Made by a program: the position numbers and the translations under genes. From IMG/VR virus record IMGVR_UViG_2703718774_000026: 37,928 nt of DNA; one strand, given 5' to 3'. The notes under the pieces were generated by a model. It saw only the letters and a list, made by a program, of their open reading frames with translations. It was not told the origin of the DNA and made no database searches. The stretch comes from a virus (taxonomy: Duplodnaviria; Heunggongvirae; Uroviricota; Caudoviricetes). Below, one piece after another: positions 1 to 37,928 of the stretch; the first letter of the stretch is position 1, and each line of letters opens with the position of its first letter.

Positions 1-1002
1 TTACCCTCTATTGTCAAAAGGGTTCAATTCAACAGCAGCCTCTAAATGACCTGGAGCAAAATGCGCATAACGCATAGTCATTTTTATATCGCTATGCCCC
101 AGTATTTTTTGCAACACAAGAATATTTCCGCCCCGCATCATAAAATGACTGGCAAACGTGTGACGTAGCACATGAGTTAATTGCCCATCAGGAAGCTCGA
201 TCTTCGCTCTCTTAATTGCAGCGTCAAAAGCCTCATAACATGGTGAAAATAGCGCTCCTCGTTTTTGAGGAAGCATAGCCTGCAATTGAGGTGAAATCGG
301 TACAGTGCGGTTCTTCTTTCCTTTAGTTTTAACAAATGTGATTCGACCGGGCAGTACTTGAGATTGCTTTAATCCTTCAGCTTCACTCCACCGAGCACCA
401 GTCGCAAGCCCAATACGGACAACAACCCCCAAATCTTTATTCCGTGACTCATCACACGCAATCAGAAGGCGTTCAATCTCATCTACATACAGAAACGCCA
501 GTTCCTTTTCTTCCTCACGAAACTTGCGAATACCAGTCAGGGGGTTTTCACCAGACCACTCCCCAAGGCGCTTCAGTTCGGCAAAAACAGCATGTAGATA
601 TGACTGCTCGCGATTAACGGTTGCTTCACTAAGTTTTTTCTTCCCCTTGGGATTCCATTCTCCTGATAGCCTTCTTTCCCGATAAGTAGCAAACATATTT
701 TTGTCAAACTGAGAAGCAAATGGATCCCCCAGCCTGGAACAAATCGCCTCAAGTTTGACTTTGCGCTCTGCACCAGAGGACAAGGTTTTACCGTACATCT
801 CAAACCAACGAGCAATCAACTCAGAAAGACGAGGACCAGAACCATCTTGAAACTCGTCTCCAACTCTACTATTCATTAAACGGCGCTCATAAGAGAGCGC
901 CTCACTTTTTGTCGCAAACTGTTTACGAATGCGTTTTCCCGATGCCCCGTAGGGATAACATTCGCAAAGCCATTTACCTGATGGAATCTTACGAACCGAC
1001 AT
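1..1002 (-). CDS. int: Phage integrase, tyrosine recombinase (P2 Int-like), 333 aa
   Basis: Full ORF with stop at nt 1-3. C-terminal catalytic region HTFASHFMMRGGNILVLQKILGHSDIKMTMRYAHF fits the tyrosine recombinase R..H..R..Y signature. Lies downstream of the repressor, as in P2. Confidence 0.9.
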   Translation of the reverse strand: MSVRKIPSGKWLCECYPYGASGKRIRKQFATKSEALSYERRLMNSRVGDEFQDGSGPRLSELIARWFEMYGKTLSSGAERKVKLEAICSRLGDPFASQFDKNMFATYRERRLSGEWNPKGKKKLSEATVNREQSYLHAVFAELKRLGEWSGENPLTGIRKFREEEKELAFLYVDEIERLLIACDESRNKDLGVVVRIGLATGARWSEAEGLKQSQVLPGRITFVKTKGKKNRTVPISPQLQAMLPQKRGALFSPCYEAFDAAIKRAKIELPDGQLTHVLRHTFASHFMMRGGNILVLQKILGHSDIKMTMRYAHFAPGHLEAAVELNPFDNRG

Positions 1003-1007
1003 TTTAG

Positions 1008-1355
1008 TTACTTATCACATAAATCAAATGCAGCCTTAGTGACATCCCCCAGACTCTTTTTTAACCCTGGGGCGGCATCATTATCTAGCCAAAATGGATT
1101 ATTGTTATCTAACGGTAACGCACCAAATGTTTTACCTTTTATTCGAGCTAAACCTGTAAGCGCATATAACTTATTATCGTCAAAATTCATCACATAAGGA
1201 TTACCATCAAGACACTGTAATTGAACCTCATCAGTATTAAATGGCCATACCCCATTGAAACTCTCACGTTCAATAGTTTTAAAAGGCATTGCGACGGCGG
1301 AAAAAGAAAACATAGATAAAAAAGTAACTAATAGTTGAACCTTTTTTACTTTCAT
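1008..1355 (-). CDS. Small secreted protein, 115 aa, co-oriented with repressor and int
   Basis: N-terminal signal-peptide-like segment MKVKKVQLLVTFLSMFSFSAVA; two Cys (mature region and near C-terminus); AT-rich codon usage unlike the phage backbone. No family assigned with confidence. Confidence 0.6.
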   Translation of the reverse strand: MKVKKVQLLVTFLSMFSFSAVAMPFKTIERESFNGVWPFNTDEVQLQCLDGNPYVMNFDDNKLYALTGLARIKGKTFGALPLDNNNPFWLDNDAAPGLKKSLGDVTKAAFDLCDK

Positions 1356-1384
1356 ATCATTACCTCAATTTAGCTCAAGTAAGA

Positions 1385-2035
1385 TTACAAATTAAAAAAC
1401 ACCCTAGAAATGGCACCGCCTACCAAAACCCCTACGCAGATAAAGAATATTATTTCTTTTGGATAAAGTCGGATTAATTCTGAAGCACGAAGTCGAACTT
1501 CTGGTAAGGCCGAACTCTCTGTGTGACTTGATGCCGATTGTTGCTCTAACCACGACAATGCAGACTGTAACTGAGAACGAGTAAGATCGTTTAAACGTCC
1601 TGTACCGAAATTGATATGGCAATACCGCAGAAGTTTTTGTCGAAGTCCACAGTCTTCACTGTTACGTAGTAATAAACTTACAAGAGTCTTACAGGCATCA
1701 TGATCTTTACATCGCTCAAGCATTGCATGCAGAAAACTCTCCGCTGTTTTATATTGATTTACTGTCATATCATCAATACCAGCTACACCAATCTCCGCAT
1801 GTACTTTTTGCCAAATAATAAACGCTTCAGTATTGCTAGCTTCTGCAATAGCAGCAACCAAGCTATTTAGCTCCTTACGCTGAGCCTTAAGCAAAGGGCG
1901 ATCGTCATCATCATTATTCGAAGGGATTGCGATATTGACGGTATGAGAACCATCATATCGCTCTATCTGAATATTCTTTTCGTGAAAATCACGCCCAGCA
2001 ACGCGATTGTTTGAACCGTTTGAGTTGACGGCCAT
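1385..2035 (-). CDS. Hypothetical protein, 216 aa, with C-terminal transmembrane anchor
   Basis: C-terminal hydrophobic stretch IIFFICVGVLVGGAISRVFF; N-terminus carries NNRVAGRDF, which echoes the repressor C-terminus NNRIAGRDY; RBS GGAGG upstream; AT-rich. Confidence 0.6.
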   Translation of the reverse strand: MAVNSNGSNNRVAGRDFHEKNIQIERYDGSHTVNIAIPSNNDDDDRPLLKAQRKELNSLVAAIAEASNTEAFIIWQKVHAEIGVAGIDDMTVNQYKTAESFLHAMLERCKDHDACKTLVSLLLRNSEDCGLRQKLLRYCHINFGTGRLNDLTRSQLQSALSWLEQQSASSHTESSALPEVRLRASELIRLYPKEIIFFICVGVLVGGAISRVFFNL

Positions 2036-2050
2036 GTCACCTCCCTACTA

Positions 2051-2455
2051 TCACCTACCCTTAGTTTCGTTATAGTCACGACCAGCGATACGGTTATTAC
2101 CACCAGAAATATTTAACTCACGTCCTGATGGCTGAGTTTCCTTTTCACTGATCGCACCTTTTAAAGCCCCGATCACCGCGTTTTTCACATCTAACGAAGC
2201 TGCTCGAAAGCGAGTAATCAACTCCTGCTCATCATCGTTATAAGTTTCAGGTGAGTGAATTCCCAACACAACATACTGAACATCAAGGCCAAAACGAGAC
2301 AGCGCTGCCAAATACGCAGCATCAGGAAAGCTATCTCCTTTCTCATATCTAAGCTGAGTTAGCTTTTTGACTCCACCAATGTCGCTCATGGCAACTTGAC
2401 TAAGTCCCAATCTTTCCCTTTCCTCACGCAACCGCTGACCAATATCATTTTTCAT
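2051..2455 (-). CDS. XRE-family HTH repressor (P2 C / 186 CI position), 134 aa
   Basis: N-terminal HTH QRLREERERLGLSQVAMSDIGGVKKLTQLRYEKG typical of XRE/Cro-CI regulators; divergent from the early operon; first gene of an operon ending in int. Confidence 0.8.
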   Translation of the reverse strand: MKNDIGQRLREERERLGLSQVAMSDIGGVKKLTQLRYEKGDSFPDAAYLAALSRFGLDVQYVVLGIHSPETYNDDEQELITRFRAASLDVKNAVIGALKGAISEKETQPSGRELNISGGNNRIAGRDYNETKGR

Positions 2456-2464
2456 ACAAAAACC

Positions 2465-2493
2465 TTGACAGGTATCTTTTTTGATACCAAAAT
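2465..2493 (+). promoter_or_regulatory. Candidate early promoter with overlapping operator palindrome
   Basis: TTGACA at 2465-2470, 17-bp spacer, CAAAAT at 2488-2493; perfect inverted repeat GGTATC-N6-GATACC at 2471-2488 inside the spacer, between the divergent repressor and early genes. Confidence 0.35.
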
Positions 2494-2530
2494 GATTTCA
2501 CGAGCTATTAGATGATCACAATATACCACT

Positions 2531-2737
2531 ATGAAACAAGTTCTTCACGATACCAGATCACGCATTCCGCGTAACACCGCCACAGGTCCAAGACTGGCAC
2601 TTCGGCTGTCCCTCGAGGAGCGAGCCGTCATTGATGAAATGGCAGCTAAAGAACAACGCTCATCCTCTAACATGGCGCGCATGATCTTCCTTCGCGGCCT
2701 AGAGCTAACCCAGAAAGAACAAAACAAATCTTCCTGA
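2531..2737 (+). CDS. Putative ribbon-helix-helix regulator, 68 aa, first early gene
   Basis: Pattern PRLALRLSLEERAVIDEMAAKEQ...NMARMIFLRGLEL fits a beta-strand plus two helices (CopG/Arc-like RHH); assigned by position and pattern only. Confidence 0.5.
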   Translation: MKQVLHDTRSRIPRNTATGPRLALRLSLEERAVIDEMAAKEQRSSSNMARMIFLRGLELTQKEQNKSS

Positions 2738-2753
2738 TCAGGAGGCTAGTGGG

Positions 2754-2957
2754 ATGTCAGGTATAACCATCAATATCAATGTGAATGCCCCCTATGTATC
2801 CCTGCAGAAATATGCAGAGATAACAGGTATCCCTCTTAATACATGCAAAAAGATGTTGGCTGACGGTCGAATTATTATCCGCCCCAAACGCGCCAAAATG
2901 GAAAAGCCTGAAGTAAACCTTGTGGCGATGTTAAAAGACGCTTTGGCTAACAGCTAA
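2754..2957 (+). CDS. Cox/Apl-like small DNA-binding protein, 67 aa
   Basis: APYVSLQKYAEITGIPLNTCKKMLADGRIIIRP resembles the P2 Cox helix region (IPYQEFAKLIGKSTGAVRRMIDKGKLPVI, recalled from memory); RBS GGAGG precedes the ATG. Confidence 0.5.
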   Translation: MSGITININVNAPYVSLQKYAEITGIPLNTCKKMLADGRIIIRPKRAKMEKPEVNLVAMLKDALANS

Positions 2958-2978
2958 AACAATGAACAGAGCATCATC

Positions 2979-3329
2979 ATGAAAAAAAACACTAATAATC
3001 CATACTCCAAATTTCGTAATGGCGTAGAACGCCATGTACACCACGTCGCTACCAGTGCATCACGTAGTAACAGCCGCTATAACCTGAACGAGACGCACGC
3101 AACACCAGATGGGCACGCTGTAAAACAAATCGGCGAACACACCTGGCTGATTGAGAAAGCTGGAATCGTGGTTCACAGATGCCCACACAATCCGTTTACC
3201 GGAAACCGCATTTTTGCATTAAGCAGCGGCGATAATCAGTTCGGGCAGGATTTCACATTGTACGAAGCACTACGCACAGTCGATCGTCTGCTTCGCGGGC
3301 AAAGTTTTATTAAACAGGCTGCTTTATAA
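2979..3329 (+). CDS. Hypothetical early protein, 116 aa
   Basis: Intact ORF in the tightly packed early operon; no recognisable motif. Confidence 0.5.
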   Translation: MKKNTNNPYSKFRNGVERHVHHVATSASRSNSRYNLNETHATPDGHAVKQIGEHTWLIEKAGIVVHRCPHNPFTGNRIFALSSGDNQFGQDFTLYEALRTVDRLLRGQSFIKQAAL

Positions 3330-3339
3330 CAGGTGCTTT

Positions 3340-3618
3340 ATGACTAAAGACCATGCACAAGGTGTATTTATCCGCTTTATTGATTTTCGCGGTGAACTGT
3401 TATTACGCGCATCAGCTATTGACGGAGTAGTTCCATCTGAAAAAAACGCAGCTACCTACGTTTATCTGAACGGTACACGCCTGACTGTAGAGCTTCCGTA
3501 CCAGATCATTCGCGAAATAATTAGCGAAGCCGAAAAATCTCGTCAGGTTAATGGCGATGAACCCTATATCGAGATTATCTGCATGGATTCAGAAGCTGAA
3601 ATTCAGAAAGCAGATTAA
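3340..3618 (+). CDS. Hypothetical early protein, 92 aa
   Basis: Intact ORF, same strand and packing as neighbours. Confidence 0.5.
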   Translation: MTKDHAQGVFIRFIDFRGELLLRASAIDGVVPSEKNAATYVYLNGTRLTVELPYQIIREIISEAEKSRQVNGDEPYIEIICMDSEAEIQKAD

Positions 3619-3629
3619 AGGGTGTTGCG

Positions 3630-3872
3630 ATGGATAAAGAATATAAAACTCTCATCAACAAAGCACTTGAGCGTTTTTATTTTCGTTTAAGCGCATCCGG
3701 CGCTCATTCAGAACGTGCAGCCCGTGACTCATTGACCAGGGCTATCCGGAGTCTGTATGACGTAGCTTTTTACGCTGACGATCTGGATGCACTTAATGAA
3801 CTTTCTGAGCTTATCTGCGCCGCAGAATGCGGGGAGCATATTGAGCCGTACAAACTGGGAAATATCGCATGA
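3630..3872 (+). CDS. Hypothetical early protein, 80 aa
   Basis: Intact ORF; stop overlaps the next start (ATGA at 3869-3872). Confidence 0.5.
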   Translation: MDKEYKTLINKALERFYFRLSASGAHSERAARDSLTRAIRSLYDVAFYADDLDALNELSELICAAECGEHIEPYKLGNIA

Positions 3873-3982
3873 GTATATTTATATCCTGGATTGTTCTTAT
3901 TATTTCGGTGGTTTGTGCAATTGGTATTATGCGAATTATTAATTCAGTAAAAAAGATTGAACGCTTTTTCACTGGCGAATAA
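3869..3982 (+). CDS. Small hydrophobic peptide, 37 aa (MSIFISWIVLIISVVCAIGIMRIINSVKKIERFFTGE)
   Basis: Translated by hand; absent from the ORF track because it is under 60 aa; start overlaps the upstream stop; single predicted transmembrane helix. Confidence 0.35.
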   Translation: MSIFISWIVLIISVVCAIGIMRIINSVKKIERFFTGE

Positions 3983-4068
3983 CCGCATAAATAAAACCCC
4001 AGCTTAAATAAAAAAATGTGAACACAATCTGCATTCGCAGAGGTATTCACACACACCAAGGAGGCGTA

Positions 4069-4272
4069 ATGGCAATTAAGCATTTTCCTGTCGTTCGTTT
4101 CACCTCCAGAGGACGTGAATACGAAGTCGACGAACGTCTGATTACCACAATCGACAAACACCGCTCAGAAAAGGATGCACACCACATCTATCTCACTGAC
4201 GGCACTTACTTTTGCGCCACTAATGTGGCGCGGGTGAATCTTATCCGACAGGTACAGGATCCACGCAAATGA
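4069..4272 (+). CDS. Hypothetical early protein, 67 aa
   Basis: ATG at 4069 preceded by AGGAGG, so the internal Met of ORF 4018..4272 is the likely start; stop overlaps the next start. Confidence 0.45.
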   Translation: MAIKHFPVVRFTSRGREYEVDERLITTIDKHRSEKDAHHIYLTDGTYFCATNVARVNLIRQVQDPRK

Positions 4273-4487
4273 GTAGGAGAAGAATCACTCGCAGACATCA
4301 CCGAACACACCTGAGTTCCTCAGCAACGCTAAAGGCACTTATTCAAAGCGAGATCGGTGATTTCTTCGCGGGAGTTGGCTCACCAGGCGAACCAGAAACA
4401 CCAGAAGCGATGCAGCGTGAGCTCATGATACGCATAGATAACACTTTTGATTTCTTCTACAGCATGCACGGAATTAAACAGAAATGA
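4269..4487 (+). CDS. Hypothetical early protein, 72 aa, basic N-terminus
   Basis: Intact ORF; N-terminus RRRITRRHHR is strongly basic. Confidence 0.45.
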   Translation: MSRRRITRRHHRTHLSSSATLKALIQSEIGDFFAGVGSPGEPETPEAMQRELMIRIDNTFDFFYSMHGIKQK

Positions 4488-4595
4488 ACCTCAAGCCAGC
4501 AATAACTACTCGTAGAACGTCAATTCCTGTAACCGACCGCTTCTGAGTTTTTTGGCAGGAAGCCTTCGCACATCTGTAGTAAAGAGAATTGCAGC

Positions 4596-4985
4596 ATGAT
4601 TGACGCTCATGACTTCACAAGATGGGTGCGCACACAGGACACCCGTCTGGCTCCCGTTCTTCAGGGATTATTTGATCTCTACATCCGTGGTCGTGACAAC
4701 AGAGCACGCACCACAAAACCGGAGAATGCAGACACCCTTTATTTCACAGTAGACGACTGCTACCGCGTGGACTTCACACCACACGGGCTGGCGTTGCACT
4801 GCCTGACACCACACGGCGAATCACTGCTGGCGTATTACGACTCCCCGGCCTCCATATTTGCGGCAATGCTGGCGCATCGCACTGCTGGCGGGTGTGCCTC
4901 GCTGAGTGAATACTCCGCTGAATTTAACCGCCTTTCCGCCCTCTTCTCACAGGAGTGGCAGCGCGTGACGGGATACCAGCCATGA
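4596..4985 (+). CDS. Hypothetical early protein, 129 aa, immediately upstream of A
   Basis: Stop overlaps the A start (ATGA at 4982-4985). Confidence 0.5.
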   Translation: MIDAHDFTRWVRTQDTRLAPVLQGLFDLYIRGRDNRARTTKPENADTLYFTVDDCYRVDFTPHGLALHCLTPHGESLLAYYDSPASIFAAMLAHRTAGGCASLSEYSAEFNRLSALFSQEWQRVTGYQP

Positions 4986-7822
4986 GTGCGTTTGCATGGA
5001 GCTGGAATGAACCACGGCCAGCCATTGATCCGGCCAGATTTACGGAGCGCAGGCAGGAAACTGAAACCGACCTGCAACGCGCCATCCGTTACTACCTTGA
5101 GGCAAACAAAAGGGCACAGGAAGAACAGGAAGCGAAGGAAGAAGCCTTTTTCGCACAATCCACCGTGGGTAAAAAACTCATGGCATCCCTTGAGGAAGCC
5201 GGACAGCGTGAAAAGCTGGCACAAAGCATCATCAGCAAGCGTCAGGCAACAGAACAAGACCCGGTGGCCCGTGCTTTTGCCACACTGAAGGTGCTTCCCG
5301 TTTATCTGCGTGAACCTCTGAGCCGCCACCTCTCTTTTCTGCGCAAGAAGCAGGAAGCCGATCGTCAGAAAGGCAAAAAGAGCTGGCAGGCTGAACGCTA
5401 CGCGCGCGGAACCCTGCGCAAAATATTCGAACGTCTGGACCGCACCGACAGCCGCTGGCTGACACCGGGCTATCGCTCCCTTGCCGGACGCGAACGCCTG
5501 GACGATTTGCTTTACCTGCCGCAGCTCAACAAACACCAGATACAGACGCTGGCCACCATGACGGCGGCGATGTTCAGTGGCACTTTTGAAAAACTCTGCG
5601 ATGGCTTTGGCGCGACCGATGGCGAGCTGACCATGGATGTAACGCTGAAGGCGTATCAGATGCTGGCCCGCATGGCGTTACACCTGCACGCTATGCCTCC
5701 ACATTATGACGCTCTGACAACAGACAAAGACCGGAGGAATGAACCGGACACGGAGCTGCTGCCGGGCGCAATCCTTCGCCTGACCTGTGCGGAATGGTGG
5801 AAACGCAAACTGTGGCTGTTACGTTGCGAGTGGAGAGAAGAACAACTCCGCGCCGCCTGTCTGGTTTCCAGAAAAACATCACCCTATCTGAGCCAGGACG
5901 CGTTAAGCGAGTTTCGCGCACAGCGCGAGAAAACACGCGATTTCCTGAAAAGTTTCATGCTGGAAAACGAAGACGGGTTCACGATTGATCTCGAGACAGT
6001 GTATTACGCGGGAGTAAGTAACCCGATTCACCGTAAGGCAGAAATGATGGCCACCATGAAGGGGCTGGAACTTCTGGCCGAAGCCCGTGGCGACAGAGCG
6101 GTGTTTCTGACTGTCACCTGCCCGTCAAAATACCACGCCACAACAGAGAACGGTCATCCGAATCCCAAATGGAACGGGGCCACCATGCGCGACTCCAGCG
6201 ATTACCTGGTTAACACGTTTTTTGCGGCGGTCCGCAAGAAACTGAACCGCGACGGCCTGCGCTGGTATGGCATCCGCACGGTGGAGCCTCACCATGACGG
6301 CACCGTGCACTGGCATATGATGGTCTTTGCTCATCCGGAAGAAATCGACACCATTGTGTCCCACACCCGCGATATTGCCATTCAGGAAGACCGCCACGAG
6401 CTGGGCAATGATATTACTCCGCGCTTTAAGGTGGAGTATGTCGACGGCTCAAAAGGCACGCCAACCAGCTACATCGCCACCTACATCGGAAAGAACCTGG
6501 ACAGCCGCGCCGTGGATGGCATCGACCCGAAAACGGGCAAGCCACGCGTTGACCACGAAACCGGAAAATCAATGGCCGAGAGCGTGGAACGCGCCATCGG
6601 CTGGGCACGCCTTCACCGGGTCCGCCAGTTCCAGTTCTTTGGCATCCCCTCCCGTCAGGTATGGCGTGAACTCCGCCGCCTTGCCAGCCAGATGGCACGC
6701 AACCCGGAAGGCCCACAACGGCTGAAGGATGATGCAATGGATGCGGTACTCGCTGCCGCTGATGCCGGGTGTTTTGCCACCTACATTGAGAAACAGGGCG
6801 GCGTACTTGTTCCACGCAAAGACTACCTGATTCGCACCGCCTACGACCTCGCAGATGAGCTGAACGATTACGGCGAACAGAGCGTACAGATTTACGGGAT
6901 CTGGTCACCACTCATCGGGGAATCCTCCCGTGTGTGCACGCACCCGGATAACTGGAAGCTGGTAAGACGTAAACCGGAAGCGGAAGACAGCACCCGCGAA
7001 AATGGTTTTGACCTTCAGGGCGGCCCTGCCGCCCCTTGGACTCGTGGCAATAACTGTCCCCGTGTACAGGAAACGGACAACAACGGGACAGAACAGCCGG
7101 AAGAAAGGCCAGCACCGTGGCCGCAGCTTCCTGACGGCGTTGACGTGAATGAATGGATGCGCTCACTGAAACGGCACGAACGCCGGGCGCTGATGCGTTC
7201 GCTGCGTGACAAACAGGCAAAAAACAGCAGTGATGAAATGCAGAACTGGACACAGAGCCGCAAACAGCCACGGCCTTTGCCTGATAATCACGAGTTACTC
7301 GCTAAAGAATGGCGGGAGTCTGCTGAATCTCTCGGCCTGCATATCGGTGAACAGCAGATGCAGCACCTGTTACGGGGCGGCAGTCTGTACGTTGACGGCA
7401 GCATCATTGCACCGCAGGGATTTGAAATTGTACGCAAACCAGATACCCGCCCGGACAGCCGAATCACGCAACTCTGGCAGCGCCTGAGCCGTAATCACGG
7501 CGTAAGCAGCACGGAGATCCGCCATAACCCGGTCGCCAGCTATCTGGAACAGCTGGGGGCATCAGACCCCGAAGCCGCCGCACACCTGGCATCCACACTT
7601 CAGCAGGACCAGAACACCATGAAAACCCCCGTTACCGTGCTTTCTGACATGCTGCGCGCCATCCGTGACGCAGTGCACGCACAGAGAATCAGTGAAACCA
7701 CTGAACGCGCCCACCGCAAAGCAGACCTGCTGCGGGGTAGCCTGACCAGTGGAAACAAAAAACAGACAGAAACGGGACTCACAAATCCCGTAAATGAGCA
7801 AAAAACGTGCCGCGATATATGA
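4982..7822 (+). CDS. A: Rolling-circle replication initiator, P2 gpA family, about 946 aa
   Basis: HUH-type motif TVHWHMMVF and paired tyrosines in TSYIATYIGKN; position after the early genes as in P2. An alternative in-frame start lies at 4955. The C-terminal third is Q/R/E-rich low complexity. Confidence 0.9.
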   Translation: MSAFAWSWNEPRPAIDPARFTERRQETETDLQRAIRYYLEANKRAQEEQEAKEEAFFAQSTVGKKLMASLEEAGQREKLAQSIISKRQATEQDPVARAFATLKVLPVYLREPLSRHLSFLRKKQEADRQKGKKSWQAERYARGTLRKIFERLDRTDSRWLTPGYRSLAGRERLDDLLYLPQLNKHQIQTLATMTAAMFSGTFEKLCDGFGATDGELTMDVTLKAYQMLARMALHLHAMPPHYDALTTDKDRRNEPDTELLPGAILRLTCAEWWKRKLWLLRCEWREEQLRAACLVSRKTSPYLSQDALSEFRAQREKTRDFLKSFMLENEDGFTIDLETVYYAGVSNPIHRKAEMMATMKGLELLAEARGDRAVFLTVTCPSKYHATTENGHPNPKWNGATMRDSSDYLVNTFFAAVRKKLNRDGLRWYGIRTVEPHHDGTVHWHMMVFAHPEEIDTIVSHTRDIAIQEDRHELGNDITPRFKVEYVDGSKGTPTSYIATYIGKNLDSRAVDGIDPKTGKPRVDHETGKSMAESVERAIGWARLHRVRQFQFFGIPSRQVWRELRRLASQMARNPEGPQRLKDDAMDAVLAAADAGCFATYIEKQGGVLVPRKDYLIRTAYDLADELNDYGEQSVQIYGIWSPLIGESSRVCTHPDNWKLVRRKPEAEDSTRENGFDLQGGPAAPWTRGNNCPRVQETDNNGTEQPEERPAPWPQLPDGVDVNEWMRSLKRHERRALMRSLRDKQAKNSSDEMQNWTQSRKQPRPLPDNHELLAKEWRESAESLGLHIGEQQMQHLLRGGSLYVDGSIIAPQGFEIVRKPDTRPDSRITQLWQRLSRNHGVSSTEIRHNPVASYLEQLGASDPEAAAHLASTLQQDQNTMKTPVTVLSDMLRAIRDAVHAQRISETTERAHRKADLLRGSLTSGNKKQTETGLTNPVNEQKTCRDI

Positions 7823-7898
7823 AGCGCGCACAAAACAGGCAAAAGCGGGATTTAAAAATCCTGTAACCGATTAATTAATCAACACAAGGAAAAGCGAC

Positions 7899-8858
7899 AT
7901 GAAAATTTGTATCGACGACGGCTCCACCAACATCAAGCTGGCATGGACTGAGAACGGCGAACGCCGCAACGCCATCAGCCCGAACAGCTTCAAGTCGGAA
8001 TGGTCTGCGCCGTTCGGTGGCACGCAGCCCGCGAACTACATGCTTGATGGCGTGCGCTATGGTTTTGATCCGGTCAGCGATCGCTTTGTCCAGACGACCG
8101 ACACGCAATACCAGTACAGCGATGTGAATATAATTGCCATTCATCACGCGCTGGTCAAATCAGGCATCACACCACAGGAAGTGGATGTGGTTGTCACCCT
8201 GCCACTGAGCGAGTATTTCGATACAAACGCACAGCCGGACATGGCCAACATCAACCGCAAAAAAGCGAACGTCATGCGCCCGGTGGAGTACCAGAACGGC
8301 GAAGCATTCACTATCCGTAACGTACGGGTTATGCCTGAATCCATTCCGGCTGGCTTTAAGGCACTGGCTGACATGAGTCCGTTTGAATCCCTGCTGATTG
8401 TGGATTTGGGCGGAACCACTCTGGATGTGGCAAAGGTTCAGGGGCAACTGGCAGGTATCAGCCAGGTGTTTTGCGATCCACACGTGGGCGTTTCTCTGAT
8501 GGCCGATGCCGTACTGTCGGTGATGGCCACTAACGGTATGCGCACCAGTCACCACATCGCCAATACCATTATCGAACATCGCCATGATGAAGCCTGGCTG
8601 CGCCAGCACATCCACAATGACGCGCATTACGCCAGCCTGATGGCGGTTATTCGTGAAAAGGAAGAAACACTGAAACAACGCGTGATCCGCGCGCTGGCGG
8701 GTTTTTCGGGTTACGGGCGGGTGATGGTTGTCGGTGGAGGGGCGGAGATTGTGGCACCCGCTATCCGCGAAGCCTGCGGAGTTAATGCGACTTTCATCGC
8801 GGACGGGGTGCCACAGTTTGCTCTGGTTAATGGGCTGTACGCAATGGACAAGGAGTAA
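7899..8858 (+). CDS. parM: ParM/StbA-family actin-like ATPase, 319 aa
   Basis: N-terminus MKICIDDGSTNIKLAW..ISPNSFK.EW and blocks YSDVNI.A.HHAL, VMPESIPAG, DLGGTT.D, GVSL, VGGGAE align with plasmid R1 ParM as recalled from memory. Confidence 0.85.
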   Translation: MKICIDDGSTNIKLAWTENGERRNAISPNSFKSEWSAPFGGTQPANYMLDGVRYGFDPVSDRFVQTTDTQYQYSDVNIIAIHHALVKSGITPQEVDVVVTLPLSEYFDTNAQPDMANINRKKANVMRPVEYQNGEAFTIRNVRVMPESIPAGFKALADMSPFESLLIVDLGGTTLDVAKVQGQLAGISQVFCDPHVGVSLMADAVLSVMATNGMRTSHHIANTIIEHRHDEAWLRQHIHNDAHYASLMAVIREKEETLKQRVIRALAGFSGYGRVMVVGGGAEIVAPAIREACGVNATFIADGVPQFALVNGLYAMDKE

Positions 8859-8862
8859 ACCA

Positions 8863-9174
8863 ATGACGACTCCAACCAGACGGATAAGTTTCTATCTGAA
8901 GCCCACCGCCGTCAAGAACGAAGGAGAAGCATGCGCCTGGCTGGACAGCCTTACACCAGAAGCCCGCAAAAGCGGCCAACGCGTGGCTTTTCTGGCCGGG
9001 CTGGCACTTCTGAAAATGAATCCGGCAGAGGCTTATCGACTGGCTGCATGGGCTGGTGATGAAGCGTTATCAGTGACACAAACCAGGACAGAACGCCCCG
9101 CATCACAGCCAGTATCAACCGCACAGATAACCAGTCAGATGGCCGGAAATATCCGGGCGTTATTTCCTGAATAA
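8863..9174 (+). CDS. ParR/StbB-like small adaptor protein, 103 aa
   Basis: Starts 5 nt after the parM stop; N-terminus TRRISFYLKP...LDSLTPEARKSGQRVAFLAGLAL resembles the R1 ParR RHH region as recalled from memory. Confidence 0.6.
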   Translation: MTTPTRRISFYLKPTAVKNEGEACAWLDSLTPEARKSGQRVAFLAGLALLKMNPAEAYRLAAWAGDEALSVTQTRTERPASQPVSTAQITSQMAGNIRALFPE

Positions 9175-9182
9175 CAAAACAT

Positions 9183-9200
9183 CAGGGCGAGTTCGCCCTG
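9183..9200 (+). terminator. Stem-loop CAGGGCGAGTTCGCCCTG between the ParR-like gene and the next gene
   Basis: Inverted repeat seen directly; no U-tract, so terminator function is uncertain. The same stem recurs at 9841-9866. Confidence 0.35.
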
Positions 9201-9237
9201 CTCTCCACCTCAGAACATAAACAAGGAGAACGACTTA

Positions 9238-9828
9238 ATGAGCGAAATCAACTATCAGGCATTACGTGAACGTTATTCACCTGTGCCAGTACCGAAATGC
9301 CCTATTTGCGGCGAGGAAATGTCAATTCAGCGAATATCTGGAGCACAGGTTGTTTATGCCTGCTCCGGTTATGGTGATGATGGAGATTTCAAAATTGGCC
9401 GAACTCTTGCCGACGAACATTATGAAAAATCACGCGTAACAGTGTTGGATGTCGGGGATCCTGAAGTATTGGCGCTACTTGATTGGCTGGAAACCAAAGA
9501 CAACCGAATCGCTGAACTGGAAAAAATCGCCACTGACTATGCACTTAAATTCCAGAAAGCACAGGACGCATTAAAGTATGCCGCTTTGCTGCATAGCAGG
9601 ACGGCGCAACAAACAAATAATTTTGCAGTATCGCTTCCGGACATAAGCGAATATTTCATTAATGACGTATTTCAGCCCTTGCGATACGAGCGGGATGTTG
9701 AAAGAGCCATCATAAAGGCTGGCGGAAAAGCATTGTGGCAGGAGAAACACGAGGACAGAACGCATCAGTCCTGCGATGTAAATCGTGGATGGTTTAGCCC
9801 ACTGACGACAGATAAAAATAACACCTGA
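9238..9828 (+). CDS. Hypothetical protein with N-terminal zinc-ribbon-like motif, 196 aa
   Basis: CPICGEE...N19...YACSGYG near the N-terminus; central region ETKDNRIAELEKIATDYALKFQKAQDALKYAALL looks coiled-coil-like; flanked by two similar hairpins. Confidence 0.55.
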   Translation: MSEINYQALRERYSPVPVPKCPICGEEMSIQRISGAQVVYACSGYGDDGDFKIGRTLADEHYEKSRVTVLDVGDPEVLALLDWLETKDNRIAELEKIATDYALKFQKAQDALKYAALLHSRTAQQTNNFAVSLPDISEYFINDVFQPLRYERDVERAIIKAGGKALWQEKHEDRTHQSCDVNRGWFSPLTTDKNNT

Positions 9829-9867
9829 TCCCCCTCAAACCAGGGCGATAATCGCGCATCGCCCTGC

Positions 9868-9966
9868 TGCACAATAGTGCACAAGTTTGCACAATTTTTT
9901 TGAACGACTTTTTACCCTTCCGGCCCGCATGGCGGCTGGATCCGTCAAGGATCCGTGCGTGCACAA
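9868..9966 (+). repeat. Phased TGCACAA repeats in the non-coding stretch between cargo and Q (candidate cos-region elements)
   Basis: TGCACAA at 9868, 9878 and 9888 (exact 10-bp spacing) and again at 9960; GGATCCGT occurs twice at 9939-9958. Confidence 0.45.
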
Positions 9967-10267
9967 AAAAACGCGCTTTTTCTGCGCGCAGGTGACGGGG
10001 GAACAGCCCGCGTTTCAGGGGGTAAATAGCATCCCCTGAACGATGTCGCAGCGACACAACAGAATGGCTGTATTTCTCACGCTGAGCGTGAAAAAGACGT
10101 GAGGGCTTTTGATTTGATGGGTGGCAGATAAGGCCGTCAAAATCGCACTGAGGCGGCGAGAACATGCAGTCAACGCGGTGGGATTGCGTAAGAGTCTGAC
10201 CGCCGATGATGACAATAAGCAGAAAAGCGTCGTGAAATTATCTGATTGATACAGGAGCTGGAGAGTC

Positions 10268-10290
10268 GGGGCATAAATTTTTTATGCCCC
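10268..10290 (-). terminator. Palindromic hairpin GGGGCATAAA-TTT-TTTATGCCCC just 3' of the portal gene
   Basis: Perfect 10-bp stems, A/T loop, 28 bp downstream of the Q stop on the minus strand; could act in either direction. Confidence 0.4.
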
Positions 10291-10317
10291 GGCGAAGCAG
10301 CAGACAAGCGAAGCGCG

Positions 10318-11364
10318 TCAGGATGTGGGCTGGGTATCTAGCAGTGCGTAAGGGTTAAAGCGGATCACCTCTTCGCCAAGCCAGTCATTGATGTGCTTCA
10401 TGGCCTCCATAACGGGCATCAGCTCGTTAATTGCGTAAACCCGCGCGGCCTTCTCCACATCACCAAACGCACTTTTTTCGCCCGGCATCGCCCCCATCAG
10501 TTGCGGCGGAACGCGGTGCGCAGCCAGCACATCATCACGGGATGCCGCCTTAACATTCATGAACTCATCCTTTGCAGTGATCTGCTGGAACGGCAAAATT
10601 TGCACACCTTCTTTGCCCCCGTTGGGCGCATGGATGAGTACGTTTTTAAACGCACCACCACCACGCGCGCCCTGTAACGTTTCTTTCAGGGAGTCCATGC
10701 TTTCGCGGTTTACCTGCGCTGCACCGATGTAGATGATGCACCCGGCGTGGGATCCGTTGTCGTAGTACAGTTTTCTGAACATGTCCGCCGAATGAGAAAG
10801 GCTGGCCGAGAGTAATGCGCCAAGATATTCCGGCATGCCGTAGATTTCCTGGTTAATATCCGGATTCATCAGGTGGCACACTTTGCCAGGGCGAAACTGG
10901 AACGCGTCCTTGCCATCCTGCACATACCACCATGATTCAAGATCGCTTCCGCGTCGCATGTATTTCGCCAGGGCGTGCCGTAATTTAAGCGGTTCGCCGA
11001 GCATATTGCTTCTAAGCTCAAGGAATGCGTTACCGAACACAAACCAGTCCAGCGCCAGCGCCGAGAAATCCTGCCGGGAAAGCAGCGGGTGCGGGATGTA
11101 GCAACCGAGTAATACATTGCGCTTAAAGTAAAGCGCAGACTGATGCCAGGACGTTTGCCGGGCTGCTCTTGCCAGACCGTACCAGTCCACCGGGGTTTCA
11201 TACCACCGTCCGTTATCAGCACAGTACATATTGTCCAGCAGGTCATGCCCGGTCAGGCGATAAGGACCATCAAATGTGAATGCACTGAGCGATGATTCTT
11301 TCCTGAGCGCATCAGCGAGATCAATGCGTGAACTCATGCGCACTTTTTTATTTTTTCTGCTCAT
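10318..11364 (-). CDS. Q: Portal protein (P2 gpQ-like), 348 aa
   Basis: Size and position match P2 Q next to the cos region; start overlaps the P stop; transcribed opposite to O-N-M-L as in P2. Confidence 0.9.
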   Translation of the reverse strand: MSRKNKKVRMSSRIDLADALRKESSLSAFTFDGPYRLTGHDLLDNMYCADNGRWYETPVDWYGLARAARQTSWHQSALYFKRNVLLGCYIPHPLLSRQDFSALALDWFVFGNAFLELRSNMLGEPLKLRHALAKYMRRGSDLESWWYVQDGKDAFQFRPGKVCHLMNPDINQEIYGMPEYLGALLSASLSHSADMFRKLYYDNGSHAGCIIYIGAAQVNRESMDSLKETLQGARGGGAFKNVLIHAPNGGKEGVQILPFQQITAKDEFMNVKAASRDDVLAAHRVPPQLMGAMPGEKSAFGDVEKAARVYAINELMPVMEAMKHINDWLGEEVIRFNPYALLDTQPTS

Positions 11365-13115
11365 CAGAACTCCATAACCGTGAAACGCTCGTTTTCTCCT
11401 TCGCCGCCAATCGGTTCGTTAATGACAGCAAGCATGGTTGCCCACGCAAGGTCGCCGTGGCTGATCCCCCTCGCGCGGTCCGTTTCGTAAGTGATAAAGC
11501 CGCCCGGTGTTTTCACCTTACGCACGGCGTTAAAGGCCGCGACCAGCTCGCGTTCGGCGCGATCGTATTCCCACCGCCCGGCACGCATTATTTGCAGCAT
11601 TTTCAGTACCAGCGACCGTTTTGATGACAGCGTGAAGGTGTACGGAATAGCAGCAGGGAAAAACCGTTTCACTATCTGATAAACAGCCTCCCCGTTCCCG
11701 CCCGTCACATCAATGCCGATGTGTTCCACGTTGTAGCGATACGTGAACTCTTCAATGACTCTGGCCTGTTCTTCAAACTCCAGCCCCTGAACGCGTCGCG
11801 TCTCCACCGTTCGAAAACGGCCACCAGGAACAGCCGGAGGAACCACCACGGACACAGCGCCGCTGTCGCCGTTGCCACTACTGCCGTTTGCGTCATACCC
11901 AATCCATACCGGACGATTCCCCATCGGGCGGGGAGCAAAAGGTTTCCAGTCTTTCCAGTCGTCGTATCCGTCAACACCGCAGCCAATCAGGATATTCAGG
12001 TTAAATGCCGATTCCCCTTCGCGGACAAACTCACACATATAGAGATTGAGGAACTCGTCTTCGGTGTTTTCATCACGAATTTCGTCGATATCGGTGTGTT
12101 TCCAGCCGTGATTGACCACATCTTCCAGCGTGACAATTTGCCGCCACGTCCGGTCAGGGCAGATAAGCCCGTTATGCAGCGTTTTCCAGTCCACAGAAAA
12201 ACGCTGGCGTTTATGCGTGGCCTTTTTCTCGTTCCAGCGGTCGCCGTTCCAGTAGGCGTATGCCTCGTGCGTTTCGGTGGATGGCGTGGAGAAGTAGGTG
12301 CGCCGCAGTCCGCTGAGGGTTGCCATAGCGCCAGCCACCTTGCGCAGTTCAGCAAAGCGACTGACCCAGAAAAATTCATCAAAATAAAAATTGCCCGTAT
12401 AGGACTGTGCCGACGCAGCAGAAGTGCCGAGAAAATGCAGCTCTGCGCCGTTGGAGAGGATGATTTTATCGCCCCCTTTCAGCTCCACATCAACTTCAGC
12501 CGCGGCCTTCTGAATAATGCTTTTAAACTGGAACGCCTGACGACGCGACGCAGACAAAAAAATCTGGTTACGCTGGTAAGGTTGCGCCACATCGTCACGC
12601 AGCGCCATCAGCAGAGCTTCCTGTGCAAAATACCAGGTCGCCCCAATCTGTCGGGATTTCAGGATCATCCTGTTACGTATCCCGGCTTCCCTGCAAAGGG
12701 TCAGGGAGTCAAACCAGCCCCGCTGATGCCACTCCAGCCTGCTGATGATTTTTTCCCGCAGTGCGGCAATCTGTTCCGGCGTGAAATGATTTTTGAGTTT
12801 TTTCGCCCGGCCTTTCTTTCCTGTGACCGTCGCATCCGGCTGGCCATCATGCAGTTTTTTAAGCTGCCGGGTCAGCAGGTCTATTTCCTTAAAGTCACCG
12901 CCTGTTTTATTCTGTTTTTCAGTAAGCTGGATGAGGCGCGCATCGATGGACTGCGTGACACGCTGCACGGGTGGCGTTTCATCCCACTGGTCGCGTTTTT
13001 TCCACGCATAAATCGTGTTCGGGTTTATTCCCATCAGACGTGATATTTCTGCGGGCGGATAACCCTGCCAGTAAAGTTGCCGCGCACGCTGGCGCACAAA
13101 AGCGTCCTGAATCAT
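11364..13115 (-). CDS. P: Terminase large (ATPase) subunit (P2 gpP-like), 583 aa
   Basis: Size and order match P2 P; divergent from O across a 120-bp promoter region. Confidence 0.9.
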   Translation of the reverse strand: MIQDAFVRQRARQLYWQGYPPAEISRLMGINPNTIYAWKKRDQWDETPPVQRVTQSIDARLIQLTEKQNKTGGDFKEIDLLTRQLKKLHDGQPDATVTGKKGRAKKLKNHFTPEQIAALREKIISRLEWHQRGWFDSLTLCREAGIRNRMILKSRQIGATWYFAQEALLMALRDDVAQPYQRNQIFLSASRRQAFQFKSIIQKAAAEVDVELKGGDKIILSNGAELHFLGTSAASAQSYTGNFYFDEFFWVSRFAELRKVAGAMATLSGLRRTYFSTPSTETHEAYAYWNGDRWNEKKATHKRQRFSVDWKTLHNGLICPDRTWRQIVTLEDVVNHGWKHTDIDEIRDENTEDEFLNLYMCEFVREGESAFNLNILIGCGVDGYDDWKDWKPFAPRPMGNRPVWIGYDANGSSGNGDSGAVSVVVPPAVPGGRFRTVETRRVQGLEFEEQARVIEEFTYRYNVEHIGIDVTGGNGEAVYQIVKRFFPAAIPYTFTLSSKRSLVLKMLQIMRAGRWEYDRAERELVAAFNAVRKVKTPGGFITYETDRARGISHGDLAWATMLAVINEPIGGEGENERFTVMEF

Positions 13116-13269
13116 TGCTCCCCCTGAGTAATTACAGGAAGATTACCCGCGCGCGAAACTGTTCTCCTTAACCCCCTGTTCTGGCCGTTTTCTTACAACA
13201 AAATCCCTTTGTATCAGCCTGTTACGCTTTGCCATCATGACTGAAGAACCAGTCAGAGGGGCAAAAACT
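13116..13269. promoter_or_regulatory. Divergent late promoter region between P and O
   Basis: Non-coding gap between divergent late operons, the position of P2 Ogr-dependent promoters; no clean TGT-N12-ACA box found by eye. Confidence 0.35.
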
Positions 13270-14106
13270 ATGGCTAATGAAAAAAAGACATCCCGCAAAA
13301 AGTTTCGCGTGGCTGTCTCCGGATCAACTGTTGATGGCCGCGAAATCAGCCCGGTACATCTGCGTGAAGCCGCCGAGAACTTCAACCCGGATGTTTACGC
13401 TGCCCGCGTGAACGTTGAGCACTATCTCTCGCCATGCCCGTCAAGCGAATTTTCCGCAATGGGCGATGTCACCGCGCTGAGTACGGAAGATATTACGGAA
13501 GGCCCGCTGGCCGGACGTACTGCGCTGTATGCAGAAATCGAACCGACCGAGCGCATGAAGCAGCTTATCGCTGACGGCAAGAAAATCTATTCCAGTATCG
13601 AACTGCACCCGCAGTTCTCCGTTAACGGGCGTGCCTATCTGGTCGGGCTGGCGATGACCGACACCCCGGCAAGCCTGGGCACTGAGCGCCTGAAATTCAC
13701 GGCACAGCAGCGTCAGGCGGTGATGACGTTCAACAGTATCCAGGGTGAAGCACCGCTTATCTCCGAAGCCATCGAGTCTGAAATCATCGAAATGGCAGAA
13801 CAACGCCAGGAAGAAGGCACCCAGTGGTTTAACCGCGTAATGGGGATTATTGGTCGTGGCCGCAAAGCGGATGACGCCAGTTTCTCCCGTATTCAGGAAG
13901 CGGTGGAAGGCGTTGCAACATCACAGGTCGACATTATCGACCGTTTTAATGTGCTGGAAACCCGCCATCAGCAGGACCGCCAGAAAATCACGTCACTGAC
14001 CACAGAGCTGACAGCACTGAAGGAAAAACTGCGCACGCAGGACGGCGATCCGCAGAACCGCTTCACCGCAACGGGCGCAGCCTCCGACCAGCTGGCTGAC
14101 TTCTGA
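13270..14106 (+). CDS. O: Capsid scaffolding protein (P2 gpO-like), 278 aa
   Basis: MANEKKTSRKKFRVAVSGSTVDGR and YLVGLAMTDTPASLGTE parallel P2 O (MAKKVSKFFRIGVEGDTCDGR, YLVGLAVTDDPASLGTE, recalled from memory); start taken at 13270 rather than the ORF-track start at 13237. Confidence 0.85.
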   Translation: MANEKKTSRKKFRVAVSGSTVDGREISPVHLREAAENFNPDVYAARVNVEHYLSPCPSSEFSAMGDVTALSTEDITEGPLAGRTALYAEIEPTERMKQLIADGKKIYSSIELHPQFSVNGRAYLVGLAMTDTPASLGTERLKFTAQQRQAVMTFNSIQGEAPLISEAIESEIIEMAEQRQEEGTQWFNRVMGIIGRGRKADDASFSRIQEAVEGVATSQVDIIDRFNVLETRHQQDRQKITSLTTELTALKEKLRTQDGDPQNRFTATGAASDQLADF

Positions 14107-14129
14107 TAAGACAAAGGAGCAAATTTTTT

Positions 14130-15182
14130 ATGAATCTGGTGATGTCAGATATTACCCGCAACAAGCTGGGTTGCTATATGGCGCAGCAGGCGTCGCTTAA
14201 CAATATCCCGGTATCTGCACTGGTATCGCGATTTACCGTGGAACCCGCGGTGCAGCAGCGTTTTGAAAACGCCTCAAAGGAAAGTACCGAATTTACGAAA
14301 AGAATTAACGTGATCGGCGTGACCGACCAGAAAGGCGAAAAAATCCTCCCGGACACCACCGGGCCAATTGCGCGCACGAATAGCAGTTATGACGGCATCA
14401 AACGCCGTAACCCGAATAACGTGATCGATATGAAGTCTCGTCAGTACCAGTGCGAACAGGTGAACTACGATACCTTTATTTCGTACCCACAGCTTGATAC
14501 CTGGGCGGCCCACAGCGATTTTCAGTCCCGTATCAGTACACAGATCGCCCGGCAGGTAGCGCTTGATCGCATCATGATTGGCTTTAACGGCACATCCCAC
14601 GCCTACGAGTCTGATTTTCACACCAACAAGCTGCTTCAGGACGTTAACGTGGGCTGGCTGGAGCACATCAGAACCGATGCCAGCGAGCGCGTAATGAATG
14701 ACGTGACGCTGACCTCCCGCAACATGGACAACACTGTGGCGCACGCGGGTAAGTATGCGAATGCCGATGCTCTGGTACAGGATGCGCGCTCATCCCTGCT
14801 GGATGAATGGCACAAGGAAGCTGACGACCTCGTGGTGATTATGGGGCGCAACCTGTTTAACTCGCTGCGTCTGCCCGTGCTGAACAGCATCAGCGGCCAG
14901 AATCCCAATGCGGAATTACTTGCCGGGCAGCTCATCCTGTCATCGCGCACCATTGGCGGGCTGGGCGTGTTCCTTGCGCCGTTCTTCCCGGATGCAACGA
15001 TGCTTATCACCTCGTTCAACAACCTGTCGATTTACTGGCAGAAAGGTTCAATGCGTCGTCTGATGAAAGACGAGCCGGAATACAACCGCATCGCCACCTA
15101 CCAGTCCATCAATGACGCTTATGTCGTTGAAGACTATGGCAAGTGCGCGATGGTCACTGGCCTGAAGTTCGCCGACAGCTAA
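14130..15182 (+). CDS. N: Major capsid protein (P2 gpN-like), 350 aa
   Basis: RBS AAAGGAG; blocks FTVEP, GFNG, LLQDVNVGWL, LVVIMGRNL, MLITSFNNLSIY, YVVEDY match P2 N as recalled from memory. Confidence 0.9.
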   Translation: MNLVMSDITRNKLGCYMAQQASLNNIPVSALVSRFTVEPAVQQRFENASKESTEFTKRINVIGVTDQKGEKILPDTTGPIARTNSSYDGIKRRNPNNVIDMKSRQYQCEQVNYDTFISYPQLDTWAAHSDFQSRISTQIARQVALDRIMIGFNGTSHAYESDFHTNKLLQDVNVGWLEHIRTDASERVMNDVTLTSRNMDNTVAHAGKYANADALVQDARSSLLDEWHKEADDLVVIMGRNLFNSLRLPVLNSISGQNPNAELLAGQLILSSRTIGGLGVFLAPFFPDATMLITSFNNLSIYWQKGSMRRLMKDEPEYNRIATYQSINDAYVVEDYGKCAMVTGLKFADS

Positions 15183-15227
15183 TCAACTCACGGCGGGCAT
15201 CATGCCCGCCTGTAACGGAGAGAAAAA

Positions 15228-16028
15228 ATGATTACTCCTGCACAACAACACTGGCAGAACGTGATGGCACAGCGCGCAGGCCGGGCGAATGAAGGTGTGG
15301 ACCACGCCGCGTGTACCGCGCATGAAGAAGTGCTGTATCGTCTGCGTCTGGCACAGGCCAGGCTAAAGGCCATACAGGCCAGAAGCGCGAAAGCCGCCAT
15401 CAAAAAAGAGTTGTTGCCGGACTTTTCCGGCTGGATTGAGGGAACGCTGGAGGCTGACGGCGGGCAACAGGACGAAGTAATTGCCACGCTGATGGTGTGG
15501 GCGATTGACTGCGGCGATCTTCCGCTGGCGCTGCGTATTGGTGCATATGTGGTCCGTCACAACCTCATCATGCCGGATAACTTTGGCCGTACTGCTGCCA
15601 CGGTACTGACCGAAGAAATCTGCAACCCGGTACTGACGCAGGCTGGGACGGATGCCGACGCGGATTTATCCGCCTTTATCGAACCACTGGACACACTTTG
15701 GGAAATTGTCGCCAACCAGGACATTCCGGACGAAGTGCGCGCCAAATTATGCAAGGCGTGTGCCTTTGCCCGTCGTGGCCTGACCGATGCAGACAACATG
15801 GCCTCATCACTGAAGCTGCTGCGCGAAGCGATGCACCTGAACCCGAACGCAGGTGTGAAACGCGAGATTGCAACCCTTTCCCGCGCCCTGAAAAAAGCCG
15901 ATTCCGCAGCCGAACCAGAAGACGCCAGCGCACAGCAGGCGCAGGACGAAAGCAGCAAAAATAAAAAGACAACGCGGAAGCCTGCAACACGAAAAACCAC
16001 CGCGACGCAGAAGGCAAAGCGCGGTTAA
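15228..16028 (+). CDS. M: Terminase small/endonuclease subunit (P2 gpM-like), 266 aa
   Basis: Position after N; K/R-rich C-terminal tail. Confidence 0.75.
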   Translation: MITPAQQHWQNVMAQRAGRANEGVDHAACTAHEEVLYRLRLAQARLKAIQARSAKAAIKKELLPDFSGWIEGTLEADGGQQDEVIATLMVWAIDCGDLPLALRIGAYVVRHNLIMPDNFGRTAATVLTEEICNPVLTQAGTDADADLSAFIEPLDTLWEIVANQDIPDEVRAKLCKACAFARRGLTDADNMASSLKLLREAMHLNPNAGVKREIATLSRALKKADSAAEPEDASAQQAQDESSKNKKTTRKPATRKTTATQKAKRG

Positions 16029-16120
16029 CGACTGACCCCGTCAGCGGGCGGCGTGCGCGGTGTTCCGGTTTGACTCCGTGACCGTTTACACCGCGCACCC
16101 ACCGCCCGATTTTTTCAGGA

Positions 16121-16624
16121 GTGAACCCCATGAGTATGGTTGCCAGAACTAACCCCGGCCCCGCAGAGGACGACATCACCGATACCGATGATGGCGACAC
16201 TCGCATTTCAGCGGGTGCATTCTGGCCGGATATTGTGCTGCGTGAGCTGCGTCTGGCGGTACGACTGCCGGGCCGCGTGACCACCTCCCGCCTGCTGCAT
16301 ACCGCCACCGGGGCCATAGCACACGTTACCCGCGAGCTGGAAGCATGGCAGCAGGAACAACAGGCGGCTGGCTATCAGACGCTGGCCGATGTTCCGGCCC
16401 CTGTAATTAACGGAGAAAGCGTCAATCTCTGGCACTGGCGCAATGCTGTTTATACCGCCACACGCGCCCTGATTCTGGAGCGTTACCGCGATGCGGACAC
16501 AACGGACAAGGGCGACCGCCGGGCGGACGCACTGGATATACAGACATCGGATTTGTGGCGCGATGTGAGCTGGGCCATCTCTGACATTCTGGGACGACCG
16601 CGAATGTTTGCGGAGCTGTGCTGA
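16121..16624 (+). CDS. L: Head completion/stabilisation protein (P2 gpL-like), 167 aa
   Basis: Size and position match P2 L; stop overlaps the X start. Confidence 0.8.
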   Translation: MNPMSMVARTNPGPAEDDITDTDDGDTRISAGAFWPDIVLRELRLAVRLPGRVTTSRLLHTATGAIAHVTRELEAWQQEQQAAGYQTLADVPAPVINGESVNLWHWRNAVYTATRALILERYRDADTTDKGDRRADALDIQTSDLWRDVSWAISDILGRPRMFAELC

Positions 16625-16824
16625 TGAAAGTGAAGGCACTGGAAGGCGACACCGTGGATTCGCTCTGTTTCCGGTACTACGGCACGACACGGGGCGTCAC
16701 CGAAAAGGTGCTGGATGCCAACCCCGGACTCTGTCAGCAGGTATTTCTGGACGCCGGGCAGGAAGTGGAGATGCCGGAGCCGGAGAAGAAGAAACGAGAA
16801 ATGATTCAGTTGTGGGGGGAGTAG
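16624..16824 (+). CDS. X: Tail protein X (P2 gpX-like), 66 aa
   Basis: KALEGDTVDSLCFRYYGTTRGVTEKVLDANPGL parallels P2 X as recalled from memory; ATG at 16624 overlaps the L stop. Confidence 0.8.
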   Translation: MKVKALEGDTVDSLCFRYYGTTRGVTEKVLDANPGLCQQVFLDAGQEVEMPEPEKKKREMIQLWGE

Positions 16825-16826
16825 CA

Positions 16827-17150
16827 GTGAGCACCATTCAAACAGGGATCACAGAGCAGGTTATTGCGTGGCTCTTTGACCACCTGCCAACGGTGTATGC
16901 AGTAGGCGCGGCTGTCAGCATTTCCGCGCTGATGAGTCTTTATGACGGACGAACACTGGTTCAGACCGTAACGGGATCGCTGGCGTGCGGCGTTCTTGCC
17001 ATGGCCGTGGCCGGGTCGCTGCGCTTCTTCGGGATCCCTGAGGATGCAGTGACGTTTTTTGGTGCCTCAATCGGTTTTATGGGCGCAGAGAAAGCACGCG
17101 ACAAGGTTATTGCAATATTTGATCGCAGGGTGAAGGAGAGGAACGAATGA
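16827..17150 (+). CDS. Putative holin, about 107 aa
   Basis: GTG start after a GGGGGAG RBS; two or three hydrophobic helices; position between X and the endolysin. An alternative ATG start lies at 16931. Confidence 0.55.
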   Translation: MSTIQTGITEQVIAWLFDHLPTVYAVGAAVSISALMSLYDGRTLVQTVTGSLACGVLAMAVAGSLRFFGIPEDAVTFFGASIGFMGAEKARDKVIAIFDRRVKERNE

Positions 17151-17539
17151 GCAACACATTTAAATTCAGCAGCCGAAGCGAAAAGAATTTGCAGGGTGTA
17201 AATCCTGATCTGGTGAAAGTGACCCGACGGGCGCTGGAAATCTCGGAAGTGGATTTTGGTATCACCGAAGGATTGCGCAGTCGTTATCGTCAGAAGCAGC
17301 TCGTGACCACAGGCAAGAGCCAGACCATGAACAGTCGCCATCTCACAGGGCATGCCGTGGATGTTGTGGCTTATGTTGGCAGCCAGGTGTCATGGGAATG
17401 GCCGCTGTACGAAAAAATCGCAGCAGCATTCAGACAGGCCAGCCGGGAACTGAATATTCCGGTGGAATGGGGCGGCGACTGGAAGACCCTGAAAGACGGA
17501 CCGCATTTTCAGTTACCACACGGAGCCTATCCGGCATGA
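17147..17539 (+). CDS. Endolysin, peptidase M15-type (VanY-like zinc peptidase fold), 130 aa
   Basis: SRHLTGHAVDV and a later His are consistent with an H-x6-D...H zinc triad; start overlaps the holin stop; differs from the P2 K lysozyme. Confidence 0.7.
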   Translation: MSNTFKFSSRSEKNLQGVNPDLVKVTRRALEISEVDFGITEGLRSRYRQKQLVTTGKSQTMNSRHLTGHAVDVVAYVGSQVSWEWPLYEKIAAAFRQASRELNIPVEWGGDWKTLKDGPHFQLPHGAYPA

Positions 17540-17943
17540 AGCTCTGGCCCACGCTTGGCGTCGCTTTCCTTCTGATTGCCGCATGGGGAACATCCATGCG
17601 TCTGTCGTGGTCGCTGGGCCGGGAGAACGCCAGAAACGAAGCGCAGGCCAGCACCCTGAAAAGTACCGTCGACACACTGAATATCATCAGCGCCGGGGTA
17701 CAGGATATGCAGCAGGTGCTGGCTCAACTCCGCGCGGACAATCAGCAACGCAATCAGGACGGAGAGGTAAGACGTGAACAGCTACGCAACGATATTGCAA
17801 AAGATGAATGCGCCCACGCTTTGCCTGACGCTCGTTTTACTGACAGGTTGCGCAGGCACGCAGAACGCGCCACGGCCAGCGCCGTCAGTCCGGCTTATAC
17901 CGCAGACGCTGACCATGCCGGTAACGCCTCCCCCCTTCCCTGA
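17536..17943 (+). CDS. Rz-like inner-membrane spanin (P2 LysB position), 135 aa
   Basis: N-terminal transmembrane segment LWPTLGVAFLLIAAW, then a coiled-coil-like region; start overlaps the endolysin stop. Confidence 0.65.
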   Translation: MKLWPTLGVAFLLIAAWGTSMRLSWSLGRENARNEAQASTLKSTVDTLNIISAGVQDMQQVLAQLRADNQQRNQDGEVRREQLRNDIAKDECAHALPDARFTDRLRRHAERATASAVSPAYTADADHAGNASPLP

Positions 17944-18085
17944 CCAACCCACATGGGGAAACCTCGGAATATGGGGCGACCGCCTTCTGGATGCACTGGA
18001 AACCTGTAACGCGGATAAACGGGCCATTGCTGAACTGGATAAGAGAATAGCCGAACTGACACACCAGACGGGAGTAACACAATGA
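17804..18085 (+). CDS. Rz1-like outer-membrane lipoprotein spanin (P2 LysC position), about 93 aa
   Basis: Lipobox LLTGC after a short signal sequence, Pro-rich body; embedded out of frame in the 3' part of the Rz-like gene. Confidence 0.6.
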   Translation: MNAPTLCLTLVLLTGCAGTQNAPRPAPSVRLIPQTLTMPVTPPPFPDQPTWGNLGIWGDRLLDALETCNADKRAIAELDKRIAELTHQTGVTQ

Positions 18086-19714
18086 CCAGTAAGAACTTTG
18101 CACTGATTACAGCCATGACACAGGCTGAACTGACTCAAAAGGTGAATGAACATCTTGCGAAAGGGTGGCATCTTCAGGGGGAGACGCGGGTTGCCTACGA
18201 ACCCGGCACCCCGTGGTATCTAATGCAGGCAATGGTGGCCGATGGCACTACAGACATCTCACCTGATTCCCCCCAGCACGGCAGCGTGCCGGAGTGGTAT
18301 TACGTGGTGGTACTTGCTGGTCAATCCAATGCCATGTCATATGGTGAGGGAATGCCGCTGCCGGATTCTTACGATGCGCCCCACCCACGCATTAAGCAAC
18401 TGGCCCGTCGCAACACAGTGACTCCCGGTGGTAAAGCATGCGCATTTAACGACATCATTCCGGCAGATCACTGCCTGCATGATGTTCAGGATATGAGCGT
18501 ACTGAATCACCCGAATGCAGACCTGAGCAAAGGGCAGTATGGCTGTGTCGGACAGGGCTTGCATATTGCCAAACGCCTGTTGCCTTACATTCCACAGAAT
18601 GCCGGGATTTTACTGGTTCCATGCTGTCGTGGTGGTTCGGCATTCACCCAGGGCGCGGAGGGGACATTCAGCGAGTCCACAGGAGCCAGTCAGGATTCGG
18701 CTCGCTGGGGTGTGGGTAAACCTTTATATCAGGACCTGATTTTGCGCACGAAGGCCGCATTGCAGAAAAACCCAAAAAACATGCTGCTGGCCGTATGCTG
18801 GATGCAGGGCGAATTTGACATGAGCGCCGCTACGTACTCACAGCAACCTCCGCTGTTTGCGGCCATGCTGAAACAGTTTCGTGCGGACATTACCGAGTTT
18901 AACACGCAGTGTCATGGAGGCAGAGCGGCAAGTGTGCCATGGATTTGTGGTGACACGACGTATTACTGGAAAAACACCTACGGCACGCAGTACGACACCA
19001 TTTACGGGGCGTACAAAAACAGGGAGAGCGACAACGTTTTCTTTGTGCCATTCCTGACCGATGGTAGTGGCAACAATACCTCCACCAACGCACCAACGGA
19101 AGATCCGGATGCTGCAAGTGAGGGATATTACGGTTCGGCATCCCGAACGAACAAAAACTGGGTATCATCAAATCGCCAGACGCATTTCAGTTCATGGGCG
19201 CGCAGGAGCATTATTCCGGATCGTATGGCAACCGCTATTCTGAACGTAGCCGGTCGCACCTTAGCCTTCATCAGTGGTAAGGCACCGGANNNNNNNNNNN
19301 NNAGGCGCACTGACCAACAATCAGTTCGGTCTGGGAATTTATCTGTATACCGATGTAGCGTTACCTGACGTCGTGGCGATGACCGGGACTGGTAACCCGT
19401 TCCTGATGTCGTTCTTCACCCAGACCACAGACGGCAAACTGAATCTGATGCATCACAAGAAAGCAGGAAACACAAAGTTGGGCGAGTTCGGGAATTACAG
19501 TAACGACTGGCAGACGCTGGAGCTGGTGTTCACCGCCAGCAGTGCCACGGTTACTCCGAAACTGAATGGAGTGGCTGGCCCGGCATTCCAGGTCATAAAA
19601 GACAGTCTGACACTGGGGCTGAATGCACTGACGCTGACGGATATTACCAAAAATGCAACGTATGGCGTTGAGATAGAAAGTCTGGTGCTGGAAATAAATA
19701 GTCCTGCAGCGTAA
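18082..19714 (+). CDS. DUF1737-SASA-type SGNH O-acetylesterase (NanS-p-like), interrupted by an N-run
   Basis: Catalytic-type block VVVLAGQSNAMSYG (GQSN) after a short N-terminal domain; the ORF appears to continue across the 13-N gap, whose frame shift matches 13 mod 3 = 1; start overlaps the LysC stop. Confidence 0.6.
19290..19302. other. Run of 13 N (assembly gap or masked bases)
   Basis: Literal n characters in the sequence; true length unknown. Confidence 1.
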
Positions 19715-19737
19715 GGATGAACAGGAGAGCAAAACAG

Positions 19738-20205
19738 ATGCTTAAGACAAACAGCCTCCGGAAGGGCATGATTCATGGGTGTCGCTGGTGTCAGGCCAAC
19801 CCGGAAAAATTCACCATTTTCGTGGAGAGCGGCAACATTGAAACGACCGGAGAAACGCCCTCGTTTGTTTACCGCTATCAGATGGTGATGTTTGTCATGG
19901 ATTACGCCGGGGAGCTGGACGACCTCACGCTGCCGCTACTGGCGTGGTTATCCGAAAATCAGCCGCAATTGTTGCTTAATCCGGAGCGTAATCAGGACAT
20001 CAAATTCTCCGCCGTTATCAATGACGATGACAGCGCCGATCTCCTGTTTACGCTCCCTCTGCGGGAACGCGTTCGCATCACGCGCAGCAGTCAGGGGGCA
20101 CCGCAGGCAGAACACCTGCAGGAGCCAAAACCCCGTCTGCCATCTTCCGAAGGCGACTGGTCGCATGTATTCCAGGATGTGACGTGGGGTGAAAGCGATG
20201 GATAA
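19738..20205 (+). CDS. R: Tail completion protein R (P2 gpR-like), about 155 aa
   Basis: MLKTNSLRKG...IFVESGNIET...LPLLAWLSENQP parallels P2 R as recalled from memory; internal ATG at 19738 preferred over 19717. Confidence 0.8.
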   Translation: MLKTNSLRKGMIHGCRWCQANPEKFTIFVESGNIETTGETPSFVYRYQMVMFVMDYAGELDDLTLPLLAWLSENQPQLLLNPERNQDIKFSAVINDDDSADLLFTLPLRERVRITRSSQGAPQAEHLQEPKPRLPSSEGDWSHVFQDVTWGESDG

Positions 20206-20833
20206 GGCATTCACCCGCGTGGATGAAACCTTTGAGGCTATCCGCGACAGCCTGAATCAGCAGGCCATCAATAACATCGCCAGAAAGCTGGCACAGGATT
20301 TACGCCGCGCCCAGCAGGCGCGTATCCGGTCACAGAAAGCGCCGGACGGGACCGCGTGGACACCACGCAGACGCCGCGTAACCCGGATACAGGAGCGCAT
20401 TCGCTTTATCTGGAATAACGAAGCACGCACGCTGAAAAACTGGCATCACGACACGGGGAAATACGGGCGAACCATTACCGGGTGGGATGAGGATAAAAAC
20501 AATATCCGCACGTTTTACCGGGATGACATCGACCGCTTTCTGGAAATACGCACCCGGCGCATCAACCAGGACAGCACAAAGCGCGTCCCCATGTTCGTAA
20601 AACTGCGCACCGCCCGCTACCTGAAAGCCCGTGCAGATGCTTCCGGTGTGACGGTGGGTTACAGCGGCGTGGCCGCACGTATTGCCCGCGTTCATCAGTT
20701 CGGTGAGCGCGATCAGGTTGCGCCGGGCATTTTCACCGATTACCCGGTACGTGAGCTGTTGGGCATCAGTCAGGCAGATGAACGCCTGATTTATAACACG
20801 GTGCTGGGCCGGATTGCGGAGGCTGTACGGTGA
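20198..20833 (+). CDS. S: Tail completion / virion morphogenesis protein S-like, 211 aa
   Basis: Position between R and V; start overlaps the R stop. Confidence 0.7.
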   Translation: MDKAFTRVDETFEAIRDSLNQQAINNIARKLAQDLRRAQQARIRSQKAPDGTAWTPRRRRVTRIQERIRFIWNNEARTLKNWHHDTGKYGRTITGWDEDKNNIRTFYRDDIDRFLEIRTRRINQDSTKRVPMFVKLRTARYLKARADASGVTVGYSGVAARIARVHQFGERDQVAPGIFTDYPVRELLGISQADERLIYNTVLGRIAEAVR

Positions 20834-21411
20834 GCGCAGAACTCATGCGACTGCTGAGCAACATCATCCGCACTGGGATCATCTCTGAAGTTGATGAGAA
20901 GTCCTGGTGCGTGCGCGTTCGCAGCGGCGAACTGGAAACAGGCTGGTTGCGCTGGAACACCACGCGCGCGGGAGCCTTCAATGTGTGGCTGCCGCCATCA
21001 CCCGGCGAACAGGTGGTAATTGCCTGCATTGGCGGCAACCCGGAAACCGCCATGATAATTGGCAGCCTGTGGAGTGATGCCAATCCGGCCCCCGGCAAAA
21101 GCCTGAAAGAAATCGTGGTCAGCGCGCCGGATGGCGCGGTGTTCCGCTACGACGCGGACGCAGGCGCACTGAGCGCCAGCGGCATGAAAACGGCCACCCT
21201 GCAGGCATCCGTCAGTGTGACACTGGACACGCCCGTCGTGGAATGCACAGACCTTCTGAGAACGGCGACGCTTGACGTCACAAAAGGGGGAAAGATGAGC
21301 GGCAATATCACGCACAGCGGCGGCAATTTCACCTCAAACGGCATCACAGTGCATACGCATAAACACGGTGGCGTTAAAGGTGGCAGCGATTCGACAGGAG
21401 GCCCGCAGTGA
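20830..21411 (+). CDS. V: Baseplate spike/assembly protein V (P2 gpV-like), 193 aa
   Basis: IRTGIISEVD...PSPGEQVVIACIGGNPETA...VTLDTPVVECTD...TKGGKMSGNITHSGG...GITVHTHKHGG aligns with P2 V as recalled from memory; GTG start. Confidence 0.85.
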   Translation: MSAELMRLLSNIIRTGIISEVDEKSWCVRVRSGELETGWLRWNTTRAGAFNVWLPPSPGEQVVIACIGGNPETAMIIGSLWSDANPAPGKSLKEIVVSAPDGAVFRYDADAGALSASGMKTATLQASVSVTLDTPVVECTDLLRTATLDVTKGGKMSGNITHSGGNFTSNGITVHTHKHGGVKGGSDSTGGPQ

Positions 21412-21758
21412 CAACCCGCTACACAGGAATGAACCCGGACGGAACGGGAAACCTGAACGATATGGAGCATCTGAAACAGTCAGTCAGGGACATCCTGACC
21501 ACCCCGCTGGCAAGCCGGGTTATGCGACGGGAATATGGCAGCCTTGTGCCCGATTTAATTGACGAACCCATGAATAACACCACTCGTCTGCAATGCATGA
21601 GTGCTGCCGTGATTGCGCTGACACGATGGGAACCCCGCATTGCCCTGGACGCCATCGACGTTGTCTGGAAGGCAGGAGGCCGCGCCGGGGTGACGCTGTC
21701 GGGCACTGTCATGCAGACCATGCAGAATGTTGAATTAACCATCACGCTGAGGGAGTAA
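21408..21758 (+). CDS. W: Baseplate protein W (P2 gpW-like), 116 aa
   Basis: TTRYTGMNPDG...RVMRREYGSL matches P2 W (MTARYLGMN...RVMRRDYGSL, recalled from memory); GTG start overlaps the V stop. Confidence 0.85.
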   Translation: MTTRYTGMNPDGTGNLNDMEHLKQSVRDILTTPLASRVMRREYGSLVPDLIDEPMNNTTRLQCMSAAVIALTRWEPRIALDAIDVVWKAGGRAGVTLSGTVMQTMQNVELTITLRE

Positions 21759-21761
21759 ATC

Positions 21762-22658
21762 ATGCCTGCCGTTGACCTTTCCCAGTTACCGGAACCCGCC
21801 ATCATCGCGGAGCCTGACTTTGAGGCAATTCTGGCTGACACAAAGGCCATGATGATTGCGTCCTATCCTGCCGAACAGCGTGAAGCCGTCTCCGCCGCGC
21901 TGGAGCTGGAATCGGAACCCCTGAACGTTATCGCCCAGACAACAGCGTTTCGTGAAATGCTGTTACGCCAGCGGGTCAATGAGGGGGCACGCGCCTGCAT
22001 GTTAAGCCACAGCGCCGGGACAGACCTGGACAACCTCGCGGGCAATATGAACACAAAGCGCCTGACCATCACTCCGGCAACGGATACCACCGACGCAGTG
22101 ATGGAAAGTGACACCTCGCTGAGACTGCGGGCGCAGCGGGCGTACGATGGCCTGAGTGTTGCTGGCCCGTCAGGTGCATACGAGTATTTTGCCCGCAGCG
22201 CCAGCGGTCTGGTGCGTGATGCGCGGGCTATCAGTCCGTCTCCGGCAAATGTGACGGTTTCCATCCTGTCCACTGAAGGCGACGGCACAGCAACGGAGGC
22301 GTTGCTTAATACCGTTCGCGCCGTTCTGAATGCAGAGGATACCCGCCCGGTGGCCGACCGCCTGACGGTACAGAGCGCCAGAATCGTGACATGGCGGCTG
22401 AATGCAAAACTGTACTTTTACCCCGGCCCGGAATCCGAACCTATTCTGGCGGCGGCTGAATCGTCGTTCAGGAAGTGGCTGGCTGAGCAGGGGCTTATCG
22501 GTCAGGACGTGGCGTTGTCCGCCATTGCTGCCGCACTGCATGTGCACGGTGTGCAACGCGTGGAGATAATCGAACCCACACAGAATATGGCCATCAGCGA
22601 CATACAGGCGGCGCGCTGTGAGTCGTTCACCATCAGCGAAGGTGGGCGCAATGAGTAA
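21762..22658 (+). CDS. J: Baseplate assembly protein J (P2 gpJ-like), 298 aa
   Basis: Size and order as in P2. Confidence 0.85.
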   Translation: MPAVDLSQLPEPAIIAEPDFEAILADTKAMMIASYPAEQREAVSAALELESEPLNVIAQTTAFREMLLRQRVNEGARACMLSHSAGTDLDNLAGNMNTKRLTITPATDTTDAVMESDTSLRLRAQRAYDGLSVAGPSGAYEYFARSASGLVRDARAISPSPANVTVSILSTEGDGTATEALLNTVRAVLNAEDTRPVADRLTVQSARIVTWRLNAKLYFYPGPESEPILAAAESSFRKWLAEQGLIGQDVALSAIAAALHVHGVQRVEIIEPTQNMAISDIQAARCESFTISEGGRNE

Positions 22659-23181
22659 TTCACTGTTACCACCATCAGCCAGCAGTTTCATGCGTTGTGC
22701 CGAAGCTGTCGGAACGCGCATTACAGACATCCCGGTAGACCTCAACACGCTGTGGTCGCCGGACACCTGCCCGGTGCACCTGCTGCCTTATCTCGCCTGG
22801 GCATTTTCCGTTGACCGCTGGGATCGCAACTGGCCGGAAGAGACAAAACGACAGGTGATTCGTGATGCATGGCTGATACACCGACACAAAGGGACCATCA
22901 GCGCACTGCGCAGGGCCATTGAGCCGCTGGGATACCTCATTCGCGTGTCTGAGTGGTGGGAGTTCGGCGGAGAACCGGGAACATTTACCGTTGAAGTCGG
23001 CACACTGGACAGTGGCGTGACGGAGGAAATGTATCTGGAAATGGAGCGGTTGATTGCTGATGCCCGTCCGGTCAGCCGCCACATGACAGGGCTGAATATC
23101 ATTCAGGAAATTCCGGGGGATATTTTTGCAGCGGCGGCAACTCATGACGGTGAAGTTATTACCATTTATCCGGACGATTAA
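22651..23181 (+). CDS. I: Baseplate/tail protein I (P2 gpI-like), 176 aa
   Basis: Internal ATG at 22651 overlaps the J stop; size matches P2 I. Confidence 0.8.
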
Positions 23182-23183
23182 GC

Positions 23184-25316
23184 ATGAGTACCACAACACG
23201 AAAATTTAAAACCGTTATCACCGATACAGGTGCCAAAAAATTAGCTCAGGCAGCCGCGCCAGATGGTAAGCCTGTCCGCCTGACTCATATGGCCGTGGGC
23301 GACGGTGGCGGCGCGTTGCCCACACCAGACAGTAAGCAGACCCGTCTGGTGCATGAGGTGTGGCGACACACTGTTAATCGCGTCATCCTGGACGCAACAC
23401 ATCAGAACCGCATTATTGCGGAGCTGGTTATTCCTCCAGAAACGGGCGGATTCTGGATCCGGGAAATTGGTGTGTTTGATGAGCACGGCGATTTAATCGC
23501 GGTGGGCAATACTGCCGAAAGTTACAAGCCAGCCGTTGCCGAAGGGTCCGGACGTGCACAAACATTTCGCACCATTCTGACCGTATCCAGCACTGCCACT
23601 GTGGCGCTTACCGTGGATAACACCATGGTGATGGCCACAGTGGATTACGTGGATAACGAACTGAAAGAGCATGAACAGTCACGATGTCACCCGGATGCCT
23701 CGCTGACCGCAAAAGGCTTTGTTCAACTCAGTAGCGCCACTAACAGCGATTCTGAAACGCTGGCTGCAACGCCGAAAGCGGTTAAGGTCGCGTATGATCT
23801 TGCTAACGGAAAATATACAGCGCAGGATGCCACAACAGCGCGAAAAGGCCTTGTCCAGCTTAGTAGTGCAACCAACAGTACATCTGAAACGCTGGCGGCA
23901 ACATCAAATGCAGTAAAAGCTGCCTATGACAATGCTGAAAAACGTCTGCAGAAAGCTAAGAATGGTGAGGATATCTCTGATAAAGACACCTTTACGAAAA
24001 ATATCGGTGCCTGCCGTGCATATAGTGCAGAGCTGAATATTGGTGGAGATAGTGAAGCATGGACAACTGCGCAGTTGATTTTTTGGCTAGAGAGTCAGGG
24101 GGCATTTAACCATCCTTACTGGATGTGCAAAGGCTCATGGGCTTATGCAAATAATAAGGTCATTACAGATACAGGTTGCGGAAGTATTTGTCTTGCAGGT
24201 GCTGTTGTGGAAGTTATTGGCACCCGCGGCGCAATGACCATACGCATTACCACACCGAGTACATCCAGCGGTGAAGGCATCCCTAATGCTCAATTTACTT
24301 ATATTAATCATGGTGATGCTTATGCTCCTGGCTGGCGAAGGGACTATAACTCCAGGAATAAGCCAACAGCATCAGAGATCGGGGCGTTACCGTCAGATGG
24401 GACAGCAGTATCGTCAGTTAATCTGGCTTCAAAAGGTCGGCTGACCGCCCTGACAGATAATATGCAGGGGGCCACAGGTCTGGAGTTATACGAGGCGTAT
24501 AACAACGGATATCCAACAACGTATGGAAATATCATTCACCTGAAAGGGATGACAGCCGTTGGCGAAGGCGAATTACTCATCGGCTGGAGTGGTATAAGCG
24601 GTGCTCATGCTCCGGCATTTATTCGTTCACGACGGGATACGCCCGACGCAAACTGGTCGCCGTGGGCGCAGCTTTACACCTCGGCTCATCCTCCTGAAGA
24701 GTTTTATCCAGTCGGTGCACCGATTCCGTGGCCATCAGATACCGTTCCGTCTGGTTATGCCCTGATGCAGGGGCAGACTTTTGACAAATCTGCATACCCG
24801 AAACTTGCAGTCGCTTATCCGTCAGGCGTTATTCCTGATATGCGTGGCTGGACGATTAAGGGCAAGCCCGGCAGTGGTCGTGCCGTATTGTCTCAGGAAC
24901 AGGACGGCATTAAATCGCACACCCACAGCGCCAGCGCATCCAGTACGGATTTGGGGACGAAAACCACATCGTCGTTTGATTACGGTACTAAAACGACCAG
25001 TTCATTTGATTACGGCACAAAAACTACGAATAGCGCTGGAAATCATTCACACAATATACCTGTTGGTCACACTGGCGCGGGGAATGGTGTATCAGCCGGT
25101 TATAACGCTGCGTTAGGTACTGGTACCACGTCGAGCGCAGGCGAGCATGCTCACAATGTATATATCGGTGCCCATAACCACACTATCGGCATTGGTGCTC
25201 ATGCCCATTCTGTCATTATTGGTCCCCACGGACACACCATCACCGTTAACGCTACGGGTAACGAAGAAAACACCGTAAAAAACATCGCATTTAACTATAT
25301 TGTGAGGCTTGCATAA
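23184..25316 (+). CDS. H: Tail fibre protein H, 710 aa, with P2-like N-terminus and divergent C-terminal tip
   Basis: N-terminal 230 aa closely parallel P2 H, including a tandem repeat ([33 protein letters not shown] and [33 protein letters not shown]); the C-terminus has a collar-like block, three [10 protein letters not shown] repeats and a His-rich HxH region. Confidence 0.9.
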
Positions 25317-25894
25317 TGACATTCAGAATGAGTGAACACTCACGGACCATAAAAATTTATAATCTACTGACCGGAACCAATGAGTTTATTGGTGAAGGTG
25401 ATGCATACATTCCACCTCATACAGGTCTGCCTGCAAACAGTACCGATATTGCCCCGCCAGATATTCCGGCTGGCTTCGTGGCCGTTTTCAACAGTGATGA
25501 GGCATCGTGGCATCTCGTTGAAGACCATCGGGGTAAAACGGTTTATGACGTGGCATCAGGGGACTCGTTATTTATTTCTGAACTCGGTCCATTACCGGAA
25601 AATGTTACCTGGTTGTCGCCGTATGGAGAGTATCAGAAGTGGAACGGCACATCCTGGGTGAAAGATGCAGAAGCAGAAAAACTGTTTCGGATAAGGGAGG
25701 CGGAAGAAACAAAAAACAGCCTGATGCAGGTAGCCAGCGAGCATATTGCGCCACTTCAGGATGCCGTAGATTTGGATATTGCAACGGAGGAAGAGGCATC
25801 GTTACTGGCTGCATGGAAGACATACCGGGTATTGTTGAATCGTGTTAATACAGCGGTAGCAGCGGATGTTGAGTGGCCAGTCGCCCCACAATAA
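25316..25894 (+). CDS. G: Tail fibre assembly chaperone (P2 gpG / Tfa-like), 192 aa
   Basis: Start overlaps the H stop; size and position fit a Tfa-family protein. Confidence 0.8.
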
Positions 25895-25900
25895 AGAGAA

Positions 25901-25930
25901 AAAGCCATCGATTGAAATATAGATGGCTTT
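25901..25930. terminator. Hairpin between convergent G and the acetyltransferase gene
   Basis: AAAGCCATC (25901-25909) pairs with GATGGCTTT (25922-25930) around a 12-nt A/T-rich loop. Confidence 0.45.
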
Positions 25931-25937
25931 ATGTACT

Positions 25938-26510
25938 CTATTTATACAATACAACACCGCTCTTTTTAGTTATATATGTGCAGTTCGATGGTATATCTTT
26001 ATTTATAAAAGACATTGCACCTATTTTTACATTATCCCCAATTTTACGTGATAATCCAATGATGCAACAATTAGCTCCGATATCAACGTTACTACCAATT
26101 TTTACTCTTGAACCAGGCATGTCACCATCTATCTGTCCAATGGTAGTATTCTGTCGTAACACCAGATTTTCACCAGCATCAACAGCAAAATGAACAACAA
26201 TTCCAGCATGATGGGGAATTGTTAACCCTTTTCCAATATTTGCGCCCAATCCAATTTCACAACCAAATTTGTTAATTATTTTACTGTTTAACTTTTTGGC
26301 TGCTTTCTTATGTAATTTATTACCATTAATATACATTTCGTTAGCCAACCGCCACCAGAAAAGGAAATTCCGGTTACGCTGTTTTTTCTCTCTTAAAAGC
26401 CTCCAGATATCCATACGTTTCCGCCGAATTACTTCATATTTCCAGAAGTTTTTTAAATTAGTAGAGTCCCCAAATAAAACAAAGTGAATTGCCATTAAGT
26501 AAGACAGCAC
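25938..26510 (-). CDS. Hexapeptide-repeat (left-handed beta-helix) acetyltransferase, about 190 aa
   Basis: Imperfect hexad repeats GCEIGLGANIGKGLTIPHHAGIVV...GQIDGDMPGSRVKIGSNVDIGANCCIIGLSRKIGDNVKIGA; GTG start after AAGGAG preferred over the ATG at 26543; very AT-rich; sits at the P2 Z/fun cargo position. Confidence 0.75.
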   Translation of the reverse strand: MLSYLMAIHFVLFGDSTNLKNFWKYEVIRRKRMDIWRLLREKKQRNRNFLFWWRLANEMYINGNKLHKKAAKKLNSKIINKFGCEIGLGANIGKGLTIPHHAGIVVHFAVDAGENLVLRQNTTIGQIDGDMPGSRVKIGSNVDIGANCCIIGLSRKIGDNVKIGAMSFINKDIPSNCTYITKKSGVVLYK

Positions 26511-26666
26511 GATAATCTCCTTAATTATTATTTCAGACCACACATATTATAAGGTTAAGAGATTATAAAATCCTGTTGTTTGTTATTCAAAAACAATTTT
26601 CTGAGAAGGACATACAACAGCAAGTCGCCAGTCACCTTCATCAGGAAATTGGCGACATACGTTAAA

Positions 26667-27161
26667 TCAGAGCAGCCCCTTAACTGAGCTGGTCGCGCTA
26701 TTAAGGGATGATGTCACCTTATCTTTGAAGCCGGACAACATATCGCTGAACGATGAGGATTGCAGGCGCTCCCGCAAATCCTCATCACAGCGTTCAAGAG
26801 TCAGTGAAAATTCTATCTTTTTCGACTTACCGTAGCGATCAAACTCGGAGCGGGTCGTATTCGTTTCGGTCAGGACATACATGCCGTAAATCTGCCCGAC
26901 GCCATCAATCAGAGGCCAGGGCCGTCCTGTATACGCCTGCGTGGTCAGCAGAGACAGCGACACTTCGCCACCTGTAATTTCAGGATAAAGCACACCAGAA
27001 AGAACGATGCGATCATCACCTGCACCGATATACTGCCAGCTTGCTGAACGGTTAACGCGTTCATTTTTCACATGCCGCCAGCTTTTATTTTGCTGTAACT
27101 GCTGATGCGGCAGCGTGCGCAGCTCAAAAACAAACATGCCATAGATCATCATCATGGCCAT
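26667..27161 (-). CDS. U: Tail protein U (P2 gpU-like), 164 aa
   Basis: MIYGMFVFEL.TLPHQ...VLSGVLYPEITGG...GRPWPLIDG.G.IYGMYV matches P2 U blocks as recalled from memory. Confidence 0.85.
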   Translation of the reverse strand: MAMMMIYGMFVFELRTLPHQQLQQNKSWRHVKNERVNRSASWQYIGAGDDRIVLSGVLYPEITGGEVSLSLLTTQAYTGRPWPLIDGVGQIYGMYVLTETNTTRSEFDRYGKSKKIEFSLTLERCDEDLRERLQSSSFSDMLSGFKDKVTSSLNSATSSVKGLL

Positions 27162-27167
27162 GACTCC

Positions 27168-30011
27168 TCAATCTTTATCGTAAAAACTGCCACGCCCGGC
27201 ACGGGCGCGCCGTTCCATTTCTGCCCTGACCATTTCACCGACCAGTTTCGCCAGTTCGCGGGGATTCTGCGTAACAACGTTATGCAGATGAACATGAATT
27301 TCACCGCCAAATCTGGAGACAGCAGGCTCCCGATTACGGGAAGCTGCAGGAACTGATGCCACTGGCGATCGTATGGCCTCCGCCACCGGGCGGGAGCTGG
27401 CCGCAACAACAGGGACCAGCGCCGGAGGCAGCGGAGCCGGGACTACGGGTGTGATATTAATTGCGGGGGCAGGCTTACTGACCTGCGCAATCTTCCGCTC
27501 CTGCCACTCCCCACGAACAGCAAGTGCGCGGGGCAGGTTCTTAAAGACAATATCGCCAGGGCCAATGCGTTTTTTCGTCTCATCAACCAGCTTACCTGTG
27601 TTATCAGCAATTTTGCTGAGTCTGCGTAGCGTCCCGGTATTGCTGTCTGTGAGCGGTTTGTTGTCTTTGGGTTTATCACCTCCGGTGCCATTGCCATTTT
27701 CCACAGGCTTCGGCGGATTGATTTTCGCCAGGTCCCCCTGAAGTAAGGCAACCTTATCCTGAAGAATGGCCGCACGCTGTGCGTCTTCGATTTTCTTGCG
27801 CGCCCTTTCCGCTTCATCCGGAAGGACGCCAAGTTTTTCAAGTATCCACGCCAGCGTATCCAGTAGCATTTTTGCAGGTGTCAGAACAAGTTGTAACGCA
27901 CCGCCAAGAACGTTACCGAATATCTCGCCAGCACTGGTACATTTATCCAACGTTTCCTTGCTGGACTCCATCGGTGACAGCAGCGATTTAAACCAGTTAA
28001 ACACCTGGCTGATCCCGCTTCCGATTGCGTCAAAAACAGGGCCAAACCGTTCAAAGGTTTCACGCAACGGGTTCAGCCTTTCCATAATCCCGCTGAACAC
28101 CCCGGCAAAAAATGCCCTGATGGGATCCCAGTATTTCCAGATAAGGACGGCAGCTCCGGCAAGCGCAGCCACGATAAGACCAACCGGACTGAACAGCGCC
28201 CCGATAGCGCCTCCCAGTAAAGAAACGGAACCCGTCACCATTCCCCATAGTGCTGGCAGGACCCTGACAGCATTCATTGATCCGGTCAGGAGAGAAAAAC
28301 CAAGACGCAGTTTTGCCAGCGGACCAGCAAGCACACCAATAGCCAGCGACAACGAGCCAACCGTTGCAGTCATTGCCAGCAACGCACCGCCTGCTATCAG
28401 TAGCTGGCGCGTCAGTGCCGGATGGGCCTGCGCCAGCGCCGTCACCCTTGATACCACCCGCGTGAGCCACTGCGTGACAGAACGCAGCGGACCGTCAATC
28501 AGATCTGCAATGCGGATGCGCAACCCTTCCCATGCACTGCCGAGTGATTTCAGATCGCCGTCAAGGTTGTTGGCCATAACCTTTGCTGTGCGTTCAGCCT
28601 CACCGCGCGCGCCTTCAAGTTCTTTTCTCAGTTTGGGTAAGGAACCGTCACCCACTGCATCAACGAGCGCCATAAACGATGTGAAAGCCTCTTCTCCGGC
28701 AATGTCCTTAAAGAACGATACCCGGTCAACTTCCCCGTATTTGCGGGTGGCTTTATAAAGGTCGGCCAGCACATCCTCCATCGGGCGCATTTTACCCCCG
28801 GCATCCGAGACGGACACGCCCAGCTCTTTCAGAGCTTCTGCCGCCGCCTTTGGCGGTGATGCCAGACGAGCCAGGCTGGCACGCATTGCCGTCCCGGCAT
28901 CACTCCCTCTGATGCCCATATTCGCCAGCACACCAGCCATCGCTGCGGCCTGCTCCAGCGATATTCCCAGCTTACCCGCCACCGGACCTGCATATTTCAT
29001 GGTTTCGCCCAGTGCGCGAAGGTCAGTGTTGGTACGGGTAAACGCTGCGGTGAGTGTGTCACCGACCCGGTCCATCTGGTCAGCAGAAAGGCCGAACTGC
29101 GTCAGGATATTTGAGCCAATATCTGCCGTCTCGCCGAGATCCATACCGCCAGCCGTTGCCATGCTCAGCACTCCGGGAAGCGCAGCCTGAATGGCCTGCG
29201 GTGTGAAGCCTGCCATTGCAAGAAATGCCTGCCCACTGGCGGCATCGCCTGCGGTGAACTGCGTTTCAGAGCCAAGTTTTAACGCCTGCTCACGCAGCGC
29301 CTTAAACTGCGGGCTGTTCTGGTCGATTCGCGTCAGCGCCTGAACGCGGGACATCTCTTTGCCGAACCCGATCGCGGGCTGCAAAAAACGCCCGGCAGCA
29401 TAGCCGCCCGCCGCTGCCGCACCAATTGCCAGCGCACCACCTGTTTTCAGTTTTCCCGCGGTTTCCTGCGCGCGCGAATACCACTTACGCGCCCGCGTTA
29501 CACGCGCAAGCGCCTGCCGTTCGCGTTCAAGCTGGTTGTTGTACTGTTCGGTGCGTCTGATGGCCTGCTGGATGGTGTTATCGCTGCCTGTCAGGGAAAT
29601 GCCGTGGCGTTTCAGCTCTCCGCCAAGCTCCCGCATTTTCTGAATTTCCCGTGTGCGCGATTCATTCAGGCGTTCAAGCCGGGTGCTTAACTGCTGCATC
29701 AGCTTTTGTTGTTTTTCGCTGAGCACTGTACCCGTGCGTTGTAACTGATTAAGGGCGTTAAGCTGGCGTCGTGCTTTCACGATACCCGCATCCGCTTTAC
29801 TGACAGCGTCGCGGGCGCGCTCAAATGAACGAGCCTGACGCTCGAGATTTTTAATCGCCCCCTGCGTTCGCTGGATGGAGTCACCAAACTGCCCCATCAG
29901 GCGGCGGGCGTTTTCGGCAGGCCGGGTCAGCCTGTCAACGGCGCTGAAAGCGACCCGGATATCAAGAGTCTTCATTGTCTGCATTCCCGCTGCGAAGTGC
30001 CGCCCGCTCAC
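27168..30011 (-). CDS. T: Tail tape measure protein (P2 gpT-like), 947 aa
   Basis: Long coiled-coil N-terminal region and Gly/Ala-rich transmembrane-like segments; located between E/E' and U. Confidence 0.9.
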   Translation of the reverse strand: MSGRHFAAGMQTMKTLDIRVAFSAVDRLTRPAENARRLMGQFGDSIQRTQGAIKNLERQARSFERARDAVSKADAGIVKARRQLNALNQLQRTGTVLSEKQQKLMQQLSTRLERLNESRTREIQKMRELGGELKRHGISLTGSDNTIQQAIRRTEQYNNQLERERQALARVTRARKWYSRAQETAGKLKTGGALAIGAAAAGGYAAGRFLQPAIGFGKEMSRVQALTRIDQNSPQFKALREQALKLGSETQFTAGDAASGQAFLAMAGFTPQAIQAALPGVLSMATAGGMDLGETADIGSNILTQFGLSADQMDRVGDTLTAAFTRTNTDLRALGETMKYAGPVAGKLGISLEQAAAMAGVLANMGIRGSDAGTAMRASLARLASPPKAAAEALKELGVSVSDAGGKMRPMEDVLADLYKATRKYGEVDRVSFFKDIAGEEAFTSFMALVDAVGDGSLPKLRKELEGARGEAERTAKVMANNLDGDLKSLGSAWEGLRIRIADLIDGPLRSVTQWLTRVVSRVTALAQAHPALTRQLLIAGGALLAMTATVGSLSLAIGVLAGPLAKLRLGFSLLTGSMNAVRVLPALWGMVTGSVSLLGGAIGALFSPVGLIVAALAGAAVLIWKYWDPIRAFFAGVFSGIMERLNPLRETFERFGPVFDAIGSGISQVFNWFKSLLSPMESSKETLDKCTSAGEIFGNVLGGALQLVLTPAKMLLDTLAWILEKLGVLPDEAERARKKIEDAQRAAILQDKVALLQGDLAKINPPKPVENGNGTGGDKPKDNKPLTDSNTGTLRRLSKIADNTGKLVDETKKRIGPGDIVFKNLPRALAVRGEWQERKIAQVSKPAPAINITPVVPAPLPPALVPVVAASSRPVAEAIRSPVASVPAASRNREPAVSRFGGEIHVHLHNVVTQNPRELAKLVGEMVRAEMERRARAGRGSFYDKD

Positions 30012-30198
30012 GCCAGCTAACCACTTCGCCGGGCGTCATCATGAAGATTTCGGCGGGCGACCAGTTAAAAATAACGGCAATATCTGCCACAAAGTCTTCT
30101 ATGTGCTCAAAGCACACAACCGTGATCAGGCTTCCGTCGCCTGTTCGTTCTTCCCGCCAGAGTCCGCACCGCTCAAAAAATTTACGGCAACCACACAT
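29962..30198 (-). CDS. E' reading frame: -1 frameshift extension of the tail chaperone (E+E')
   Basis: Slippery heptamer TTTTTTG on the minus strand (30174-30180, seen as CAAAAAA on the plus strand) in the last 20 codons of E; the -1 frame stays open and overlaps the T start, the P2 E/E' architecture. Confidence 0.7.
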   Translation of the reverse strand: MCGCRKFFERCGLWREERTGDGSLITVVCFEHIEDFVADIAVIFNWSPAEIFMMTPGEVVSWRERAALRSGNADNEDS

Positions 30199-30491
30199 AA
30201 CTGAATAAAGTCACGGGATGCCATTTTTTTGATCGTCACTTCATCCAGTCGCGGTGATGTCACGCGTGACAGCAGCGTAAACATGGATTCCGCTTTCAGA
30301 TTCAGCACATCAGACAGCGACAAATCTCGCAGAGATCCAGCCTGCTCAATAGCCCCGGTGATCTCCACATACGTGATTTTTTCGCCGCCTCGCTCAATTG
30401 GTTGGGTAAGTTTTACACCACGCTCACTGGTTTCTTTCACAGTGTCAGCAACTACCGTGTTTTCGGTATCGATGTTTTTCGTCTCTTTCAT
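30126..30491 (-). CDS. E: Tail assembly chaperone E (P2 gpE-like), 121 aa
   Basis: Position between FII and T; contains the slippery site. Confidence 0.8.
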   Translation of the reverse strand: MKETKNIDTENTVVADTVKETSERGVKLTQPIERGGEKITYVEITGAIEQAGSLRDLSLSDVLNLKAESMFTLLSRVTSPRLDEVTIKKMASRDFIQLCVVAVNFLSGADSGGKNEQATEA

Positions 30492-30545
30492 CAGGAAACT
30501 CCTTTCAGTCAGAGGCGACGCACTGCGCCGCCTGCATATTACTTA

Positions 30546-31058
30546 TCAGCCAAGCCCGAGCGCGGAACGGATGCGATCGGGCACAATGTCCTTGCCGTCC
30601 TTCCGGTAAATGAAGTTCAGCAGGTCAATCTCCCACAACGGGCGATCGTTAACACTCAGCTTGTAGTAGGTGTTTTTAATGGCGTAAGTGTGTGATGTGG
30701 CTTCGCCCTGTTTGGCTTCCCCCATATCAATTTCCGTCACACGTCCGCGCATTTCGACTTCATACAGGTCGCTTTCTGCATCGGTGTAATATTCACCCGC
30801 AAAACGCAGCAGCGTGCCGTCAATCGTGCCGCCATACTTAAGGAACAGCTCACGAACTGCGCCCCCCATGACAAAGCTCGCATCAAGCGCGGAGTCGTCC
30901 AGACCGAGATCAATACTTACCGCACCCATCATGCCACCACCCCGGTAGCTGTCGGTTTTGCGCGTCAGCTTAGGCAGAGTGACGGACGTCACCTTACCCA
31001 CTTCGTTTTCACCATCCACAAACAGCGTAAAAAAGCGAAGATGTTTTGGTACAGCCAT
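30546..31058 (-). CDS. FII: Major tail tube protein (P2 gpFII-like), 170 aa
   Basis: Size and position immediately after the sheath gene. Confidence 0.9.
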   Translation of the reverse strand: MAVPKHLRFFTLFVDGENEVGKVTSVTLPKLTRKTDSYRGGGMMGAVSIDLGLDDSALDASFVMGGAVRELFLKYGGTIDGTLLRFAGEYYTDAESDLYEVEMRGRVTEIDMGEAKQGEATSHTYAIKNTYYKLSVNDRPLWEIDLLNFIYRKDGKDIVPDRIRSALGLG

Positions 31059-32242
31059 CAGGCACCTCCCAGCACCGCAAATGCGGGTTCAAAGTATTCA
31101 TCAGTAAACGTCTGGTAAAGCTCCATGTCTTCCAGTGGCGGAACGGGCGTATATTTGTAGCGAATACGCACACGCCCCTGACGTAAATCCGTGGTGCTGT
31201 TATCCACCACGTCATACCAGCACTCCGCGCCAATCAGTTTCCCGGCAGTAACCAGCGAATCCAGTTTTGCCCTGATGGCACTGATAACATCCTTCACGTT
31301 CGCAGGCGTCAGTGGACTGTCGATGGTTTCAAACTGCGCTTCCGCAATTGAATCAGCCAGCACCTGTGCGGTTCGGGTATACACCTCAAAGATGTAGGCG
31401 TTCGTTTCCGGTGTGCGGTTGCCCCAGAAGCGGAACCCGTTGCGACGAATAATGGTCGTGATTTCTTTGTTGTTGAGGCTGTTGGCATCACTGTCTTCGG
31501 CCTGCAACGACCAGAAAACATGCCTGGACATCCCCAGCACATTTTTAACAGGAACGTTGGACAGCGATTTGTGCCAGCCCTGCTCATGGTCAATGTACGC
31601 ACGAAGGCCGCACGCATAGGCAGGCGCGGGGAACGTTTCGTTTTTGCCACTTTTCGGGTTGTAGGCGATGAAGTCCGGCCATAAGAGCATCACCTCACGT
31701 TCGTTGAATTTCTGGCGGTAGGTAATTGCCTCAGCCATCGTGTTACAGTCATGACATGAGGCATACACAAACGCGCGCAGTTTACCCGCAATCACGCACA
31801 GGGATTTTGTCACCGCCTCCGTGTCCAGCTCCGGCGCGGCCAGAATACGCGGACGGTATCCGATGCTTTCATCCTGCTCTGCAACAAGCAGCGCATACAT
31901 CCCCGTATAGCTGCCGTCAGATTCAGAACCACCGATAACCAGTTGATCCTGCGTCTTACCGCCTTCTTCTTTGTGTTCAGCCACGCGAACGACGATCACT
32001 TTTGTGCTCACCTGGTCTGCAATAGCCTTAAGCGCACGATAAAGCGTCCCCGTAGTCCCGCATTTTCCCAGCACGTCATTGACGCGGGTCAGCAGTGTGG
32101 GCTTGTTCAGCGGGAACAGCTCCGCGTCCGCATCATCCGCCGTTGCCACGATACCGATAACACTGGAATCAACATCATTAATCGCTGTTACCAGGTCGGT
32201 ACTTTCCGTAACACGGGCACCATGAAAACGAGTTTCACTCAT
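31058..32242 (-). CDS. FI: Tail sheath protein (P2 gpFI-like), 394 aa
   Basis: Blocks FPLNKP, LRAF, WPDF, IDHEQGWHKSLSNV, IRRNGFRFWGNRT, YTRTAQV, YKYTPVPPLE match P2 FI as recalled from memory. Confidence 0.9.
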   Translation of the reverse strand: MSETRFHGARVTESTDLVTAINDVDSSVIGIVATADDADAELFPLNKPTLLTRVNDVLGKCGTTGTLYRALKAIADQVSTKVIVVRVAEHKEEGGKTQDQLVIGGSESDGSYTGMYALLVAEQDESIGYRPRILAAPELDTEAVTKSLCVIAGKLRAFVYASCHDCNTMAEAITYRQKFNEREVMLLWPDFIAYNPKSGKNETFPAPAYACGLRAYIDHEQGWHKSLSNVPVKNVLGMSRHVFWSLQAEDSDANSLNNKEITTIIRRNGFRFWGNRTPETNAYIFEVYTRTAQVLADSIAEAQFETIDSPLTPANVKDVISAIRAKLDSLVTAGKLIGAECWYDVVDNSTTDLRQGRVRIRYKYTPVPPLEDMELYQTFTDEYFEPAFAVLGGA

Positions 32243-32399
32243 AGCTTCAGCCCCTTGTATCCGTTAAATGATTCGGCAACAATCATCACCCACCACGCGC
32301 GTAATCTCACCCCTGCGCCGTTCTCCCGCCACGGCGACAACAAAAAGCAGTAACCCCCTATGCACGCACATGCGACCATGCCGCACAGGGAGGGAACAG

Positions 32400-33500
32400 A
32401 TGACCGATACCACCATGCAATTGCTCAGTCAGAGCACAGACCCCGTGAAAATGCCGGATTTTGATATTCTCGCGGAGGGGGAAACACTGTCCGGCGTGGC
32501 AGAGCGCCTGATGAGCCTGTCACTGACCGACAACCGGGGATTTGAAGCGGACCTGCTCACCATCACGCTGGATGATGCGGATGGTCAGTTGCAGCTACCG
32601 CCACGGGGCGCGCGCCTGACGGTTCTCATTGGCTGGAAAGGAGAACCGCTGACAGAAAAAGGCACTTACATTGTTGATGAAATCGCTCACGAAGGACCGC
32701 CGGACAGGCTGACTGTTTCAGCCAGAAGCGCAGATTTTCGGGATGAATTTAACGTTAAACGTGAGGTGTCCTGGCATGATGTGACCGTTGAGCGCGTGGT
32801 ATCCGCCATCGCTCATCGGTACGGTCTGAAACCACAAATCAGCGAAATGCTGATGGATATTGAAATCGACCACGCCGACCAGACCGAAGAAAGCGACATG
32901 TCCTTCCTTACGCGCATGGCGGAAATGCTGGGCGCAATCACTACGGTAAAAAGCAGTAATCTGTTATTCATCATGCCAGGCGGTGGCGTGAACGCACAGG
33001 GCCAGCCGTTGCCATCGTTCGCCATCACGCGCAGCAGTGGCGATCGCCATCAGTTCCGCATTGCTGACCGCGAAGCGTATACGGGGGTACGTGCTTACTG
33101 GCTTGATCTTAATTACGGGAAAAAGAAAAAAGTCAGCGTGAAACGCCGCAAACCGAAAAAGGAGAAAAGCAGCAGCCGTGAAGGTGACTATATGGAAGGT
33201 GCGGAAGGCAACGTGTTTGTGTTACGCAAGACTTATCAGAACGAGCAGGCAGCAAGACGTGCAGCGGCGGCAAAGTGGCAGCAGCTACAACGCGGAGCCG
33301 CATCATTCTCCATCACGCTGGCGCGTGGACGCGCAGAACTCTATCCCGAAATGCATGGCACGGTGACAGGCTTCAAAAGTGACATCGATAATCAGGACTG
33401 GATTATTGCAAAAGCCGAGCACACCATTGATAACAGCGGCTTTACCACACAGCTTGAGCTTGAAGCAAAAATCCCGGAATGGATAGCAGAAACAGAATGA
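32400..33500 (+). CDS. D: Tail protein D (P2 gpD-like), 366 aa
   Basis: LTDNRGFEAD, ARSADFR, KREVSWHD, DQTEESDMSFLTRMAE, ITRSSGDRHQFRIADREAYTGV, FSITLARGRAELY, GFKSDIDNQDWIIAKAEHTIDNSGFTTQLELE match P2 D as recalled from memory; ATG at 32400 after GGGAGGG. Confidence 0.9.
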   Translation: MTDTTMQLLSQSTDPVKMPDFDILAEGETLSGVAERLMSLSLTDNRGFEADLLTITLDDADGQLQLPPRGARLTVLIGWKGEPLTEKGTYIVDEIAHEGPPDRLTVSARSADFRDEFNVKREVSWHDVTVERVVSAIAHRYGLKPQISEMLMDIEIDHADQTEESDMSFLTRMAEMLGAITTVKSSNLLFIMPGGGVNAQGQPLPSFAITRSSGDRHQFRIADREAYTGVRAYWLDLNYGKKKKVSVKRRKPKKEKSSSREGDYMEGAEGNVFVLRKTYQNEQAARRAAAAKWQQLQRGAASFSITLARGRAELYPEMHGTVTGFKSDIDNQDWIIAKAEHTIDNSGFTTQLELEAKIPEWIAETE

Positions 33501-33899
33501 GCAAATTAGATGTATTGACTCAAACCAGAACTGACACACTCACAGCACAGTGCCAGACCCAATCTGGCAGCCCGCTTTGTGCCTAGAGCAGGTGTTGCTT
33601 ATGTAACAGTTAATCCACGGATAGTGGTCATGAATGCTGGTTGAAGTTGTATTGCCATGAGTGGTCAATTAGGGACTCACTTATTATCGCGTGCTCACCA
33701 TTGATGGGTAAGATCATGCATTTCGGCTACTGTACTTCGCGAATCCTCCGCACACAGGCAACACCTGATTTAAGAACAGAGGGAGATGATGACGCAAGGA
33801 AGATTTATTATCGTGCATGTGGCAGATGATCTTTTAGCTGCCGGAGTGATAAATTACACCTATTTTCGATAAGTGTTTTTGTTATAGAACATTAATTTC

Positions 33900-35039
33900 G
33901 TGGGAAACAATAAAGTGAAATTAGGAAGAAATGATAAGTGCTGGTGTAATTCAGGACTTAAGTATAAAAAGTGCCATCTTGGTCGAGATCGTGAAACTCC
34001 GGTATCCAAAGCCGAGGCACTGAAATTTTCAAAGTCTCTCTCGCAGAGAAAGGCATGTTATGCGCCAGCATCCATGCACGAAGATTGTGATAAACGCATC
34101 GTTCAGGCGCATACGATATCTAAGAGCAGTAGCCTTAAGGCGATCGCCGACTCCAGCAATCACGTCATGGGGGTGATAATGAACTTAGCAAGCCTGATGA
34201 GAAACAACGGAAAATGGCTTCCCGAGAAGATCGGTATCAATCAGGCATCCACTTTTACAGGATTTTGTGCAGTTCATGACAGAATCTTATTTTCATGCCT
34301 AGAGAACGAAAAATTTACAGGCACGGACGAGCAGTGCTTTGCCTTAATGTTTCGTTCATTGTCTAAAGAAATTTATGCCAAAGAAGGGGGAGTGCTATCT
34401 TCTGATTTTGCTAAAAATGCCGATAAAGGAAAGCTACAAGTTGAACAGTATTATATTCAGAAATTAATCGACCAGCACCAAAGTGGCTTAAATGCAGCAA
34501 TAATTGAATTAAATAATCTTAAAACTAGCCTCGACCGCATCCTACTTAGCAGGCAATTTTCAGAAATTGAAAGTGTTATCTTCACTTTTGCAGAGCCTTT
34601 ACCAATTGTAGTTTCGTCAATTCTTTCACCGGAGAGGGATTTCGATGGGACCAAAATTCAGGATTTGAGCGATCTTACAGTGTCGGCGGAACAAGTATGT
34701 TTCAATGCTTTTTCCTGCGGAGGTAAGGGATATGTAGTGTTCAGTTGGCTGAGAACTTCAACAATTATCAGACGTTTTATACGGACACTAATTAAGATCC
34801 CAGCTAACAGGATGTTCAATACCCTTCTGTATTTTTTCTTCACAAAGGCCGAAAATACATATTCATCCCCTGAGTGGTGGGACAGGCTCAGTGATAAACA
34901 GCGAGAGAATATCGGCAACATGATTATGTCAGGGGTTGAATTTTTTGGCAGACCTACATCACAGGTTGATCATTCCGTTGATTATAACGCCGCTGCACTT
35001 GAAGAGATAACATGCAGCAACAACGAAATTTGCAGCTGA
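33900..35039 (+). CDS. SEC-C-motif protein of unknown function, 379 aa
   Basis: N-terminal CWCNSGLKYKKCH is a SecA C-terminal-type zinc motif; rest unrecognised; GTG start; AT-rich; inserted between D and ogr. Confidence 0.6.
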   Translation: MGNNKVKLGRNDKCWCNSGLKYKKCHLGRDRETPVSKAEALKFSKSLSQRKACYAPASMHEDCDKRIVQAHTISKSSSLKAIADSSNHVMGVIMNLASLMRNNGKWLPEKIGINQASTFTGFCAVHDRILFSCLENEKFTGTDEQCFALMFRSLSKEIYAKEGGVLSSDFAKNADKGKLQVEQYYIQKLIDQHQSGLNAAIIELNNLKTSLDRILLSRQFSEIESVIFTFAEPLPIVVSSILSPERDFDGTKIQDLSDLTVSAEQVCFNAFSCGGKGYVVFSWLRTSTIIRRFIRTLIKIPANRMFNTLLYFFFTKAENTYSSPEWWDRLSDKQRENIGNMIMSGVEFFGRPTSQVDHSVDYNAAALEEITCSNNEICS

Positions 35040-35325
35040 ATGTTTACATGCTGTTAGAAAAAGCGGGCTGAACAATCATTTCGGGATTGTAACAGATAAG
35101 ATGGCACTGCCCGCTTGCTTCCCGATATGCTCAGCCAATAAACTTATGTAAGCAACCGATTTCCATTTATGCGGAGGTTATCAAAGTTGTTGGAGTTGCG
35201 AACTTCCGCTCTTCGCACAAAGCGTACCGCTAGGTTTGATTGTATTCTGGCTGCGCAAACTGTCAGTTGGAGTCTGAGCTATTACAACTTAGAATAGCGG
35301 CAGCACCACGTTAAGGGAGGTCGCT

Positions 35326-35586
35326 ATGTTCCGTTGTCCGCTTTGTGGCGCATCTGCCCGAATCCGCACCAGTCGTCCGGAAAACGATTCAAACACTGTG
35401 CGGCAAAAGTATTACCAGTGTAACAACCTGGAATGCGGCGTATGCTTCTCAACACTGGAAGCTTTCCATAAATTCACATCAAAACACGCCTCCGGCGTTC
35501 ACTCTTCGGAAGGTATCCCGTGGCATGAGCTGCCAGCTTCACACAGGGGAAACAATCAGATGAGTTTGCCTTTACCTCAGAATTAA
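35326..35586 (+). CDS. ogr: Ogr/Delta-family zinc-finger late-gene activator, 86 aa
   Basis: MFRCPLCGASARIRTSR...YYQCNNLECG parallels P2 Ogr (MFHCPLCQHAAHARTSR...YHQCQNVNC, recalled from memory); RBS AAGGGAGG. Confidence 0.85.
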   Translation: MFRCPLCGASARIRTSRPENDSNTVRQKYYQCNNLECGVCFSTLEAFHKFTSKHASGVHSSEGIPWHELPASHRGNNQMSLPLPQN

Positions 35587-35776
35587 CAGGCAGAATTGCC
35601 GGAGTAACAAAAAAACGATAGATTACCCGCGGGTGCCTTTCGGCTGATGGTCGGAGGAATACCCGAAGGCCGGATGTGGAAAGGCCCCGGAAAACATTTC
35701 TGTTTAACCGAGGCCCTAACATATCTACCTTAAGCAAGTGATAGGTTAGCGCCTCTCCAACAAAGGAGCAAGCGCT

Positions 35777-35917
35777 ATGTCGCAAAAATCGCTTACAGCC
35801 ATCACGTTCTGCGTGACGGTAATCCTCATCATCTGGATGCTACGCGGTTCGCTGTGTGAAATACGGATGAGCTTCTGGGGAGCGGAGTTTGCGGCGTTCT
35901 TACAGTGTAAGCAGTAA
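35777..35917 (+). CDS. Hok/Gef-family type I toxin-like peptide, 46 aa
   Basis: Hand-translated MSQKSLTAITFCVTVILIIWMLRGSLCEIRMSFWGAEFAAFLQCKQ: one transmembrane helix then R.SLCEIR and EFAAF, resembling Hok (RKSLCEIRY...EVAAF, recalled from memory); RBS AAAGGAG. Confidence 0.55.
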   Translation: MSQKSLTAITFCVTVILIIWMLRGSLCEIRMSFWGAEFAAFLQCKQ

Positions 35918-36005
35918 GGAAACCGCGACGGGGGAGCAATCCCCCGTCAATCGGTTGCTAAGGTTGGCTGAAGTGGCACCCTATCTCACAGACATGAACA
36001 ACAAA

Positions 36006-36037
36006 CCCGCAGCGTAAGAACTGCGGGTTTTCTTTTT
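36006..36037 (+). terminator. Rho-independent terminator downstream of the hok-like ORF
   Basis: Stem CCCGCAG/CTGCGGG with an 8-nt loop, followed by TTTTCTTTTT. Confidence 0.65.
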
Positions 36038-36105
36038 GGAACAATCACTAGCTAGTGTACCGTTAACGGCACATAATGCTCGCACAACAAACCTGTTAAA
36101 AGAGA

Positions 36106-36387
36106 TTACTCAGCATTCTCCTGCTTCCATTGCCGGATCATTTCATCGGTAACATCACCCTCATAACATACCACGTCATACCCTCCATTACGGCTATATG
36201 CACTGCGTCCACCACATCTACTACCATTCCTTGCATGATTATAAGGACACGCACAATTGCCTGGATAAGATTCAATGGATTCTTTAATTATTTCTTTTTT
36301 GATCTGAGCATCAGACTTTCCTGTTGCTGCATATCCACTAAAAGATACTAAACAAAGGCAGATTGCCATTAATAAACCACATCGCAT
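36106..36387 (-). CDS. Small Cys-rich secreted protein, about 93 aa
   Basis: Internal start giving signal-peptide-like MRCGLLMAICLCLVSFSGYAA; mature part has five Cys (GNCACPYNH...RCGG...VVCYEG); AT-rich; the start choice is uncertain. Confidence 0.45.
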   Translation of the reverse strand: MRCGLLMAICLCLVSFSGYAATGKSDAQIKKEIIKESIESYPGNCACPYNHARNGSRCGGRSAYSRNGGYDVVCYEGDVTDEMIRQWKQENAE

Positions 36388-36855
36388 ACCGATACACTCT
36401 ATTACTAACCAATCATAGCCCACATCATAAAATCGAGATGAGGAGTACAATACCTTTAACAAGAAGGTGTCATAACGATAATATGTCGTGCAATTCATCA
36501 AAAAAAAGATCTATATCAAAGAGATAGAACTCTTATCAGTGCTTCAGACATCGGCATTCGAGGCAGCAGAAAAACAGTAAATCTGACGAATTTGCCTTTT
36601 CCCAAGATGTTGTCAGATTAAAAAGATAGATTAGCGCAGGTACCTGTTGGTGGATTGCAGGAGGAAAAATGAAGTCGAGTGAAAAAATCCCAGAAAAATT
36701 TTTGTTTAACAGAGGTCCTGGTTCACTATGCGAAATACGGAGGAGCTGCAGAAGAATTCTGCTTCATCCTTAGAGTTTAAACAGCACGTGCACTACCATT
36801 GTTTCTGCATATCGCCACACCATCGCCACTCTACCGCCATTGCACAAAATACAAA

Positions 36856-36882
36856 TACGAAAAAACCACCCGAAGGTGGTTT
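36856..36882 (-). terminator. Rho-independent terminator of the tRNA operon
   Basis: On the minus strand ACCACC-TTCG-GGTGGT followed by TTTTT, about 45 nt past the tRNA-Leu 3' end. Confidence 0.65.
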
Positions 36883-36925
36883 CACGACACTGCTTATTGC
36901 TTTGATTTTATTCTTATCTTTCCCA

Positions 36926-37012
36926 TGGTACCCGGAGCGGGACTTGAACCCGCACAGCGCGAACGCCGAGGGATTTTAAATCCCTTGTGTCTACCGATTC
37001 CACCATCCGGGC
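36926..37012 (-). tRNA. leuZ: tRNA-Leu (anticodon UAA)
   Basis: Reverse complement reads GCCCGGATGGTGGAATCGGTAGACACAAGGGATTTAAAATCCC...GGGTTCAAGTCCCGCTCCGGGTACCA, with D-loop, anticodon loop, long variable arm and T-loop GGTTCAAGTCC. Confidence 0.9.
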
Positions 37013-37024
37013 TCGGGAAGAAAG

Positions 37025-37098
37025 TGGAGGCGCGTTCCGGAGTCGAACCGGACTAGACGGATTTGCAATCCGCTACATAACCGCTTTGTTAACGCGCC
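37025..37098 (-). tRNA. cysT: tRNA-Cys (anticodon GCA)
   Basis: Reverse complement reads GGCGCGTTAACAAAGCGGTTATGTAGCGGATTGCAAATCCGTCTAGTCCGGTTCGACTCCGGAACGCGCCTCCA. Confidence 0.9.
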
Positions 37099-37152
37099 AA
37101 ATTCTTCAGGCCTTTCAGCCAGACATCCGCTTGACGCCGATGTCTTTTAAAC

Positions 37153-37228
<76 letters not shown>

Positions 37229-37379
37229 ATTCATCAAGCAATCAGTTAATCACTTGATTTTATTATCGTCTGGCAATCAGTGCCGCCGTTCGATGCGTTG
37301 CATTCTACTTACCTGGCGCGATGAGTCAACGATATTTTTCACCACTTTTGATCGTTTGCTGAAAATTACGCCGAAACGA

Positions 37380-37928
37380 TCACTGATCAAGCAAATCTGC
37401 ACGCGCAGCGCTCAAATATTGCAACATTGACCACAGAGTCAGTACCGCAGCCACAAAGAAAAGTGCAATACCGGCGTACTCAACCCAAATGTTCGGACGC
37501 CACAGCAGCCAGGCCAACGCCACCATCTGGGCAGTGGTTTTCACTTTCCCAATCCAGGAGACAGCCACGCTACTGCGTTTACCCAACTCCGCCATCCATT
37601 CGCGTAGCGCAGAAATAATAATTTCACGGGCGATCATCGTTGCCGCCGGTAGGGTCACCCACCAGCTGTGATAATGCTCGGTTACCAGCACCATGGCGAT
37701 AGCCACGAGAACTTTATCTGCTACAGGGTCAAGGAAAGCACCAAACCGGGTACTCTGGTTCCAGCGGCGTGCCAGAAAACCATCGAACCAGTCAGTCACC
37801 GCCGCGACGCAGAAAATGAGCGCGGCGGCAAACGGCGACCAGGTGACAGGCAGATAAAAGACCAATACAAAGAATGGGATAAGGATGACACGGAACAGTG
37901 TAAGCAACGTAGGGATATTAAATTGCAT
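37380..37928 (-). CDS. pgsA: CDP-diacylglycerol--glycerol-3-phosphate 3-phosphatidyltransferase, 182 aa
   Basis: Full-length [23 protein letters not shown]...DPVADK...LLDQ with the CDP-alcohol phosphatidyltransferase motif region; followed by glyW-cysT-leuZ as in Escherichia-type chromosomes. Confidence 0.95.

What the first reader, a model, noticed from the sequence alone, without database searches (positions are those of the whole stretch)
1008..2455. Repressor operon carries two extra envelope-protein genes that share a 9-residue motif with the repressor
Between the XRE-type repressor and int, where P2 has nothing, sit two AT-rich genes on the repressor strand: a 216-aa protein with a C-terminal transmembrane anchor and a 115-aa signal-peptide protein. 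They should be expressed in the lysogen, the classic place for superinfection-exclusion or conversion functions. The repressor C-terminus (NNRIAGRDY) and the 216-aa protein N-terminus (NNRVAGRDF) share a motif encoded by different codons, so the similarity is at protein level, not a DNA repeat. That suggests a shared interaction partner or a functional link between immunity and the membrane protein. I could not assign either protein to a family.
Basis: partly seen in the sequence, partly recalled or inferred. Interest (0 to 1): 0.65.

Follow-up and report, generated by a model that had tools for sequence, protein, structure and literature searches.

The report
Prophage repressor and membrane partner share co-evolving motif
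The repressor that keeps this E. coli prophage silent ends in a short peptide that reappears at the start of the membrane-anchored protein encoded next to it, and the two copies have changed together across many unrelated phages, pointing to an undescribed membrane-linked control of the phage's dormancy switch.

Summary
The XRE repressor (2051-2455, -) ends in LNISGGNNRIAGRDYNE. The next gene (1385-2035, -) begins VNSNGSNNRVAGRDFHE (score z = 9.8 against shuffles).

The same repressor/partner arrangement occurs in P2-like and Mu-like (BcepMu, B3, KS10) prophages of gamma- and beta-proteobacteria. The motif differs between lineages but matches within each pair. Cognate score sum is 1176 against 792 +/- 55 for permuted pairs (0 of 100,000). 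Synonymous codons are at random expectation (96 same against 93 expected), so selection on the proteins maintains the match, not recent DNA homogenisation.

The partner always carries predicted transmembrane segments apart from KS10 gp12, but its body varies. It is an Flk_N domain plus tail anchor here, and a small 2-TM or a bitopic protein elsewhere. Both motifs lie in segments modelled at low confidence, and are N/G-rich and L/P/K-poor.

Best reading: a direct motif-to-motif contact couples the repressor to a membrane partner that modulates repression. This is inferred, not shown. An amyloid-signalling-like switch is not excluded.

The 115-aa gene is a separate, variable DUF2511/YebY-like cargo. 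No literature describing the pair was found.

The parts
2051..2455 (-). Prophage repressor, 134 aa. It has an XRE/P22-C2-like HTH (residues 1-64), a helical hairpin (74-102) and a tail modelled at low confidence (103-134).
   Evidence: phrog_8 E=2.5e-14 and weak HTH_31/HTH_3 hits. The profile hits the P22 C2 N-terminal domain at E=1.5e-5. AF2 gives pLDDT below 50 for residues 103-123 and 126-128, and block means of 45-49 from residue 101. The gene is divergent from the Arc-like/Cox-like early genes.
2063..2116 (-). C-terminal motif of the repressor (residues 114-131, LNISGGNNRIAGRDYNET), followed by the basic end KGR.
   Evidence: The motif is conserved as ..INVSGxGNRxAGRD[FY]xE..KK in the P2-like subfamily and is replaced by other N/G/Q-rich tails in other lineages.
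1385..2035 (-). Partner protein, 216 aa. It has the N-terminal motif, a low-confidence conserved stretch up to residue 45, an Flk_N helical domain (46-172), and a C-terminal transmembrane anchor. It is tail-anchored with the N-terminus in the cytoplasm.
   Evidence: phrog_5825 E=3.7e-102. PF27202 Flk_N hits are precomputed for homologues. NCBIfam Flk scores E=8.9e-16, far below its cut-off.
1976..2029 (-). N-terminal motif of the partner (residues 3-20, VNSNGSNNRVAGRDFHEK).
   Evidence: N10, R11, D16 and E19 are invariant in 28 family members from many Enterobacterales. pLDDT is below 50.
1520..1900 (-). Flk_N helical domain of the partner (residues 46-172).
1391..1486 (-). C-terminal transmembrane helix of the partner (residues 184-215).
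   Evidence: AF2 helices at 184-190 and 192-215. A hydrophobic window lies at 187-205.
1008..1355 (-). Variable cargo gene: a 115-aa DUF2511/YebY-like protein with an N-terminal Sec-type leader. It is not part of the motif pair.
   Evidence: Pfam DUF2511 scores 28.4 bits against a cut-off of 21. phrog_2950 E=8.7e-40. YebY 7n0j E=0.0027. The slot holds other genes in L003-L005. GC is 34-39%.
1..1002 (-). Integrase, the last gene of the co-directional repressor cluster.
   Evidence: Int_N and Phage_integrase hits. It starts 5 nt after the DUF2511 gene.
2444..2530 (.). Divergent control region between the repressor and the early (Arc-like, Cox-like) genes. It holds a sigma-70-like promoter (TTGACA at 2465, CAAAAT ending at 2493) and a 19-nt imperfect inverted repeat (2444-2462 / 2478-2496), a candidate operator.
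   Evidence: These are consensus matches only; function was not tested.

Best explanation
The repressor and the protein encoded directly downstream form a conserved two-component immunity module. Each carries the same short (about 18-residue), N/G-rich, leucine/proline-poor peptide in a segment that AF2 models at low confidence. The peptide is at the extreme C-terminus of the DNA-binding repressor and at the extreme, cytoplasm-facing N-terminus of a membrane-anchored partner.

The two copies most likely bind each other directly by like-with-like pairing, probably as beta strands. A fraction of the repressor would then be held at, or controlled from, the inner membrane. I infer that the partner modulates repressor availability. 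It could do so by conditional sequestration or inactivation, or by masking an exposed C-terminal tail. Either way the prophage would gain an input to the lysis-lysogeny switch that does not depend on RecA-type self-cleavage, because the repressor has no peptidase domain.

Shown: the motif pair, its co-variation, selection acting on the protein sequence, the membrane nature and variable body of the partner, the low model confidence of both motifs, and the tight gene linkage.

Inferred: physical binding, its beta-strand nature, and its effect on repression.
For: 1. The similarity is far above chance in the window (z = 9.8, 0 of 3000 shuffles) and reaches z >= 2.8 in 22 of 26 non-redundant pairs.
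2. The motif changes with lineage but stays matched within each pair.
- Window: NNRIAGRDY / NNRVAGRDF.
- Pectobacterium: IFNGDISGQFAGNQIIN / EFNGTAQGQFSSRDIIN.
- Gilliamella: GQVSAENIYNF / DQVAANNIYNI, and NTIRGEGQIAGGNIY / NTAEQIAGRDIY.
- Pseudomonas: QQFNGPVGTVTSGDVVN / QQFHDRVHQVAAGDIKN.
- L083: VFHGAVSGGVAARDIIN / EFQGNVDGGVAGRDIVN.
- L106: AGDNYYEKK / AGRNYYEVK.
- L108: VVHGDVG / IIHGDVG.
- Named phages: B3 ORF18/ORF20, BcepMu gp17/gp18, KS10 gp13/gp12.

3. The cognate score sum is 1176 against 792 +/- 55 for permuted pairs, reached in 0 of 100,000 permutations. Cognate tail-to-N-terminus scores are 33-72 in 15 of 17 lineages (L086 16, L084 22). Scores to orthologous tails of other classes have medians of 19-27.
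4. There is no DNA homogenisation. At 230 identical residues, 96 use the same codon against 93.2 expected from codon usage.
5. The partner's body is interchangeable: Flk_N plus tail anchor, bitopic proteins with a periplasmic Cys-containing domain, small 2-TM proteins, or a zinc-ribbon 2-TM protein. The N-terminal motif and a membrane anchor persist in nearly all. This points to the motif itself as the contact.
6. Both motifs lie in segments with pLDDT below 50, next to well-folded domains.
7. The genes are tightly linked, from overlapping starts to gaps of about 35 nt, with one case of an inserted gene.
8. A tail-less homologous repressor has no matching downstream protein.
9. The repressor lacks a peptidase domain, and the window has no convincing LexA box. 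Some other induction route is therefore needed.
Against: - No binding, localisation or phenotype data exist. AF2 complex prediction could not be run.
- Co-inheritance means the lineages are not fully independent.
- Episodic ancient gene conversion, followed by purifying selection on each copy, could mimic co-evolution.
- Four of 26 pairs show only weak similarity in the 32-residue test (L062, L070, L084, L086). With a 50-residue N-terminal window L070 rises to a score of 51, while L084 (22) and L086 (16) stay weak.
- KS10 gp12 has no obvious transmembrane segment on reading its sequence.
- Co-transcription of a repressor with something that inactivates it is not obviously useful, unless the partner is conditional or actually supports repression.
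- Within the NRxAGRD class, position-wise co-variation is only modest (p about 0.02, uncorrected for phylogeny).
Confidence: 0.55

Rival explanations
1. Amyloid-signalling-like switch. The shared peptide is a templating (cross-beta or beta-solenoid) motif, as in Bab/Agp or HET-s/NWD2. When the membrane partner is activated or clustered, its N-terminal motifs assemble and convert repressor tails into the same fold. The repressor is then pulled into an inactive assembly, and the prophage flips irreversibly into lytic growth.
For: - The gene-pair signature is exactly the one used to discover amyloid signalling motifs: C-terminus of one product, N-terminus of the adjacent product.
- A working example exists in an E. 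coli prophage-borne defence island.
- The motif core is enriched in N (3.8x) and G (2.4x) and depleted in L, P and K. This resembles the BASS bias: Q, N, G, V, I up and K, P, L down.
- Glycines are spaced as possible strand breakers.
- Both motifs are modelled at low confidence as monomers.
- Some partners carry two or three tandem copies of the motif (P0282, BcepMu gp18).
Against: - The core is about 18 residues, against about 25 for BASS. Q and I are not enriched.
- The P2-type motif is rich in charged residues (R, R, D, E).
- Neither protein is an NLR/STAND sensor or a Bell/HeLo-type pore former.
- No fibril, prion or aggregation data exist, and the BASS profiles were not available for testing.
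Confidence: 0.2
2. Common third-party recognition. Both termini are recognised by the same protease, adaptor or chaperone, for example a ClpXP, Lon or FtsH degron. Repressor and partner levels would then be co-regulated or would compete for degradation.
For: - Exposed, low-confidence termini are typical degrons.
- From established knowledge, the C-terminus of the phage Mu repressor controls ClpXP sensitivity, and FtsH initiates on cytoplasmic tails of membrane proteins.
Against: - A host protease site should be conserved, not re-invented in at least 10 lineage-specific variants that each stay matched within the pair.
- Hosts range from Escherichia to Burkholderia and share the same proteases.
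- No third motif-bearing or obviously co-varying gene was seen in the window.
Confidence: 0.1
3. No cross-talk. The N-terminus of the partner is a relic of a partial duplication of the repressor's 3' end, or each copy is merely a self-association element. In this reading the 216-aa protein acts on its own as a lysogen-expressed exclusion or conversion factor.
For: - The genes sit between the repressor and int, a classic moron position. The adjacent slot does hold variable cargo.
- The partner is a membrane protein.
- phrog_6521, weakly related, is labelled moron/membrane protein.
Against: - Relics do not stay matched while both copies diverge with saturated synonymous sites.
- N10, R11, D16 and E19 are invariant in the partner family.
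- The pair, not the cargo, is what is conserved from P2-like to Mu-like phages.
- There is no PADLOC hit.
Confidence: 0.1
4. Toxin-antitoxin-like pair. The membrane protein is harmful, and the repressor's tail neutralises it. Loss of the repressor would then both derepress the phage and free a membrane-active effector.
For: - XRE-HTH antitoxins encoded upstream of their toxins are common. The repressor gives weak hits to MqsA/HipB-type models.
- All the small partners are membrane proteins, and one has a weak holin-like hit.
Against: - There is no similarity to any known toxin family.
- Antitoxin-toxin pairs are not known to share a homotypic terminal motif.
- Flk_N relatives such as Flk are regulatory, not toxic.
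Confidence: 0.05

Closest known systems
Amyloid signalling gene pairs (Bab/Agp BASS11 in E. coli; Bell/NLR BASS1-10; fungal HET-s/NWD2)
   Same: A short N/G-rich, P/L/K-poor motif sits at the C-terminus of one protein and at the N-terminus of the protein encoded next to it. The two are co-expressed, and the motif varies between lineages but matches within a pair. One partner acts at the membrane. Bab/Agp is also prophage-borne.
   Different: Here the C-terminal bearer is a DNA-binding prophage repressor, not a pore-forming effector. The N-terminal bearer is a small membrane-anchored protein, not an NLR or TPR sensor. The motif is shorter and more charged. Amyloid formation is untested.
[quoted passage not shown]
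   Same: Homologous Flk_N helical domain (E=8.9e-16), a cytoplasmic orientation, and a C-terminal membrane anchor.
   Different: Flk is 333 aa or longer, has two Flk_N repeats, lacks the N-terminal motif, is chromosomal, and acts on the flagellar export gate. The prophage protein scores 58 bits against the equivalog cut-off of 353.
Lambda cI-rexA-rexB (from established knowledge, not tested here)
   Same: Genes are co-transcribed with the repressor in the lysogen, and one encodes an inner-membrane protein. They are reported to influence both exclusion and the lysogeny-lysis transition.
   Different: There is no sequence relation and no shared motif between CI and the Rex proteins.
Repressor-inactivating small proteins and antirepressors (Qtip of VP882, Tum of 186, Ant of P22; from established knowledge, partly via PMC10432266 listed)
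   Same: A phage protein binds, and in Qtip's case aggregates, a non-cleavable repressor to trigger SOS-independent induction. Residues 49-107 of the partner give weak hits to Ant-type PHROGs (E=0.004-0.03).
   Different: Those proteins are expressed from separately regulated promoters, are soluble, and are not known to mimic the repressor's terminus.
Membrane-anchored anti-sigma factors and other membrane sequestration of transcription factors (RseA-sigmaE, Mlc-PtsG; from established knowledge)
   Same: The logic is the same. A cytoplasm-facing domain of a membrane protein holds a transcription regulator, and some partners here have periplasmic domains that could sense signals.
   Different: The families are unrelated, and recognition there is not by a duplicated homotypic peptide.

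Membership tests
Flk_N domain family (PF27202) | Significant match to the Flk_N profile | tested here: met
   PF27202 hits are precomputed for nearly all listed homologues and named Flk_N. The NCBIfam Flk model aligns residues 37-166 at E=8.9e-16.
Flk (flagella biosynthesis regulator, NCBIfam PRK10715 equivalog) | Full-length match above the curated cut-off, with two Flk_N repeats, about 330 aa, and a chromosomal flagellar role | tested here: not met
   The score is 58.1 bits against a cut-off of 353. The protein has one domain, is 216 aa, and lies in a prophage immunity region.
Amyloid signalling motif pair (BASS/ASM) | The same short motif at the C-terminus of one product and the N-terminus of the adjacent gene's product | tested here: met
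Amyloid signalling motif pair (BASS/ASM) | About 25 residues; enriched in Q, N, G, V, I; depleted in K, P, L; beta-prone | tested here: inconclusive
   The core is about 18 residues. N is 3.8x and G 2.4x enriched. L is 0.12x, P 0.26x and K 0.45x. Q is 0.86x and I 0.91x, so neither is enriched (compared).
Amyloid signalling motif pair (BASS/ASM) | Partners are an NLR/STAND-type (or comparable) sensor and a membrane-targeting cell-death effector (Bell/HeLo/Bab) | tested here: not met
   The partners are an XRE repressor and an Flk_N or other small membrane protein. No NACHT, NB-ARC or Bell hits were found.
Amyloid signalling motif pair (BASS/ASM) | Forms amyloid fibrils or prion-like foci, with cross-seeding between partners | not testable with these tools
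   This needs peptide fibrillation, ThT/Congo red and GFP-foci assays.
Amyloid signalling motif pair (BASS/ASM) | Match to a published BASS1-11 profile | not tested
   Profiles and sequences are not contained in the accessible text.
CI-type prophage repressor (XRE HTH) | An XRE/Cro-CI HTH domain, and a position divergent from the early lytic operon and next to int | tested here: met
   phrog_8 E=2.5e-14. P22 C2 E=1.5e-5. HTH_31, HTH_19 and HTH_3 hits fall below the Pfam cut-offs. The gene is divergent from the Arc-like/Cox-like genes. Repressor activity itself was not tested.
LexA/lambda-CI-type self-cleaving repressor | A C-terminal S24 peptidase domain | tested here: not met
   There is no Peptidase_S24 hit. 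The C-terminal part is a helical hairpin followed by a low-confidence tail.
Known anti-phage defence / exclusion systems (PADLOC) | Match to a defence-system protein model | tested here: not met
   No hit for the 216-aa or the 115-aa protein. The repressor gives only weak HTH-level RmrA hits.
DUF2511 / YebY family (the 115-aa protein) | Pfam DUF2511 above the gathering score | tested here: met
   The score is 28.4 bits against a cut-off of 21. YebY 7n0j scores E=0.0027.

The most novel reading that the evidence does not exclude
Prophage repressors of a large family (P2-like and BcepMu/B3-like phages) are controlled by prion-like templating. The membrane partner's N-terminal motif, once nucleated by an envelope or periplasmic signal, converts the repressor's matching C-terminal tail into a cross-beta assembly. 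That would be an amyloid-signalling switch for prophage induction, and the first use of such signalling to control a transcription factor and a viral life-cycle decision. Flk of the flagellar system would then be a domesticated relative of the sensor.
Probability: 0.15. Interest if true: 0.95.

Novelty: new variant of a known kind. Interest (0 to 1): 0.8.

Why it matters
How non-cleavable, XRE-type repressors of P2-like and transposable phages are inactivated is largely unknown. A conserved, co-evolving repressor/membrane-partner pair gives a concrete, testable candidate for an SOS-independent, membrane-linked input to the lysis-lysogeny decision.

The pair is widespread. This allele alone is in 520 of 5,426 complete E. 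coli genomes, including O26, O103, O111, O121 and O157 pathogens. Variants occur in the model phages B3, BcepMu and KS10.

It would also extend the 'matching terminal motif in adjacent genes' principle, so far tied to cell-death and defence systems, to the control of a transcription factor. And it gives a first functional context to the Flk_N domain.

Tried and rejected
- **Gene conversion or DNA repeat as the cause of the similarity.** Rejected: codon identity at identical residues equals the codon-usage expectation.
- **Read-through or frameshift fusion of the two genes.** In the window they are in the same frame, but three consecutive stops (TGA TAG TAG) separate them. Spacing and frame differ in other loci.
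- **Sequence search of the PDB with the partner profile.** Nothing significant.
- **PADLOC.** No defence assignment.
- **Pfam on the alternative partners.** No domains.
- **Scan of viral contigs with a diverse Flk_N alignment.** It failed for lack of a conserved stretch. The genome-contig scan gave only 6 loci.
- **LexA box search.** One GC-rich chance-level match inside gene A.
- **Literature searches.** No description of the pair was found. The KS10 paper lists gp12 as 'no sig. match'.
- **Third copy of the motif in the window.** None.
Full report
**What is in the window**

The window is the P88-like (Xuanwuvirus, Peduoviridae) prophage of E. coli O26:H11 strain 11368. It lies between yecA and the leuZ-cysT-glyW/pgsA locus. 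At its left end four genes run on the minus strand with gaps of 15, 29 and 5 nt, and no terminator-like site lies among them:
- a 134-aa XRE repressor (2051-2455);
- a 216-aa protein (1385-2035);
- a 115-aa protein (1008-1355);
- the integrase (1-1002).

The repressor is divergent from an Arc-like and a Cox-like early gene. This allele of the repressor plus 216-aa pair is present in 520 of 5,426 complete E. coli genomes, including O157:H7, O121, O103 and O111 strains.

**Checking the observation**

The repressor ends ...LNISGGNNRIAGRDYNETKGR, and the 216-aa protein begins MAVNSNGSNNRVAGRDFHEKNIQ. The similarity spans about 17 aligned residues, 10 of them identical.
- The alignment score is 62 against 20.1 +/- 4.3 for shuffled sequences (0 of 3000).
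- The best score against any internal window of the partner is 18.
- No third copy exists in any frame of the window.

The membrane anchor is confirmed, and the 115-aa protein opens with a Sec-type hydrophobic leader on reading its sequence. Both 'unassignable' proteins do have families.
- The 216-aa protein is phrog_5825 and carries the Flk_N domain (PF27202). This is the N-terminal domain of the tail-anchored flagellar regulator Flk.
- The 115-aa protein is DUF2511/phrog_2950, related to periplasmic YebY.

**The pair is conserved; the third gene is not**

In 28 diverse homologues of the 216-aa protein from Enterobacterales, N10, R11, D16 and E19 of the N-terminal motif are invariant. The same arrangement appears in Rosenbergiella, Mixta, Izhakiella, Enterobacter soli and a Symbiopectobacterium symbiont. 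There the gene sits 9-12 nt downstream of a homologous repressor whose tail reads ..SNSINVSGxGNRxAGRDFNENKK. The gene between the partner and int is DUF2511 only in the window and in Rosenbergiella. Elsewhere it is an unrelated 244-, 102- or 292-aa gene.

**The motif co-varies across lineages**

Repressor homologues fall into subfamilies with different N/G/Q-rich tails. Many sit in BcepMu/B3-type transposable prophages rather than P2-like ones. In each lineage the N-terminus of the downstream protein matches that lineage's tail.

| Lineage | Repressor tail | Partner N-terminus |
|---|---|---|
| Pectobacterium | IFNGDISGQFAGNQIIN | EFNGTAQGQFSSRDIIN |
| Gilliamella (a) | GQVSAENIYNF | DQVAANNIYNI |
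| Gilliamella (b) | NTIRGEGQIAGGNIY | NTAEQIAGRDIY |
| Pseudomonas | QQFNGPVGTVTSGDVVN | QQFHDRVHQVAAGDIKN |
| L083 | VFHGAVSGGVAARDIIN | EFQGNVDGGVAGRDIVN |
| L106 | AGDNYYEKK | AGRNYYEVK |
| L108 | VVHGDVG | IIHGDVG |

The named phages B3 (ORF18/ORF20), BcepMu (gp17/gp18) and KS10 (gp13/gp12) show the same matching.

The statistics agree.
- Over 26 non-redundant pairs the cognate score sum is 1176 against 792 +/- 55 for permuted pairings, reached in 0 of 100,000 permutations.
- 22 of 26 pairs reach z >= 2.8 against shuffles.
- A tail resembles its own partner's N-terminus (scores 33-72 in 15 of 17 lineages) more than it resembles orthologous tails of other motif classes (medians 19-27).
- Within the NRxAGRD class, the variable core positions co-vary modestly (p about 0.02, not corrected for phylogeny).
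- A homologous repressor without such a tail has no matching downstream protein.

**Selection acts on the protein, not the DNA**

At 230 residues identical between the paired motifs, 96 use the same codon against 93.2 expected from local codon usage. Recent gene conversion is therefore not what keeps the copies alike. Read-through fusion is excluded by three consecutive stop codons in the window and by variable spacing and frame elsewhere.

**Anatomy**

AF2 models the repressor as a five-helix HTH (residues 1-64). The family profile hits the P22 C2 DNA-binding domain at E=1.5e-5. A helical hairpin (74-102) follows, then a tail from residue 103 modelled with pLDDT below 50.

Across lineages the partner's body is interchangeable:
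- Flk_N plus a tail anchor;
- longer bitopic proteins with a coiled coil and a periplasmic Cys-containing domain (BcepMu gp18 type);
- 2-TM proteins of about 120-195 aa, one with a zinc ribbon.

What persists is a cytoplasmic N-terminal motif and, in almost all cases, a membrane anchor. KS10 gp12 shows no obvious transmembrane segment. True Flk proteins have two Flk_N repeats and no such motif.

The motif cores are enriched in N (3.8x) and G (2.4x) and depleted in L, P and K.

**Interpretation**

Three facts hold together: the peptide is re-invented lineage by lineage, it stays matched within each pair, and it does so regardless of what the partner's body is. The simplest account is that the two peptides contact each other directly, like with like, most plausibly as paired beta strands. 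That contact would couple a DNA-binding repressor to the inner membrane.

I infer that the partner modulates repressor availability by conditional sequestration, inactivation or protection of the tail. The repressor has no self-cleavage domain, and the window shows no LexA-controlled antirepressor. This module is therefore a candidate for the missing induction or maintenance input. Binding and its consequence are not shown.

**Rival explanations**

- A shared host protease or chaperone site fits poorly with lineage-specific co-variation across hosts that share those proteases.
- A relic duplication does not explain sustained matching with saturated synonymous sites.
- A toxin-antitoxin reading and a pure exclusion or conversion role lack any family support, though they cannot be formally excluded.

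**Relation to known systems**

The gene-pair signature is the one that defines amyloid signalling: fungal HET-s/NWD2, bacterial BASS pairs, and the E. coli prophage-borne Bab/Agp defence system. Composition and model confidence fit partly. The motif is shorter and more charged, however, and neither protein belongs to the sensor or effector classes of those systems. Fibril formation is untested. I therefore do not file it as a member, and I keep the amyloid-templating switch as the most novel reading not excluded.

By homology the partner is an Flk_N-domain protein, but it is not Flk. Flk's own biology, a tail-anchored cytoplasm-facing inhibitor acting on a partner at the membrane, is compatible in kind.

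Searches of the held literature found no description of the repressor/partner motif. The KS10 genome paper lists gp12 as having no significant match.

**Verdict**

The finding is a previously unremarked, widespread and co-evolving two-component immunity module. Its mechanism is open but directly testable.

Noticed in passing
window 7899-9174 (+): The P2-like prophage carries a plasmid-type ParM actin-like segregation gene. StbA_N and ParM_N hits reach E=1e-82 and 1e-68. A gene that RefSeq calls a partitioning/stability protein follows it. This is unusual cargo for an integrating prophage.
   Followed up: partly
window 33900-35039 (+): A 379-aa protein with an N-terminal SEC-C motif sits inside the prophage between late gene D and ogr. 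RefSeq calls it a 'YecA family protein'. The prophage is itself integrated next to the host yecA gene.
   Followed up: no
about window 36020-36160 (+) (NC_013361.1 2704430-2704570): A Hok/Gef family toxin gene is annotated at the prophage's right end, just before the leuZ-cysT-glyW tRNA cluster (tRNAs at window 36926-37228).
   Followed up: no
window 25938-26543 (-): An opposite-strand gene lies directly after the tail-fibre assembly gene. It has hexapeptide repeats, and RefSeq calls it serine O-acetyltransferase. It may be an O-antigen or surface-modifying moron.
   Followed up: no
window 2036-2053 (-): The repressor and the partner are in the same reading frame. Three consecutive stop codons (TGA TAG TAG) and GGAGGT GAC separate them. 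The triple stop is not conserved in spacing or frame in other loci.
   Followed up: yes
L001 (Escherichia phage 520873, NC_049344.1) 2001-3043: In the deposited phage genome closest to the window, neither the 216-aa gene nor the DUF2511 gene is annotated. The 216-aa match is split into three tblastn pieces and int is split in two, probably from sequencing frameshifts in that record.
   Followed up: partly
L108 2095-2361: In one P2-like relative an 88-aa gene is inserted between the repressor and its motif-matched Flk_N partner. Strict adjacency is therefore not required.
   Followed up: partly
L083-L086, L093, L103 (BcepMu gp18): C-terminal about 60 residues of the partners: The longer bitopic partners share a conserved periplasmic C-terminal segment (C.F.G..Y..G..I......D..C) with no Pfam family. 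It may be a sensor domain.
   Followed up: partly
P0285, P0287, P0289, P0325 (true Flk proteins): Chromosomal Flk proteins consist of two Flk_N repeats plus a tail anchor. They could be domesticated descendants of the prophage partner family, or the reverse.
   Followed up: no

Follow-up and report, generated by a model that had tools for sequence, protein, structure and literature searches.

The question raised by this locus is what a plasmid-type partition pair, an actin-like ParM with its ParR partner, does in a phage that resides in the chromosome. The window, which is the whole stretch of 37,928 nt that was analysed, holds an integrated P2-like, P88-type prophage of E. coli, inserted between yecA and leuZ-cysT-glyW-pgsA and encoding a tyrosine integrase, as expected for the integrative prophage proposed in the first-pass annotation. 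Its nucleotide identity over the queried region is 99.5% to Xuanwuvirus P884B11 and 96.7% to P88, and the gene order int-C-cox...A-parM-parR-cargo-Q-P matches that of P88, which places it in Xuanwuvirus (P88-like Peduoviridae). The pair had been assigned to the slot between A and cos, and it is indeed found between gene A and the portal gene Q (Table 1), starting 76 nt 3' of gene A, its upstream neighbour, on the same strand. In P2, this A-to-Q interval is the slot of tin and old, and it is a known defence hotspot (PMC9122126). We infer, with a probability of about one half, that the module is a complete type II (ParMRC, R1/StbAB-type) cassette that segregates the replicating extrachromosomal phage circle and thereby limits its loss at division.

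Table 1. Features of the partition module and its neighbours (positions in the window)
Feature	Coordinates	Strand	Basis or location
Gene A, rolling-circle replication initiator (Phage_GPA)	4955..7822	+	Pfam PF05840, 8.9e-130
Repeat unit 1, 38 nt	7756..7793	+	last codons of gene A
Palindrome site 1, ACGGGACTCACAAATCCCGT	7772..7791		inside repeat unit 1; candidate ParR-binding dyad
Repeat unit 2, 38 nt	7829..7866	+	A-parM intergenic region
Palindrome site 2, GCGGGATTTAAAAATCCTGT	7845..7864		inside repeat unit 2; candidate ParR-binding dyad
parM, type II partition actin-fold ATPase, 319 aa	7899..8858	+	Pfam, PDB and R100 comparison
parR, centromere-binding adaptor (predicted), 103 aa	8863..9174	+	Pfam PF10784, phrog_2515
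G+C-rich hairpin, CAGGGCGAGTTCGCCCTG	9183..9200		just 3' of parR
Ead/Ea22-like protein	9238..9828	+	Pfam PF13935, 1.1e-31
Portal gene Q	10318-11364	-	

The reading of 7899-8858 as a ParM/StbA-family ATPase is borne out by Pfam matches to StbA_N (3.7e-82) and to the ParM C-terminal domain (1.3e-68), by a full-length match (residues 2-316; phmmer E=1.2e-92) to the structures of R1 ParM (1mwk and others) and by 46% identity to R100 ParM over the full length (320 aa versus 319 aa here), including all nucleotide-binding motifs. The phosphate-1, phosphate-2 and adenosine motifs are present, as required of an actin-fold ATPase, and an alignment of 18 sequences shows no variation at D6-D7-G8-S9-T10, E147, D169-x-G171-G172-T173-T174-L175-D176 or G279-G280-G281-A282. 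The gene (ATG at 7899, TAA at 8856-8858, with an AAGGA Shine-Dalgarno sequence at 7886-7890) is under strong purifying selection, as shown by a dN/dS (pN/pS) of ~0.05, by the location of 141 of the 190 polymorphic columns on third codon positions and by an intact frame in 81 of 81 loci, none of which has an internal stop.

In type II ParMRC systems, ParR is a small adaptor with an N-terminal ribbon-helix-helix and a C-terminal tail that binds ParM. The parR gene (ATG at 8863, TAA at 9172-9174) is separated from parM by 4 nt (8859-8862), rather than by the 5 nt counted earlier, and its AAGGAG Shine-Dalgarno sequence lies within the end of parM, such that the two genes appear to be translationally coupled. 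The earlier ParR-like call for 8863-9174 agrees with the matches to Plasmid_stab_B (PF10784, 3.1e-23) and to PHROG phrog_2515, 'partition protein' (1.7e-57). R100 StbB/ParR (116 aa versus 103 aa here) belongs to the same Pfam family, being 32% identical over 62 aa of the N-terminal domain. By its sequence, the protein combines the N-terminal DNA-binding region of the family with a C-terminal tail that is conserved: the N-terminal strand region RRISFYLKP, also conserved, is followed by helices, by a variable linker (~aa 64-93) and by the conserved tail NIRALFPE. Like parM, parR is under purifying selection, and the pN/pS values of its segments (0.17, 0.23, 0.60 and 0.11) follow this layout, with 0.17 for the N-terminus, a relaxed 0.60 for the linker and 0.11 for the C-tail. 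The motif N-[AI]-x-x-L-F-P is kept at the C-terminus of all phage-clade ParRs, in six genera, whereas the linker before it is unalignable. The ParR alleles are unusually diverse (52-97% identical, versus at least 91% for ParM), but the diversity is mostly in the linker, and the DNA-contacting N-terminus and the palindromes described below are the same among divergent alleles. No PDB chain was found for ParR by phmmer, and the AlphaFold monomer has a pLDDT of 55.8, as expected for an obligate dimer.

In parC, the third component of type II ParMRC systems, repeats bound by ParR are clustered ahead of parM and overlap the promoter of the operon. Upstream of parM, a repeat search finds two imperfect direct repeats of 38 nt, 79% identical and with a spacing of 73 nt, each of which contains a 20-bp palindrome. 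The 11-mers AAATCCCGTAA (7783-7793) and AAATCCTGTAA (7856-7866), which the first-pass annotation had put forward as parC-like candidates, are correctly positioned and can be kept as such, being half-sites (the right arms) of the two palindromes. The lineage consensus of the dyad is ACGGGATT-N4-AATCCCGT, with the spacer CACA at site 1 and TCAG at site 2; the arms of this consensus, derived from 67 unique relatives, are perfect, and site 1 has the perfect 8-bp-arm consensus in 36 of the 67. When up to 3 mismatches are allowed, the pattern occurs 3 times in the window, where 0.05 occurrences are expected, and a count of 3 is reached in 0 of 100 shuffles. The two conserved palindromes, 73 bp apart, extend across the A-parM junction, site 1 lying within the 3' end of A and site 2 in the parM leader. 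Plesiomonas phage L087, the ParM of which is just 62% identical to the ParM described here, has the same two-site layout, ~71 bp apart and with site 1 likewise within the end of A. From these sequences, it is plausible that the two palindromes form a minimal parC. The parC of R1 has ten iterons. As there are only two dyads (four half-sites) here, these sites could be an operator only. The half-sites are similar to the AAAACCCA-type iterons in parC of R100, and the two cis sites are both A-rich with CCC-core repeats, but in R100 two direct 11-bp iteron clusters flank a clear promoter, and the candidate here lies partly within the coding end of gene A. In the A-parM gap, neither a plus-strand terminator nor a sigma-70 consensus promoter is detected by a consensus scan. 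The repeat layout differs in the Serratia and Enterobacter relatives, which counts against a segregating function.

Judged by its sequence, the ParMR cassette is real, functional-looking and already known. It is annotated in RefSeq/PGAP ('plasmid segregation protein ParM' and 'plasmid partitioning/stability family protein'), catalogued in PHROGs (phrog_691 and phrog_2515) and listed as gp17-gp18 of Xuanwuvirus P88; compared with the catalogued P2-like prophage modules, nothing differs in the module itself and only the downstream cargo varies. The module of E. coli E2865 is 100% identical to it, compared with 99.5% for P884B11 and 96.7% for P88. Rousset et al. (2022) already record the module in "around a fourth of P2-like phages" and voice the plasmid-maintenance idea (PMC9122126); its absence from three quarters of the P2-like phages in E. 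coli speaks against a segregation role (PMC9122126). In the present survey, parMR is found in all 14 phage records with a P88-type (Xuanwuvirus) gene A, and only in those. Among complete E. coli genomes, 1307 of 5426 (24%) have it, with up to 3 copies per genome. Given these counts and the existing annotation, the initial view that a segrosome is unexpected in a P2-like phage is not supported. The first-pass annotation had named, as an outcome against its own reading, a module that is conserved core content of the lineage and has no stabilisation or defence phenotype; the survey of phages and E. coli genomes agrees with the first half of this, the conservation.

The module is also retained beyond the P88-like phages. 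Hafnia, Plesiomonas, Serratia and Enterobacter have P2-like prophages with parMR in the same slot, and the ParMs of at least 54% identity, which come from 5 further genera, are all encoded between A and Q of P2-like prophages, whereas those of 52% identity or less are found on plasmids, on ICEs or in other non-phage contexts. The P2-like phage ParMs form a clade of their own (neighbour-joining bootstrap 137/200). Sequence comparison further indicates that the A-parMR block is co-inherited even where head genes have been exchanged, as in E. albertii L092, where A is 96% and ParM 99% identical but Q and P are only 30% and 35% identical. The right-hand boundary of the conserved module is the hairpin 3' of parR, the similarity of the relatives stopping at ~9170-9200, and the variability of the hotspot begins only downstream of parR, where the cargo of 53 loci falls into 29 clusters, the Ead/Ea22-like cluster being common to 11. 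On this sequence evidence, the Ead/Ea22-like gene is the actual variable hotspot cargo here, outside the partition module, and the cassette is, in P88-like (Xuanwuvirus) phages, a fixed extension of the replication module rather than hotspot cargo. A PADLOC search returns no match for ParM, ParR or the Ead-like protein at E values up to 0.1, and parMR is invariant in the 14 P88-type phages, such that the module shows neither the family match nor the variability of the P2-hotspot defence systems; the earlier suggestion of a defence module is not sustained.

The order of cis site, parM and parR is shared with R1 parMRC (the parA locus) and NR1-R100 stbAB, which are on plasmids, unlike the present module, which is in an integrating P2-like phage. 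The best functional analogy is srpMRC of the SXT/R391 ICEs, which stabilises the excised, replicating form of R391 (Carraro et al. 2015; PMC4489591). This is a ParM-type locus on a normally integrated element, acting on a transient, rolling-circle-replicating excised circle, and its centromere has just four 13-bp repeats (PMC4489591). SrpM and SrpR are distant from R1 ParM and ParR, SrpR having no ParR homology (PMC4489591), whereas the phage proteins are close relatives of those of R1; the ICE-borne locus is experimentally supported.

In the proposed mechanism, the cassette would be transcribed with gene A, or directly after it, from the early operon. ParM and ParR would then be made when the genome is an extrachromosomal, A-replicated circle, either after infection and before integration or after excision. 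ParR dimers may bind the two palindromes (four iteron-like half-sites), and the small partition complex so formed would probably serve in autoregulation of the operon, too. ParM filaments, capped at their ends by ParR-parC, would push sister circles to opposite cell halves, such that each daughter retains a phage copy while the cell still divides. The outcome would be less abortive lysogeny, and fewer prophages would be lost when excision does not kill the cell. Partition is of no use to a circle that is repressed and does not replicate, and any benefit would therefore require a period in which the phage replicates without lysing the cell. This segregation role is in agreement with the joint inheritance of A and parMR with no terminator found between them, with the long retention of ParMR in phages and with the one extrachromosomal form on record, NZ_CP148288.1, a circular 34,461-bp 'plasmid' whose sequence is that of an entire P88-like phage, integrase included. 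The assembler may here have picked up a circle arising from phage induction.

P2-type phages package monomeric circles. In the main rival model, which is possible but clearly less probable than segregation, ParR tethers the replicating circles to filaments of ParM during lytic growth, and the filaments distribute or place them in the cell, aiding replication and packaging rather than inheritance. The model is AlpAC/alpS of the Corynebacterium glutamicum prophage CGP3, an actin-like ATPase with a DNA-binding adaptor, likewise encoded by an integrated prophage, with an adaptor site upstream of the operon and acting on circular phage DNA; AlpC and AlpA bind within the promoter region of their own genes, which are induced early and without which the phage DNA is not replicated efficiently (Donovan et al. 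2015; PMC4446434). The position of parMR after A, in early-gene orientation and with no terminator detected between them, and its co-inheritance with A fit such a lytic role. AlpAC differs, however, in actin-like family, gene order and host phylum, and its function is efficient phage replication or transport rather than demonstrated segregation. The ParM described here is near the plasmid-segregating ParMs and not near AlpC, and most P2-like phages replicate well without the module.

An unlikely reading, put forward by Rousset et al. (2022), is that of a facultative phage-plasmid, in which a low-copy circular prophage, replicated by A and partitioned by ParMRC, is maintained for many generations as an alternative to integration (PMC9122126). 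Besides the circular record, a Plesiomonas relative on a 32,167-bp contig, about phage size, would fit such a state; the part of the contig that was analysed stops beside the integrase gene. Furthermore, the closest non-P2 phage ParM (47.5%), annotated as 'StbA type plasmid stability protein', is that of phage D6 (91 kb record), a P1-like phage-plasmid. Against this, 1453 of the 1455 module occurrences in complete E. coli genomes are chromosomal, and an integrase is encoded by this prophage, by P88 and by the circular record, which leaves the episomal maintenance considered in the first-pass annotation unsupported as a normal state, though it may occur occasionally. The ORF list and the profile matches reveal no plasmid-type replicon in the window, the sole replication gene being the P2-type A; integrated and with a tyrosine integrase, the prophage falls outside the phage-plasmid class of the P1, N15, SSU5 and D6 types. 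The operon to which A belongs is silenced by the immunity repressor in phages of the P2 type, and a repressed plasmid state would thus be without its replication initiator. It is just as doubtful that the P88-like phages, together with the wider ParMR-bearing Enterobacterales P2-like clade, have a third lifestyle, a low-copy, A-replicated and ParMRC-segregated episomal carrier state lasting many generations before integration or lysis. If they did, facultative phage-plasmids would make up about a quarter of the P2-like prophages in E. coli, and the diversification of ParR alleles would let co-resident relatives avoid partition incompatibility.

It is improbable that the module acts in exclusion, the ParR and ParM of the prophage disturbing how incoming plasmids or related phages are partitioned, or in anti-phage defence. 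The hotspot location, the presence of up to three copies in an E. coli genome and the diverse ParR alleles alongside a uniform ParM would suit such a role, but the module finds no PADLOC counterpart and is invariant where defence cargo turns over, and the allelic differences spare the DNA-contacting N-terminus and the palindromes. Cross-binding is also unlikely, given the low identity to R100 ParR and the lack of a ACGGGATT-type dyad in R100 parC. That the module was picked up from a plasmid and is now a decaying or selfish hitch-hiker without a role in the phage, as its absence from most P2-like phages and the frameshifted copy of phage 503458 (tblastn match split into 4 pieces) might suggest, is scarcely credible, in view of the purifying selection and the intact frames and of a slot kept in six genera, across which ParM identity falls to 54%. 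The Ead/Ea22-like protein encoded next to the module has an N-terminal zinc-ribbon-like CxxC pair.

Over the queried region, the prophage in the window shares 99.5% identity with Xuanwuvirus P884B11 and 96.7% with phage P88, and it is therefore placed in the P88-like genus of Peduoviridae. E. coli E2865 matches the window at 100% across the queried module, and in this strain the prophage site has yecA on one side and the leuZ-cysT-glyW tRNA cluster on the other side.

Features of the prophage and its flank, with positions in the window
Feature	Position (nt)	Strand	Remark
Tyrosine integrase	1-1002	minus	
DUF2511 protein	1008-1355	minus	
216-aa protein	1385-2035	minus	membrane protein in PGAP annotation
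HTH repressor-like gene	2051-2455	minus	
Replication gene A	4955-7822	plus	last of early block; Pfam Phage_GPA, 8.9e-130
Dyad, site 1	7772-7791		inside last codons of gene A
Dyad, site 2	7845-7864		
parM	7899-8858	plus	
parR	8863-9174	plus	
Ead/Ea22-like cargo gene	9238-9828		196 aa; PF13935, 1.1e-31
Hairpin	10267-10291		just 3' of portal gene Q, cos-proximal
Portal and terminase genes Q and P	10318-13115	minus	
Third palindrome match	26557-26576		
Head, lysis and tail genes, as far as gene D	gene D, 32268-33500		
Host flank			tRNAs leuZ-cysT-glyW, and pgsA

The positions of both reading frames in the first-pass annotation are exact when the coordinates are checked again, and its assignment of the 319-aa protein to the ParM/StbA family holds. 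Both Pfam ParM domains are matched end to end (3.7e-82 and 1.3e-68), residues 2-316 align to the solved structures of R1 ParM (E=1.2e-92), and the identity with R100 ParM is 46%. The phosphate-1 (DDGST), phosphate-2 (DxGGTTLD) and adenosine (GGGA) motifs, as well as the catalytic glutamate, show no variation in an alignment that extends down to 49% identity, such that the nucleotide-binding motifs of the actin fold are all present. The 103-aa parR gene starts 4 nt beyond the parM stop codon, preceded by an AAGGAG ribosome-binding site, and its product is matched by Pfam Plasmid_stab_B (StbB/ParR family, 3.1e-23) and is 32% identical to R100 ParR across the N-terminal 62 residues. A sequence search of the PDB with ParR gives zero matches at E up to 1, an NCBIfam profile search gives sub-threshold matches only, and the AlphaFold monomer model of ParR (24-sequence alignment) has a pLDDT of 55.8, which is too low for a fold search. 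Judged from the sequences, the assignment to the ParM and ParR families is secure, and the finding is real.

The two 11-mers (7783-7793 and 7856-7866) that had been proposed as a parC-like site do exist, but each of them is only the right arm of a 20-bp dyad and so represents half an element. The dyads occur one in each copy of a 38-nt imperfect direct repeat, the repeats being 73 nt apart. When 67 unique sequences of related prophages are compared, the majority forms are the perfect palindromes ACGGGATT-CACA-AATCCCGT and ACGGGATT-TCAG-AATCCCGT, and the variation is found mainly in the 4-nt spacer and in the outermost arm positions; the window's own copies have one and two arm mismatches. The palindrome pattern occurs three times in the window, compared with 0.05 expected, and the third occurrence is weak (three mismatches). 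This third match (AAGAGATTATAAAATCCTGT), which is intergenic with an acetyltransferase-like gene on one side and a tail gene on the other, is set aside as chance. The same two-site layout is seen in a Plesiomonas P2-like prophage whose ParM is 62% identical, with sites about 71 bp apart and the first inside the end of A; here the sites read GCGGGACAAC-N-AACCC(G/A), and there is a ATTAATCAA box ahead of the start codon. In the Serratia and Enterobacter relatives, a (C/T)GGGAAC core is retained, arranged as longer inverted repeats. The parC of R100 has direct AAAACCCA-type iterons in an array around a TTGACA box, and the phage half-sites (AATCCCG; AACCCG and AACCCA in Plesiomonas) are similar to these iterons, which makes it plausible that the two-dyad site is a reduced parC with four half-sites and a candidate ParR site. 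Its size is comparable to that of srpC of the SXT/R391 ICEs, which has four repeats (PMC4489591). The two-dyad site could also be simply an operator.

In the protein database, the next ParM relatives under 91% identity are at 62-54%, and all those inspected (from Hafnia, Plesiomonas, Serratia and Enterobacter) come from the interval bounded by gpA and the portal gene in P2-like prophages. P2 genes are absent from all loci with a ParM at 52% identity or less. Gene context at 49-50% identity was inspected for two loci, a Dickeya chromosomal ParM/ParR pair (CM001975.1) in an integrative conjugative element with TraG, TraU and an integrase, and a Mangrovibacter pair (CP134782.1) beside the Rep3/ParAB genes of an integrated plasmid, showing that ParMR in integrated elements is not limited to phages. 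The phage-context ParMs, including that of an incomplete Hafnia contig, form one clade in the neighbour-joining tree with moderate support (137/200). A mosaic phage of E. albertii NBRC 107761 (locus L092, 5366-13128) has A at 96% and ParM at 99%, together with Q and P at 30-35% and a ParR allele at 53%, indicating that the A-parMR block passes between head modules as a unit. In Hafnia and Enterobacter, parM is separated from A by extra reading frames, and different types of A are found, such that the cassette is modular over long distances within the P2-like gene pool.

From the gene identities, constraint, synteny and repeats, we infer a role for the module in stabilising the free phage genome. 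A and parMR are on the same strand and 76 nt apart, and a consensus scan of this gap finds no plus-strand terminator and no sigma-70 consensus promoter. In the simplest reading, parMR would be expressed with the early replication operon, with ParR at the dyads possibly modulating this expression, and ParM and ParR would thus be present during the phase in which A replicates the genome as a free circle. ParM filaments would then be capped by ParR-parC complexes and would push sister circles apart as in R1, by which dividing cells would be spared loss of the phage before integration or following non-lethal excision. An equivalent task is carried out by srpMRC for the excised, rolling-circle-replicating ICE R391 (PMC4489591). 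If the transient circle is indeed stabilised, the srpMRC principle, that integrating elements once excised need plasmid-like inheritance devices, would reach from ICEs to tailed phages, and the stabilisation would partly explain why this lineage is successful. The role of the module in an integrating phage is easily testable and of moderate interest. The main alternative is that the pair organises lytic replication, as described for AlpAC, the actin-like pair of the C. glutamicum prophage CGP3 (PMC4446434).

A facultative plasmid lifestyle has little support, although it is possible. It is favoured by a Plesiomonas contig of phage size and by a 34,461-bp circular 'plasmid' record (NZ_CP148288.1) comprising an entire P88-like phage, integrase included, whereas the location in complete E. 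coli genomes is overwhelmingly chromosomal (1453 of 1455 places, the other two being on plasmids; the module is present in 1307 of 5426 genomes, 24%). The circular record, from a cat isolate of E. coli, contains integrase, A, parM, parR and the structural genes, and it represents either a prophage in an episomal state or a circle that arose by induction and was caught by the assembly. The other 'plasmid' matches at 90% identity or more are rejected as episomes: CP061244.1 has a length of 1.4 Mb, NZ_CP049283.1 is only a fragment, linear and 26.7 kb long, and the remaining ones are replicons of 228-542 kb with an integrated prophage. Plasmid or phage-plasmid calling from ParM/ParR matches will mislabel these chromosomal prophages.

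About a quarter of the E. coli P2-like prophages carry the module (Rousset et al. 2022, PMC9122126), and with the genome count this places it among the commonest actin-like partition systems of the species. In the phage collection, the P88-type gene A and parMR occur in an identical set of 14 records, and the only other cultured phages with a ParM homologue are phage D6 (47.5%) and a distant Acinetobacter match. PGAP, the P88 RefSeq record and PHROGs all label the proteins as ParM or partition protein, and the module and the plasmid-maintenance idea are already noted by Rousset et al. (PMC9122126); the literature search found no paper that tests this idea, and the literature on CP-933T, a candidate for this prophage type, and an ST95 paper contain nothing on expression or function. 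Clearly, the module is not the unexpected cargo that it was first taken for; it is a conserved, annotated and previously noted part of a very common phage lineage. The present analysis adds that the candidate parC is made up of dyads and that this structure is conserved in Plesiomonas; it also adds the hotspot boundary, the linkage to gene A, the selection pattern of ParR and the phage-specific ParM clade across Enterobacterales.

The similarity between relatives stops at the parR stop codon, and the interval from parR to Q holds 29 unrelated cargo types of 950-3050 bp among 53 loci, such that the defence-type hotspot starts after parR and parMR is conserved backbone. In studies of the P2 defence hotspot, the left boundary therefore belongs after parR in the P88-like lineage. 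A role in defence or incompatibility is disfavoured, as the cargo turnover begins past parR and a PADLOC scan of ParM, ParR, the Ead-like protein and A gives no match, for which the defence reading is dropped. Up to three copies of the module are found per E. coli genome, which makes avoidance of partition incompatibility worth testing. The Ead/Ea22-like protein has two N-terminal CxxC pairs with weak zinc-ribbon matches and is common to 11 of the 53 related loci, the slot being filled elsewhere by 28 other cargo types.

The pooled pN/pS of parM is 0.05 (66 unique sequences), 141 of the 190 polymorphic columns are third codon positions, and the reading frame has no premature stop in any of 81 loci, which argues against simple decay of the module. 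The viral-contig search yielded relatives at 99-100% identity only, usable for population statistics and not for footprinting. ParR varies between 52 and 97% identity among the E. coli P88-like prophages, with an adjacent ParM of at least 91%, and its divergence is centred on a linker (residues ~64-93, pN/pS 0.60). Constraint is seen in the other segments, with values of 0.17 for the N-terminal strand region RRISFYLKP, 0.23 for the helices and 0.11 for the C-terminal NIRALFPE tail, and the tail motif N-[AI]-x-x-L-F-P recurs in every ParR from a phage-context locus, six genera being represented. In R1 ParR, which is a DNA-binding adaptor, a flexible linker leads to a tail that binds ParM, and the constraint pattern is as would be expected for a protein built in this way. 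The helical domain is of two main types, with apparent chimeras (P0147 and P0148 in the ParR alignment A2).

Some further observations concern the rest of the prophage and its relatives. The product of gene A is 955 aa when counted from the first GTG and 946 aa in PGAP, its Phage_GPA domain is confined to residues 194-518, and its C-terminal third is variable, with close relatives differing by indels (the alignment grows from 1360 to 1417 columns). A P2-type ori nick sequence has no match in the window at three or fewer mismatches. The interval between the integrase and the HTH gene (1008-2035) resembles a second accessory slot, which may serve lysogenic conversion; P88 has no equivalent genes, int being followed directly by C. 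The perfect hairpin CGGGGCATAAA-N3-TTTATGCCCCG, with 11-bp arms, probably terminates transcription of the Q-P operon. In E. coli O157:H7 F8492 (721-5933), a defective P88-like prophage lacks the portal, terminase and head genes; its A, parM and parR are intact, and parR is directly followed by an IS3-family element. Enterobacterial-type ParM loci also occur in assemblies labelled Vagococcus, Streptomyces morookaense, Clostridiales and Lachnospiraceae (L093, L120, L121 and L135), one of them 98% identical with full P88-like context, the most likely explanation being contamination of the assemblies or errors in binning.

Follow-up and report, generated by a model that had tools for sequence, protein, structure and literature searches.

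EHEC is regarded as gaining fitness in the mucus layer from prophage-encoded NanS-p esterases, which, to our knowledge, have been treated almost exclusively in the context of lambdoid Stx prophages and their relatives. In 933W (p42), phi24B (gp84, also vb_24B_21), JLK-2012 and phage 434 (where the protein is named 'YjhS/SASA esterase'), these proteins share a DUF1737-SASA-DUF6645 architecture, lack a signal peptide and are encoded in the late operon next to the lysis cassette, at a canonical position downstream of Q (and stx) and upstream of the holin gene S, where late expression depends on Q antitermination. Their chromosomal relative in Escherichia coli, NanS (YjhS, PDB 3pt5), has Neu5,9Ac2 as its substrate; it is a single-domain protein of about 330 residues, devoid of DUF1737 and DUF6645, and belongs to the nan regulon rather than to any set of phage late genes. 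Five NanS-p proteins of the O104:H4 strain C227-11, together with those of EDL933, have been reviewed as active Neu5,9Ac2 esterases that support growth (PMC8065619). A recent preprint based on cryo-EM and proteomics has identified DUF1737 as the capsid-binding domain of the phi24B enzyme: the domain forms a hexamer at the hexon centre, where a loop tyrosine anchors it, and the loop between strands 2 and 3 makes a capsid 'tooth'; the domain binds only the flat central hexons of the T=9 shell, and the enzyme is proteolytically processed (bioRxiv 10.64898/2026.04.10.717836).

A literature search returned no description of such esterases in a P2-type context, nor of a P2-type clade of their N-terminal domain. 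The locus considered here provides both. It lies in a viral sequence of 37,928 nucleotides (IMG/VR record IMGVR_UViG_2703718774_000026), hereafter called the window, meaning this stretch at its full length. According to the annotation of closed genomes, the esterase gene is surrounded by a complete prophage running from integrase to ogr, here that of an E. coli O26:H11 strain. The original prediction assigned it to a P2-type backbone, which holds for the morphogenesis genes; the prophage itself is P88-like (Xuanwuvirus, Peduoviridae), with an M15 endolysin, and is not P2. Region 16827-20833 holds, entirely on the plus strand, those genes of a P2-type late operon that serve lysis and tail completion (Table 1). 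The order capsid-L-X-holin-endolysin-lysB/lysC-R-S is kept on one strand with overlapping or abutting genes, as in the P2-type late operon (reference order O N M L X Y K lysA lysB lysC R S), and the esterase is an extra gene in this series. LysC probably starts at the ATG at 17804, which fits its MNAPTLCLTLVLLTGC lipobox.

Table 1. Features of the esterase locus and its neighbours in the window
Feature	Position	Strand	Evidence
Holin, first gene of the lysis cassette	16827..17150	+	RefSeq annotation of the identical O26:H11 region (L001 19828-20151 minus 3001)
M15-type metallopeptidase endolysin, unlike the lysozyme-type gpK of P2	17147..17539	+	Pfam Peptidase_M15_4 E=7.8e-12; PHROG 465 endolysin E=2e-76
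LysB, Rz-like inner-membrane spanin	17536..17943	+	PHROG 214 Rz-like spanin E=1.6e-40; weak DUF2570 match
LysC, Rz1-like outer-membrane spanin lipoprotein, embedded in/overlapping lysB	17774..18085	+	Pfam LysC E=5.5e-14
Esterase N-terminal DUF1737 domain, aa 1-53, P2-type clade, loop/strand EPGxP(W/F)YLMQ	18082..18240	+	Pfam DUF1737 aa 4-53; AlphaFold2; clade analysis
Linker 1, aa 54-70, predicted disordered, Ser-Pro-rich	18241..18291	+	pLDDT <50 for aa 56-68
SASA/SGNH catalytic domain, aa 71-391, GQSN Ser82 (codon 18325-18327), His368	18292..19254	+	3pt5 match; Foldseek
First part of linker 2, aa 392-403, ending at the assembly gap	19255..19289	+	pLDDT <50 for aa 392-421
Run of 13 N in place of 258 bases (aa 404-489), which complete linker 2 and encode the C-terminal domain's first third	19290..19302	.	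Alignment with O26:H11 11368
Remainder of the C-terminal lectin-like jelly-roll domain (DUF6645), aa 490-625, and TAA	19303..19714	+	Pfam DUF6645; 6yp6; Foldseek
gpR tail completion protein	19738..20205	+	Pfam P2_Phage_GpR E=1.2e-37; RefSeq start; P88 R start aligns here
gpS tail completion/virion morphogenesis protein, overlapping R	20198..20833	+	Pfam Phage_tail_S E=8.3e-28; annotation
Hexapeptide acyltransferase cargo gene beside the tail-fibre genes of the same prophage	25938-26510		Annotation

The gene is interrupted in the window by the 13 N, so that its two pieces appear out of frame, and its integrity was initially treated as unverified. Closed genomes settle the question for the lineage. 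On both sides of the gap, positions 17000-20300 match more than 30 closed E. coli chromosomes at 100% identity, among them that of O26:H11 strain 11368 (NC_013361), in which the alignment spans 3546 bases against 3301 in the query and the run of N is replaced by 258 bases, that is, 86 codons in frame. The apparent change of frame is thus due only to the replacement of 258 bases by 13 N. The complete gene measures 1878 nt and encodes 625 amino acids (WP_000202151.1, annotated as 'DUF6645 domain-containing protein'), rather than the roughly 540 residues estimated earlier from the gapped sequence. In agreement with this length, the two pieces match positions 1-402 and 495-631 of the 634 positions of PHROG 143, and the missing profile positions in between point to about 90 residues hidden in the gap.

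It is most improbable that the gene of this particular isolate is a broken remnant or a product of misassembly, its N run concealing a frameshift or a rearrangement. Such a defect would account for two pieces that are out of frame as written, and defective alleles do occur, some related loci holding frameshifted or internally deleted versions (L015, L031, L025/L030), which indicates that the gene is dispensable. However, the flanks are identical over 3.3 kb to closed genomes that all contain the 258 in-frame bases, and the gap falls in the segment with the highest identity to paralogous nanS-p copies, the usual cause of a short-read break: the 3.3-kb query matches 6-10 places per O26 genome. 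A break in short-read assembly is therefore a plausible origin of the gap. In this lineage the esterase is not a pseudogene, and the 258 hidden bases of this isolate are probably, to judge from the closed genomes, those of an intact gene.

The protein has the NanS-p architecture, composed of DUF1737, SASA and DUF6645. Profile searches with the two window pieces alone detected all three domains above their gathering scores (DUF1737, E=7e-07; SASA, E=6.8e-12; DUF6645, in the piece after the gap, E=4e-16), which bears out the DUF1737-SASA assignment first made from the letters of the sequence and adds a third domain to it. In the full 625-residue protein, DUF1737 covers aa 4-53 (28.8 bits for a cut-off of 24), SASA aa 75-271 (E=2.3e-11) and DUF6645 aa 476-586 (E=2.6e-19). 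[quoted passage not shown] With NanS the central domain shares the GQSN motif and the conserved histidine; Ser82 and His368 are invariant in 26 homologues, and the acidic-triad position reads RxxH instead of DxxH.

An AlphaFold2 model built from the 26-sequence alignment (mean pLDDT 73.6) shows three domains separated by two low-confidence linkers (aa 56-68 and 392-421, pLDDT <50), confidence being low also around the GQSN loop (aa 82-94). The N-terminal domain is predicted as a strand (5-11), a helix (14-26) and two further strands (30-38 and 46-53) at pLDDT 69-82, with the loop 39-YEPGTPW-45 between the last two; aromatic residues occur in it, as one does in the anchoring loop of phi24B gp84. 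Foldseek retrieved 3pt5 and 6yp6 with the model (TMt 0.88 and 0.85, respectively), followed by lectins, including the sialic-acid-binding domain of the Vibrio cholerae sialidase. The likeness to NanS-p of lambdoid Stx prophages, proposed at first as an analogy, is thus a true homology, supported by 3pt5, by 6yp6 and by an overall identity of 83% with the JLK-2012 esterase.

The location of the gene nevertheless differs from that of its lambdoid homologues. Whereas these lie between Q/stx and the holin gene S, the window gene follows those for holin, endolysin and spanins and precedes R. Open reading frame coordinates, together with the Pfam assignments of the neighbours, agree with the original placement between lysC and R. 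The reading frame extends on the plus strand from an ATG at 18082 to a TAA stop at 19712-19714. Its GC content is slightly lower than that of the flanks. The start had been said to overlap the lysC stop and the end to abut R; indeed, the esterase ATG and the lysC TGA (18083-18085) are fused in an ATGA at 18082-18085, with a GGGAG 7 nt 5' of the ATG, and only 23 nt separate the esterase stop from the R start at 19738, which is preceded by an AGGAG at 19723-19727. The esterase is translationally coupled to lysC. Scans of 16500-20900 gave no indication of a promoter of its own (one promoter-like site for 2.5 expected) and found no plus-strand terminator inside the gene; as in the lambdoid proteins, a signal peptide is absent. 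From this combination of coupling to lysC with the absence of a signal peptide and of separate transcription signals, we infer that the esterase would be made only when the late operon fires, presumably under Ogr-type control where the lambdoid genes use Q antitermination.

Comparison with relatives that lack the gene shows where the additional segment begins and ends. P88, the closest of them, shares with the window the holin, M15 endolysin, LysB/LysC, R and S genes, as do other Xuanwuvirus members, and the flanking lysis and tail-completion genes are 95-96% identical in DNA to those of P88 and its relatives. In P88, 520873, 500465-2, 503458, P884B11, Chuche and PhiR44_2, in contrast to the window prophage, lysC runs straight into R and overlaps its start, without any esterase. 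Homology to P88 breaks in the 3' end of lysC, at about position 18030, and resumes at the R start; as the break is inside lysC, whose last 55 nt or so differ, the esterase-bearing segment supplies a LysC C-terminus of its own. At the DNA level, similarity to lambdoid nanS-p genes (JLK-2012, phage 434 and Stx1a phages, about 85% by megablast) is confined to positions 18288-19699, and thus starts at the 3' end of linker 1, with the first residues of the catalytic domain, and continues almost to the stop codon. The N-terminal domain and the LysC end lie outside this shared stretch.

The gene had been described as an insertion. It does occupy the slot between lysC and R, and the description understates its occurrence. 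Of 5426 complete E. coli genomes, 376 (about 7%) contain a segment comprising the lysC 3' end and the N-terminal domain, which lies under lysC and the esterase in every case among the matches listed. Since the P88-like lysis cassette itself is found in about 1010-1060 complete genomes, some 36% of P88-like prophages carry the esterase. Carriers include O26:H11, O104:H4 (with a 626-aa allele) and ST131. The exact 625-aa protein is encoded on at least 1000 contigs, and its 90% cluster has 13,211 members, variously named after DUF1737, DUF6645 or sialate O-acetylesterase. One of the five nanS-like loci of O104:H4 C227-11 is this gene, in its 626-aa form; given the matching copy count, a gene of the window type has probably been assayed already among the five active NanS-p proteins of that strain.

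The arrangement extends to other P2-like lineages. A scan of IMG/VR with the N-terminal domain produced 33 distinct loci, and in each of them the esterase gene lay between lysC and R of a P2-type operon. Seven come from E. coli P2-like prophages that are more divergent (gpN about 62%, gpR 54-56% and LysB 25-29% identical), whose esterases are 49-53% identical overall to that of the window. The lysC-R slot is occupied by an esterase in two or more additional backbone groups of such divergent E. coli P2-like prophages. One divergent locus, L037, whose capsid protein is 62% identical to that of Xuanwuvirus, had no megablast match among deposited phages. When genome contigs were scanned with the full protein, no P2-type locus was seen outside E. 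coli: the scan returned only lambdoid and E. albertii copies, as well as NanS-like genes of Proteus and of a Bacillota MAG. A word-indexed search with the 69-aa N-terminus yielded fragments only, and an all-against-all HMMER search with 56 aa yielded 10 matches made up of fragments and of generic single-domain DUF1737 proteins without context.

We consider it likely that the gene encodes a three-domain sialate O-acetylesterase of the NanS-p class, carried as cargo in the late unit (gpO to gpS) of a P88-like prophage, made late, released by lysis and acting on sialic acids. Under this reading, firing of the late operon would lead to production of the esterase together with the other late proteins, and the cell would then be lysed by the products of the adjacent holin, endolysin and spanin genes, allowing the enzyme to exit. 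Outside the cell, it could strip 9-O-acetyl groups from free or mucin-bound sialic acids, and the Neu5Ac exposed in this way would become usable by surviving sibling lysogens. Use of Neu5Ac by sibling lysogens has been demonstrated experimentally for lambdoid NanS-p. The target might instead be bacterial surface glycans, such as an O-acetylated O-antigen or a K1-type polysialic acid, with the enzyme modifying or destroying a receptor during phage adsorption or release, an idea also raised for NanS-p in the review cited above (PMC8065619). We give it little credence. The prophage does contain a hexapeptide acyltransferase gene beside its tail-fibre genes, which could suggest a matching activity on surface glycans, but the acyltransferase follows the tail-fibre allele and not the esterase, an observation that also rules out a functional pairing of the two. 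Moreover, NanS, to which the catalytic domain is closely related by homology, has Neu5,9Ac2 as its substrate, the C-terminal domain resembles sialic-acid-binding lectin domains, and the hosts belong to unrelated serotypes (O26, O104 and O25b). Free or mucin-bound sialic acids remain the favoured target.

A further question is whether the enzyme is only released or is also borne by the virion. Because DUF1737 anchors the phi24B esterase to hexon centres of the capsid, a capsid-borne esterase is a live possibility for P2-type phages as well. The P2-type DUF1737 might dock the esterase on the gpN capsid, and esterase and lectin together might then help the particle to bind or cross mucus, perhaps with later proteolytic shedding; this could hold alongside release by lysis. 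We regard it as possible but on balance doubtful. The esterase gene stands among structural genes, and its predicted N-terminal fold (a helix and three strands, followed by disordered linkers, the first of them Ser-Pro-rich) resembles the N-domain of phi24B gp84, a capsid decoration protein that binds at hexon centres (T4 Hoc being an analogous case). The linkers of the window protein contain ISPDSP and KPSPGG/TPSGPS, but not, as such, the SSP motif at which phi24B processing has been proposed to occur. In phi24B the domain binds the T=9 shell only at its flat central hexons, which the T=7 capsids of P2 lack; this argues against a capsid-borne esterase.

An argument for attachment comes from the way in which the N-terminal module follows the type of phage while the rest of the protein does not. 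The window N-terminus is 94-100% identical to those of other P88-like prophages, 57-66% to those of other P2-type lineages and 21-39% to lambdoid forms. The body gives another picture: its SASA and C-terminal domains are closest to lambdoid JLK-2012 (86% and 92%, respectively; 38-67% for the Min27/933W type), ahead of the other P2-type lineages (65-69% and 33-38%), and even among P88-like prophages body alleles vary from 84 to 100% identity against 95-100% for the flanks. Over seven P2-type loci in three gpN-defined backbone groups, identity at the N-terminus rises with that of gpN (r=0.68); for SASA and the C-terminal domain there is no such relation (r=0.05 and r=0.11). In the sequences compared, the P2-type DUF1737 forms a separate clade, found only in P2-type phages: its loop/strand motif between strands 2 and 3 is kept in 10 of 10 distinct P2-type sequences, while 40 lambdoid sequences display at least 4-5 loop forms.

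Genomic context follows the same partition. Besides the 33 IMG/VR loci and the complete genomes, where among the matches listed the P2-type domain always lies under lysC and the esterase, three proteins picked solely for a P2-type N-terminus (P0155, P0129 and P0107) all proved to be encoded between lysB/lysC and gpR, in P2-type operons with an endolysin of the lysozyme type. Conversely, lambdoid forms of DUF1737 occur in Q-to-holin regions, and two proteins with lambdoid N-termini were both encoded between Q and the holin gene. Other types of N-terminus are found on the same body: a domain of about 100 aa unrelated to DUF1737 in two Mu-like prophages, 3' of the invertase, and a PF08400 tail-fibre N-terminus in a single 917-aa protein encoded 3' of a tail-fibre assembly gene.

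Taken with the predicted fold and the conserved loop, these phage-type-specific modules make a capsid-borne esterase on P2-type virions plausible, yet several observations weigh on the other side. Phage 434, with a lambda gpE head, and JLK-2012, whose head is built from an unrelated protease-MCP fusion, share one N-terminal type, which rules out a strict correspondence between N-terminal type and capsid protein family. In one of the backbone groups, N-terminal identity ranges from 70 to 94% at a gpN identity of 98-99%. About two thirds of P88-like prophages do without the esterase. Finally, plain limits to recombination would give the same pattern by themselves, because only the homologous body can be exchanged between phages of different types. 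With these reservations, we tentatively propose that the NanS-p N-terminus, whether a lambdoid or a P2-type DUF1737, a Mu-like domain or a tail-fibre N-terminus, may serve as a phage-type-specific adaptor for attachment to the virion, to which the catalytic and lectin body would be coupled as exchangeable cargo, and that P2-type gpN capsids may carry esterase and lectin.

Family, fold and biochemical role were known before, and the gene is annotated in thousands of genomes. What changes is its distribution across phage types: the same enzyme body rides in P2-type prophages, including those of O26:H11, of the O104:H4 outbreak clone and of ST131, so that counts of nanS-p copies in pathogens should include non-lambdoid prophages. 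Such counts also have to reckon with short-read assemblies, which tend to break inside paralogous nanS-p genes. The locus further offers a testable extension, a capsid anchor on a myovirus. If the P2-type DUF1737 proved to be such an anchor, a very recent structural finding would be generalized, and the phi24B discovery would extend to myoviruses and suggest a general phage strategy for mucus. P88-like prophages would then provide a tractable, inducible myovirus system in which to study head-borne mucin-modifying enzymes.

The esterase body, which combines the SASA catalytic domain with the lectin-like DUF6645 C-terminal domain, is also found behind N-terminal modules other than the DUF1737 of the P2-type clade. 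In the database protein P0151, the body is preceded by the N-terminal domain of a prophage tail fibre (PF08400, E=9e-49) together with a coiled coil, and the gene is located at one end of a prophage, downstream of a tail-fibre assembly gene; this protein seems to be a form of the esterase carried on the tail. P0170 and P0182 are encoded by two Mu-like prophages, at the right end and past the invertase gene, and carry in place of DUF1737 an N-terminal domain of about 100 aa for which no match was found in Pfam.

Coordinates of esterase variants, neighbouring genes and related segments
Feature	Sequence	Position	Strand	Description
P0151	L056	1015-3768		917 aa; PF08400, coiled coil, SASA and DUF6645
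P0170	L058	10001-12070		esterase with alternative N-terminal domain
P0182	L060	10001-12280		esterase with alternative N-terminal domain
DUF1378 small ORF	L061	9105-9257		downstream of esterase
DUF1378 small ORF	L062	9046-9213		downstream of esterase
DUF1378 small ORF	L065	8089-8265		downstream of esterase
Esterase-R interval	L037	~11970-12370		contains small ORF beginning MGFIHQIMLYFSTAVSLLYLISGG, with hydrophobic N-terminal stretch
'Region of 434B nonhomology'	L055 (phage 434)	41277-45846		contains esterase; from genome annotation
Acyltransferase	window	25938-26510	-	190 aa; hexapeptide repeats
ParM-type plasmid segregation protein and partition/stability protein	window	7899-9174		between replication gene and late genes
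'YecA family protein'	window	33900-35039		379 aa; between gene D and ogr
Hok/Gef toxin	window	35777-35917		immediately past ogr

One database protein, P0073 (752 aa, on a contig of 6.6 Mb), links a near-complete esterase of the window type with the 'Collar' domain of a tail-fibre C-terminus, a fusion suggesting that, in a decayed prophage, a deletion began in the esterase and reached into gene H. Separately, the P88-like loci L015, L031 and L025/L030 of IMG/VR have defective esterase alleles within operons that are intact in other respects. Two of the alleles contain frameshifts (218 and 273 aa), and one of 286 aa has an in-frame internal deletion that removes residues ~197-525, leaving the N-domain and the last part of the C-domain in place.

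Other accessory genes of the window prophage are listed in the table. The host yecA adjoins the integrase in the O26:H11 11368 reference genome, at the prophage end opposite to the 'YecA family protein' gene. The acyltransferase, annotated in RefSeq as 'serine O-acetyltransferase' and weakly matched by Pfam Hexapep, is encoded on the strand opposite to the flanking tail-fibre assembly and tail genes. Across related loci its presence tracks one tail-fibre (gpH/gpG) allele and not the esterase, and it may be a conversion gene that O-acetylates surface glycans.

The order esterase then small DUF1378 ORF is common to lambdoid late regions and two divergent P2-type operons, and the ORF seems to move together with the esterase body as a single cassette. 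In the divergent E. coli P2-like lineage represented by L037, the stretch from esterase to R, in which a hairpin would be a minus-strand terminator, contains a small ORF as well, so the lysC-R slot is a place where additional genes accumulate. Free reassortment between esterase and head genes is the rule among lambdoid phages, of which the phage 434 segment, a part of the late region swapped through recombination, is a reminder.

Follow-up and report, generated by a model that had tools for sequence, protein, structure and literature searches.

Why does a P2-like prophage carry an acetyltransferase gene directly behind its tail-fibre genes? The window considered here is the whole stretch of DNA that was analysed, 37,928 nucleotides of a tailed phage (IMG/VR record IMGVR_UViG_2703718774_000026). 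It is 100% identical to Escherichia coli O26:H11 strain 11368, and the product of the gene, carried by a P2-like prophage of the E. coli O26 type, is RefSeq WP_000954196.1. A sequence-only reading of the region had taken it for an O-acetyltransferase at the position where P2 carries Z/fun, and had joined it to an esterase of the same prophage as a pair of enzymes that set the acetylation of a surface glycan. The enzyme class and the position stand, as shown below; the pairing does not. Instead, the gene is found to be linked to the receptor-binding module of the tail fibre, a new finding that had escaped the earlier reading.

An AT-rich gene between two hairpins

The minus-strand open reading frame called in the window spans 25938..26543, and the likely start within it is the GTG at 26510 (Table 1), in agreement with the RefSeq annotation. 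The gene is AT-rich and convergent with G/tfa across a hairpin, just as had been claimed. Its GC content is 34.6% (GC3 29.8%) against 53.9% for the late region, and only 0.4% of 573-nt windows across the whole stretch are as low. The hairpin between the two stop codons (25901-25930) has a computed folding energy of -16.6 kcal/mol (z -3.3) and, with its T-run, is likely to be a terminator. On the other side of the gene lies a second hairpin (none of 200 shuffled sequences was equally stable), which probably terminates the inverted FI-U operon and would keep late transcription out of the acetyltransferase gene.

The predicted promoter has to be read with more caution. It is a consensus match in AT-rich DNA only, and since a consensus scan of the region found 5 sites where 3.7 were expected, it is weak evidence alone. 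Homology to contig L135 reaches 26592 and therefore takes in the promoter; in the P1-like copies, on the other hand, homology ends at 26502 and the promoter is not conserved. With its foreign composition, its own predicted promoter and a hairpin on either side, the gene would be a moron, and from these features we propose that it is made in the lysogen, independently of the late operons.

Table 1. Features of the fibre-tip and acetyltransferase region (window coordinates)
Feature	Position	Strand	Remarks
Last ~205 codons of tail-fibre gene H (receptor-binding tip)	24703..25316	+	Left end of the 1.8-kb shared block
G/tfa, tail-fibre assembly chaperone	25316..25894	+	Pfam Caudo_TAP, 136 bits
Hairpin and T-run between the G and acetyltransferase stops	25890..25930	.	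9-bp GC-containing stem AAAGCCATC/GATGGCTTT
Acetyltransferase gene	25938..26510	-	190 aa, GTG start, TAG stop; ORF and RefSeq CDS
Shine-Dalgarno TAAGGAG	26517..26523	-	6 nt upstream of the GTG; read from the sequence
Predicted sigma-70 promoter of the acetyltransferase gene	26562..26590	-	TTGAAT - 17 nt - TATAAT, 10/12 matches
Hairpin directly after the U stop codon	26624..26656	-	dG -24.1 kcal/mol, z -4.2

Fold and family of the protein

A profile search of the PDB was led by serine acetyltransferases (SATs; best E 4e-24), and all 60 of the best matches were left-handed beta-helix (LbH) acyltransferases or closely similar hexapeptide proteins. The AF2 model (pLDDT 82.7, pTM 0.83) begins with five helices, after which come short beta-strands with a hexapeptide-type spacing, the LbH region being the less confident part (block pLDDT 63-79), and its top Foldseek matches were again SATs (TM 0.65-0.71, probability 1.00). 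The Pfam Hexapep model fell just short, with 24 bits against a cut-off of 27; the other searches nevertheless place the protein in the LbH (hexapeptide-repeat) acyltransferase superfamily, and the earlier assignment to the serine or sugar O-acetyltransferase type is borne out. Within phages, the protein is a full-length match to PHROG 2154, a family of unknown function (E 1.4e-87, 292.9 bits; residues 13-190 on profile positions 3-181 of 185). There are 336 homologs at E<=1e-5. Hits below about 40% identity (Firmicutes, archaea and others) were left out as generic SAT-like proteins.

The closest named families all scored below their curated NCBIfam cut-offs: EpsC 75.4 bits (cut-off 150), CysE 61.7 (TIGR01172, 210.65) and WcaB 54.0 and 54.8 (194.65 and 196), the WcaB match covering residues 81-187. 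The full-length CysE model NF008349 gave 36.8 bits against 397. Matches to the LacA/Maa/XAT branch were much weaker than those to the SAT/WcaB branch. Judged by these profiles and the predicted fold, the protein is classed as a left-handed beta-helix acetyltransferase nearest to the CysE, WcaB and EpsC enzymes.

Is serine the acceptor?

The gene is annotated everywhere as a serine acetyltransferase, and a genuine enzyme of this kind would be an auxiliary metabolic gene, one that, in the lysogen or during infection, boosts the synthesis of O-acetylserine and cysteine or switches on the CysB regulon. The uniform database names, the CysE structures that are the best PDB matches in both sequence and fold, and the conserved catalytic pair all favor this reading: E85 and H100 align with D143 and H158 of CysE (E. 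coli numbering), the D143 position is acidic (D or E) in 46 of 46 family members and the H158 position is His in 45 of 46, and these residues are kept among members down to 41% identity. The residues that would select serine, however, are gone. D157, R192 and H193, which form the serine/cysteine-binding site in the E. coli and H. influenzae SAT structures, occur in none, none and two, respectively, of the 46 members; the prophage protein has P99, S134 and R135 in their place.

The ends of the protein differ from SATs as well. The SAT alignment begins only at profile position 53 (SAT residue ~110-139), so the large N-terminal SAT domain is missing; only about 82 residues precede the LbH domain in the AF2 model. 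The chain ends ~10 residues past the LbH domain (...VVLYK), without the CysK-binding C-terminal tail. The catalytic pair of CysE is present, but the scores against both CysE models lie as far below cut-off as given above. Neither the tail-fibre neighbours nor the LPS-core operon in which a relative is found (see below) fits cysteine metabolism. We consider a true serine enzyme very unlikely. Because the serine-binding residues are lost and the scores are under all curated cut-offs, the RefSeq name "serine O-acetyltransferase" is probably wrong, and the family check that had been suggested points away from the housekeeping enzyme. Membership in WcaB or EpsC is not supported either, the scores lying under these equivalog cut-offs. 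What we propose is a sugar-type O-acetyltransferase, its acceptor a sugar rather than serine.

A gene of the host-range cassette

The acetyltransferase gene belongs to an exchangeable host-range cassette and is not an independent insertion. In all 62 viral loci with a detectable tfa homolog, a convergent tfa lies 22-99 nt from the end of the acetyltransferase gene, and in 53 of these the gap between the ends of the two tblastn matches is 50 nt. The identities of the two proteins co-vary across loci (Spearman 0.84). The block at 24703-26502, 1.8 kb that comprise the fibre tip, tfa and the acetyltransferase gene, is shared with P1-like phages, being 94.2% identical (blastn) to JL22 and 94.8% to vB_EcoM-Ro157c2YLVW; the fibre tip itself is 91-95% identical in P1-like contigs (tblastn).

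In JL22, the invertible C segment, with 602-nt inverted repeats at its ends, contains the acetyltransferase gene, and Citrobacter phiNP and Hafnia yong2 show the same arrangement. Unlike JL22, the window has no long inverted repeats between 22500 and 27300; an invertible segment was rejected on this ground, and the gene is fixed here. Among sister P2-like backbones, the whole block 23937-26660 is exchanged. Sister prophages hold other content in the acetyltransferase slot, which can alternatively house the second half of an invertible fibre cassette, and a sister prophage in an O6:H16 strain has a 38%-identical acetyltransferase allele at the same position.

How common is the gene? Full-length copies are found in 530 of 5426 complete E. 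coli genomes, about one in ten, including lineages of O157:H7, O26, O111 and O104:H4; the host serotypes as a whole include O26, O111, O157, O104, O22 and O39. The carriers are P2-like prophages, for example Sp13 of the Sakai strain, or P1-like phage-plasmids.

The linkage to tfa could be historical, the result of hitch-hiking in a recombining cassette rather than of functional coupling. Taken to the extreme, the gene would be a functionless passenger, a decaying remnant carried along as tail-fibre cassettes recombine, as might be thought from the facts that it always moves with the tfa and fibre-tip block and that its slot can equally hold part of another fibre cassette. The gene does not look like a remnant, however. 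Its dN/dS is 0.08-0.26, similar to that of the essential tfa, at each of its 599 places in E. coli at least 80% of its length is covered, and the catalytic residues are retained throughout the family, as described above. This is a real gene under purifying selection, not a chance open reading frame, and a passenger without function is highly improbable.

The fun(Z) slot and the question of defence

In P2, fun(Z) occupies 15675-17261 on the minus strand, between G and FI. The acetyltransferase gene is placed likewise with respect to G, which it follows directly on the opposite strand, and its GC is atypical; the claim that it is cargo at the Z/fun position holds for slot and orientation alike. 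Since the FI-U block is inverted here, the gene on its far side is U and not FI. (This inversion of the F operon, with U as the far neighbour, had gone unnoticed in the sequence-only reading.) Both loci carry non-essential cargo. The proteins themselves are unrelated: P2 Fun(Z) has about 528 aa and no LbH domain.

In P2-like phages, the fun locus is recognised as a hotspot of defence, a second defence-enriched locus, and holds both lysogenic-conversion and defence genes (PMC9519451). The acetyltransferase could then be an intracellular defence gene, one that blocks infection after adsorption by acting on a phage or host molecule instead of an envelope glycan. Besides sharing the position and orientation of P2 fun(Z), which blocks T5, it has a 44%-identical homolog in ESSI2_ev040 that adjoins an abortive-infection family gene near the integrase, and the phiNP copy adjoins hicAB. 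Against this, PADLOC-DB 2.0 returned no family at E<=0.01 for the acetyltransferase, and assignment to a defence system was rejected since there was no PADLOC match for it, for the esterase or for most of the neighbours. The protein is one small enzyme that lacks a sensor or effector domain, and the families closest to it are all biosynthetic, acetylating small hydroxyl or amino acceptors. The relative in a waa operon points to the cell surface, as does the fact that the gene is linked to the receptor-binding module and not to the hotspot itself. Acetyltransferases are not mentioned in the hotspot paper of Rousset et al., and our literature searches found nothing that links an acetyltransferase of a P2-like hotspot with anti-phage action, or an acetyltransferase moron linked to tail fiber assembly with superinfection exclusion. 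A defence role of this type we regard as unlikely.

The esterase, an unlikely partner

The esterase gene at 18082-19714 is real, as had been supposed: the product has DUF1737 (29.3 bits), SASA (45.6) and DUF6645 (61.7) domains, all above cut-off, and matches PHROG 143 at 780 bits. In the window sequence, it appears split into two open reading frames (18082-19368 and 19274-19714), as if a 245-nt deletion had shifted the frame. A frameshifted gene was rejected: 13 N at 19290-19302 stand in for 258 nt of the otherwise identical 11368 genome, a masked-base artefact. The esterase of 11368 is intact at 625 aa, and the 1878-nt gene is intact in all 12 of the complete genomes listed.

What does this enzyme do? 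From its domains, DUF1737 and SASA followed by a C-terminal lectin-like domain as in phi24B gp84, it is predicted to be a prophage sialate O-acetylesterase of the NanS-p type. Members of this family have been described as removing acetyl groups from mucin-derived sialic acid and as decorating the capsid (PMC10462455; bioRxiv 10.64898/2026.04.10.717836). In phi24B, the esterase is attached to the capsid by its DUF1737 domain and is thus carried on the virion (bioRxiv 10.64898/2026.04.10.717836).

The proposed pairing held that the acetyltransferase acetylates a surface glycan of the lysogen and the esterase strips the same acetyl groups at infection or lysis. The idea has its attractions, since both genes are within one prophage and the esterase of phi24B is virion-borne; phage esterases that deacetylate LPS or capsule at infection do exist, and prophage acetyltransferases have been discussed as their counterpart in Klebsiella (PMC13123978). 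However, the described substrate of the NanS-p family is sialic acid of host mucin, and the two genes occur independently of each other: 1390 genomes match at least 80% of the esterase query, while the acetyltransferase is present in 530. In the same-backbone prophage of the O6:H16 strain, lysC is followed directly by R, without an esterase, yet the acetyltransferase is present, and no esterase homolog was found in the complete genomes of the P1-like JL22 and Citrobacter phiNP, which both have the acetyltransferase. In the window, the two genes are 6.2 kb apart in different cargo slots. The functional link that had been suggested between them is not supported, and we give a matched pair almost no credence.

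Which glycan, if any?

If the two genes are not a pair, what might the acetyltransferase act on? The nearest relative found in an informative biosynthetic context is chromosomal. In Leminorella grimontii, a 48%-identical protein of 190 aa is encoded by the last gene of an LPS outer-core operon, after waaB-waaI/O-waaY-waaZ and facing waaL. All five neighbours score above at least one NCBIfam cut-off (waaZ has 402 against 200 for TIGR04437, and 420 against 473 for NF007333). The Leminorella homolog resembles the phage protein in its pattern of profile scores, including the 75.4 bits for EpsC; unlike the phage gene, it is chromosomal, co-directional with the waa genes and away from phage genes, and its activity, too, is predicted. 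With this relative, the surface-glycan conversion that had been suggested becomes plausible.

Other relatives give a less uniform picture. A Pseudomonas homolog is flanked by a GT2 glycosyltransferase and a UDP-Glc/GDP-Man dehydrogenase. On one phage contig (L147), the acetyltransferase adjoins a YibB/HtrL equivalog; contig L149 has what looks like a similar arrangement. The waa operon is one locus among about ten chromosomal relatives examined, and those at 35-51% identity include one waa operon and one polysaccharide cluster. A further chromosomal relative (L011) follows a weak MptE/WaaZ-like gene, and the remainder are uninformative, being next to IalB, PhoH, MsrA, a sulfate permease or a CYTH protein, or standalone. 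The contexts of the chromosomal relatives are thus mixed and do not fix the acceptor. To our knowledge, no O-acetylation has been reported for the LPS core of E. coli O26 or O157.

A different small molecule might be the acceptor, for example a xenobiotic, antibiotic, toxin, signalling compound or metabolite, with a fitness benefit to the lysogen that has nothing to do with phages or the envelope. Galactoside, maltose and xenobiotic LbH acetyltransferases are among the weaker matches, several homologs occur in settings that involve neither glycans nor phages (on the EPEC bfp plasmid, beside copA, or standalone in Orbus), and a survey of C. rodentium prophages simply lists the acetyltransferase as a fitness gene. 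However, the LacA/Maa/XAT matches are, as noted, far behind those to SAT and WcaB, and the near-obligate adjacency to tfa in phages and the waa-operon member would be left unexplained. On balance this is improbable.

The best explanation, to which we assign a probability of roughly one half, is that the gene serves lysogenic conversion, its product acetylating a conserved glycan of the envelope, perhaps the LPS core. The protein would be a soluble enzyme of the CysE/WcaB-like branch of the left-handed beta-helix superfamily that transfers O-acetyl groups from acetyl-CoA to a sugar; in the cytoplasm, it would add them to the precursor of an envelope glycan. The O antigens of the strains that carry the gene are chemically unrelated, and a conserved structure, for instance the LPS core, would therefore be the most likely acceptor; other candidates are ECA, colanic acid and O units. 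The expected outcome is an altered surface and reduced adsorption by phages that use the modified structure. The tfa of the cassette is lambda-like, however, and lambda Stf uses OmpC, so that modification of a glycan need not affect this fibre tip. The cassette of fibre tip, tfa and acetyltransferase would be exchanged by recombination among temperate phages, P2-like and P1-like ones included. The analysis shows the fold, the conserved catalytic pair, the lost serine site, purifying selection, the linkage within the cassette and a relative in an LPS-core operon; production of the enzyme in the lysogen, its acceptor and any consequence for phages are inferred.

A more specific version would make the enzyme a 'lock-changer' that host-range cassettes of temperate enterobacterial phages bring along, and which O-acetylates the very glycan epitope (in the LPS core or another conserved structure) that is recognised by the co-inherited fibre tip. 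Lysogens would then be refractory to phages with the same tip on any backbone, whether P2-like, P1-like with the gene inside the Cin-invertible segment, Mu-tail or lambdoid, and each acetyltransferase allele would have tfa and tip alleles of its own to match, as could be the case for the 38%-identical O6:H16 allele. We hold this version as tentative, with the odds clearly against it.

Why does it matter? If envelope glycans are indeed acetylated, a widespread and overlooked lysogenic-conversion factor would affect the phage susceptibility of major pathogens, possibly also their serology or immune recognition, which would be relevant to phage therapy and phage typing. The fixed coupling to a receptor-binding module would provide a simple rule for finding receptor-modifying prophage genes. 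If the acceptor is not a glycan, the gene would still be a mis-named moron. The serine acetyltransferase label is contradicted by the residues. [quoted passage not shown] Overall, the gene is an ordinary moron with an interesting linkage and a predicted function.

Comparison with known systems

How does the enzyme relate to those whose functions are established? CysE (TIGR01172; PDB 1T3D, 6WYE, 8I04) is the best match in sequence and fold, sharing the last N-terminal helices, the LbH domain and the Asp143/His158 pair. It differs in having D157, R192 and H193, a much longer N-terminal domain and the CysK-binding tail, and the score of the phage protein is far under the CysE cut-off. WcaB (colanic acid) and EpsC are likewise small, SAT-like LbH enzymes with about 160-190 aa whose acceptors in exopolysaccharide assembly are sugars. 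The phage family, however, scores below their cut-offs, has invariant motifs of its own (WWRLA and RQNTTIG), and is carried on phages and plasmids rather than in polysaccharide gene clusters.

In terms of role, a counterpart is NeuO of prophage CUS-3, an LbH O-acetyltransferase of the capsule whose activity raises phage resistance (PMC3046976, PMC13001214). Like NeuO, the polysialic-acid O-acetyltransferase of E. coli K1, which converts a surface glycan of the lysogen, the gene described here is prophage-encoded, in this case by a P2-like prophage, and its product would be a soluble, acetyl-CoA-dependent LbH enzyme, the fold being that of the model. NeuO is carried by a P22-like prophage and acts on the K1 capsule, which O26- and O157-type hosts do not have. 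Its LbH branch is a different one, and the 60 best PDB matches of the acetyltransferase family profile do not include it. Furthermore, NeuO is phase-variable through heptanucleotide repeats at its 5' end; there are no such repeats in the acetyltransferase gene and no tandem repeats of any kind in 25800-26800, and phase variation of this type was rejected.

Prophage-driven O-acetylation of LPS that alters serotype and phage adsorption is known from Oac of Sf6 and the GtrC/OafA family (Acyl_transf_3), and the role proposed here is the same. These O-antigen acetylases are integral membrane acyltransferase-3 proteins that work at the periplasmic face. The phage enzyme, in contrast, is predicted to be a soluble LbH protein, with no membrane segments in the AF2 model, and would therefore have to reach the same end by acting on cytoplasmic precursors.

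The gene and its surroundings

The gap between G, the tail-fibre assembly (tfa) gene, and tail gene U contains a single ORF, most likely starting at GTG 26510, 6 bases past TAAGGAG, and yielding a 190-aa product. This product is the RefSeq CDS WP_000954196.1 of E. coli O26:H11 strain 11368, named "serine O-acetyltransferase"; the window is 100% identical to the 11368 genome across 32 kb, except for one masked stretch. The GC content of the ORF is 34.6% (GC3 29.8%), compared with 53.9% in the late region, and 0.4% of equal-length windows are as low. A hairpin followed by a T-run separates the convergent stop codons of G and the acetyltransferase, and a stronger hairpin lies past the stop of U. 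(Between the latter and the start codon is a sigma-70-like site, TTGAAT-17-TATAAT, with 10/12 matches, which is a consensus match only, in AT-rich DNA.) ORF, GC and fold data agree with the physical description in the sequence-only reading, which had the gene as AT-rich, convergent with G and set apart from it by a hairpin.

In P2 itself, fun(Z) is on the minus strand between G and FI, and the acetyltransferase gene retains this position and its orientation relative to G. Its far neighbour is U because the FI-U block is inverted relative to P2 in this prophage lineage, and D, which is divergent from FI, stands by itself on the plus strand. The inverted arrangement is stable in the 43 IMG/VR contigs of this type (L082-L124) and in all four copies examined in genomes. 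Where P2-like contigs have the canonical gene order (L143-146, L156), homologs of 48–66% identity occupy exactly the interval between G and FI.

Of 5426 complete E. coli genomes, 530 have the gene in full length, with 533 copies on chromosomes and 66 on plasmids. Host serotypes include O26:H11, O111:H8, O157:H7, O104:H4, O22:H8 and O39:NM, and Sp13 of O157:H7 Sakai is one carrier prophage. The gene is very common in major pathogenic lineages. It is under purifying selection (dN/dS 0.08–0.26, similar to the adjoining tfa).

Features of the prophage (window) and of the loci compared with it
Feature	Sequence	Position	Strand	Detail
Integrase gene	window	1-1002
Two low-GC cargo genes	window	1008-2035	-	DUF2511 protein; 216-aa PHROG 5825 protein
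Repressor gene	window	2051-2455
Old/tin hotspot cargo	window	7899-9828	+	ParM (274 + 230 bits), Plasmid_stab_B protein, Ead/Ea22-like protein
Esterase gene	window	18082-19714	+	DUF1737 + SASA + DUF6645; PHROG 143, 780 bits
Masked stretch	window	19290-19302		13 N
Exchangeable cassette	window	23937-26660
Block shared with P1-like phages	window	24703-26502
G, tail-fibre assembly	window	25316-25894	+	Caudo_TAP 136 bits
Gap between G and U	window	25895-26666
Hairpin between stop codons	window	25901-25930		dG -16.6 kcal/mol, z -3.3
Acetyltransferase ORF	window	25938-26543	-
Sigma-70-like site	window	26590-26562
Hairpin past U stop	window	26624-26656		dG -24.1, z -4.2
U, tail gene	window	26667-27161	-	Phage_P2_GpU 131 bits
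FI-FII-E-E'-T-U	window	26667-32242	-	tail block
D	window	32400-33500	+
YecA-family gene	window	33900-35039	+	GC 41%; N-terminal SEC-C motif
hok/gef toxin gene	window	35777-35917	+
Acetyltransferase and convergent ORF	L147	912-2445		IMG/VR contig, ~45 kb
Acetyltransferase and convergent ORF	L149	3074-4610		IMG/VR contig, ~45 kb
Homolog among IS elements	L168-L172	5001-5594		EPEC plasmid contigs; 50% identity
S'-U'-acetyltransferase-tfa-Sv	L176 (JL22)	26373-31836		602-nt inverted repeats, 99% complementary
hicAB, then acetyltransferase	L178 (phiNP)	643-1835
ORF annotated alpha-2,3-sialyltransferase	L178 (phiNP)	23165-23695		annotation only
Replacement of acetyltransferase	L180	2511-4978		E. coli Ecol_656
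Other LbH acetyltransferase	L181	4272-4817		E. coli O6:H16 M9682-C1

Protein family and fold

Is the protein a serine acetyltransferase (SAT), as its RefSeq name says? Structural comparison favors this. With a profile of 46 aligned homologs, SAT structures lead the PDB matches (6WYE, E 4e-24; 4N69, 8I04, 1T3D and others), followed by LacA, Maa, LpxD and GlmU, and the top Foldseek matches are SATs only (TM 0.65–0.71). The AlphaFold model (pLDDT 82.7, pTM 0.83) has five N-terminal helices (residues 2–82), then short beta-strands with hexapeptide-type spacing; its left-handed beta-helix (LbH) region is less confident (block pLDDT 63–79). Pfam Hexapep falls slightly below its cut-off (24 vs 27 bits). 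The NCBIfam models rank EpsC (75 bits, cut-off 150), CysE (62, cut-off 211) and WcaB (54–55, cut-offs 194–196), all far under their curated cut-offs. PHROGs assigns the protein to family 2154 (293 bits), of function unknown there, and a PADLOC search with it gave no match.

The active-site residues argue against a SAT. When a Salmonella CysE fragment was aligned into the family alignment and the columns read off (n = 46), catalytic D143 corresponded to E85 (D or E in 46/46) and catalytic H158 to H100 (kept in 45/46). The substrate-binding residues D157, R192 and H193 correspond to P99, S134 and R135 and are kept in 0, 0 and 2 of the 46, respectively; these are the residues that we take to contact serine or cysteine, as in the E. 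coli and H. influenzae SAT structures. The family has invariant motifs of its own, including WWR (54) and RQNTTIG (119–125), and by the profile alignment and the model the protein has neither the large N-terminal SAT domain nor the C-terminal CysK-binding tail. Taken together, it is an active-looking O-acetyltransferase of the SAT/WcaB-like branch rather than a serine acetyltransferase, and the probability that it is a non-CysE LbH O-acetyltransferase is put at roughly 0.9. The RefSeq name is probably wrong; the sequence itself is already in RefSeq and PHROG 2154.

Linkage to the tail-fibre tip

Full-length homologs occur in 78 IMG/VR loci, and tfa is detectable by tblastn in 62. In all 62 it is convergent and ends 22–99 nt from the acetyltransferase gene (50 nt in 53). 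The identities of the two genes co-vary (Spearman 0.84, 38 distinct pairs), a correlation that is descriptive since the loci are not phylogenetically independent. Convergent tfa genes are also found on further backbones (L148 and L158, Pfam-confirmed), in Hafnia phage yong2 (homolog 35% identical) and in Citrobacter rodentium phage phiNP (44%, with hicAB adjoining), and at one end of a Buttiauxella prophage a homolog of 67% identity converges on a tail-fibre gene. In L153-L157 the homolog follows the tail-fibre genes in the same direction, and among these contigs a tfa-like gene is confirmed for L153 only.

The association extends to other phage types. A block that runs from the last ~205 codons of tail-fibre gene H across tfa and the hairpin to the third codon of the acetyltransferase ORF is 94–95% identical in the P1-like phages JL22 and vB_EcoM-Ro157c2YLVW. 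In JL22 the acetyltransferase gene lies between two alternative convergent tfa genes, in a segment flanked by inverted repeats beside cin. The segment is the C segment of this P1-like phage-plasmid and is invertible, so that the gene flips with it.

For sister prophages with the same P2-like backbone (U 97–98% identical), homology breaks off at 23936 inside H and resumes at 26661, at the stop of U. In L180 the place of the acetyltransferase gene is taken by the second half of an invertible fibre cassette: another convergent tfa, part of an alternative fibre gene and an invertase of Hin/Cin type (Resolvase + HTH_7). This P2-like prophage thus has an invertible host-range switch of the Mu/P1 type. 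L181 has a divergent tfa (77%) and, in the same slot, another LbH acetyltransferase (181 aa, 38% identical, Hexapep 47.7 bits) with SYLNS in place of the PHHAG of the window, so that the usual catalytic His appears to be absent. Since the sister backbones swap content between these two points, the acetyltransferase gene is part of an exchangeable cassette, not a separate insertion.

A minority of homologs sit at cargo sites elsewhere: adjoining an integrase (L161, Proteus), after int and an Abi gene (ESSI2_ev040), at a prophage end with hok and copA adjoining, and on an EPEC bfp plasmid. In the EPEC plasmid contigs the homolog is ~2.3 kb downstream of a pilus gene cluster whose first genes encode a prepilin peptidase (A24) and an SLT-domain protein; we take the cluster to be the bfp operon of an EAF-type plasmid.

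The esterase and other cargo

The sequence-only reading had paired the acetyltransferase with the esterase, whose predicted domain set is the NanS-p architecture. The literature describes such enzymes as esterases akin to NanS, a mucin deacetylase, and the protein of phage phi24B is anchored to the capsid by its DUF1737 domain. The gene sits between lysC and tail gene R; genes of this kind are usually described beside stx in lambdoid phages. A split into two ORFs was rejected: the apparent overlapping ORFs are false because the 13 N mask 258 nt of otherwise 100%-identical 11368 sequence, where the protein is intact (625 aa), and the full 1878-nt gene is spanned in 12/12 complete genomes listed.

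The proposed pairing is not borne out. At least 80% of the esterase query was matched in 1390 genomes, against 530 for the acetyltransferase; L181 has an acetyltransferase in the slot and lysC directly followed by R, without the esterase, and no esterase homolog was found in the complete JL22 and phiNP genomes, which carry the acetyltransferase. The two genes also occupy different cargo slots, 6.2 kb apart. This independent distribution argues against a matched pair.

The prophage carries further cargo. The content of the P2 old/tin hotspot, which separates replication gene A from portal gene Q, fits a published statement that a partition system is found there in about a quarter of P2-like phages. 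A YecA-family gene lies between D and ogr (its PADLOC matches are weak and fall on the SEC-C motif), hok/gef follows ogr near the prophage end, and the two genes between integrase and repressor include one whose PHROG 5825 product is weakly similar to a phage membrane-protein moron family.

Probable function

What does the enzyme acetylate? An envelope glycan is suggested by several clues. Among relatives with an informative biosynthetic context, the nearest comes from Leminorella grimontii (48% identity, 190 aa, same profile-score pattern); its gene closes waaB-waaI/O-waaY-waaZ and faces waaL. All five neighbours are above at least one NCBIfam cut-off, although waaZ passes TIGR04437 (402 vs 200) but not NF007333 (420 vs 473). 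A Pseudomonas relative is flanked by a GT2 glycosyltransferase and a UDP-Glc/GDP-Man dehydrogenase; a Halomonas relative is preceded by a gene with a weak MptE-like Pfam match (24.5 bits, below the cut-off of 34.6), a family that Leminorella waaZ matches too. Other chromosomal relatives have mostly uninformative contexts. On phage contig L147, the acetyltransferase (62% identity) converges on an ORF that scores 360 bits, above the cut-off, as a YibB/HtrL equivalog; the K-12 homolog of this gene abuts the waa cluster. L149 has a similar layout and the same identity; the convergent ORFs are 284–285 aa, the profile scan covering that of L147. Together the two genes would make up an LPS-related cargo pair on a phage. 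In E. coli, clusters of LPS and O-antigen genes usually have ~35% GC.

Occurrence in strains with unrelated O antigens makes a conserved acceptor (such as LPS core, ECA or colanic acid) more likely than one specific O unit; that the acceptor is the LPS core in particular is less likely than not. Being soluble, the enzyme would need precursors in the cytoplasm as its substrates, like WcaB and WbbJ. The chance that it is a conversion enzyme that modifies a glycan is about even.

The only papers that name the gene call its role unknown (PMC9603915) or list it as a "fitness" gene (PMC6456863). In the searchable literature no description was found of its systematic linkage, in different phage types, with the tail-fibre tip/tfa cassette, of its presence in a P1-type invertible segment, or of the waa-operon relative.

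The protein would belong with the lysogenic-conversion acetyltransferases of prophages. There is a precedent in the LbH enzyme NeuO of prophage CUS-3, which increases resistance to phages and acetylates the K1 capsule (PMC3046976, PMC13001214). Prophage acetyltransferases are under discussion as drivers of capsule modification in Klebsiella (PMC13123978), and the fun locus is known as a hotspot for defence genes (PMC9519451). The protein resembles NeuO and WcaB in its mode of working, as a soluble LbH O-acetyltransferase, but is in neither family; it shares the position of fun(Z), but is not a member of that family; and by the tests for membership it is not a CysE.

Follow-up and report, generated by a model that had tools for sequence, protein, structure and literature searches.

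Gene layout of the tail-core block

The window, that is, the whole stretch of DNA analysed (37,928 nucleotides), is 100% identical to the chromosome of E. coli O26:H11 11368 (NC_013361), except for a run of 13 N. Open reading frames and the RefSeq annotation of the identical 11368 segment place H (23184-25316) and G/tfa (25316-25894) on the plus strand. Between G and U lies a variable slot, which here carries a cargo gene for a serine O-acetyltransferase on the minus strand (25938-26510; RefSeq annotation, with a weak Pfam Hexapep match). The G+C content across this slot (25895-26666) is 34%, and homology among the E. coli prophages ends at 26661.

Beyond the slot, the tail-core genes occupy the minus strand. 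The first gene of the operon encodes the tail sheath protein gpFI (31058-32242; Pfam Phage_sheath_1, Gp18_domIII_N and Phage_sheath_1C; 45% identity to P2 FI), followed by the tail tube protein gpFII (30546-31058; Phage_tube, E=7.5e-47) and gpE (30126-30491; open reading frames and the 11368 annotation). E' (29962-30117) is in the -1 frame relative to E, and its reading frame matches Phage_P2_GpE. The tape measure protein gpT (27168-29975; PhageMin_Tail, E=3.6e-58, and RefSeq annotation) and the tail protein gpU (26667-27155; Phage_P2_GpU, E=2.8e-38, annotated as a coding sequence in RefSeq; 46% identity to P2 U) complete the operon. A slippery heptamer, T_TTT_TTG, is located near the end of E at 30180-30174, reading AAT TTT TTG at 30182-30174 in the E frame. 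E' is predicted, from the relative frames of E and E', to be produced by a -1 frameshift at this heptamer, as annotated for E+E' of P2. All tail reading frames are intact.

On the other side of a 157-bp divergent spacer (32243-32399), read directly from the sequence and aligned across 62 unique relatives, gpD is encoded on the plus strand (32400-33500; Phage_GPD). This late control D or baseplate hub protein is 98.6% identical to gpD of phage P88 and 48% identical to gpD of P2; its gene stands alone and has its own ribosome-binding site. An ogr/delta-type zinc-finger late activator follows on the same strand (35326-35586; Ogr_Delta, E=5.1e-14; 36% identity to P2 Ogr). The Pfam matches for FI, FII, E', T, U and D exceed the curated cut-offs, identifying a P2-like (Peduoviridae) tail-core module, and by tblastn FI, FII, E, T, U and D are 32-49% identical to their P2 counterparts.

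The P2 record reads H-G-(fun/Z, on the opposite strand)-FI-FII-E-T-U-D-ogr, with FI to D on the strand of H and G. The F operon of P2, transcribed from promoter pF, contains the same seven gene products in the same internal order from FI to U, including the E/E' slippery heptamer; P2 also encodes an Ogr-type activator and has a dyad about 85-90 nt upstream of FI. Unlike in the window, the whole P2 operon runs with H and G, and D follows U on the same strand, overlapping it. In the window, the minus strand carries FI to U (26667-32242) and the plus strand carries D, as the original prediction had read from the sequence alone; it was also right that each tail protein is P2-like and that the neighbour of U is the acetyltransferase rather than D.

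A search for an inverted repeat pair spanning both junctions of the block found none, in agreement with the same observation. The prediction had also pointed to a 9-mer shared by both ends of the block. The two minus-strand copies of AAGGGGCTG are indeed there, one in the last codons of U (26673-26681) and one in the Shine-Dalgarno sequence of FI (32248-32256), but a third is present at 6059 on the plus strand, making three copies in the window against 0.18 expected. The copy at FI is not kept in relatives at 60-78% identity. As a cause of the inversion the 9-mer was rejected: being direct rather than inverted repeats, its two junction copies are unable to bring about an inversion.

Distribution of the gene order

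Phage P88 (Xuanwuvirus P88, NC_026014) has the same arrangement, with H, G, the slot and then U-T-E'-E-FII-FI on the minus strand, followed by D on the plus strand. Its alignment with the window is uninterrupted from 26661 to 33510 at 97.1% identity, and the FI/D spacer differs at just two bases. Seven collinear blocks, 87-97% identical, account for about 25.4 kb of the roughly 37-kb prophage, and the core genes are 94-100% identical at the protein level. The ICTV guideline for a genus is about 70% identity over the whole genome. Summed over the blocks, overall identity to P88 is about 66-68%, just under this value because of three cargo replacements. The G/U slot of P88 holds an invertible fibre segment and a DNA invertase, while that of the window holds a different fibre tip and assembly gene and the serine acetyltransferase; the window also differs at two further cargo slots, with a DUF6645 gene separating the lysis genes from R, and a SEC-C/YecA-family gene between D and ogr. 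A PADLOC search of six accessory genes (the three cargo genes and three others) gave short SEC-C-motif matches only and no defence system.

One suggestion for the departure from P2 had been a misassembly, with the 5.7-kb block wrongly oriented in the contig. The contig does contain one run of N, as had been pointed out, and this run (19290-19302) is the only one; it stands in for 258 nt of the DUF6645 gene, about 7 kb from the nearer block junction, and identity to 11368 holds on both sides of it. In dozens of O26 genomes finished independently of one another, the 9-kb region is matched collinearly at 100% identity. Both block junctions are contiguous in hundreds of complete genomes, and the FI/D junction, searched with a 558-nt probe, is contiguous in about a quarter of the complete E. 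coli genomes (1,358 of 5,426). Against this background, an assembly error is hardly conceivable.

The order also extends to phages known to be functional. P88 is mitomycin-inducible and plaque-forming, with a burst size of about 65 (PMC5285337). PhiSM, whose record aligns with this 6.85-kb block without a break, is released spontaneously, is plaque-forming and lysogenises E. coli K-12 (PMC6456863). These two phages speak against the suggestion of a defective prophage.

How far the arrangement reaches was surveyed in the best 80 of 433 genome loci, ranked by gpD profile, a selection in which exceptions of the other orientation among closer relatives could be missed. Among these 80, the flipped order is present without exception where gpD identity is 60% or more (62 prophages, from about 30 genera of Enterobacterales); where it is 53% or less, every locus has the P2 order, Pseudomonas and Burkholderia phages included. 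The flipped order is seen in the genera Xuanwuvirus, Reginaelenavirus and Reipivirus, and the canonical order in Peduovirus, Kapieceevirus, Felsduovirus, Citexvirus and Tigrvirus. On a gpD tree built by simple neighbour joining from distances, which has no support values, the 63 flipped tips form a monophyletic group against 25 canonical ones. The flipped order is the standard, old and working order of a large P2-like branch, the P88 group, and the sequence of the window is already known. The original prediction had itself named this outcome, an order normal among close relatives, as one that would refute it.

What was proposed of an inversion stands in part: the FI to U block is flipped with respect to P2 and the rearrangement is a genuine evolutionary one, but it did not take place in this prophage. 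A recent in-place inversion, leaving D without a late promoter and the prophage defective, would account for the difference from P2 and for U and D being no longer adjacent or translationally coupled, unlike in P2-type phages. Such an event is very improbable given the same order in P88 and PhiSM, in the 1,358 E. coli genomes and in the 62 surveyed relatives, where gpD identity goes down to 60%; moreover, every tail reading frame has been kept, and D has its own ribosome-binding site with a conserved dyad and -10 signature upstream.

A third possibility is that the block is a programmed invertible segment, switched by a Gin/Hin/Cin-type invertase in the manner of tail-fibre segments, of which the window captures one of two states. 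A DNA invertase gene does lie directly beside U in P88 and several relatives, and directly beside FI in the canonical Felsduovirus SEN8. However, the block has no flanking inverted repeats, and tblastn with the P88 invertase finds no match in the window. Only one orientation occurs in the 62 diverse loci (from the best 80 of 433) and in the 1,358 E. coli genomes, and orientation follows the gpD phylogeny perfectly, which fits one old event and not switching. We regard a switching block as highly unlikely.

The spacer between FI and D

P2-type late promoters dependent on Ogr/Delta contain a partial dyad, TGT-N12-ACA, with its centre about 55 nt 5' of the transcription start. An exact search of the window for this motif gives no site in the FI/D spacer or in the divergent spacer between P and O. 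The reading that there is no Ogr site was dropped when a search allowing one mismatch, together with the alignment of relatives, revealed a variant with TCT in place of the consensus TGT at a conserved position. This dyad, TCT-N12-ACA (32322-32339, centre 32330.5), is the proposed shared Ogr-binding site. T(G/C)T-N12-ACA occurs at one aligned position in 58 of the 62 unique relatives, with a freely varying spacer.

The information profile of 37 non-redundant spacers has no peaks other than those at the dyad and, counted outwards from its centre on either side, at bases 45, 48 and 49. At these positions A, A and T are conserved both to the left (FI side) and to the right (D side) of the dyad centre, so that both -10 signatures end exactly 49 nt from it. 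In the window they correspond to the predicted -10 hexamers GATGAT for FI (32282-32287, minus strand) and GACCAT for D (32374-32379, plus strand), both of them weak, with predicted starts near 32275 and 32386, respectively. The same three peaks are present 3' of the pF dyad in 13 P2-type loci, P2 included. The predicted D start is just 5' of the ribosome-binding site GGGAGGG, giving a predicted leader of only about 14 nt. No promoter in the FI/D spacer emerged from a generic scan for sigma-70 promoters and terminators, but such a scan is uninformative, because activator-dependent promoters without a -35 element are expected to be missed.

A precedent for one site serving two promoters is found in P2 itself, where a single annotated activator site serves the divergent pP and pO promoters, with starts mapped 55.5 nt to either side. 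In both cases one dyad is located midway between divergent genes, and the predicted geometry of the FI/D spacer, in which it is the predicted -10 hexamers that end 49 nt to either side, agrees with that of P2. The P/O spacer of the window has a second copy of the dyad sequence found in FI/D (TCT-N12-ACAACAAAA, 13180-13197), the counterpart of the shared pP/pO site of P2. The P2 site differs from that in the FI/D spacer in its place in the genome and in the genes it serves, and it has been mapped experimentally, whereas the site proposed here is deduced from conservation. A search for a third, pV-like dyad 5' of R, S and V, in both the window and P88, gave none.

From conservation and geometry, the FI/D spacer is most likely a bidirectional Ogr-dependent promoter, in which a single T(G/C)T-N12-ACA site in the middle would serve FI to U in one direction (minus strand) and D in the other (plus strand). 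Ogr would bind at the dyad, and transcription would start at or near the predicted points. D thus probably still has a late promoter, and the original concern that it had been separated from one is probably unfounded. The arrangement could also be normal for the lineage with D driven by a constitutive or other promoter, or with the dyad acting for FI only, and the weak GACCAT hexamer and very short predicted leader on the D side would fit this. It is nonetheless unlikely: in the 37 non-redundant spacers the conserved A/A/T on the D side mirrors the distance on the FI side exactly while other positions are free, and the shared pP/pO site of P2 is a direct precedent.

If the shared site does operate, the genes for sheath and tube on its one side and the hub gene D on its other side would depend on one activator site, and expression of D would be uncoupled from the sheath and tube operon throughout this branch of the P2-like phages. 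The spacer would then be a natural example of an inversion making a promoter bidirectional. In any case, its compactness makes it a candidate for work on how two divergent promoters may be driven from a single Ogr site.

Origin of the flipped order

The monophyly of the flipped type on the gpD tree points to one old inversion. Taken together, the window very probably represents a P88-like (Xuanwuvirus-type, Peduoviridae) O26:H11 prophage with the order normal for its lineage, derived from one old flip, and with a likely bidirectional late promoter between FI and D.

Felsduovirus phages of the SEN8 / Fels-2 type share the neighbourhood of the window lineage, in which H and G are followed by an inverted fibre segment and a DNA invertase, and these by the tail-core block, D and ogr, but SEN8 has the block in canonical orientation, so that the invertase is followed by FI, and U by D. 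Comparison of SEN8 with P88 puts one breakpoint of the flip immediately past the invertase gene and the other where U meets D. Since the invertase is found beside U in P88 and its relatives and beside FI in SEN8, its gene marks one of these breakpoints. An origin of the flip through the invertase was considered for this reason; nothing supports it.

The original rearrangement was very probably a single flip, in an ancestor of a large enterobacterial branch of P2-like phages, of a cassette consisting of the late promoter pF followed by FI-FII-E/E'-T-U. On one side the flipped segment would have been bordered by the slot that follows G (cargo or invertase), on the other by the beginning of D. 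Turning the cassette around would have moved the dyad-symmetric activator site of pF beside D. We lean towards the view that the flip in this way gave D a new, separately driven late transcription unit, by two-way reuse of the Ogr site of pF. The flipped order has been passed on since then and is functional, as the plaque-forming P88 and PhiSM show. Our literature searches found no paper discussing an inversion of FI to U, nor one on two-way reuse of the pF Ogr site after such a flip.

P2 is not a template for all P2-like prophages, and a flip of this block with respect to P2 is no reason to call a prophage damaged or misassembled. The flip is instead a clean synapomorphy of a large sub-branch of the Peduoviridae.

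Gene order of the tail region and its distribution

The tail region was mapped from the open reading frame list of the window and from RefSeq, which annotates the identical segment in E. coli O26:H11 str. 11368. On the plus strand, H (23184-25316) is followed by a G/fibre assembly gene (25316-25894); the minus strand then carries a serine O-acetyltransferase gene (25938-26510), U (26667-27155), T (27168-29975), E' (29962-30117), E (30126-30491), FII (30546-31058) and FI (31058-32242), after which D (32400-33500), a SEC-C/YecA-family gene (33900-35039) and ogr (35326-35586) are again on the plus strand. Pfam matches confirmed all tail proteins and Ogr, and the slippery heptamer of P2 type is kept in E/E' (AAT TTT TTG, 30182-30174), with E' in the -1 frame. 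In the P2 record, FI to D all lie on the H/G strand, whereas here FI to U are on the opposite one; the inversion of the block was thus correctly recognized in the original prediction, as was the 157-bp spacer between FI and D (32243-32399).

A recent inversion, perhaps in a defective prophage, and a misassembly had both been suggested as explanations; the distribution of the flipped order refutes them. Dozens of complete O26 genomes, strain 11368 among them, match the 9 kb from 25000 to 34000 at 100% identity, and a direct comparison with 11368 gives 100% identity over the entire window with the sole exception of its single N-run (19290-19302, 13 N). A 558-nt junction probe (200 nt from the start of each of FI and D, plus the spacer between them) matches contiguously in 1,358 of 5,426 complete E. 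coli genomes. The acetyltransferase-U junction is contiguous in 495 E. coli genomes; in the remaining genomes similarity begins at 26661, just beyond the U stop codon, which makes the left "junction" a mere edge of a variable cargo slot. P88 fills this slot, between G and U, with an invertible fibre segment and a DNA invertase.

P88 (Xuanwuvirus, Peduoviridae) is the nearest named phage. It aligns to the window in one unbroken stretch of 97.1% identity (26661-33510), spanning U to FI, the spacer and D, and is annotated with the same layout: U, T, E', E, FII and FI minus, D plus. P88 is mitomycin-inducible and plaque-forming, with a burst size of about 65 and a normal contractile tail in electron microscopy (PMC5285337). 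PhiSM, a related phage of Citrobacter, is likewise working and temperate (PMC6456863) and matches the same block as one piece. The flipped order is therefore compatible with a fully working virion.

An alignment of gpD was used to search one-genome-per-species contigs, and orientation was scored by tblastn with the window proteins in the best 80 of 433 genome matches. Among these, FI to U are divergent from D in every classifiable locus (62 of 62) at a gpD identity of 60% or more, and three more loci, cut by a contig end or with no U match, agree; every locus with gpD at most 53% identical has the P2 order. The flipped loci are from Escherichia, Salmonella, Citrobacter, Klebsiella, Enterobacter, Kosakonia, Pantoea, Erwinia, Brenneria, Pectobacterium, Symbiopectobacterium, Serratia, Edwardsiella, Providencia, Morganella, Xenorhabdus, Photorhabdus, Yersinia, Hafnia and others. 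The named phage genera Xuanwuvirus, Reginaelenavirus and Reipivirus have the flip, while Peduovirus, Kapieceevirus, Felsduovirus, Citexvirus (Pseudomonas) and Tigrvirus (Burkholderia) have the canonical order. A neighbour-joining gpD tree with the Pseudomonas phage as root groups the 63 flipped tips in a single clade, apart from the 25 canonical tips. Tree and survey together indicate that the P2 order is ancestral and that a single, ancient flip has been retained since; with all close relatives surveyed flipped (the 62 loci and P88), the order is normal for its lineage. One surveyed locus (NZ_JBQPOM010000071.1, labelled Vagococcus sp. WN89Y) is a 226-kb contig with prophage tail proteins 96-100% identical to those of the window; this nominally Gram-positive assembly is probably contaminated or mislabelled.

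A programmed invertible segment would also produce a reversed block, but we reject it: one orientation alone was observed per lineage, the window has no invertase gene and, as noted in the original prediction, no inverted repeats are present at the two junctions of the block. With the sequence public in finished genomes and in an ICTV-classified phage, the feature is known and ordinary. Our literature search found nothing on the flip or on a bidirectional promoter between FI and D, and the lack of published comment leaves both a small residual interest.

The spacer between FI and D

The inversion had been proposed to sever D from the F operon promoter. This is probably not the case, judging from a conserved candidate dyad and -10 signatures on both sides of it. 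The divergent late promoters pP and pO of P2 share one annotated activator-binding site (3057-3087), and their mapped starts (3016 and 3127) each lie 55.5 nt from a TGT-N12-CCA dyad, on opposite sides of it. The FI-D spacer of the window contains TCT-N12-ACA at 32322-32339, and T[G/C]T-N12-ACA is found at the same aligned position in 58 of 62 unique spacers; the inner 12 nt are free to vary, while most of the 62 retain ACAACAAAAA as the right flank.

A gap-free information profile of 37 non-redundant spacers (<85% identity), anchored at the dyad centre, rises from near zero only at the dyad, at a few inner positions and, to the left and right alike, at the 45th, 48th and 49th base (A/A/T), which match hexamer positions 2, 5 and 6 of a -10 element. 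As a control, 13 P2-type pF regions, including that of P2, gave the same peaks downstream of the dyad. The predicted -10 hexamers are GATGAT for FI (32287-32282, minus) and GACCAT for D (32374-32379, plus), with transcription predicted to start near 32275 and near 32386, the latter immediately before the GGGAGGG ribosome-binding site of D. In the window, the spacer between genes P and O has an identical dyad, TCT-N12-ACAACAAAA, at 13180-13198; by eye, a -10-like hexamer can be seen at the equivalent distance towards P and, towards O, one base farther out.

The FI-D spacer most likely acts as an Ogr-dependent promoter in both directions, derived from pF and moved with the flip; we infer Ogr binding and both starts from these patterns. 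The pF region would have travelled with the flipped cassette, leaving its dyad beside D, and this single dyad would drive FI to U in one direction (minus) and D in the other (plus). The only live rival is transcription of D from a promoter other than the shared Ogr site.

No third Ogr-type dyad, equivalent to pV, turned up ahead of R, S or V in either the window or P88, so the O to G genes (13116-25894) may be transcribed as a single, very long late operon, or may rely on a divergent site not recognized here.

Breakpoints and the end of the FI operon

In Felsduovirus SEN8 the order is H, G, inverted fibre segment, invertase, FI to U, D, ogr; P88 differs in having U to FI reversed. This places the flipped cassette from just past the invertase/cargo slot up to the U/D boundary, the promoter region ahead of FI included. 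U and D overlap in P2-type phages. D of the flipped branch has a ribosome-binding site of its own, and its product is poorly conserved from residue 1 to 12-18, which fits a rebuilt 5' end of D.

The 9-mer AAGGGGCTG lies on the minus strand at 26673-26681 and 32248-32256 and on the plus strand at 6059 (three copies versus 0.18 expected), and is indeed present at both the end of U and the FI ribosome-binding site. As a driver of inversion it was discarded, the minus-strand copies being direct repeats, unable to mediate one. The FI copy is the Shine-Dalgarno region (AAGGGG), and the FI leader differs in relatives 60-78% identical; we treat the recurrence as coincidence. A terminator-like hairpin (CAGCTC...GGCTG, then a T-rich run; 26673-26691, minus), containing the U copy of the 9-mer, covers the last codons and stop of U and could terminate the FI operon transcript.

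Cargo and prophage end

In P88 (NC_026014), ogr directly follows D (34476-34733) and is 99% identical to that of the window, with no CDS over it in the RefSeq record. In the window a 1.8-kb insertion (33511-35285, 42% G+C) lies in between, encoding the 379-residue SEC-C-motif/YecA-family protein. PADLOC gave only short SEC-C-motif matches for this gene, which may be cargo. The N-run stands in for 258 nt of a DUF6645-domain gene (18082-19714), intact in strain 11368 (1,878 nt); compared with P88, the entire gene is inserted, its site lying between the lysis cassette and R.

Where P88 has its invertible fibre segment and invertase, 23931-26660 holds the distal tail fibre, the fibre assembly gene and the serine O-acetyltransferase, 94-96% identical to the unrelated larger phages JL22 and vB_EcoM-Ro157c2YLVW; over the fibre end and assembly gene (25179-25881), identity to lambda stf/tfa is about 89%. 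Such a pattern suggests that a host-range module, possibly including a surface-modifying enzyme, was exchanged horizontally.

After replication gene A, the prophage encodes a segregation ATPase of the plasmid ParM type together with a partition protein (7899-9174), as does P88, which is named in phage-plasmid survey papers. A one-mismatch copy of the P88 attachment core, GCCACCCGAAGGTG (PMC5285337), at 36865-36878 marks the right prophage end, about 50 nt from the tRNA-Leu 3' end of a Leu-Cys-Gly tRNA cluster (36926-37228) beside pgsA. Just within this end is a hok/gef toxin gene (35777-35917).

Follow-up and report, generated by a model that had tools for sequence, protein, structure and literature searches.

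How did a 1.8-kb AT-rich segment come to lie between the tail gene D and the late-gene activator gene ogr of this prophage, and what does its single gene do? In the window, by which we mean the entire 37,928-nt stretch of viral DNA that was analysed, the D stop codon falls at 33500 and ogr starts at 35326. The two flanking genes, and the short duplicated sequence between them, are placed as follows.

32268-33500, + strand: phage tail gene D, left flank of the insertion site (Pfam Phage_GPD, E 1e-17)
33504-33510, unstranded: left copy of the target duplication, AATTAGA (a single AACTTAGA in the P88 empty site)
35287-35293, unstranded: right copy of the target duplication, ACTTAGA
35326-35586, + strand: ogr, late-gene activator, right flank of the insertion site (Pfam Ogr_Delta, E 5e-14)

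Phage P88 has only 42 nt from the D stop codon to the ogr ATG, and the segment is therefore a true insertion. Alignment with this empty site delimits the inserted DNA to 33511-35286 (1776 bp); the 3′ end of D is 95-97% identical to that of P88-type phages, and G+C content falls from 0.52-0.58 in D to 0.37-0.47 over 33650-35150. An earlier, sequence-only reading had proposed an AT-rich insertion between D and ogr, which the ORF map, the drop in G+C and the P88 spacing bear out, and had taken it for a single foreign cargo gene at a junction of the phage backbone, in agreement with the absence of the segment from P88-type relatives. The duplication flanking the insert is imperfect, with AATTAGA and ACTTAGA agreeing at six of seven positions.

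We find that the insert is bounded by terminal inverted repeats, which mark it as a transposon-like cassette with these non-coding parts.

33511-33537, + strand: left terminal inverted repeat, TGTATTGACTCAAACCAGAACTGACAC (agrees, without gaps, at 19/27 positions with the right end read in reverse complement)
33511-33605, + strand: A-end, in which the terminal repeat is joined by a further CTGGCAG/CTGACAG motif and by a short hairpin (CCGCTTTGTGCC...), kept across cassettes with unrelated cargo
33606-33899, + strand: non-coding leader 5′ of the gene (~83% identical, from 33594 on, to homologous Salmonella and E. coli island loci)
35061-35116, + strand: hairpin after the stop codon, the inverted repeat of the sequence-only reading (22-nt arms, 73% complementary, 12 nt apart)
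35201-35286, + strand: B-end, of which 35260-35286 form the right terminal inverted repeat (...CTGTCAGTTGGAGTCTGAGCTATTACA)

A match at 19 of 27 positions has a probability of about 1e-6 at p=0.25, and the same pair of terminal repeats was recovered independently in an inverted-repeat search. Within the window the end motif occurs at 33511-33525 and 35272-35286 only, and the inner arm of the A-end pairs with 35201-35236. The inverted repeats that matter are these terminal ones, at 33511-33537 and 35260-35286. An imperfect long-range inverted repeat had earlier been described downstream of the gene, AAGCGGGC at 35063-35070 and GCCCGCTT at 35110-35117; both sequences are present, but they form the core of a local hairpin just 3′ of the stop codon, and the description as long-range does not hold. 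The 3′ region folds no better than shuffled sequences (z -0.81), a simple signal scan finds no T-run terminator 3′ of the gene, and the hairpin is not a canonical terminator. A simple promoter scan returns no + strand sigma-70 consensus match before the gene, and an Rfam search of the cassette gives no match.

The 379-aa ORF is the sole one of credible size in the cassette, with neighbours that vary between contexts. At 1776 bp, and with one ORF, terminal repeats and a duplicated target, the element resembles an insertion sequence, and the zinc motif at the N-terminus of the 379-aa protein might likewise suggest that this is the element's own transposase or recombinase. We give this next to no credence, as it is contradicted by the data: searches of the protein return no match to rve, DDE or HTH, leaving the cassette without a transposase; other cassettes bounded by the same ends encode unrelated proteins, in some cases on the opposite strand; and a separate insertion sequence with these ends encodes a genuine IS481 transposase. 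The protein's lactococcal-plasmid homologue Rugutis, considered below, moreover scored as antiviral.

That separate insertion sequence is 1201 bp long, and full-length copies occur in 77 E. coli genomes; a matching IS481 transposase is encoded, for example, in E. coli PEC41. Its terminal 25-27 bp align with both cassette ends under the same consensus, its ORF is an IS481-family transposase (NF033577, 281.8 bits against a cut-off of 224), and its target duplications (CTTACTG, TTTAAGT and GATAATA) are 7 bp, equal in length to those of the cassette. From the shared ends and the duplication length only, we infer that an IS481 transposase may have moved the cassette in trans. In E. coli M19 a cassette-type left end lies just 5′ of a transposase of the IS256 family; we rejected this lead because the IS256 element has repeats of its own and inserted secondarily into a cassette.

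The sequence-only reading had proposed a check on whether other P2-like phages carry different cargo at the D-ogr junction, and in other E. coli prophages we find at least eight different cargo genes there. Of the 1,200 E. coli genomes that have a D-ogr junction, about a third to 40% carry an insert at the site, each occupied site examined holding a cassette with the same ends and differing cargo; in 720 E. coli genomes, as in P88, the site is cleanly empty and the 7-mer is present once. Cargo bounded by the same ends at D-ogr includes PIN_4, HEPN-like, 133-aa, GmrSD-annotated, DUF3800 and 221-aa proteins, and PADLOC returned nothing strong for the GmrSD-annotated, DUF3800, 221-aa and alpha/beta-hydrolase cargo. 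Sister cassettes elsewhere encode ThsB (PADLOC E 1e-122) or HNH type IV restriction-like genes, and some carry non-defence-like cargo, namely a GT2 glycosyltransferase or the nucleotidyltransferase NTP_transf_6.

Outside P2-like phages the same ends occur in an H-NS/AlpA island, beside a CPS-53-like prophage integrase and in many Enterobacterales genera, with sister cassettes flanked by perfect 7-bp duplications (ACTGAAC, ACTCAGT, AATAATA, ATTAAAG, CATTAAA). The same cassette, 83% identical, lies between H-NS-like genes in E. coli CP057555, where the flanks read GATAGC/GATAGC. A genome search found no empty counterpart for this second location, and E. coli M8, a candidate for one, proved to be a deletion derivative.

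All D-ogr cassettes share one site and one A-end/B-end orientation, so that a single old insertion followed by recombinational exchange of cargo also fits. A rival account dispenses with transposition, taking the ends as the fixed frame of a P88-type cargo slot whose contents are swapped by homologous recombination between phages. The common position and orientation of all eight D-ogr cargo types are in line with such a frame, as are the imperfect flanking 7-mers and the conserved ~95-nt ends, which are suited as recombination handles. We nonetheless consider it unlikely in view of the clean empty site with a single 7-mer in P88 and the 720 genomes, the same ends outside P2-like phages with perfect duplications of differing sequence, and the match to an IS481-family element both in the terminal 25-27 bp and in the length of the duplication. 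Recombination may drive cargo turnover after a first insertion, which makes the transposition and recombination accounts compatible.

The coding part of the cassette consists of one gene with a recognisable N-terminal motif.

33900-35039, + strand: Rugutis-family gene, 379 aa, GTG start (BLASTP and hhalign to Rugutis)
33927-33980, + strand: codons of the SEC-C zinc motif, aa 10-27, with C14, C16, C25 and H26 (Pfam PF02810)

Translation from another in-frame GTG, at 33915, would yield a 374-aa product beginning MKLGRN, the N-terminus of most relatives. The N-terminal SecA-C-terminal-type zinc motif claimed from the sequence, CWCNSGLKYKKCH, is present and matches PF02810 over aa 10-27 (E 2e-8; score 34.4 bits, cut-off 20.4); it resembles SecA C-terminal zinc peptides in the PDB and is found in 40/40 relatives, the zinc ligands being invariant in all 40. 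One relative, from pKPN5, lacks SEC-C. Searches of the protein with Pfam, NCBIfam, PHROGs and PADLOC, and of the 40 relatives with Pfam, reveal nothing beyond SEC-C, and neither an HNH_2-type His-Me finger nor kinship with DUF4238 is supported by domain scans or a PDB profile search. The remaining 340 residues had been called unrecognised; they belong in fact to a large family, which forms at least 1,489 clusters when grouped at 50% identity and has a named and tested member, Rugutis.

RefSeq names the product 'YecA family protein', and the SEC-C motif is common to SecA, YecA and YchJ, which together might point to a YecA-like, SecA-associated housekeeping protein. The domain tests contradict this reading, and we hold it to be exceedingly improbable: only ~18 residues are in common, N-terminal here and C-terminal there, the protein has no YecA-type body (UPF0149 domain), no other Pfam or NCBIfam domain is found in 40 members, and the gene occurs in just 80 of 5,426 E. 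coli genomes, each time on this cassette. In E. coli the gene is found in prophages of O26, O103, O111 and O157. The wider gammaproteobacterial clade spans Escherichia, Salmonella, Citrobacter, Klebsiella, Psychrobacter and Aeromonas, and the family is found on prophages, integrative islands and plasmids; a Salmonella homologue sits in an integrase/AlpA/DUF927 island, adjoining an AAA_15 and DUF4435 pair (the domain pair of PARIS). Some relatives occupy ordinary chromosomal contexts, e.g., adjoining parC in Psychrobacter.

Judged by its sequence, the 379-aa protein is a full-length Rugutis homologue. A tblastn search of plasmid pUCCL633A with the window protein (E 4e-27) finds a 359-aa CDS that is the plasmid's only SEC-C protein, and BLASTP against this protein, Rugutis, aligns aa 5-347 with 3-336 at 26% identity (E 2e-37). 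Comparison of the two clades by hhalign gives a probability of 100% and an E value of 5e-68 over 325 columns, and both clades have in common C53, C63, AH(T/S)I with H71, FTGFCxxHD (C123, H126, D127), E135, R152, IQDL, W283, E318-N319 and P324/W327. Among these residues, C53, C63, C123 and H126 are candidate ligands of a second metal site, and H71, D127, E135, R152 and E318/N319 are candidates for an active site. The AlphaFold2 model of the 379-aa protein is confident (pLDDT 89.2) and matches no fold among solved structures in the PDB. The remote-homology and structural analysis once proposed for the C-terminal body accordingly returned a named homologue and a confident model with no solved fold match.

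Rugutis, encoded by pUCCL633_059, is a single-gene antiphage system of the Lactococcus plasmid pUCCL633A (Grafakou et al. 2024 NAR, PMC11381338; 2025 PNAS, PMC12184496) that behaves like an abortive-infection system acting after DNA injection (PMC11381338, PMC12184496). Its trigger is the phage large terminase: every escape mutant of phage c2 maps to the ATPase domain, and the c2 large terminase is toxic only in cells that express Rugutis (PMC12184496). The assays used a high-copy vector, the activity of Rugutis varied with the host strain, and overexpression rendered even the mutated terminase toxic (PMC11381338, PMC12184496), so that the trigger model is not closed even for Rugutis. The antiviral role of Rugutis is proven, and its predicted fold is confident without a solved relative (PMC11381338, PMC12184496).

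An identity of 26% is low enough that the shared fold could be all that the homology conveys, in which case the gene would be a lysogenic-conversion or host-fitness moron with a non-defence role in stress, secretion or regulation. The non-mobile chromosomal neighbourhoods of some family members, the GT2 glycosyltransferase and NTP_transf_6 cargo of the same cassette type, and the lack of a match in defence-model libraries are consistent with this view. It appears improbable to us given that the Rugutis match is full-length with conserved motifs, that the sole tested family member is antiviral, and that the gene resides on prophages, islands and plasmids, adjoining or swappable with nuclease-type and known defence genes. 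The proposal of a defence gene, made from the sequence alone, thereby gains support from homology to a validated antiphage protein and from variable cargo at the locus.

The best explanation, and in our judgement a probable one, is that the window holds a non-autonomous, IS481-derived cassette in a P88-type (P2-like) prophage, carrying a Rugutis-family defence gene of the abortive-infection type. The DNA at 33511-35286 would be a mobile insertion cassette that descends from an insertion sequence of the IS481 family and that entered a 7-bp target between D and ogr. Its sole gene product fuses an N-terminal SecA-type zinc knuckle to a ~340-residue domain of unsolved fold, and by homology with lactococcal Rugutis would most probably guard the lysogen population against other phages in E. 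coli through an abortive-infection-type response. Inactive at first, the protein would respond only once the infecting phage makes a late product, for Rugutis the large terminase ATPase domain, and when thus triggered would arrest or kill the cell via an activity of its conserved core.

The resident prophage has a large terminase of its own, which a terminase sensor must ignore, and this counts against such a trigger. Also weighing against the best explanation are the 26% identity to Rugutis, the blindness of PADLOC and PHROGs to anything beyond SEC-C, and the 6/7 agreement of the duplication. The ordinary chromosomal setting of some relatives, the negative promoter scan, the single site and orientation of the D-ogr cassettes, the failure to find an empty counterpart of the second location and the non-defence cargo of some cassettes count on the same side.

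A wider reading, which we advance tentatively and with slightly less than even confidence, is that Enterobacterales harbour an undescribed family of transposase-less cassettes with IS481-type repeats and A- and B-ends of their own, which shuttle single-gene immune functions, owe their movement in trans to a rare IS481 element and exchange cargo via their ends, and that the Rugutis homologue is a terminase-sensing, new-fold abortive-infection protein. If so, a large share of E. coli have P88-like prophages whose D-ogr site such cassettes have colonised, and this would be a second site in P2-like phages where defence cargo varies, apart from the cos-proximal hotspot. Candidate new defence genes would then include those for a 310-aa GIY-YIG-looking protein, a DUF3800 protein, a GHKL ATPase together with a lipoprotein, and proteins of 133, 221 and 331 aa; the recognisable ends would offer a simple handle for mining more, and the cassettes would explain 'orphan' defence genes with no mobility gene nearby. 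Were small transposase-less cassettes of the IS481 type routinely to bring defence genes to prophages and islands, immunity would be spreading by an overlooked route. A new-fold Rugutis homologue would be open to study in E. coli, where an architectural twin of Rugutis would bring the best-equipped genetics to bear on its trigger and effector chemistry. Databases label the family just 'SEC-C domain' or 'YecA family', and thousands of genes could thus be re-annotated.

Among known systems, Rugutis is closest to the window protein: both are ~360-380 aa long, with an N-terminal SEC-C zinc motif, a homologous C-terminal body, the same conserved Cys/His/Asp/Glu motifs and a confident predicted fold without a solved relative, and both are borne on mobile elements. 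They differ in sequence (26% identity), in clade (gammaproteobacterial for the window protein, Firmicutes for Rugutis) and in vehicle, a prophage-borne cassette as opposed to a plasmid. Mobile insertion cassettes (MICs), a concept of the ISfinder literature with MIC231 of Bacillus cereus as an example, descend from an IS and combine inverted repeats of the IS type with passenger genes in place of a transposase. The window cassette resembles them in its resident-IS-like terminal repeats, same-length target duplication, passenger gene and lack of a transposase; unlike them, its family is IS481-type, carries largely single defence-type genes, has an extra conserved ~70 nt at each end (A-end and B-end) that the 1201-bp insertion sequence lacks, and fills one P88-like prophage site in roughly a third or more of carriers. 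Literature searches, which had ISfinder outside their scope and are not proof of absence, found no prior account of defence-carrying IS481 cassettes.

Avs is another system activated by the large terminase (cited in PMC12184496), and if the Rugutis trigger carries over, the two would be alike in taking a conserved late phage enzyme as the alarm for an abortive response; unlike Avs, the window protein is small, apparently single-domain and without a STAND NTPase or recognisable effector domain. The anti-phage hotspots of P2 and P4 (Rousset et al. 2022, PMC9122126) likewise present interchangeable defence cargo at a fixed backbone position of P2-like E. coli prophages. The hotspot described there lies between gpA and gpQ, adjoining cos, and ogr is nowhere mentioned (PMC9122126); we rejected the window insert as an instance of this cos-proximal hotspot on the basis of its location, since it lies at D-ogr and not at gpA-gpQ, and, unlike the hotspot cargo, it belongs to a set of discrete cassettes bounded by inverted repeats.

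The insert under study belongs to a P88-type, P2-like prophage (genus Xuanwuvirus) and lies in its right arm; E. coli O26:H11 strain 11368 and many other Shiga-toxin-type strains match the window at 100% identity. The features around the D-ogr junction are as follows.

Upstream of D, minus strand: sheath, tube and tape-measure genes
32268-33500, plus strand: D (Pfam Phage_GPD)
33900-35039, plus strand: ORF of 379 aa, almost certainly a homologue of Rugutis
35326-35586, plus strand: ogr (Pfam Ogr_Delta)

In phage P88, 42 nt separate the D stop codon from the ogr start, and this empty junction reads TGA GGAACTTAGA ATAGCGAC...GGAGGTCGCT ATG, whereas the junction in the window reads TGA GCA[AATTAGA] TGTATTGACTC...GAGCTATTACA [ACTTAGA] ATAGCGGC. 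A 7-mer that is single in P88 is doubled here, and 1776 bp (33511-35286) therefore sit between its two copies; the insert is an insertion with sharp edges. Its ends are inverted repeats: in an ungapped alignment, TGTATTGACTCAAACCAGAACTGACAC and the reverse complement of TGTAATAGCTCAGACTCCAACTGACAG agree at 19 of 27 positions (P about 1e-6), and a repeat finder independently recovered this terminal pair plus a second, inner inverted pair. The G+C content of the region falls to 0.37-0.47, against 0.52-0.58 in D, and a single long ORF is found there, in line with the AT-rich, one-gene segment described in the sequence-only reading. The inverted repeat which that reading placed downstream is real, but is an unremarkable hairpin behind the stop codon.

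The ORF has an alternative in-frame GTG at 33915, which would yield MKLGRN..., the N-terminus found in most relatives. The SEC-C motif proposed for the N-terminus is borne out, as residues 10-27 pass the Pfam threshold; they also match solved SecA C-terminal zinc peptides. The remaining 340 residues had been called unrecognised, and we find no match beyond the SEC-C motif in any protein-family library scanned, yet the protein belongs to a large, uniform family with homology to Rugutis, a single-gene antiphage system. This family returns 296 word-indexed hits and forms 1,489 clusters at 50% identity (E<=1e-30), nearly all of 365-385 aa and of the same layout. The RefSeq label 'YecA family', which is based on 18 residues and fails the domain test, was rejected. 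A tblastn search of plasmids with the window protein matched the lactococcal Rugutis plasmid pUCCL633A (E 4e-27), where the CDS is 359 aa long and annotated as a SEC-C domain protein. Pairwise BLASTP aligns aa 5-347 with aa 3-336 of Rugutis at 26% identity (E 2e-37), and profile-profile comparison of 40 gammaproteobacterial with 22 Firmicutes members gives a probability of 100% over 325 columns (E 5e-68); both extend the homology over most of the length, including the C-terminal body for which remote-homology analysis had been suggested. The protein is almost certainly a homologue of Rugutis and, on these alignments, is a new member of its family.

The four SEC-C ligands are conserved across the gammaproteobacterial and Firmicutes clades, as are C53, C63, C123 and H126, candidates for a second metal site in which C123-x2-H126 is located at a helix start. 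Also kept in both clades are H71 (AH[T/S]I), D127, E135, R152, an IQDL motif, W283, E318-N319 and P324/W327, with the invariance of H88 and N114 limited to the gammaproteobacterial clade. The AlphaFold model of the 379-aa protein is confident (pLDDT 89.2, pTM 0.88) and predicts the following regions.

aa 67-135: small strand-and-helix region
aa 143-217: long helical hairpin
aa 223-284: four-stranded sheet
up to about aa 344: helical bundle

A 380-aa relative on the Klebsiella plasmid pKPN5 is without the SEC-C motif and still aligns from residue 35 on (hhalign, probability 99.6%), which argues that the zinc knuckle is an add-on to an independent core. In Klebsiella pneumoniae MGH 78578 this gene (locus L012, 2992-4134) adjoins a P-loop NTPase-fold gene, and partial matches resembling it are present on many Klebsiella plasmids. 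A Salmonella enterica homologue, 86% identical and from a cluster of 524 sequences, is located in an integrase/AlpA/DUF927 island (locus L006, 5726-15694, contig AAJPNL010000026.1) that also has an AAA_15 ATPase and a DUF4435 protein, two domains that are paired in PARIS; the cassette terminal repeats are not recognisable at this locus.

Rugutis reduces plating of skunaviruses and phage c2, acts after DNA injection, and protects cultures at low multiplicity and not at high (PMC11381338, PMC12184496), and therefore behaves as an abortive-infection system. Mutants of phage c2 that escape Rugutis all map to the ATPase domain of the large terminase. Expression of the phage c2 large terminase lowered viability only in Rugutis-carrying cells, and a mutated terminase, when overexpressed, was still toxic (PMC11381338, PMC12184496). 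Given this phage behavior and these terminase results, the best-supported mechanism would make the E. coli protein a latent toxin-sensor, turned on by the packaging ATPase of a foreign phage. By homology with Rugutis, the protein probably defends E. coli against phages; the large terminase is a possible trigger, at somewhat less than even odds.

An exact-pattern scan for the end motif, in one genome per species, finds at least 120 loci, compared to about 13 expected by chance (own calculation); most listed matches are in Enterobacterales, and many are on very short contigs, as with multi-copy elements. Pairing inverted matches reveals a recurrent 1201-bp element that generates 7-bp target duplications and whose only ORF encodes a transposase of the IS481 family (NCBIfam NF033577, 281.8 bits, cut-off 224; Pfam HTH_29 plus rve). 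Full-length copies, at 87-89% identity, occur in 77 E. coli genomes. The cassettes have their terminal 25-27 bp and duplication length in common with this IS, and perfect 7-mers flank those at L023, L054, L071, L093 and L099 (loci from other genomes). On the inner side of the terminal repeat, the cassettes have conserved ends of their own, about 70 nt long, which fall into an A and a B kind; a small hairpin and a further copy of the CTGACAG motif are present in each. The 124 exact matches listed comprise 31 IS ends, 32 A or B cassette ends, 52 other and 9 cut by contig ends. The insert is likely an IS481-derived cassette, and these elements are most simply read as one family of IS481-type cassettes that are non-autonomous and often bear immune genes. 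Partial matches to the 1201-bp IS occur in 5,362 of 5,426 E. coli genomes, mostly at 80-90% identity and in a median of two places.

The cassette of the insert also occurs in E. coli CP057555, within an unrelated island, at 83% identity over its whole length, stopping exactly at both ends and with GATAGC on both flanks. Sister cassettes encode, among others, ThsB as a full-length TIR protein (PADLOC E 1e-122), two HNH proteins similar to type IV restriction enzymes, a GHKL ATPase accompanied by a lipoprotein, a glycosyltransferase and a nucleotidyltransferase. Another cassette with these ends encodes a 331-aa membrane protein and adjoins an integrase gene in a prophage of a different type. Two cargo proteins have no family match in any library and are candidates for unknown defence genes: one of 331 aa with predicted membrane segments (L013 4372-5367, E. 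coli MN06021), and one of 310 aa (L093 734-1666, Citrobacter sp. wls619) whose N-terminus resembles, by eye, a GIY-YIG nuclease motif. Reduced and disrupted forms also occur. A 521-bp element in Phytobacter sp. V69 (L054 2452-2972) combines a B-end with an A-end, shows a perfect 7-bp duplication (CATTAAA) and has no ORF beyond one of 110 aa; it is a near-miniature form of the family. Compared with locus L008, L140 (E. coli M8) is a deletion derivative of the Rugutis-type cassette that keeps the left 290 bp and has lost the gene together with the right end and about 145 bp of flanking sequence. E. coli M19 has, at L014 3981-5378, an A-end of the cassette type that is split by an IS256-family element with its own inverted repeats, with no B-end within 4 kb.

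In other hosts, the insert's ends enclose very different genes at precisely this D-ogr position, and the variable cargo anticipated for this junction in other P2-like phages is indeed found, with seven other types listed.

E. coli UTME-6: 500-aa PIN_4 protein
Phage 500465-2, ETEC4067: 340-aa protein on the opposite strand, weak HEPN match
Phage 520873: 133-aa protein
E2348/69: 221-aa protein
O103:H2: 527-aa protein annotated GmrSD
O104:H4: DUF3800 protein
NCTC9022: alpha/beta hydrolase, cassette ends decayed

A search of 5,426 E. coli genomes with the empty junction of P88 gives a match in 1,200, intact in 720; it breaks at the target site in the remainder, so that the share of occupied sites is roughly a third to 40%. 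The Rugutis-type cassette is present in 80 E. coli genomes. The variety of cargo at this site may result from several insertions into a preferred target, or from a single insertion whose cargo was later exchanged by way of the conserved ends. Together with the Rugutis homology, the variable cargo supports the original interpretation of the gene as a moron or defence gene.

Downstream of ogr lie a hok/sok-like locus and an AT-rich stretch, and beyond these the genes for tRNA-Leu(taa), tRNA-Cys and tRNA-Gly and pgsA. The hok/sok-type toxin-antitoxin locus (35631-35917), directly behind ogr, has a sok-like RNA match scoring 46.7, under the Rfam gathering score of 59, and a Hok-like ORF of 46 aa (35777-35917) annotated in relatives as a Hok/Gef or MokW-like host-killing gene. 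The second AT-rich stretch (36050-36800, G+C 0.37-0.43), between hok and the tRNA-Leu attachment end, contains a minus-strand ORF (36106-36501) for a Cys-rich 131-aa protein. This protein matches phrog_27544, a family of unknown function, at E 1.5e-57 and has a weak match to a 'membrane associated protein' moron family; the ORF is a candidate further cargo gene. The prophage end adjoins tRNA-Leu(taa), tRNA-Cys, tRNA-Gly and then pgsA in the window (36926-37928), whereas the same phage type adjoins ihfA-pheT in other strains (L004, L135-L138), and therefore integrates at two or more sites.

The concept of mobile insertion cassettes is known; our literature search, conducted without ISfinder or subscription journals, found no description of an IS481-type family with defence genes. 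The Rugutis-type gene, its vehicle and the occupied D-ogr site, taken together, are worth following up. The P2 hotspot of Rousset et al. 2022 (PMC9122126) is cos-proximal, between gpA and gpQ, whereas the insert described here occupies a different site, between D and ogr.
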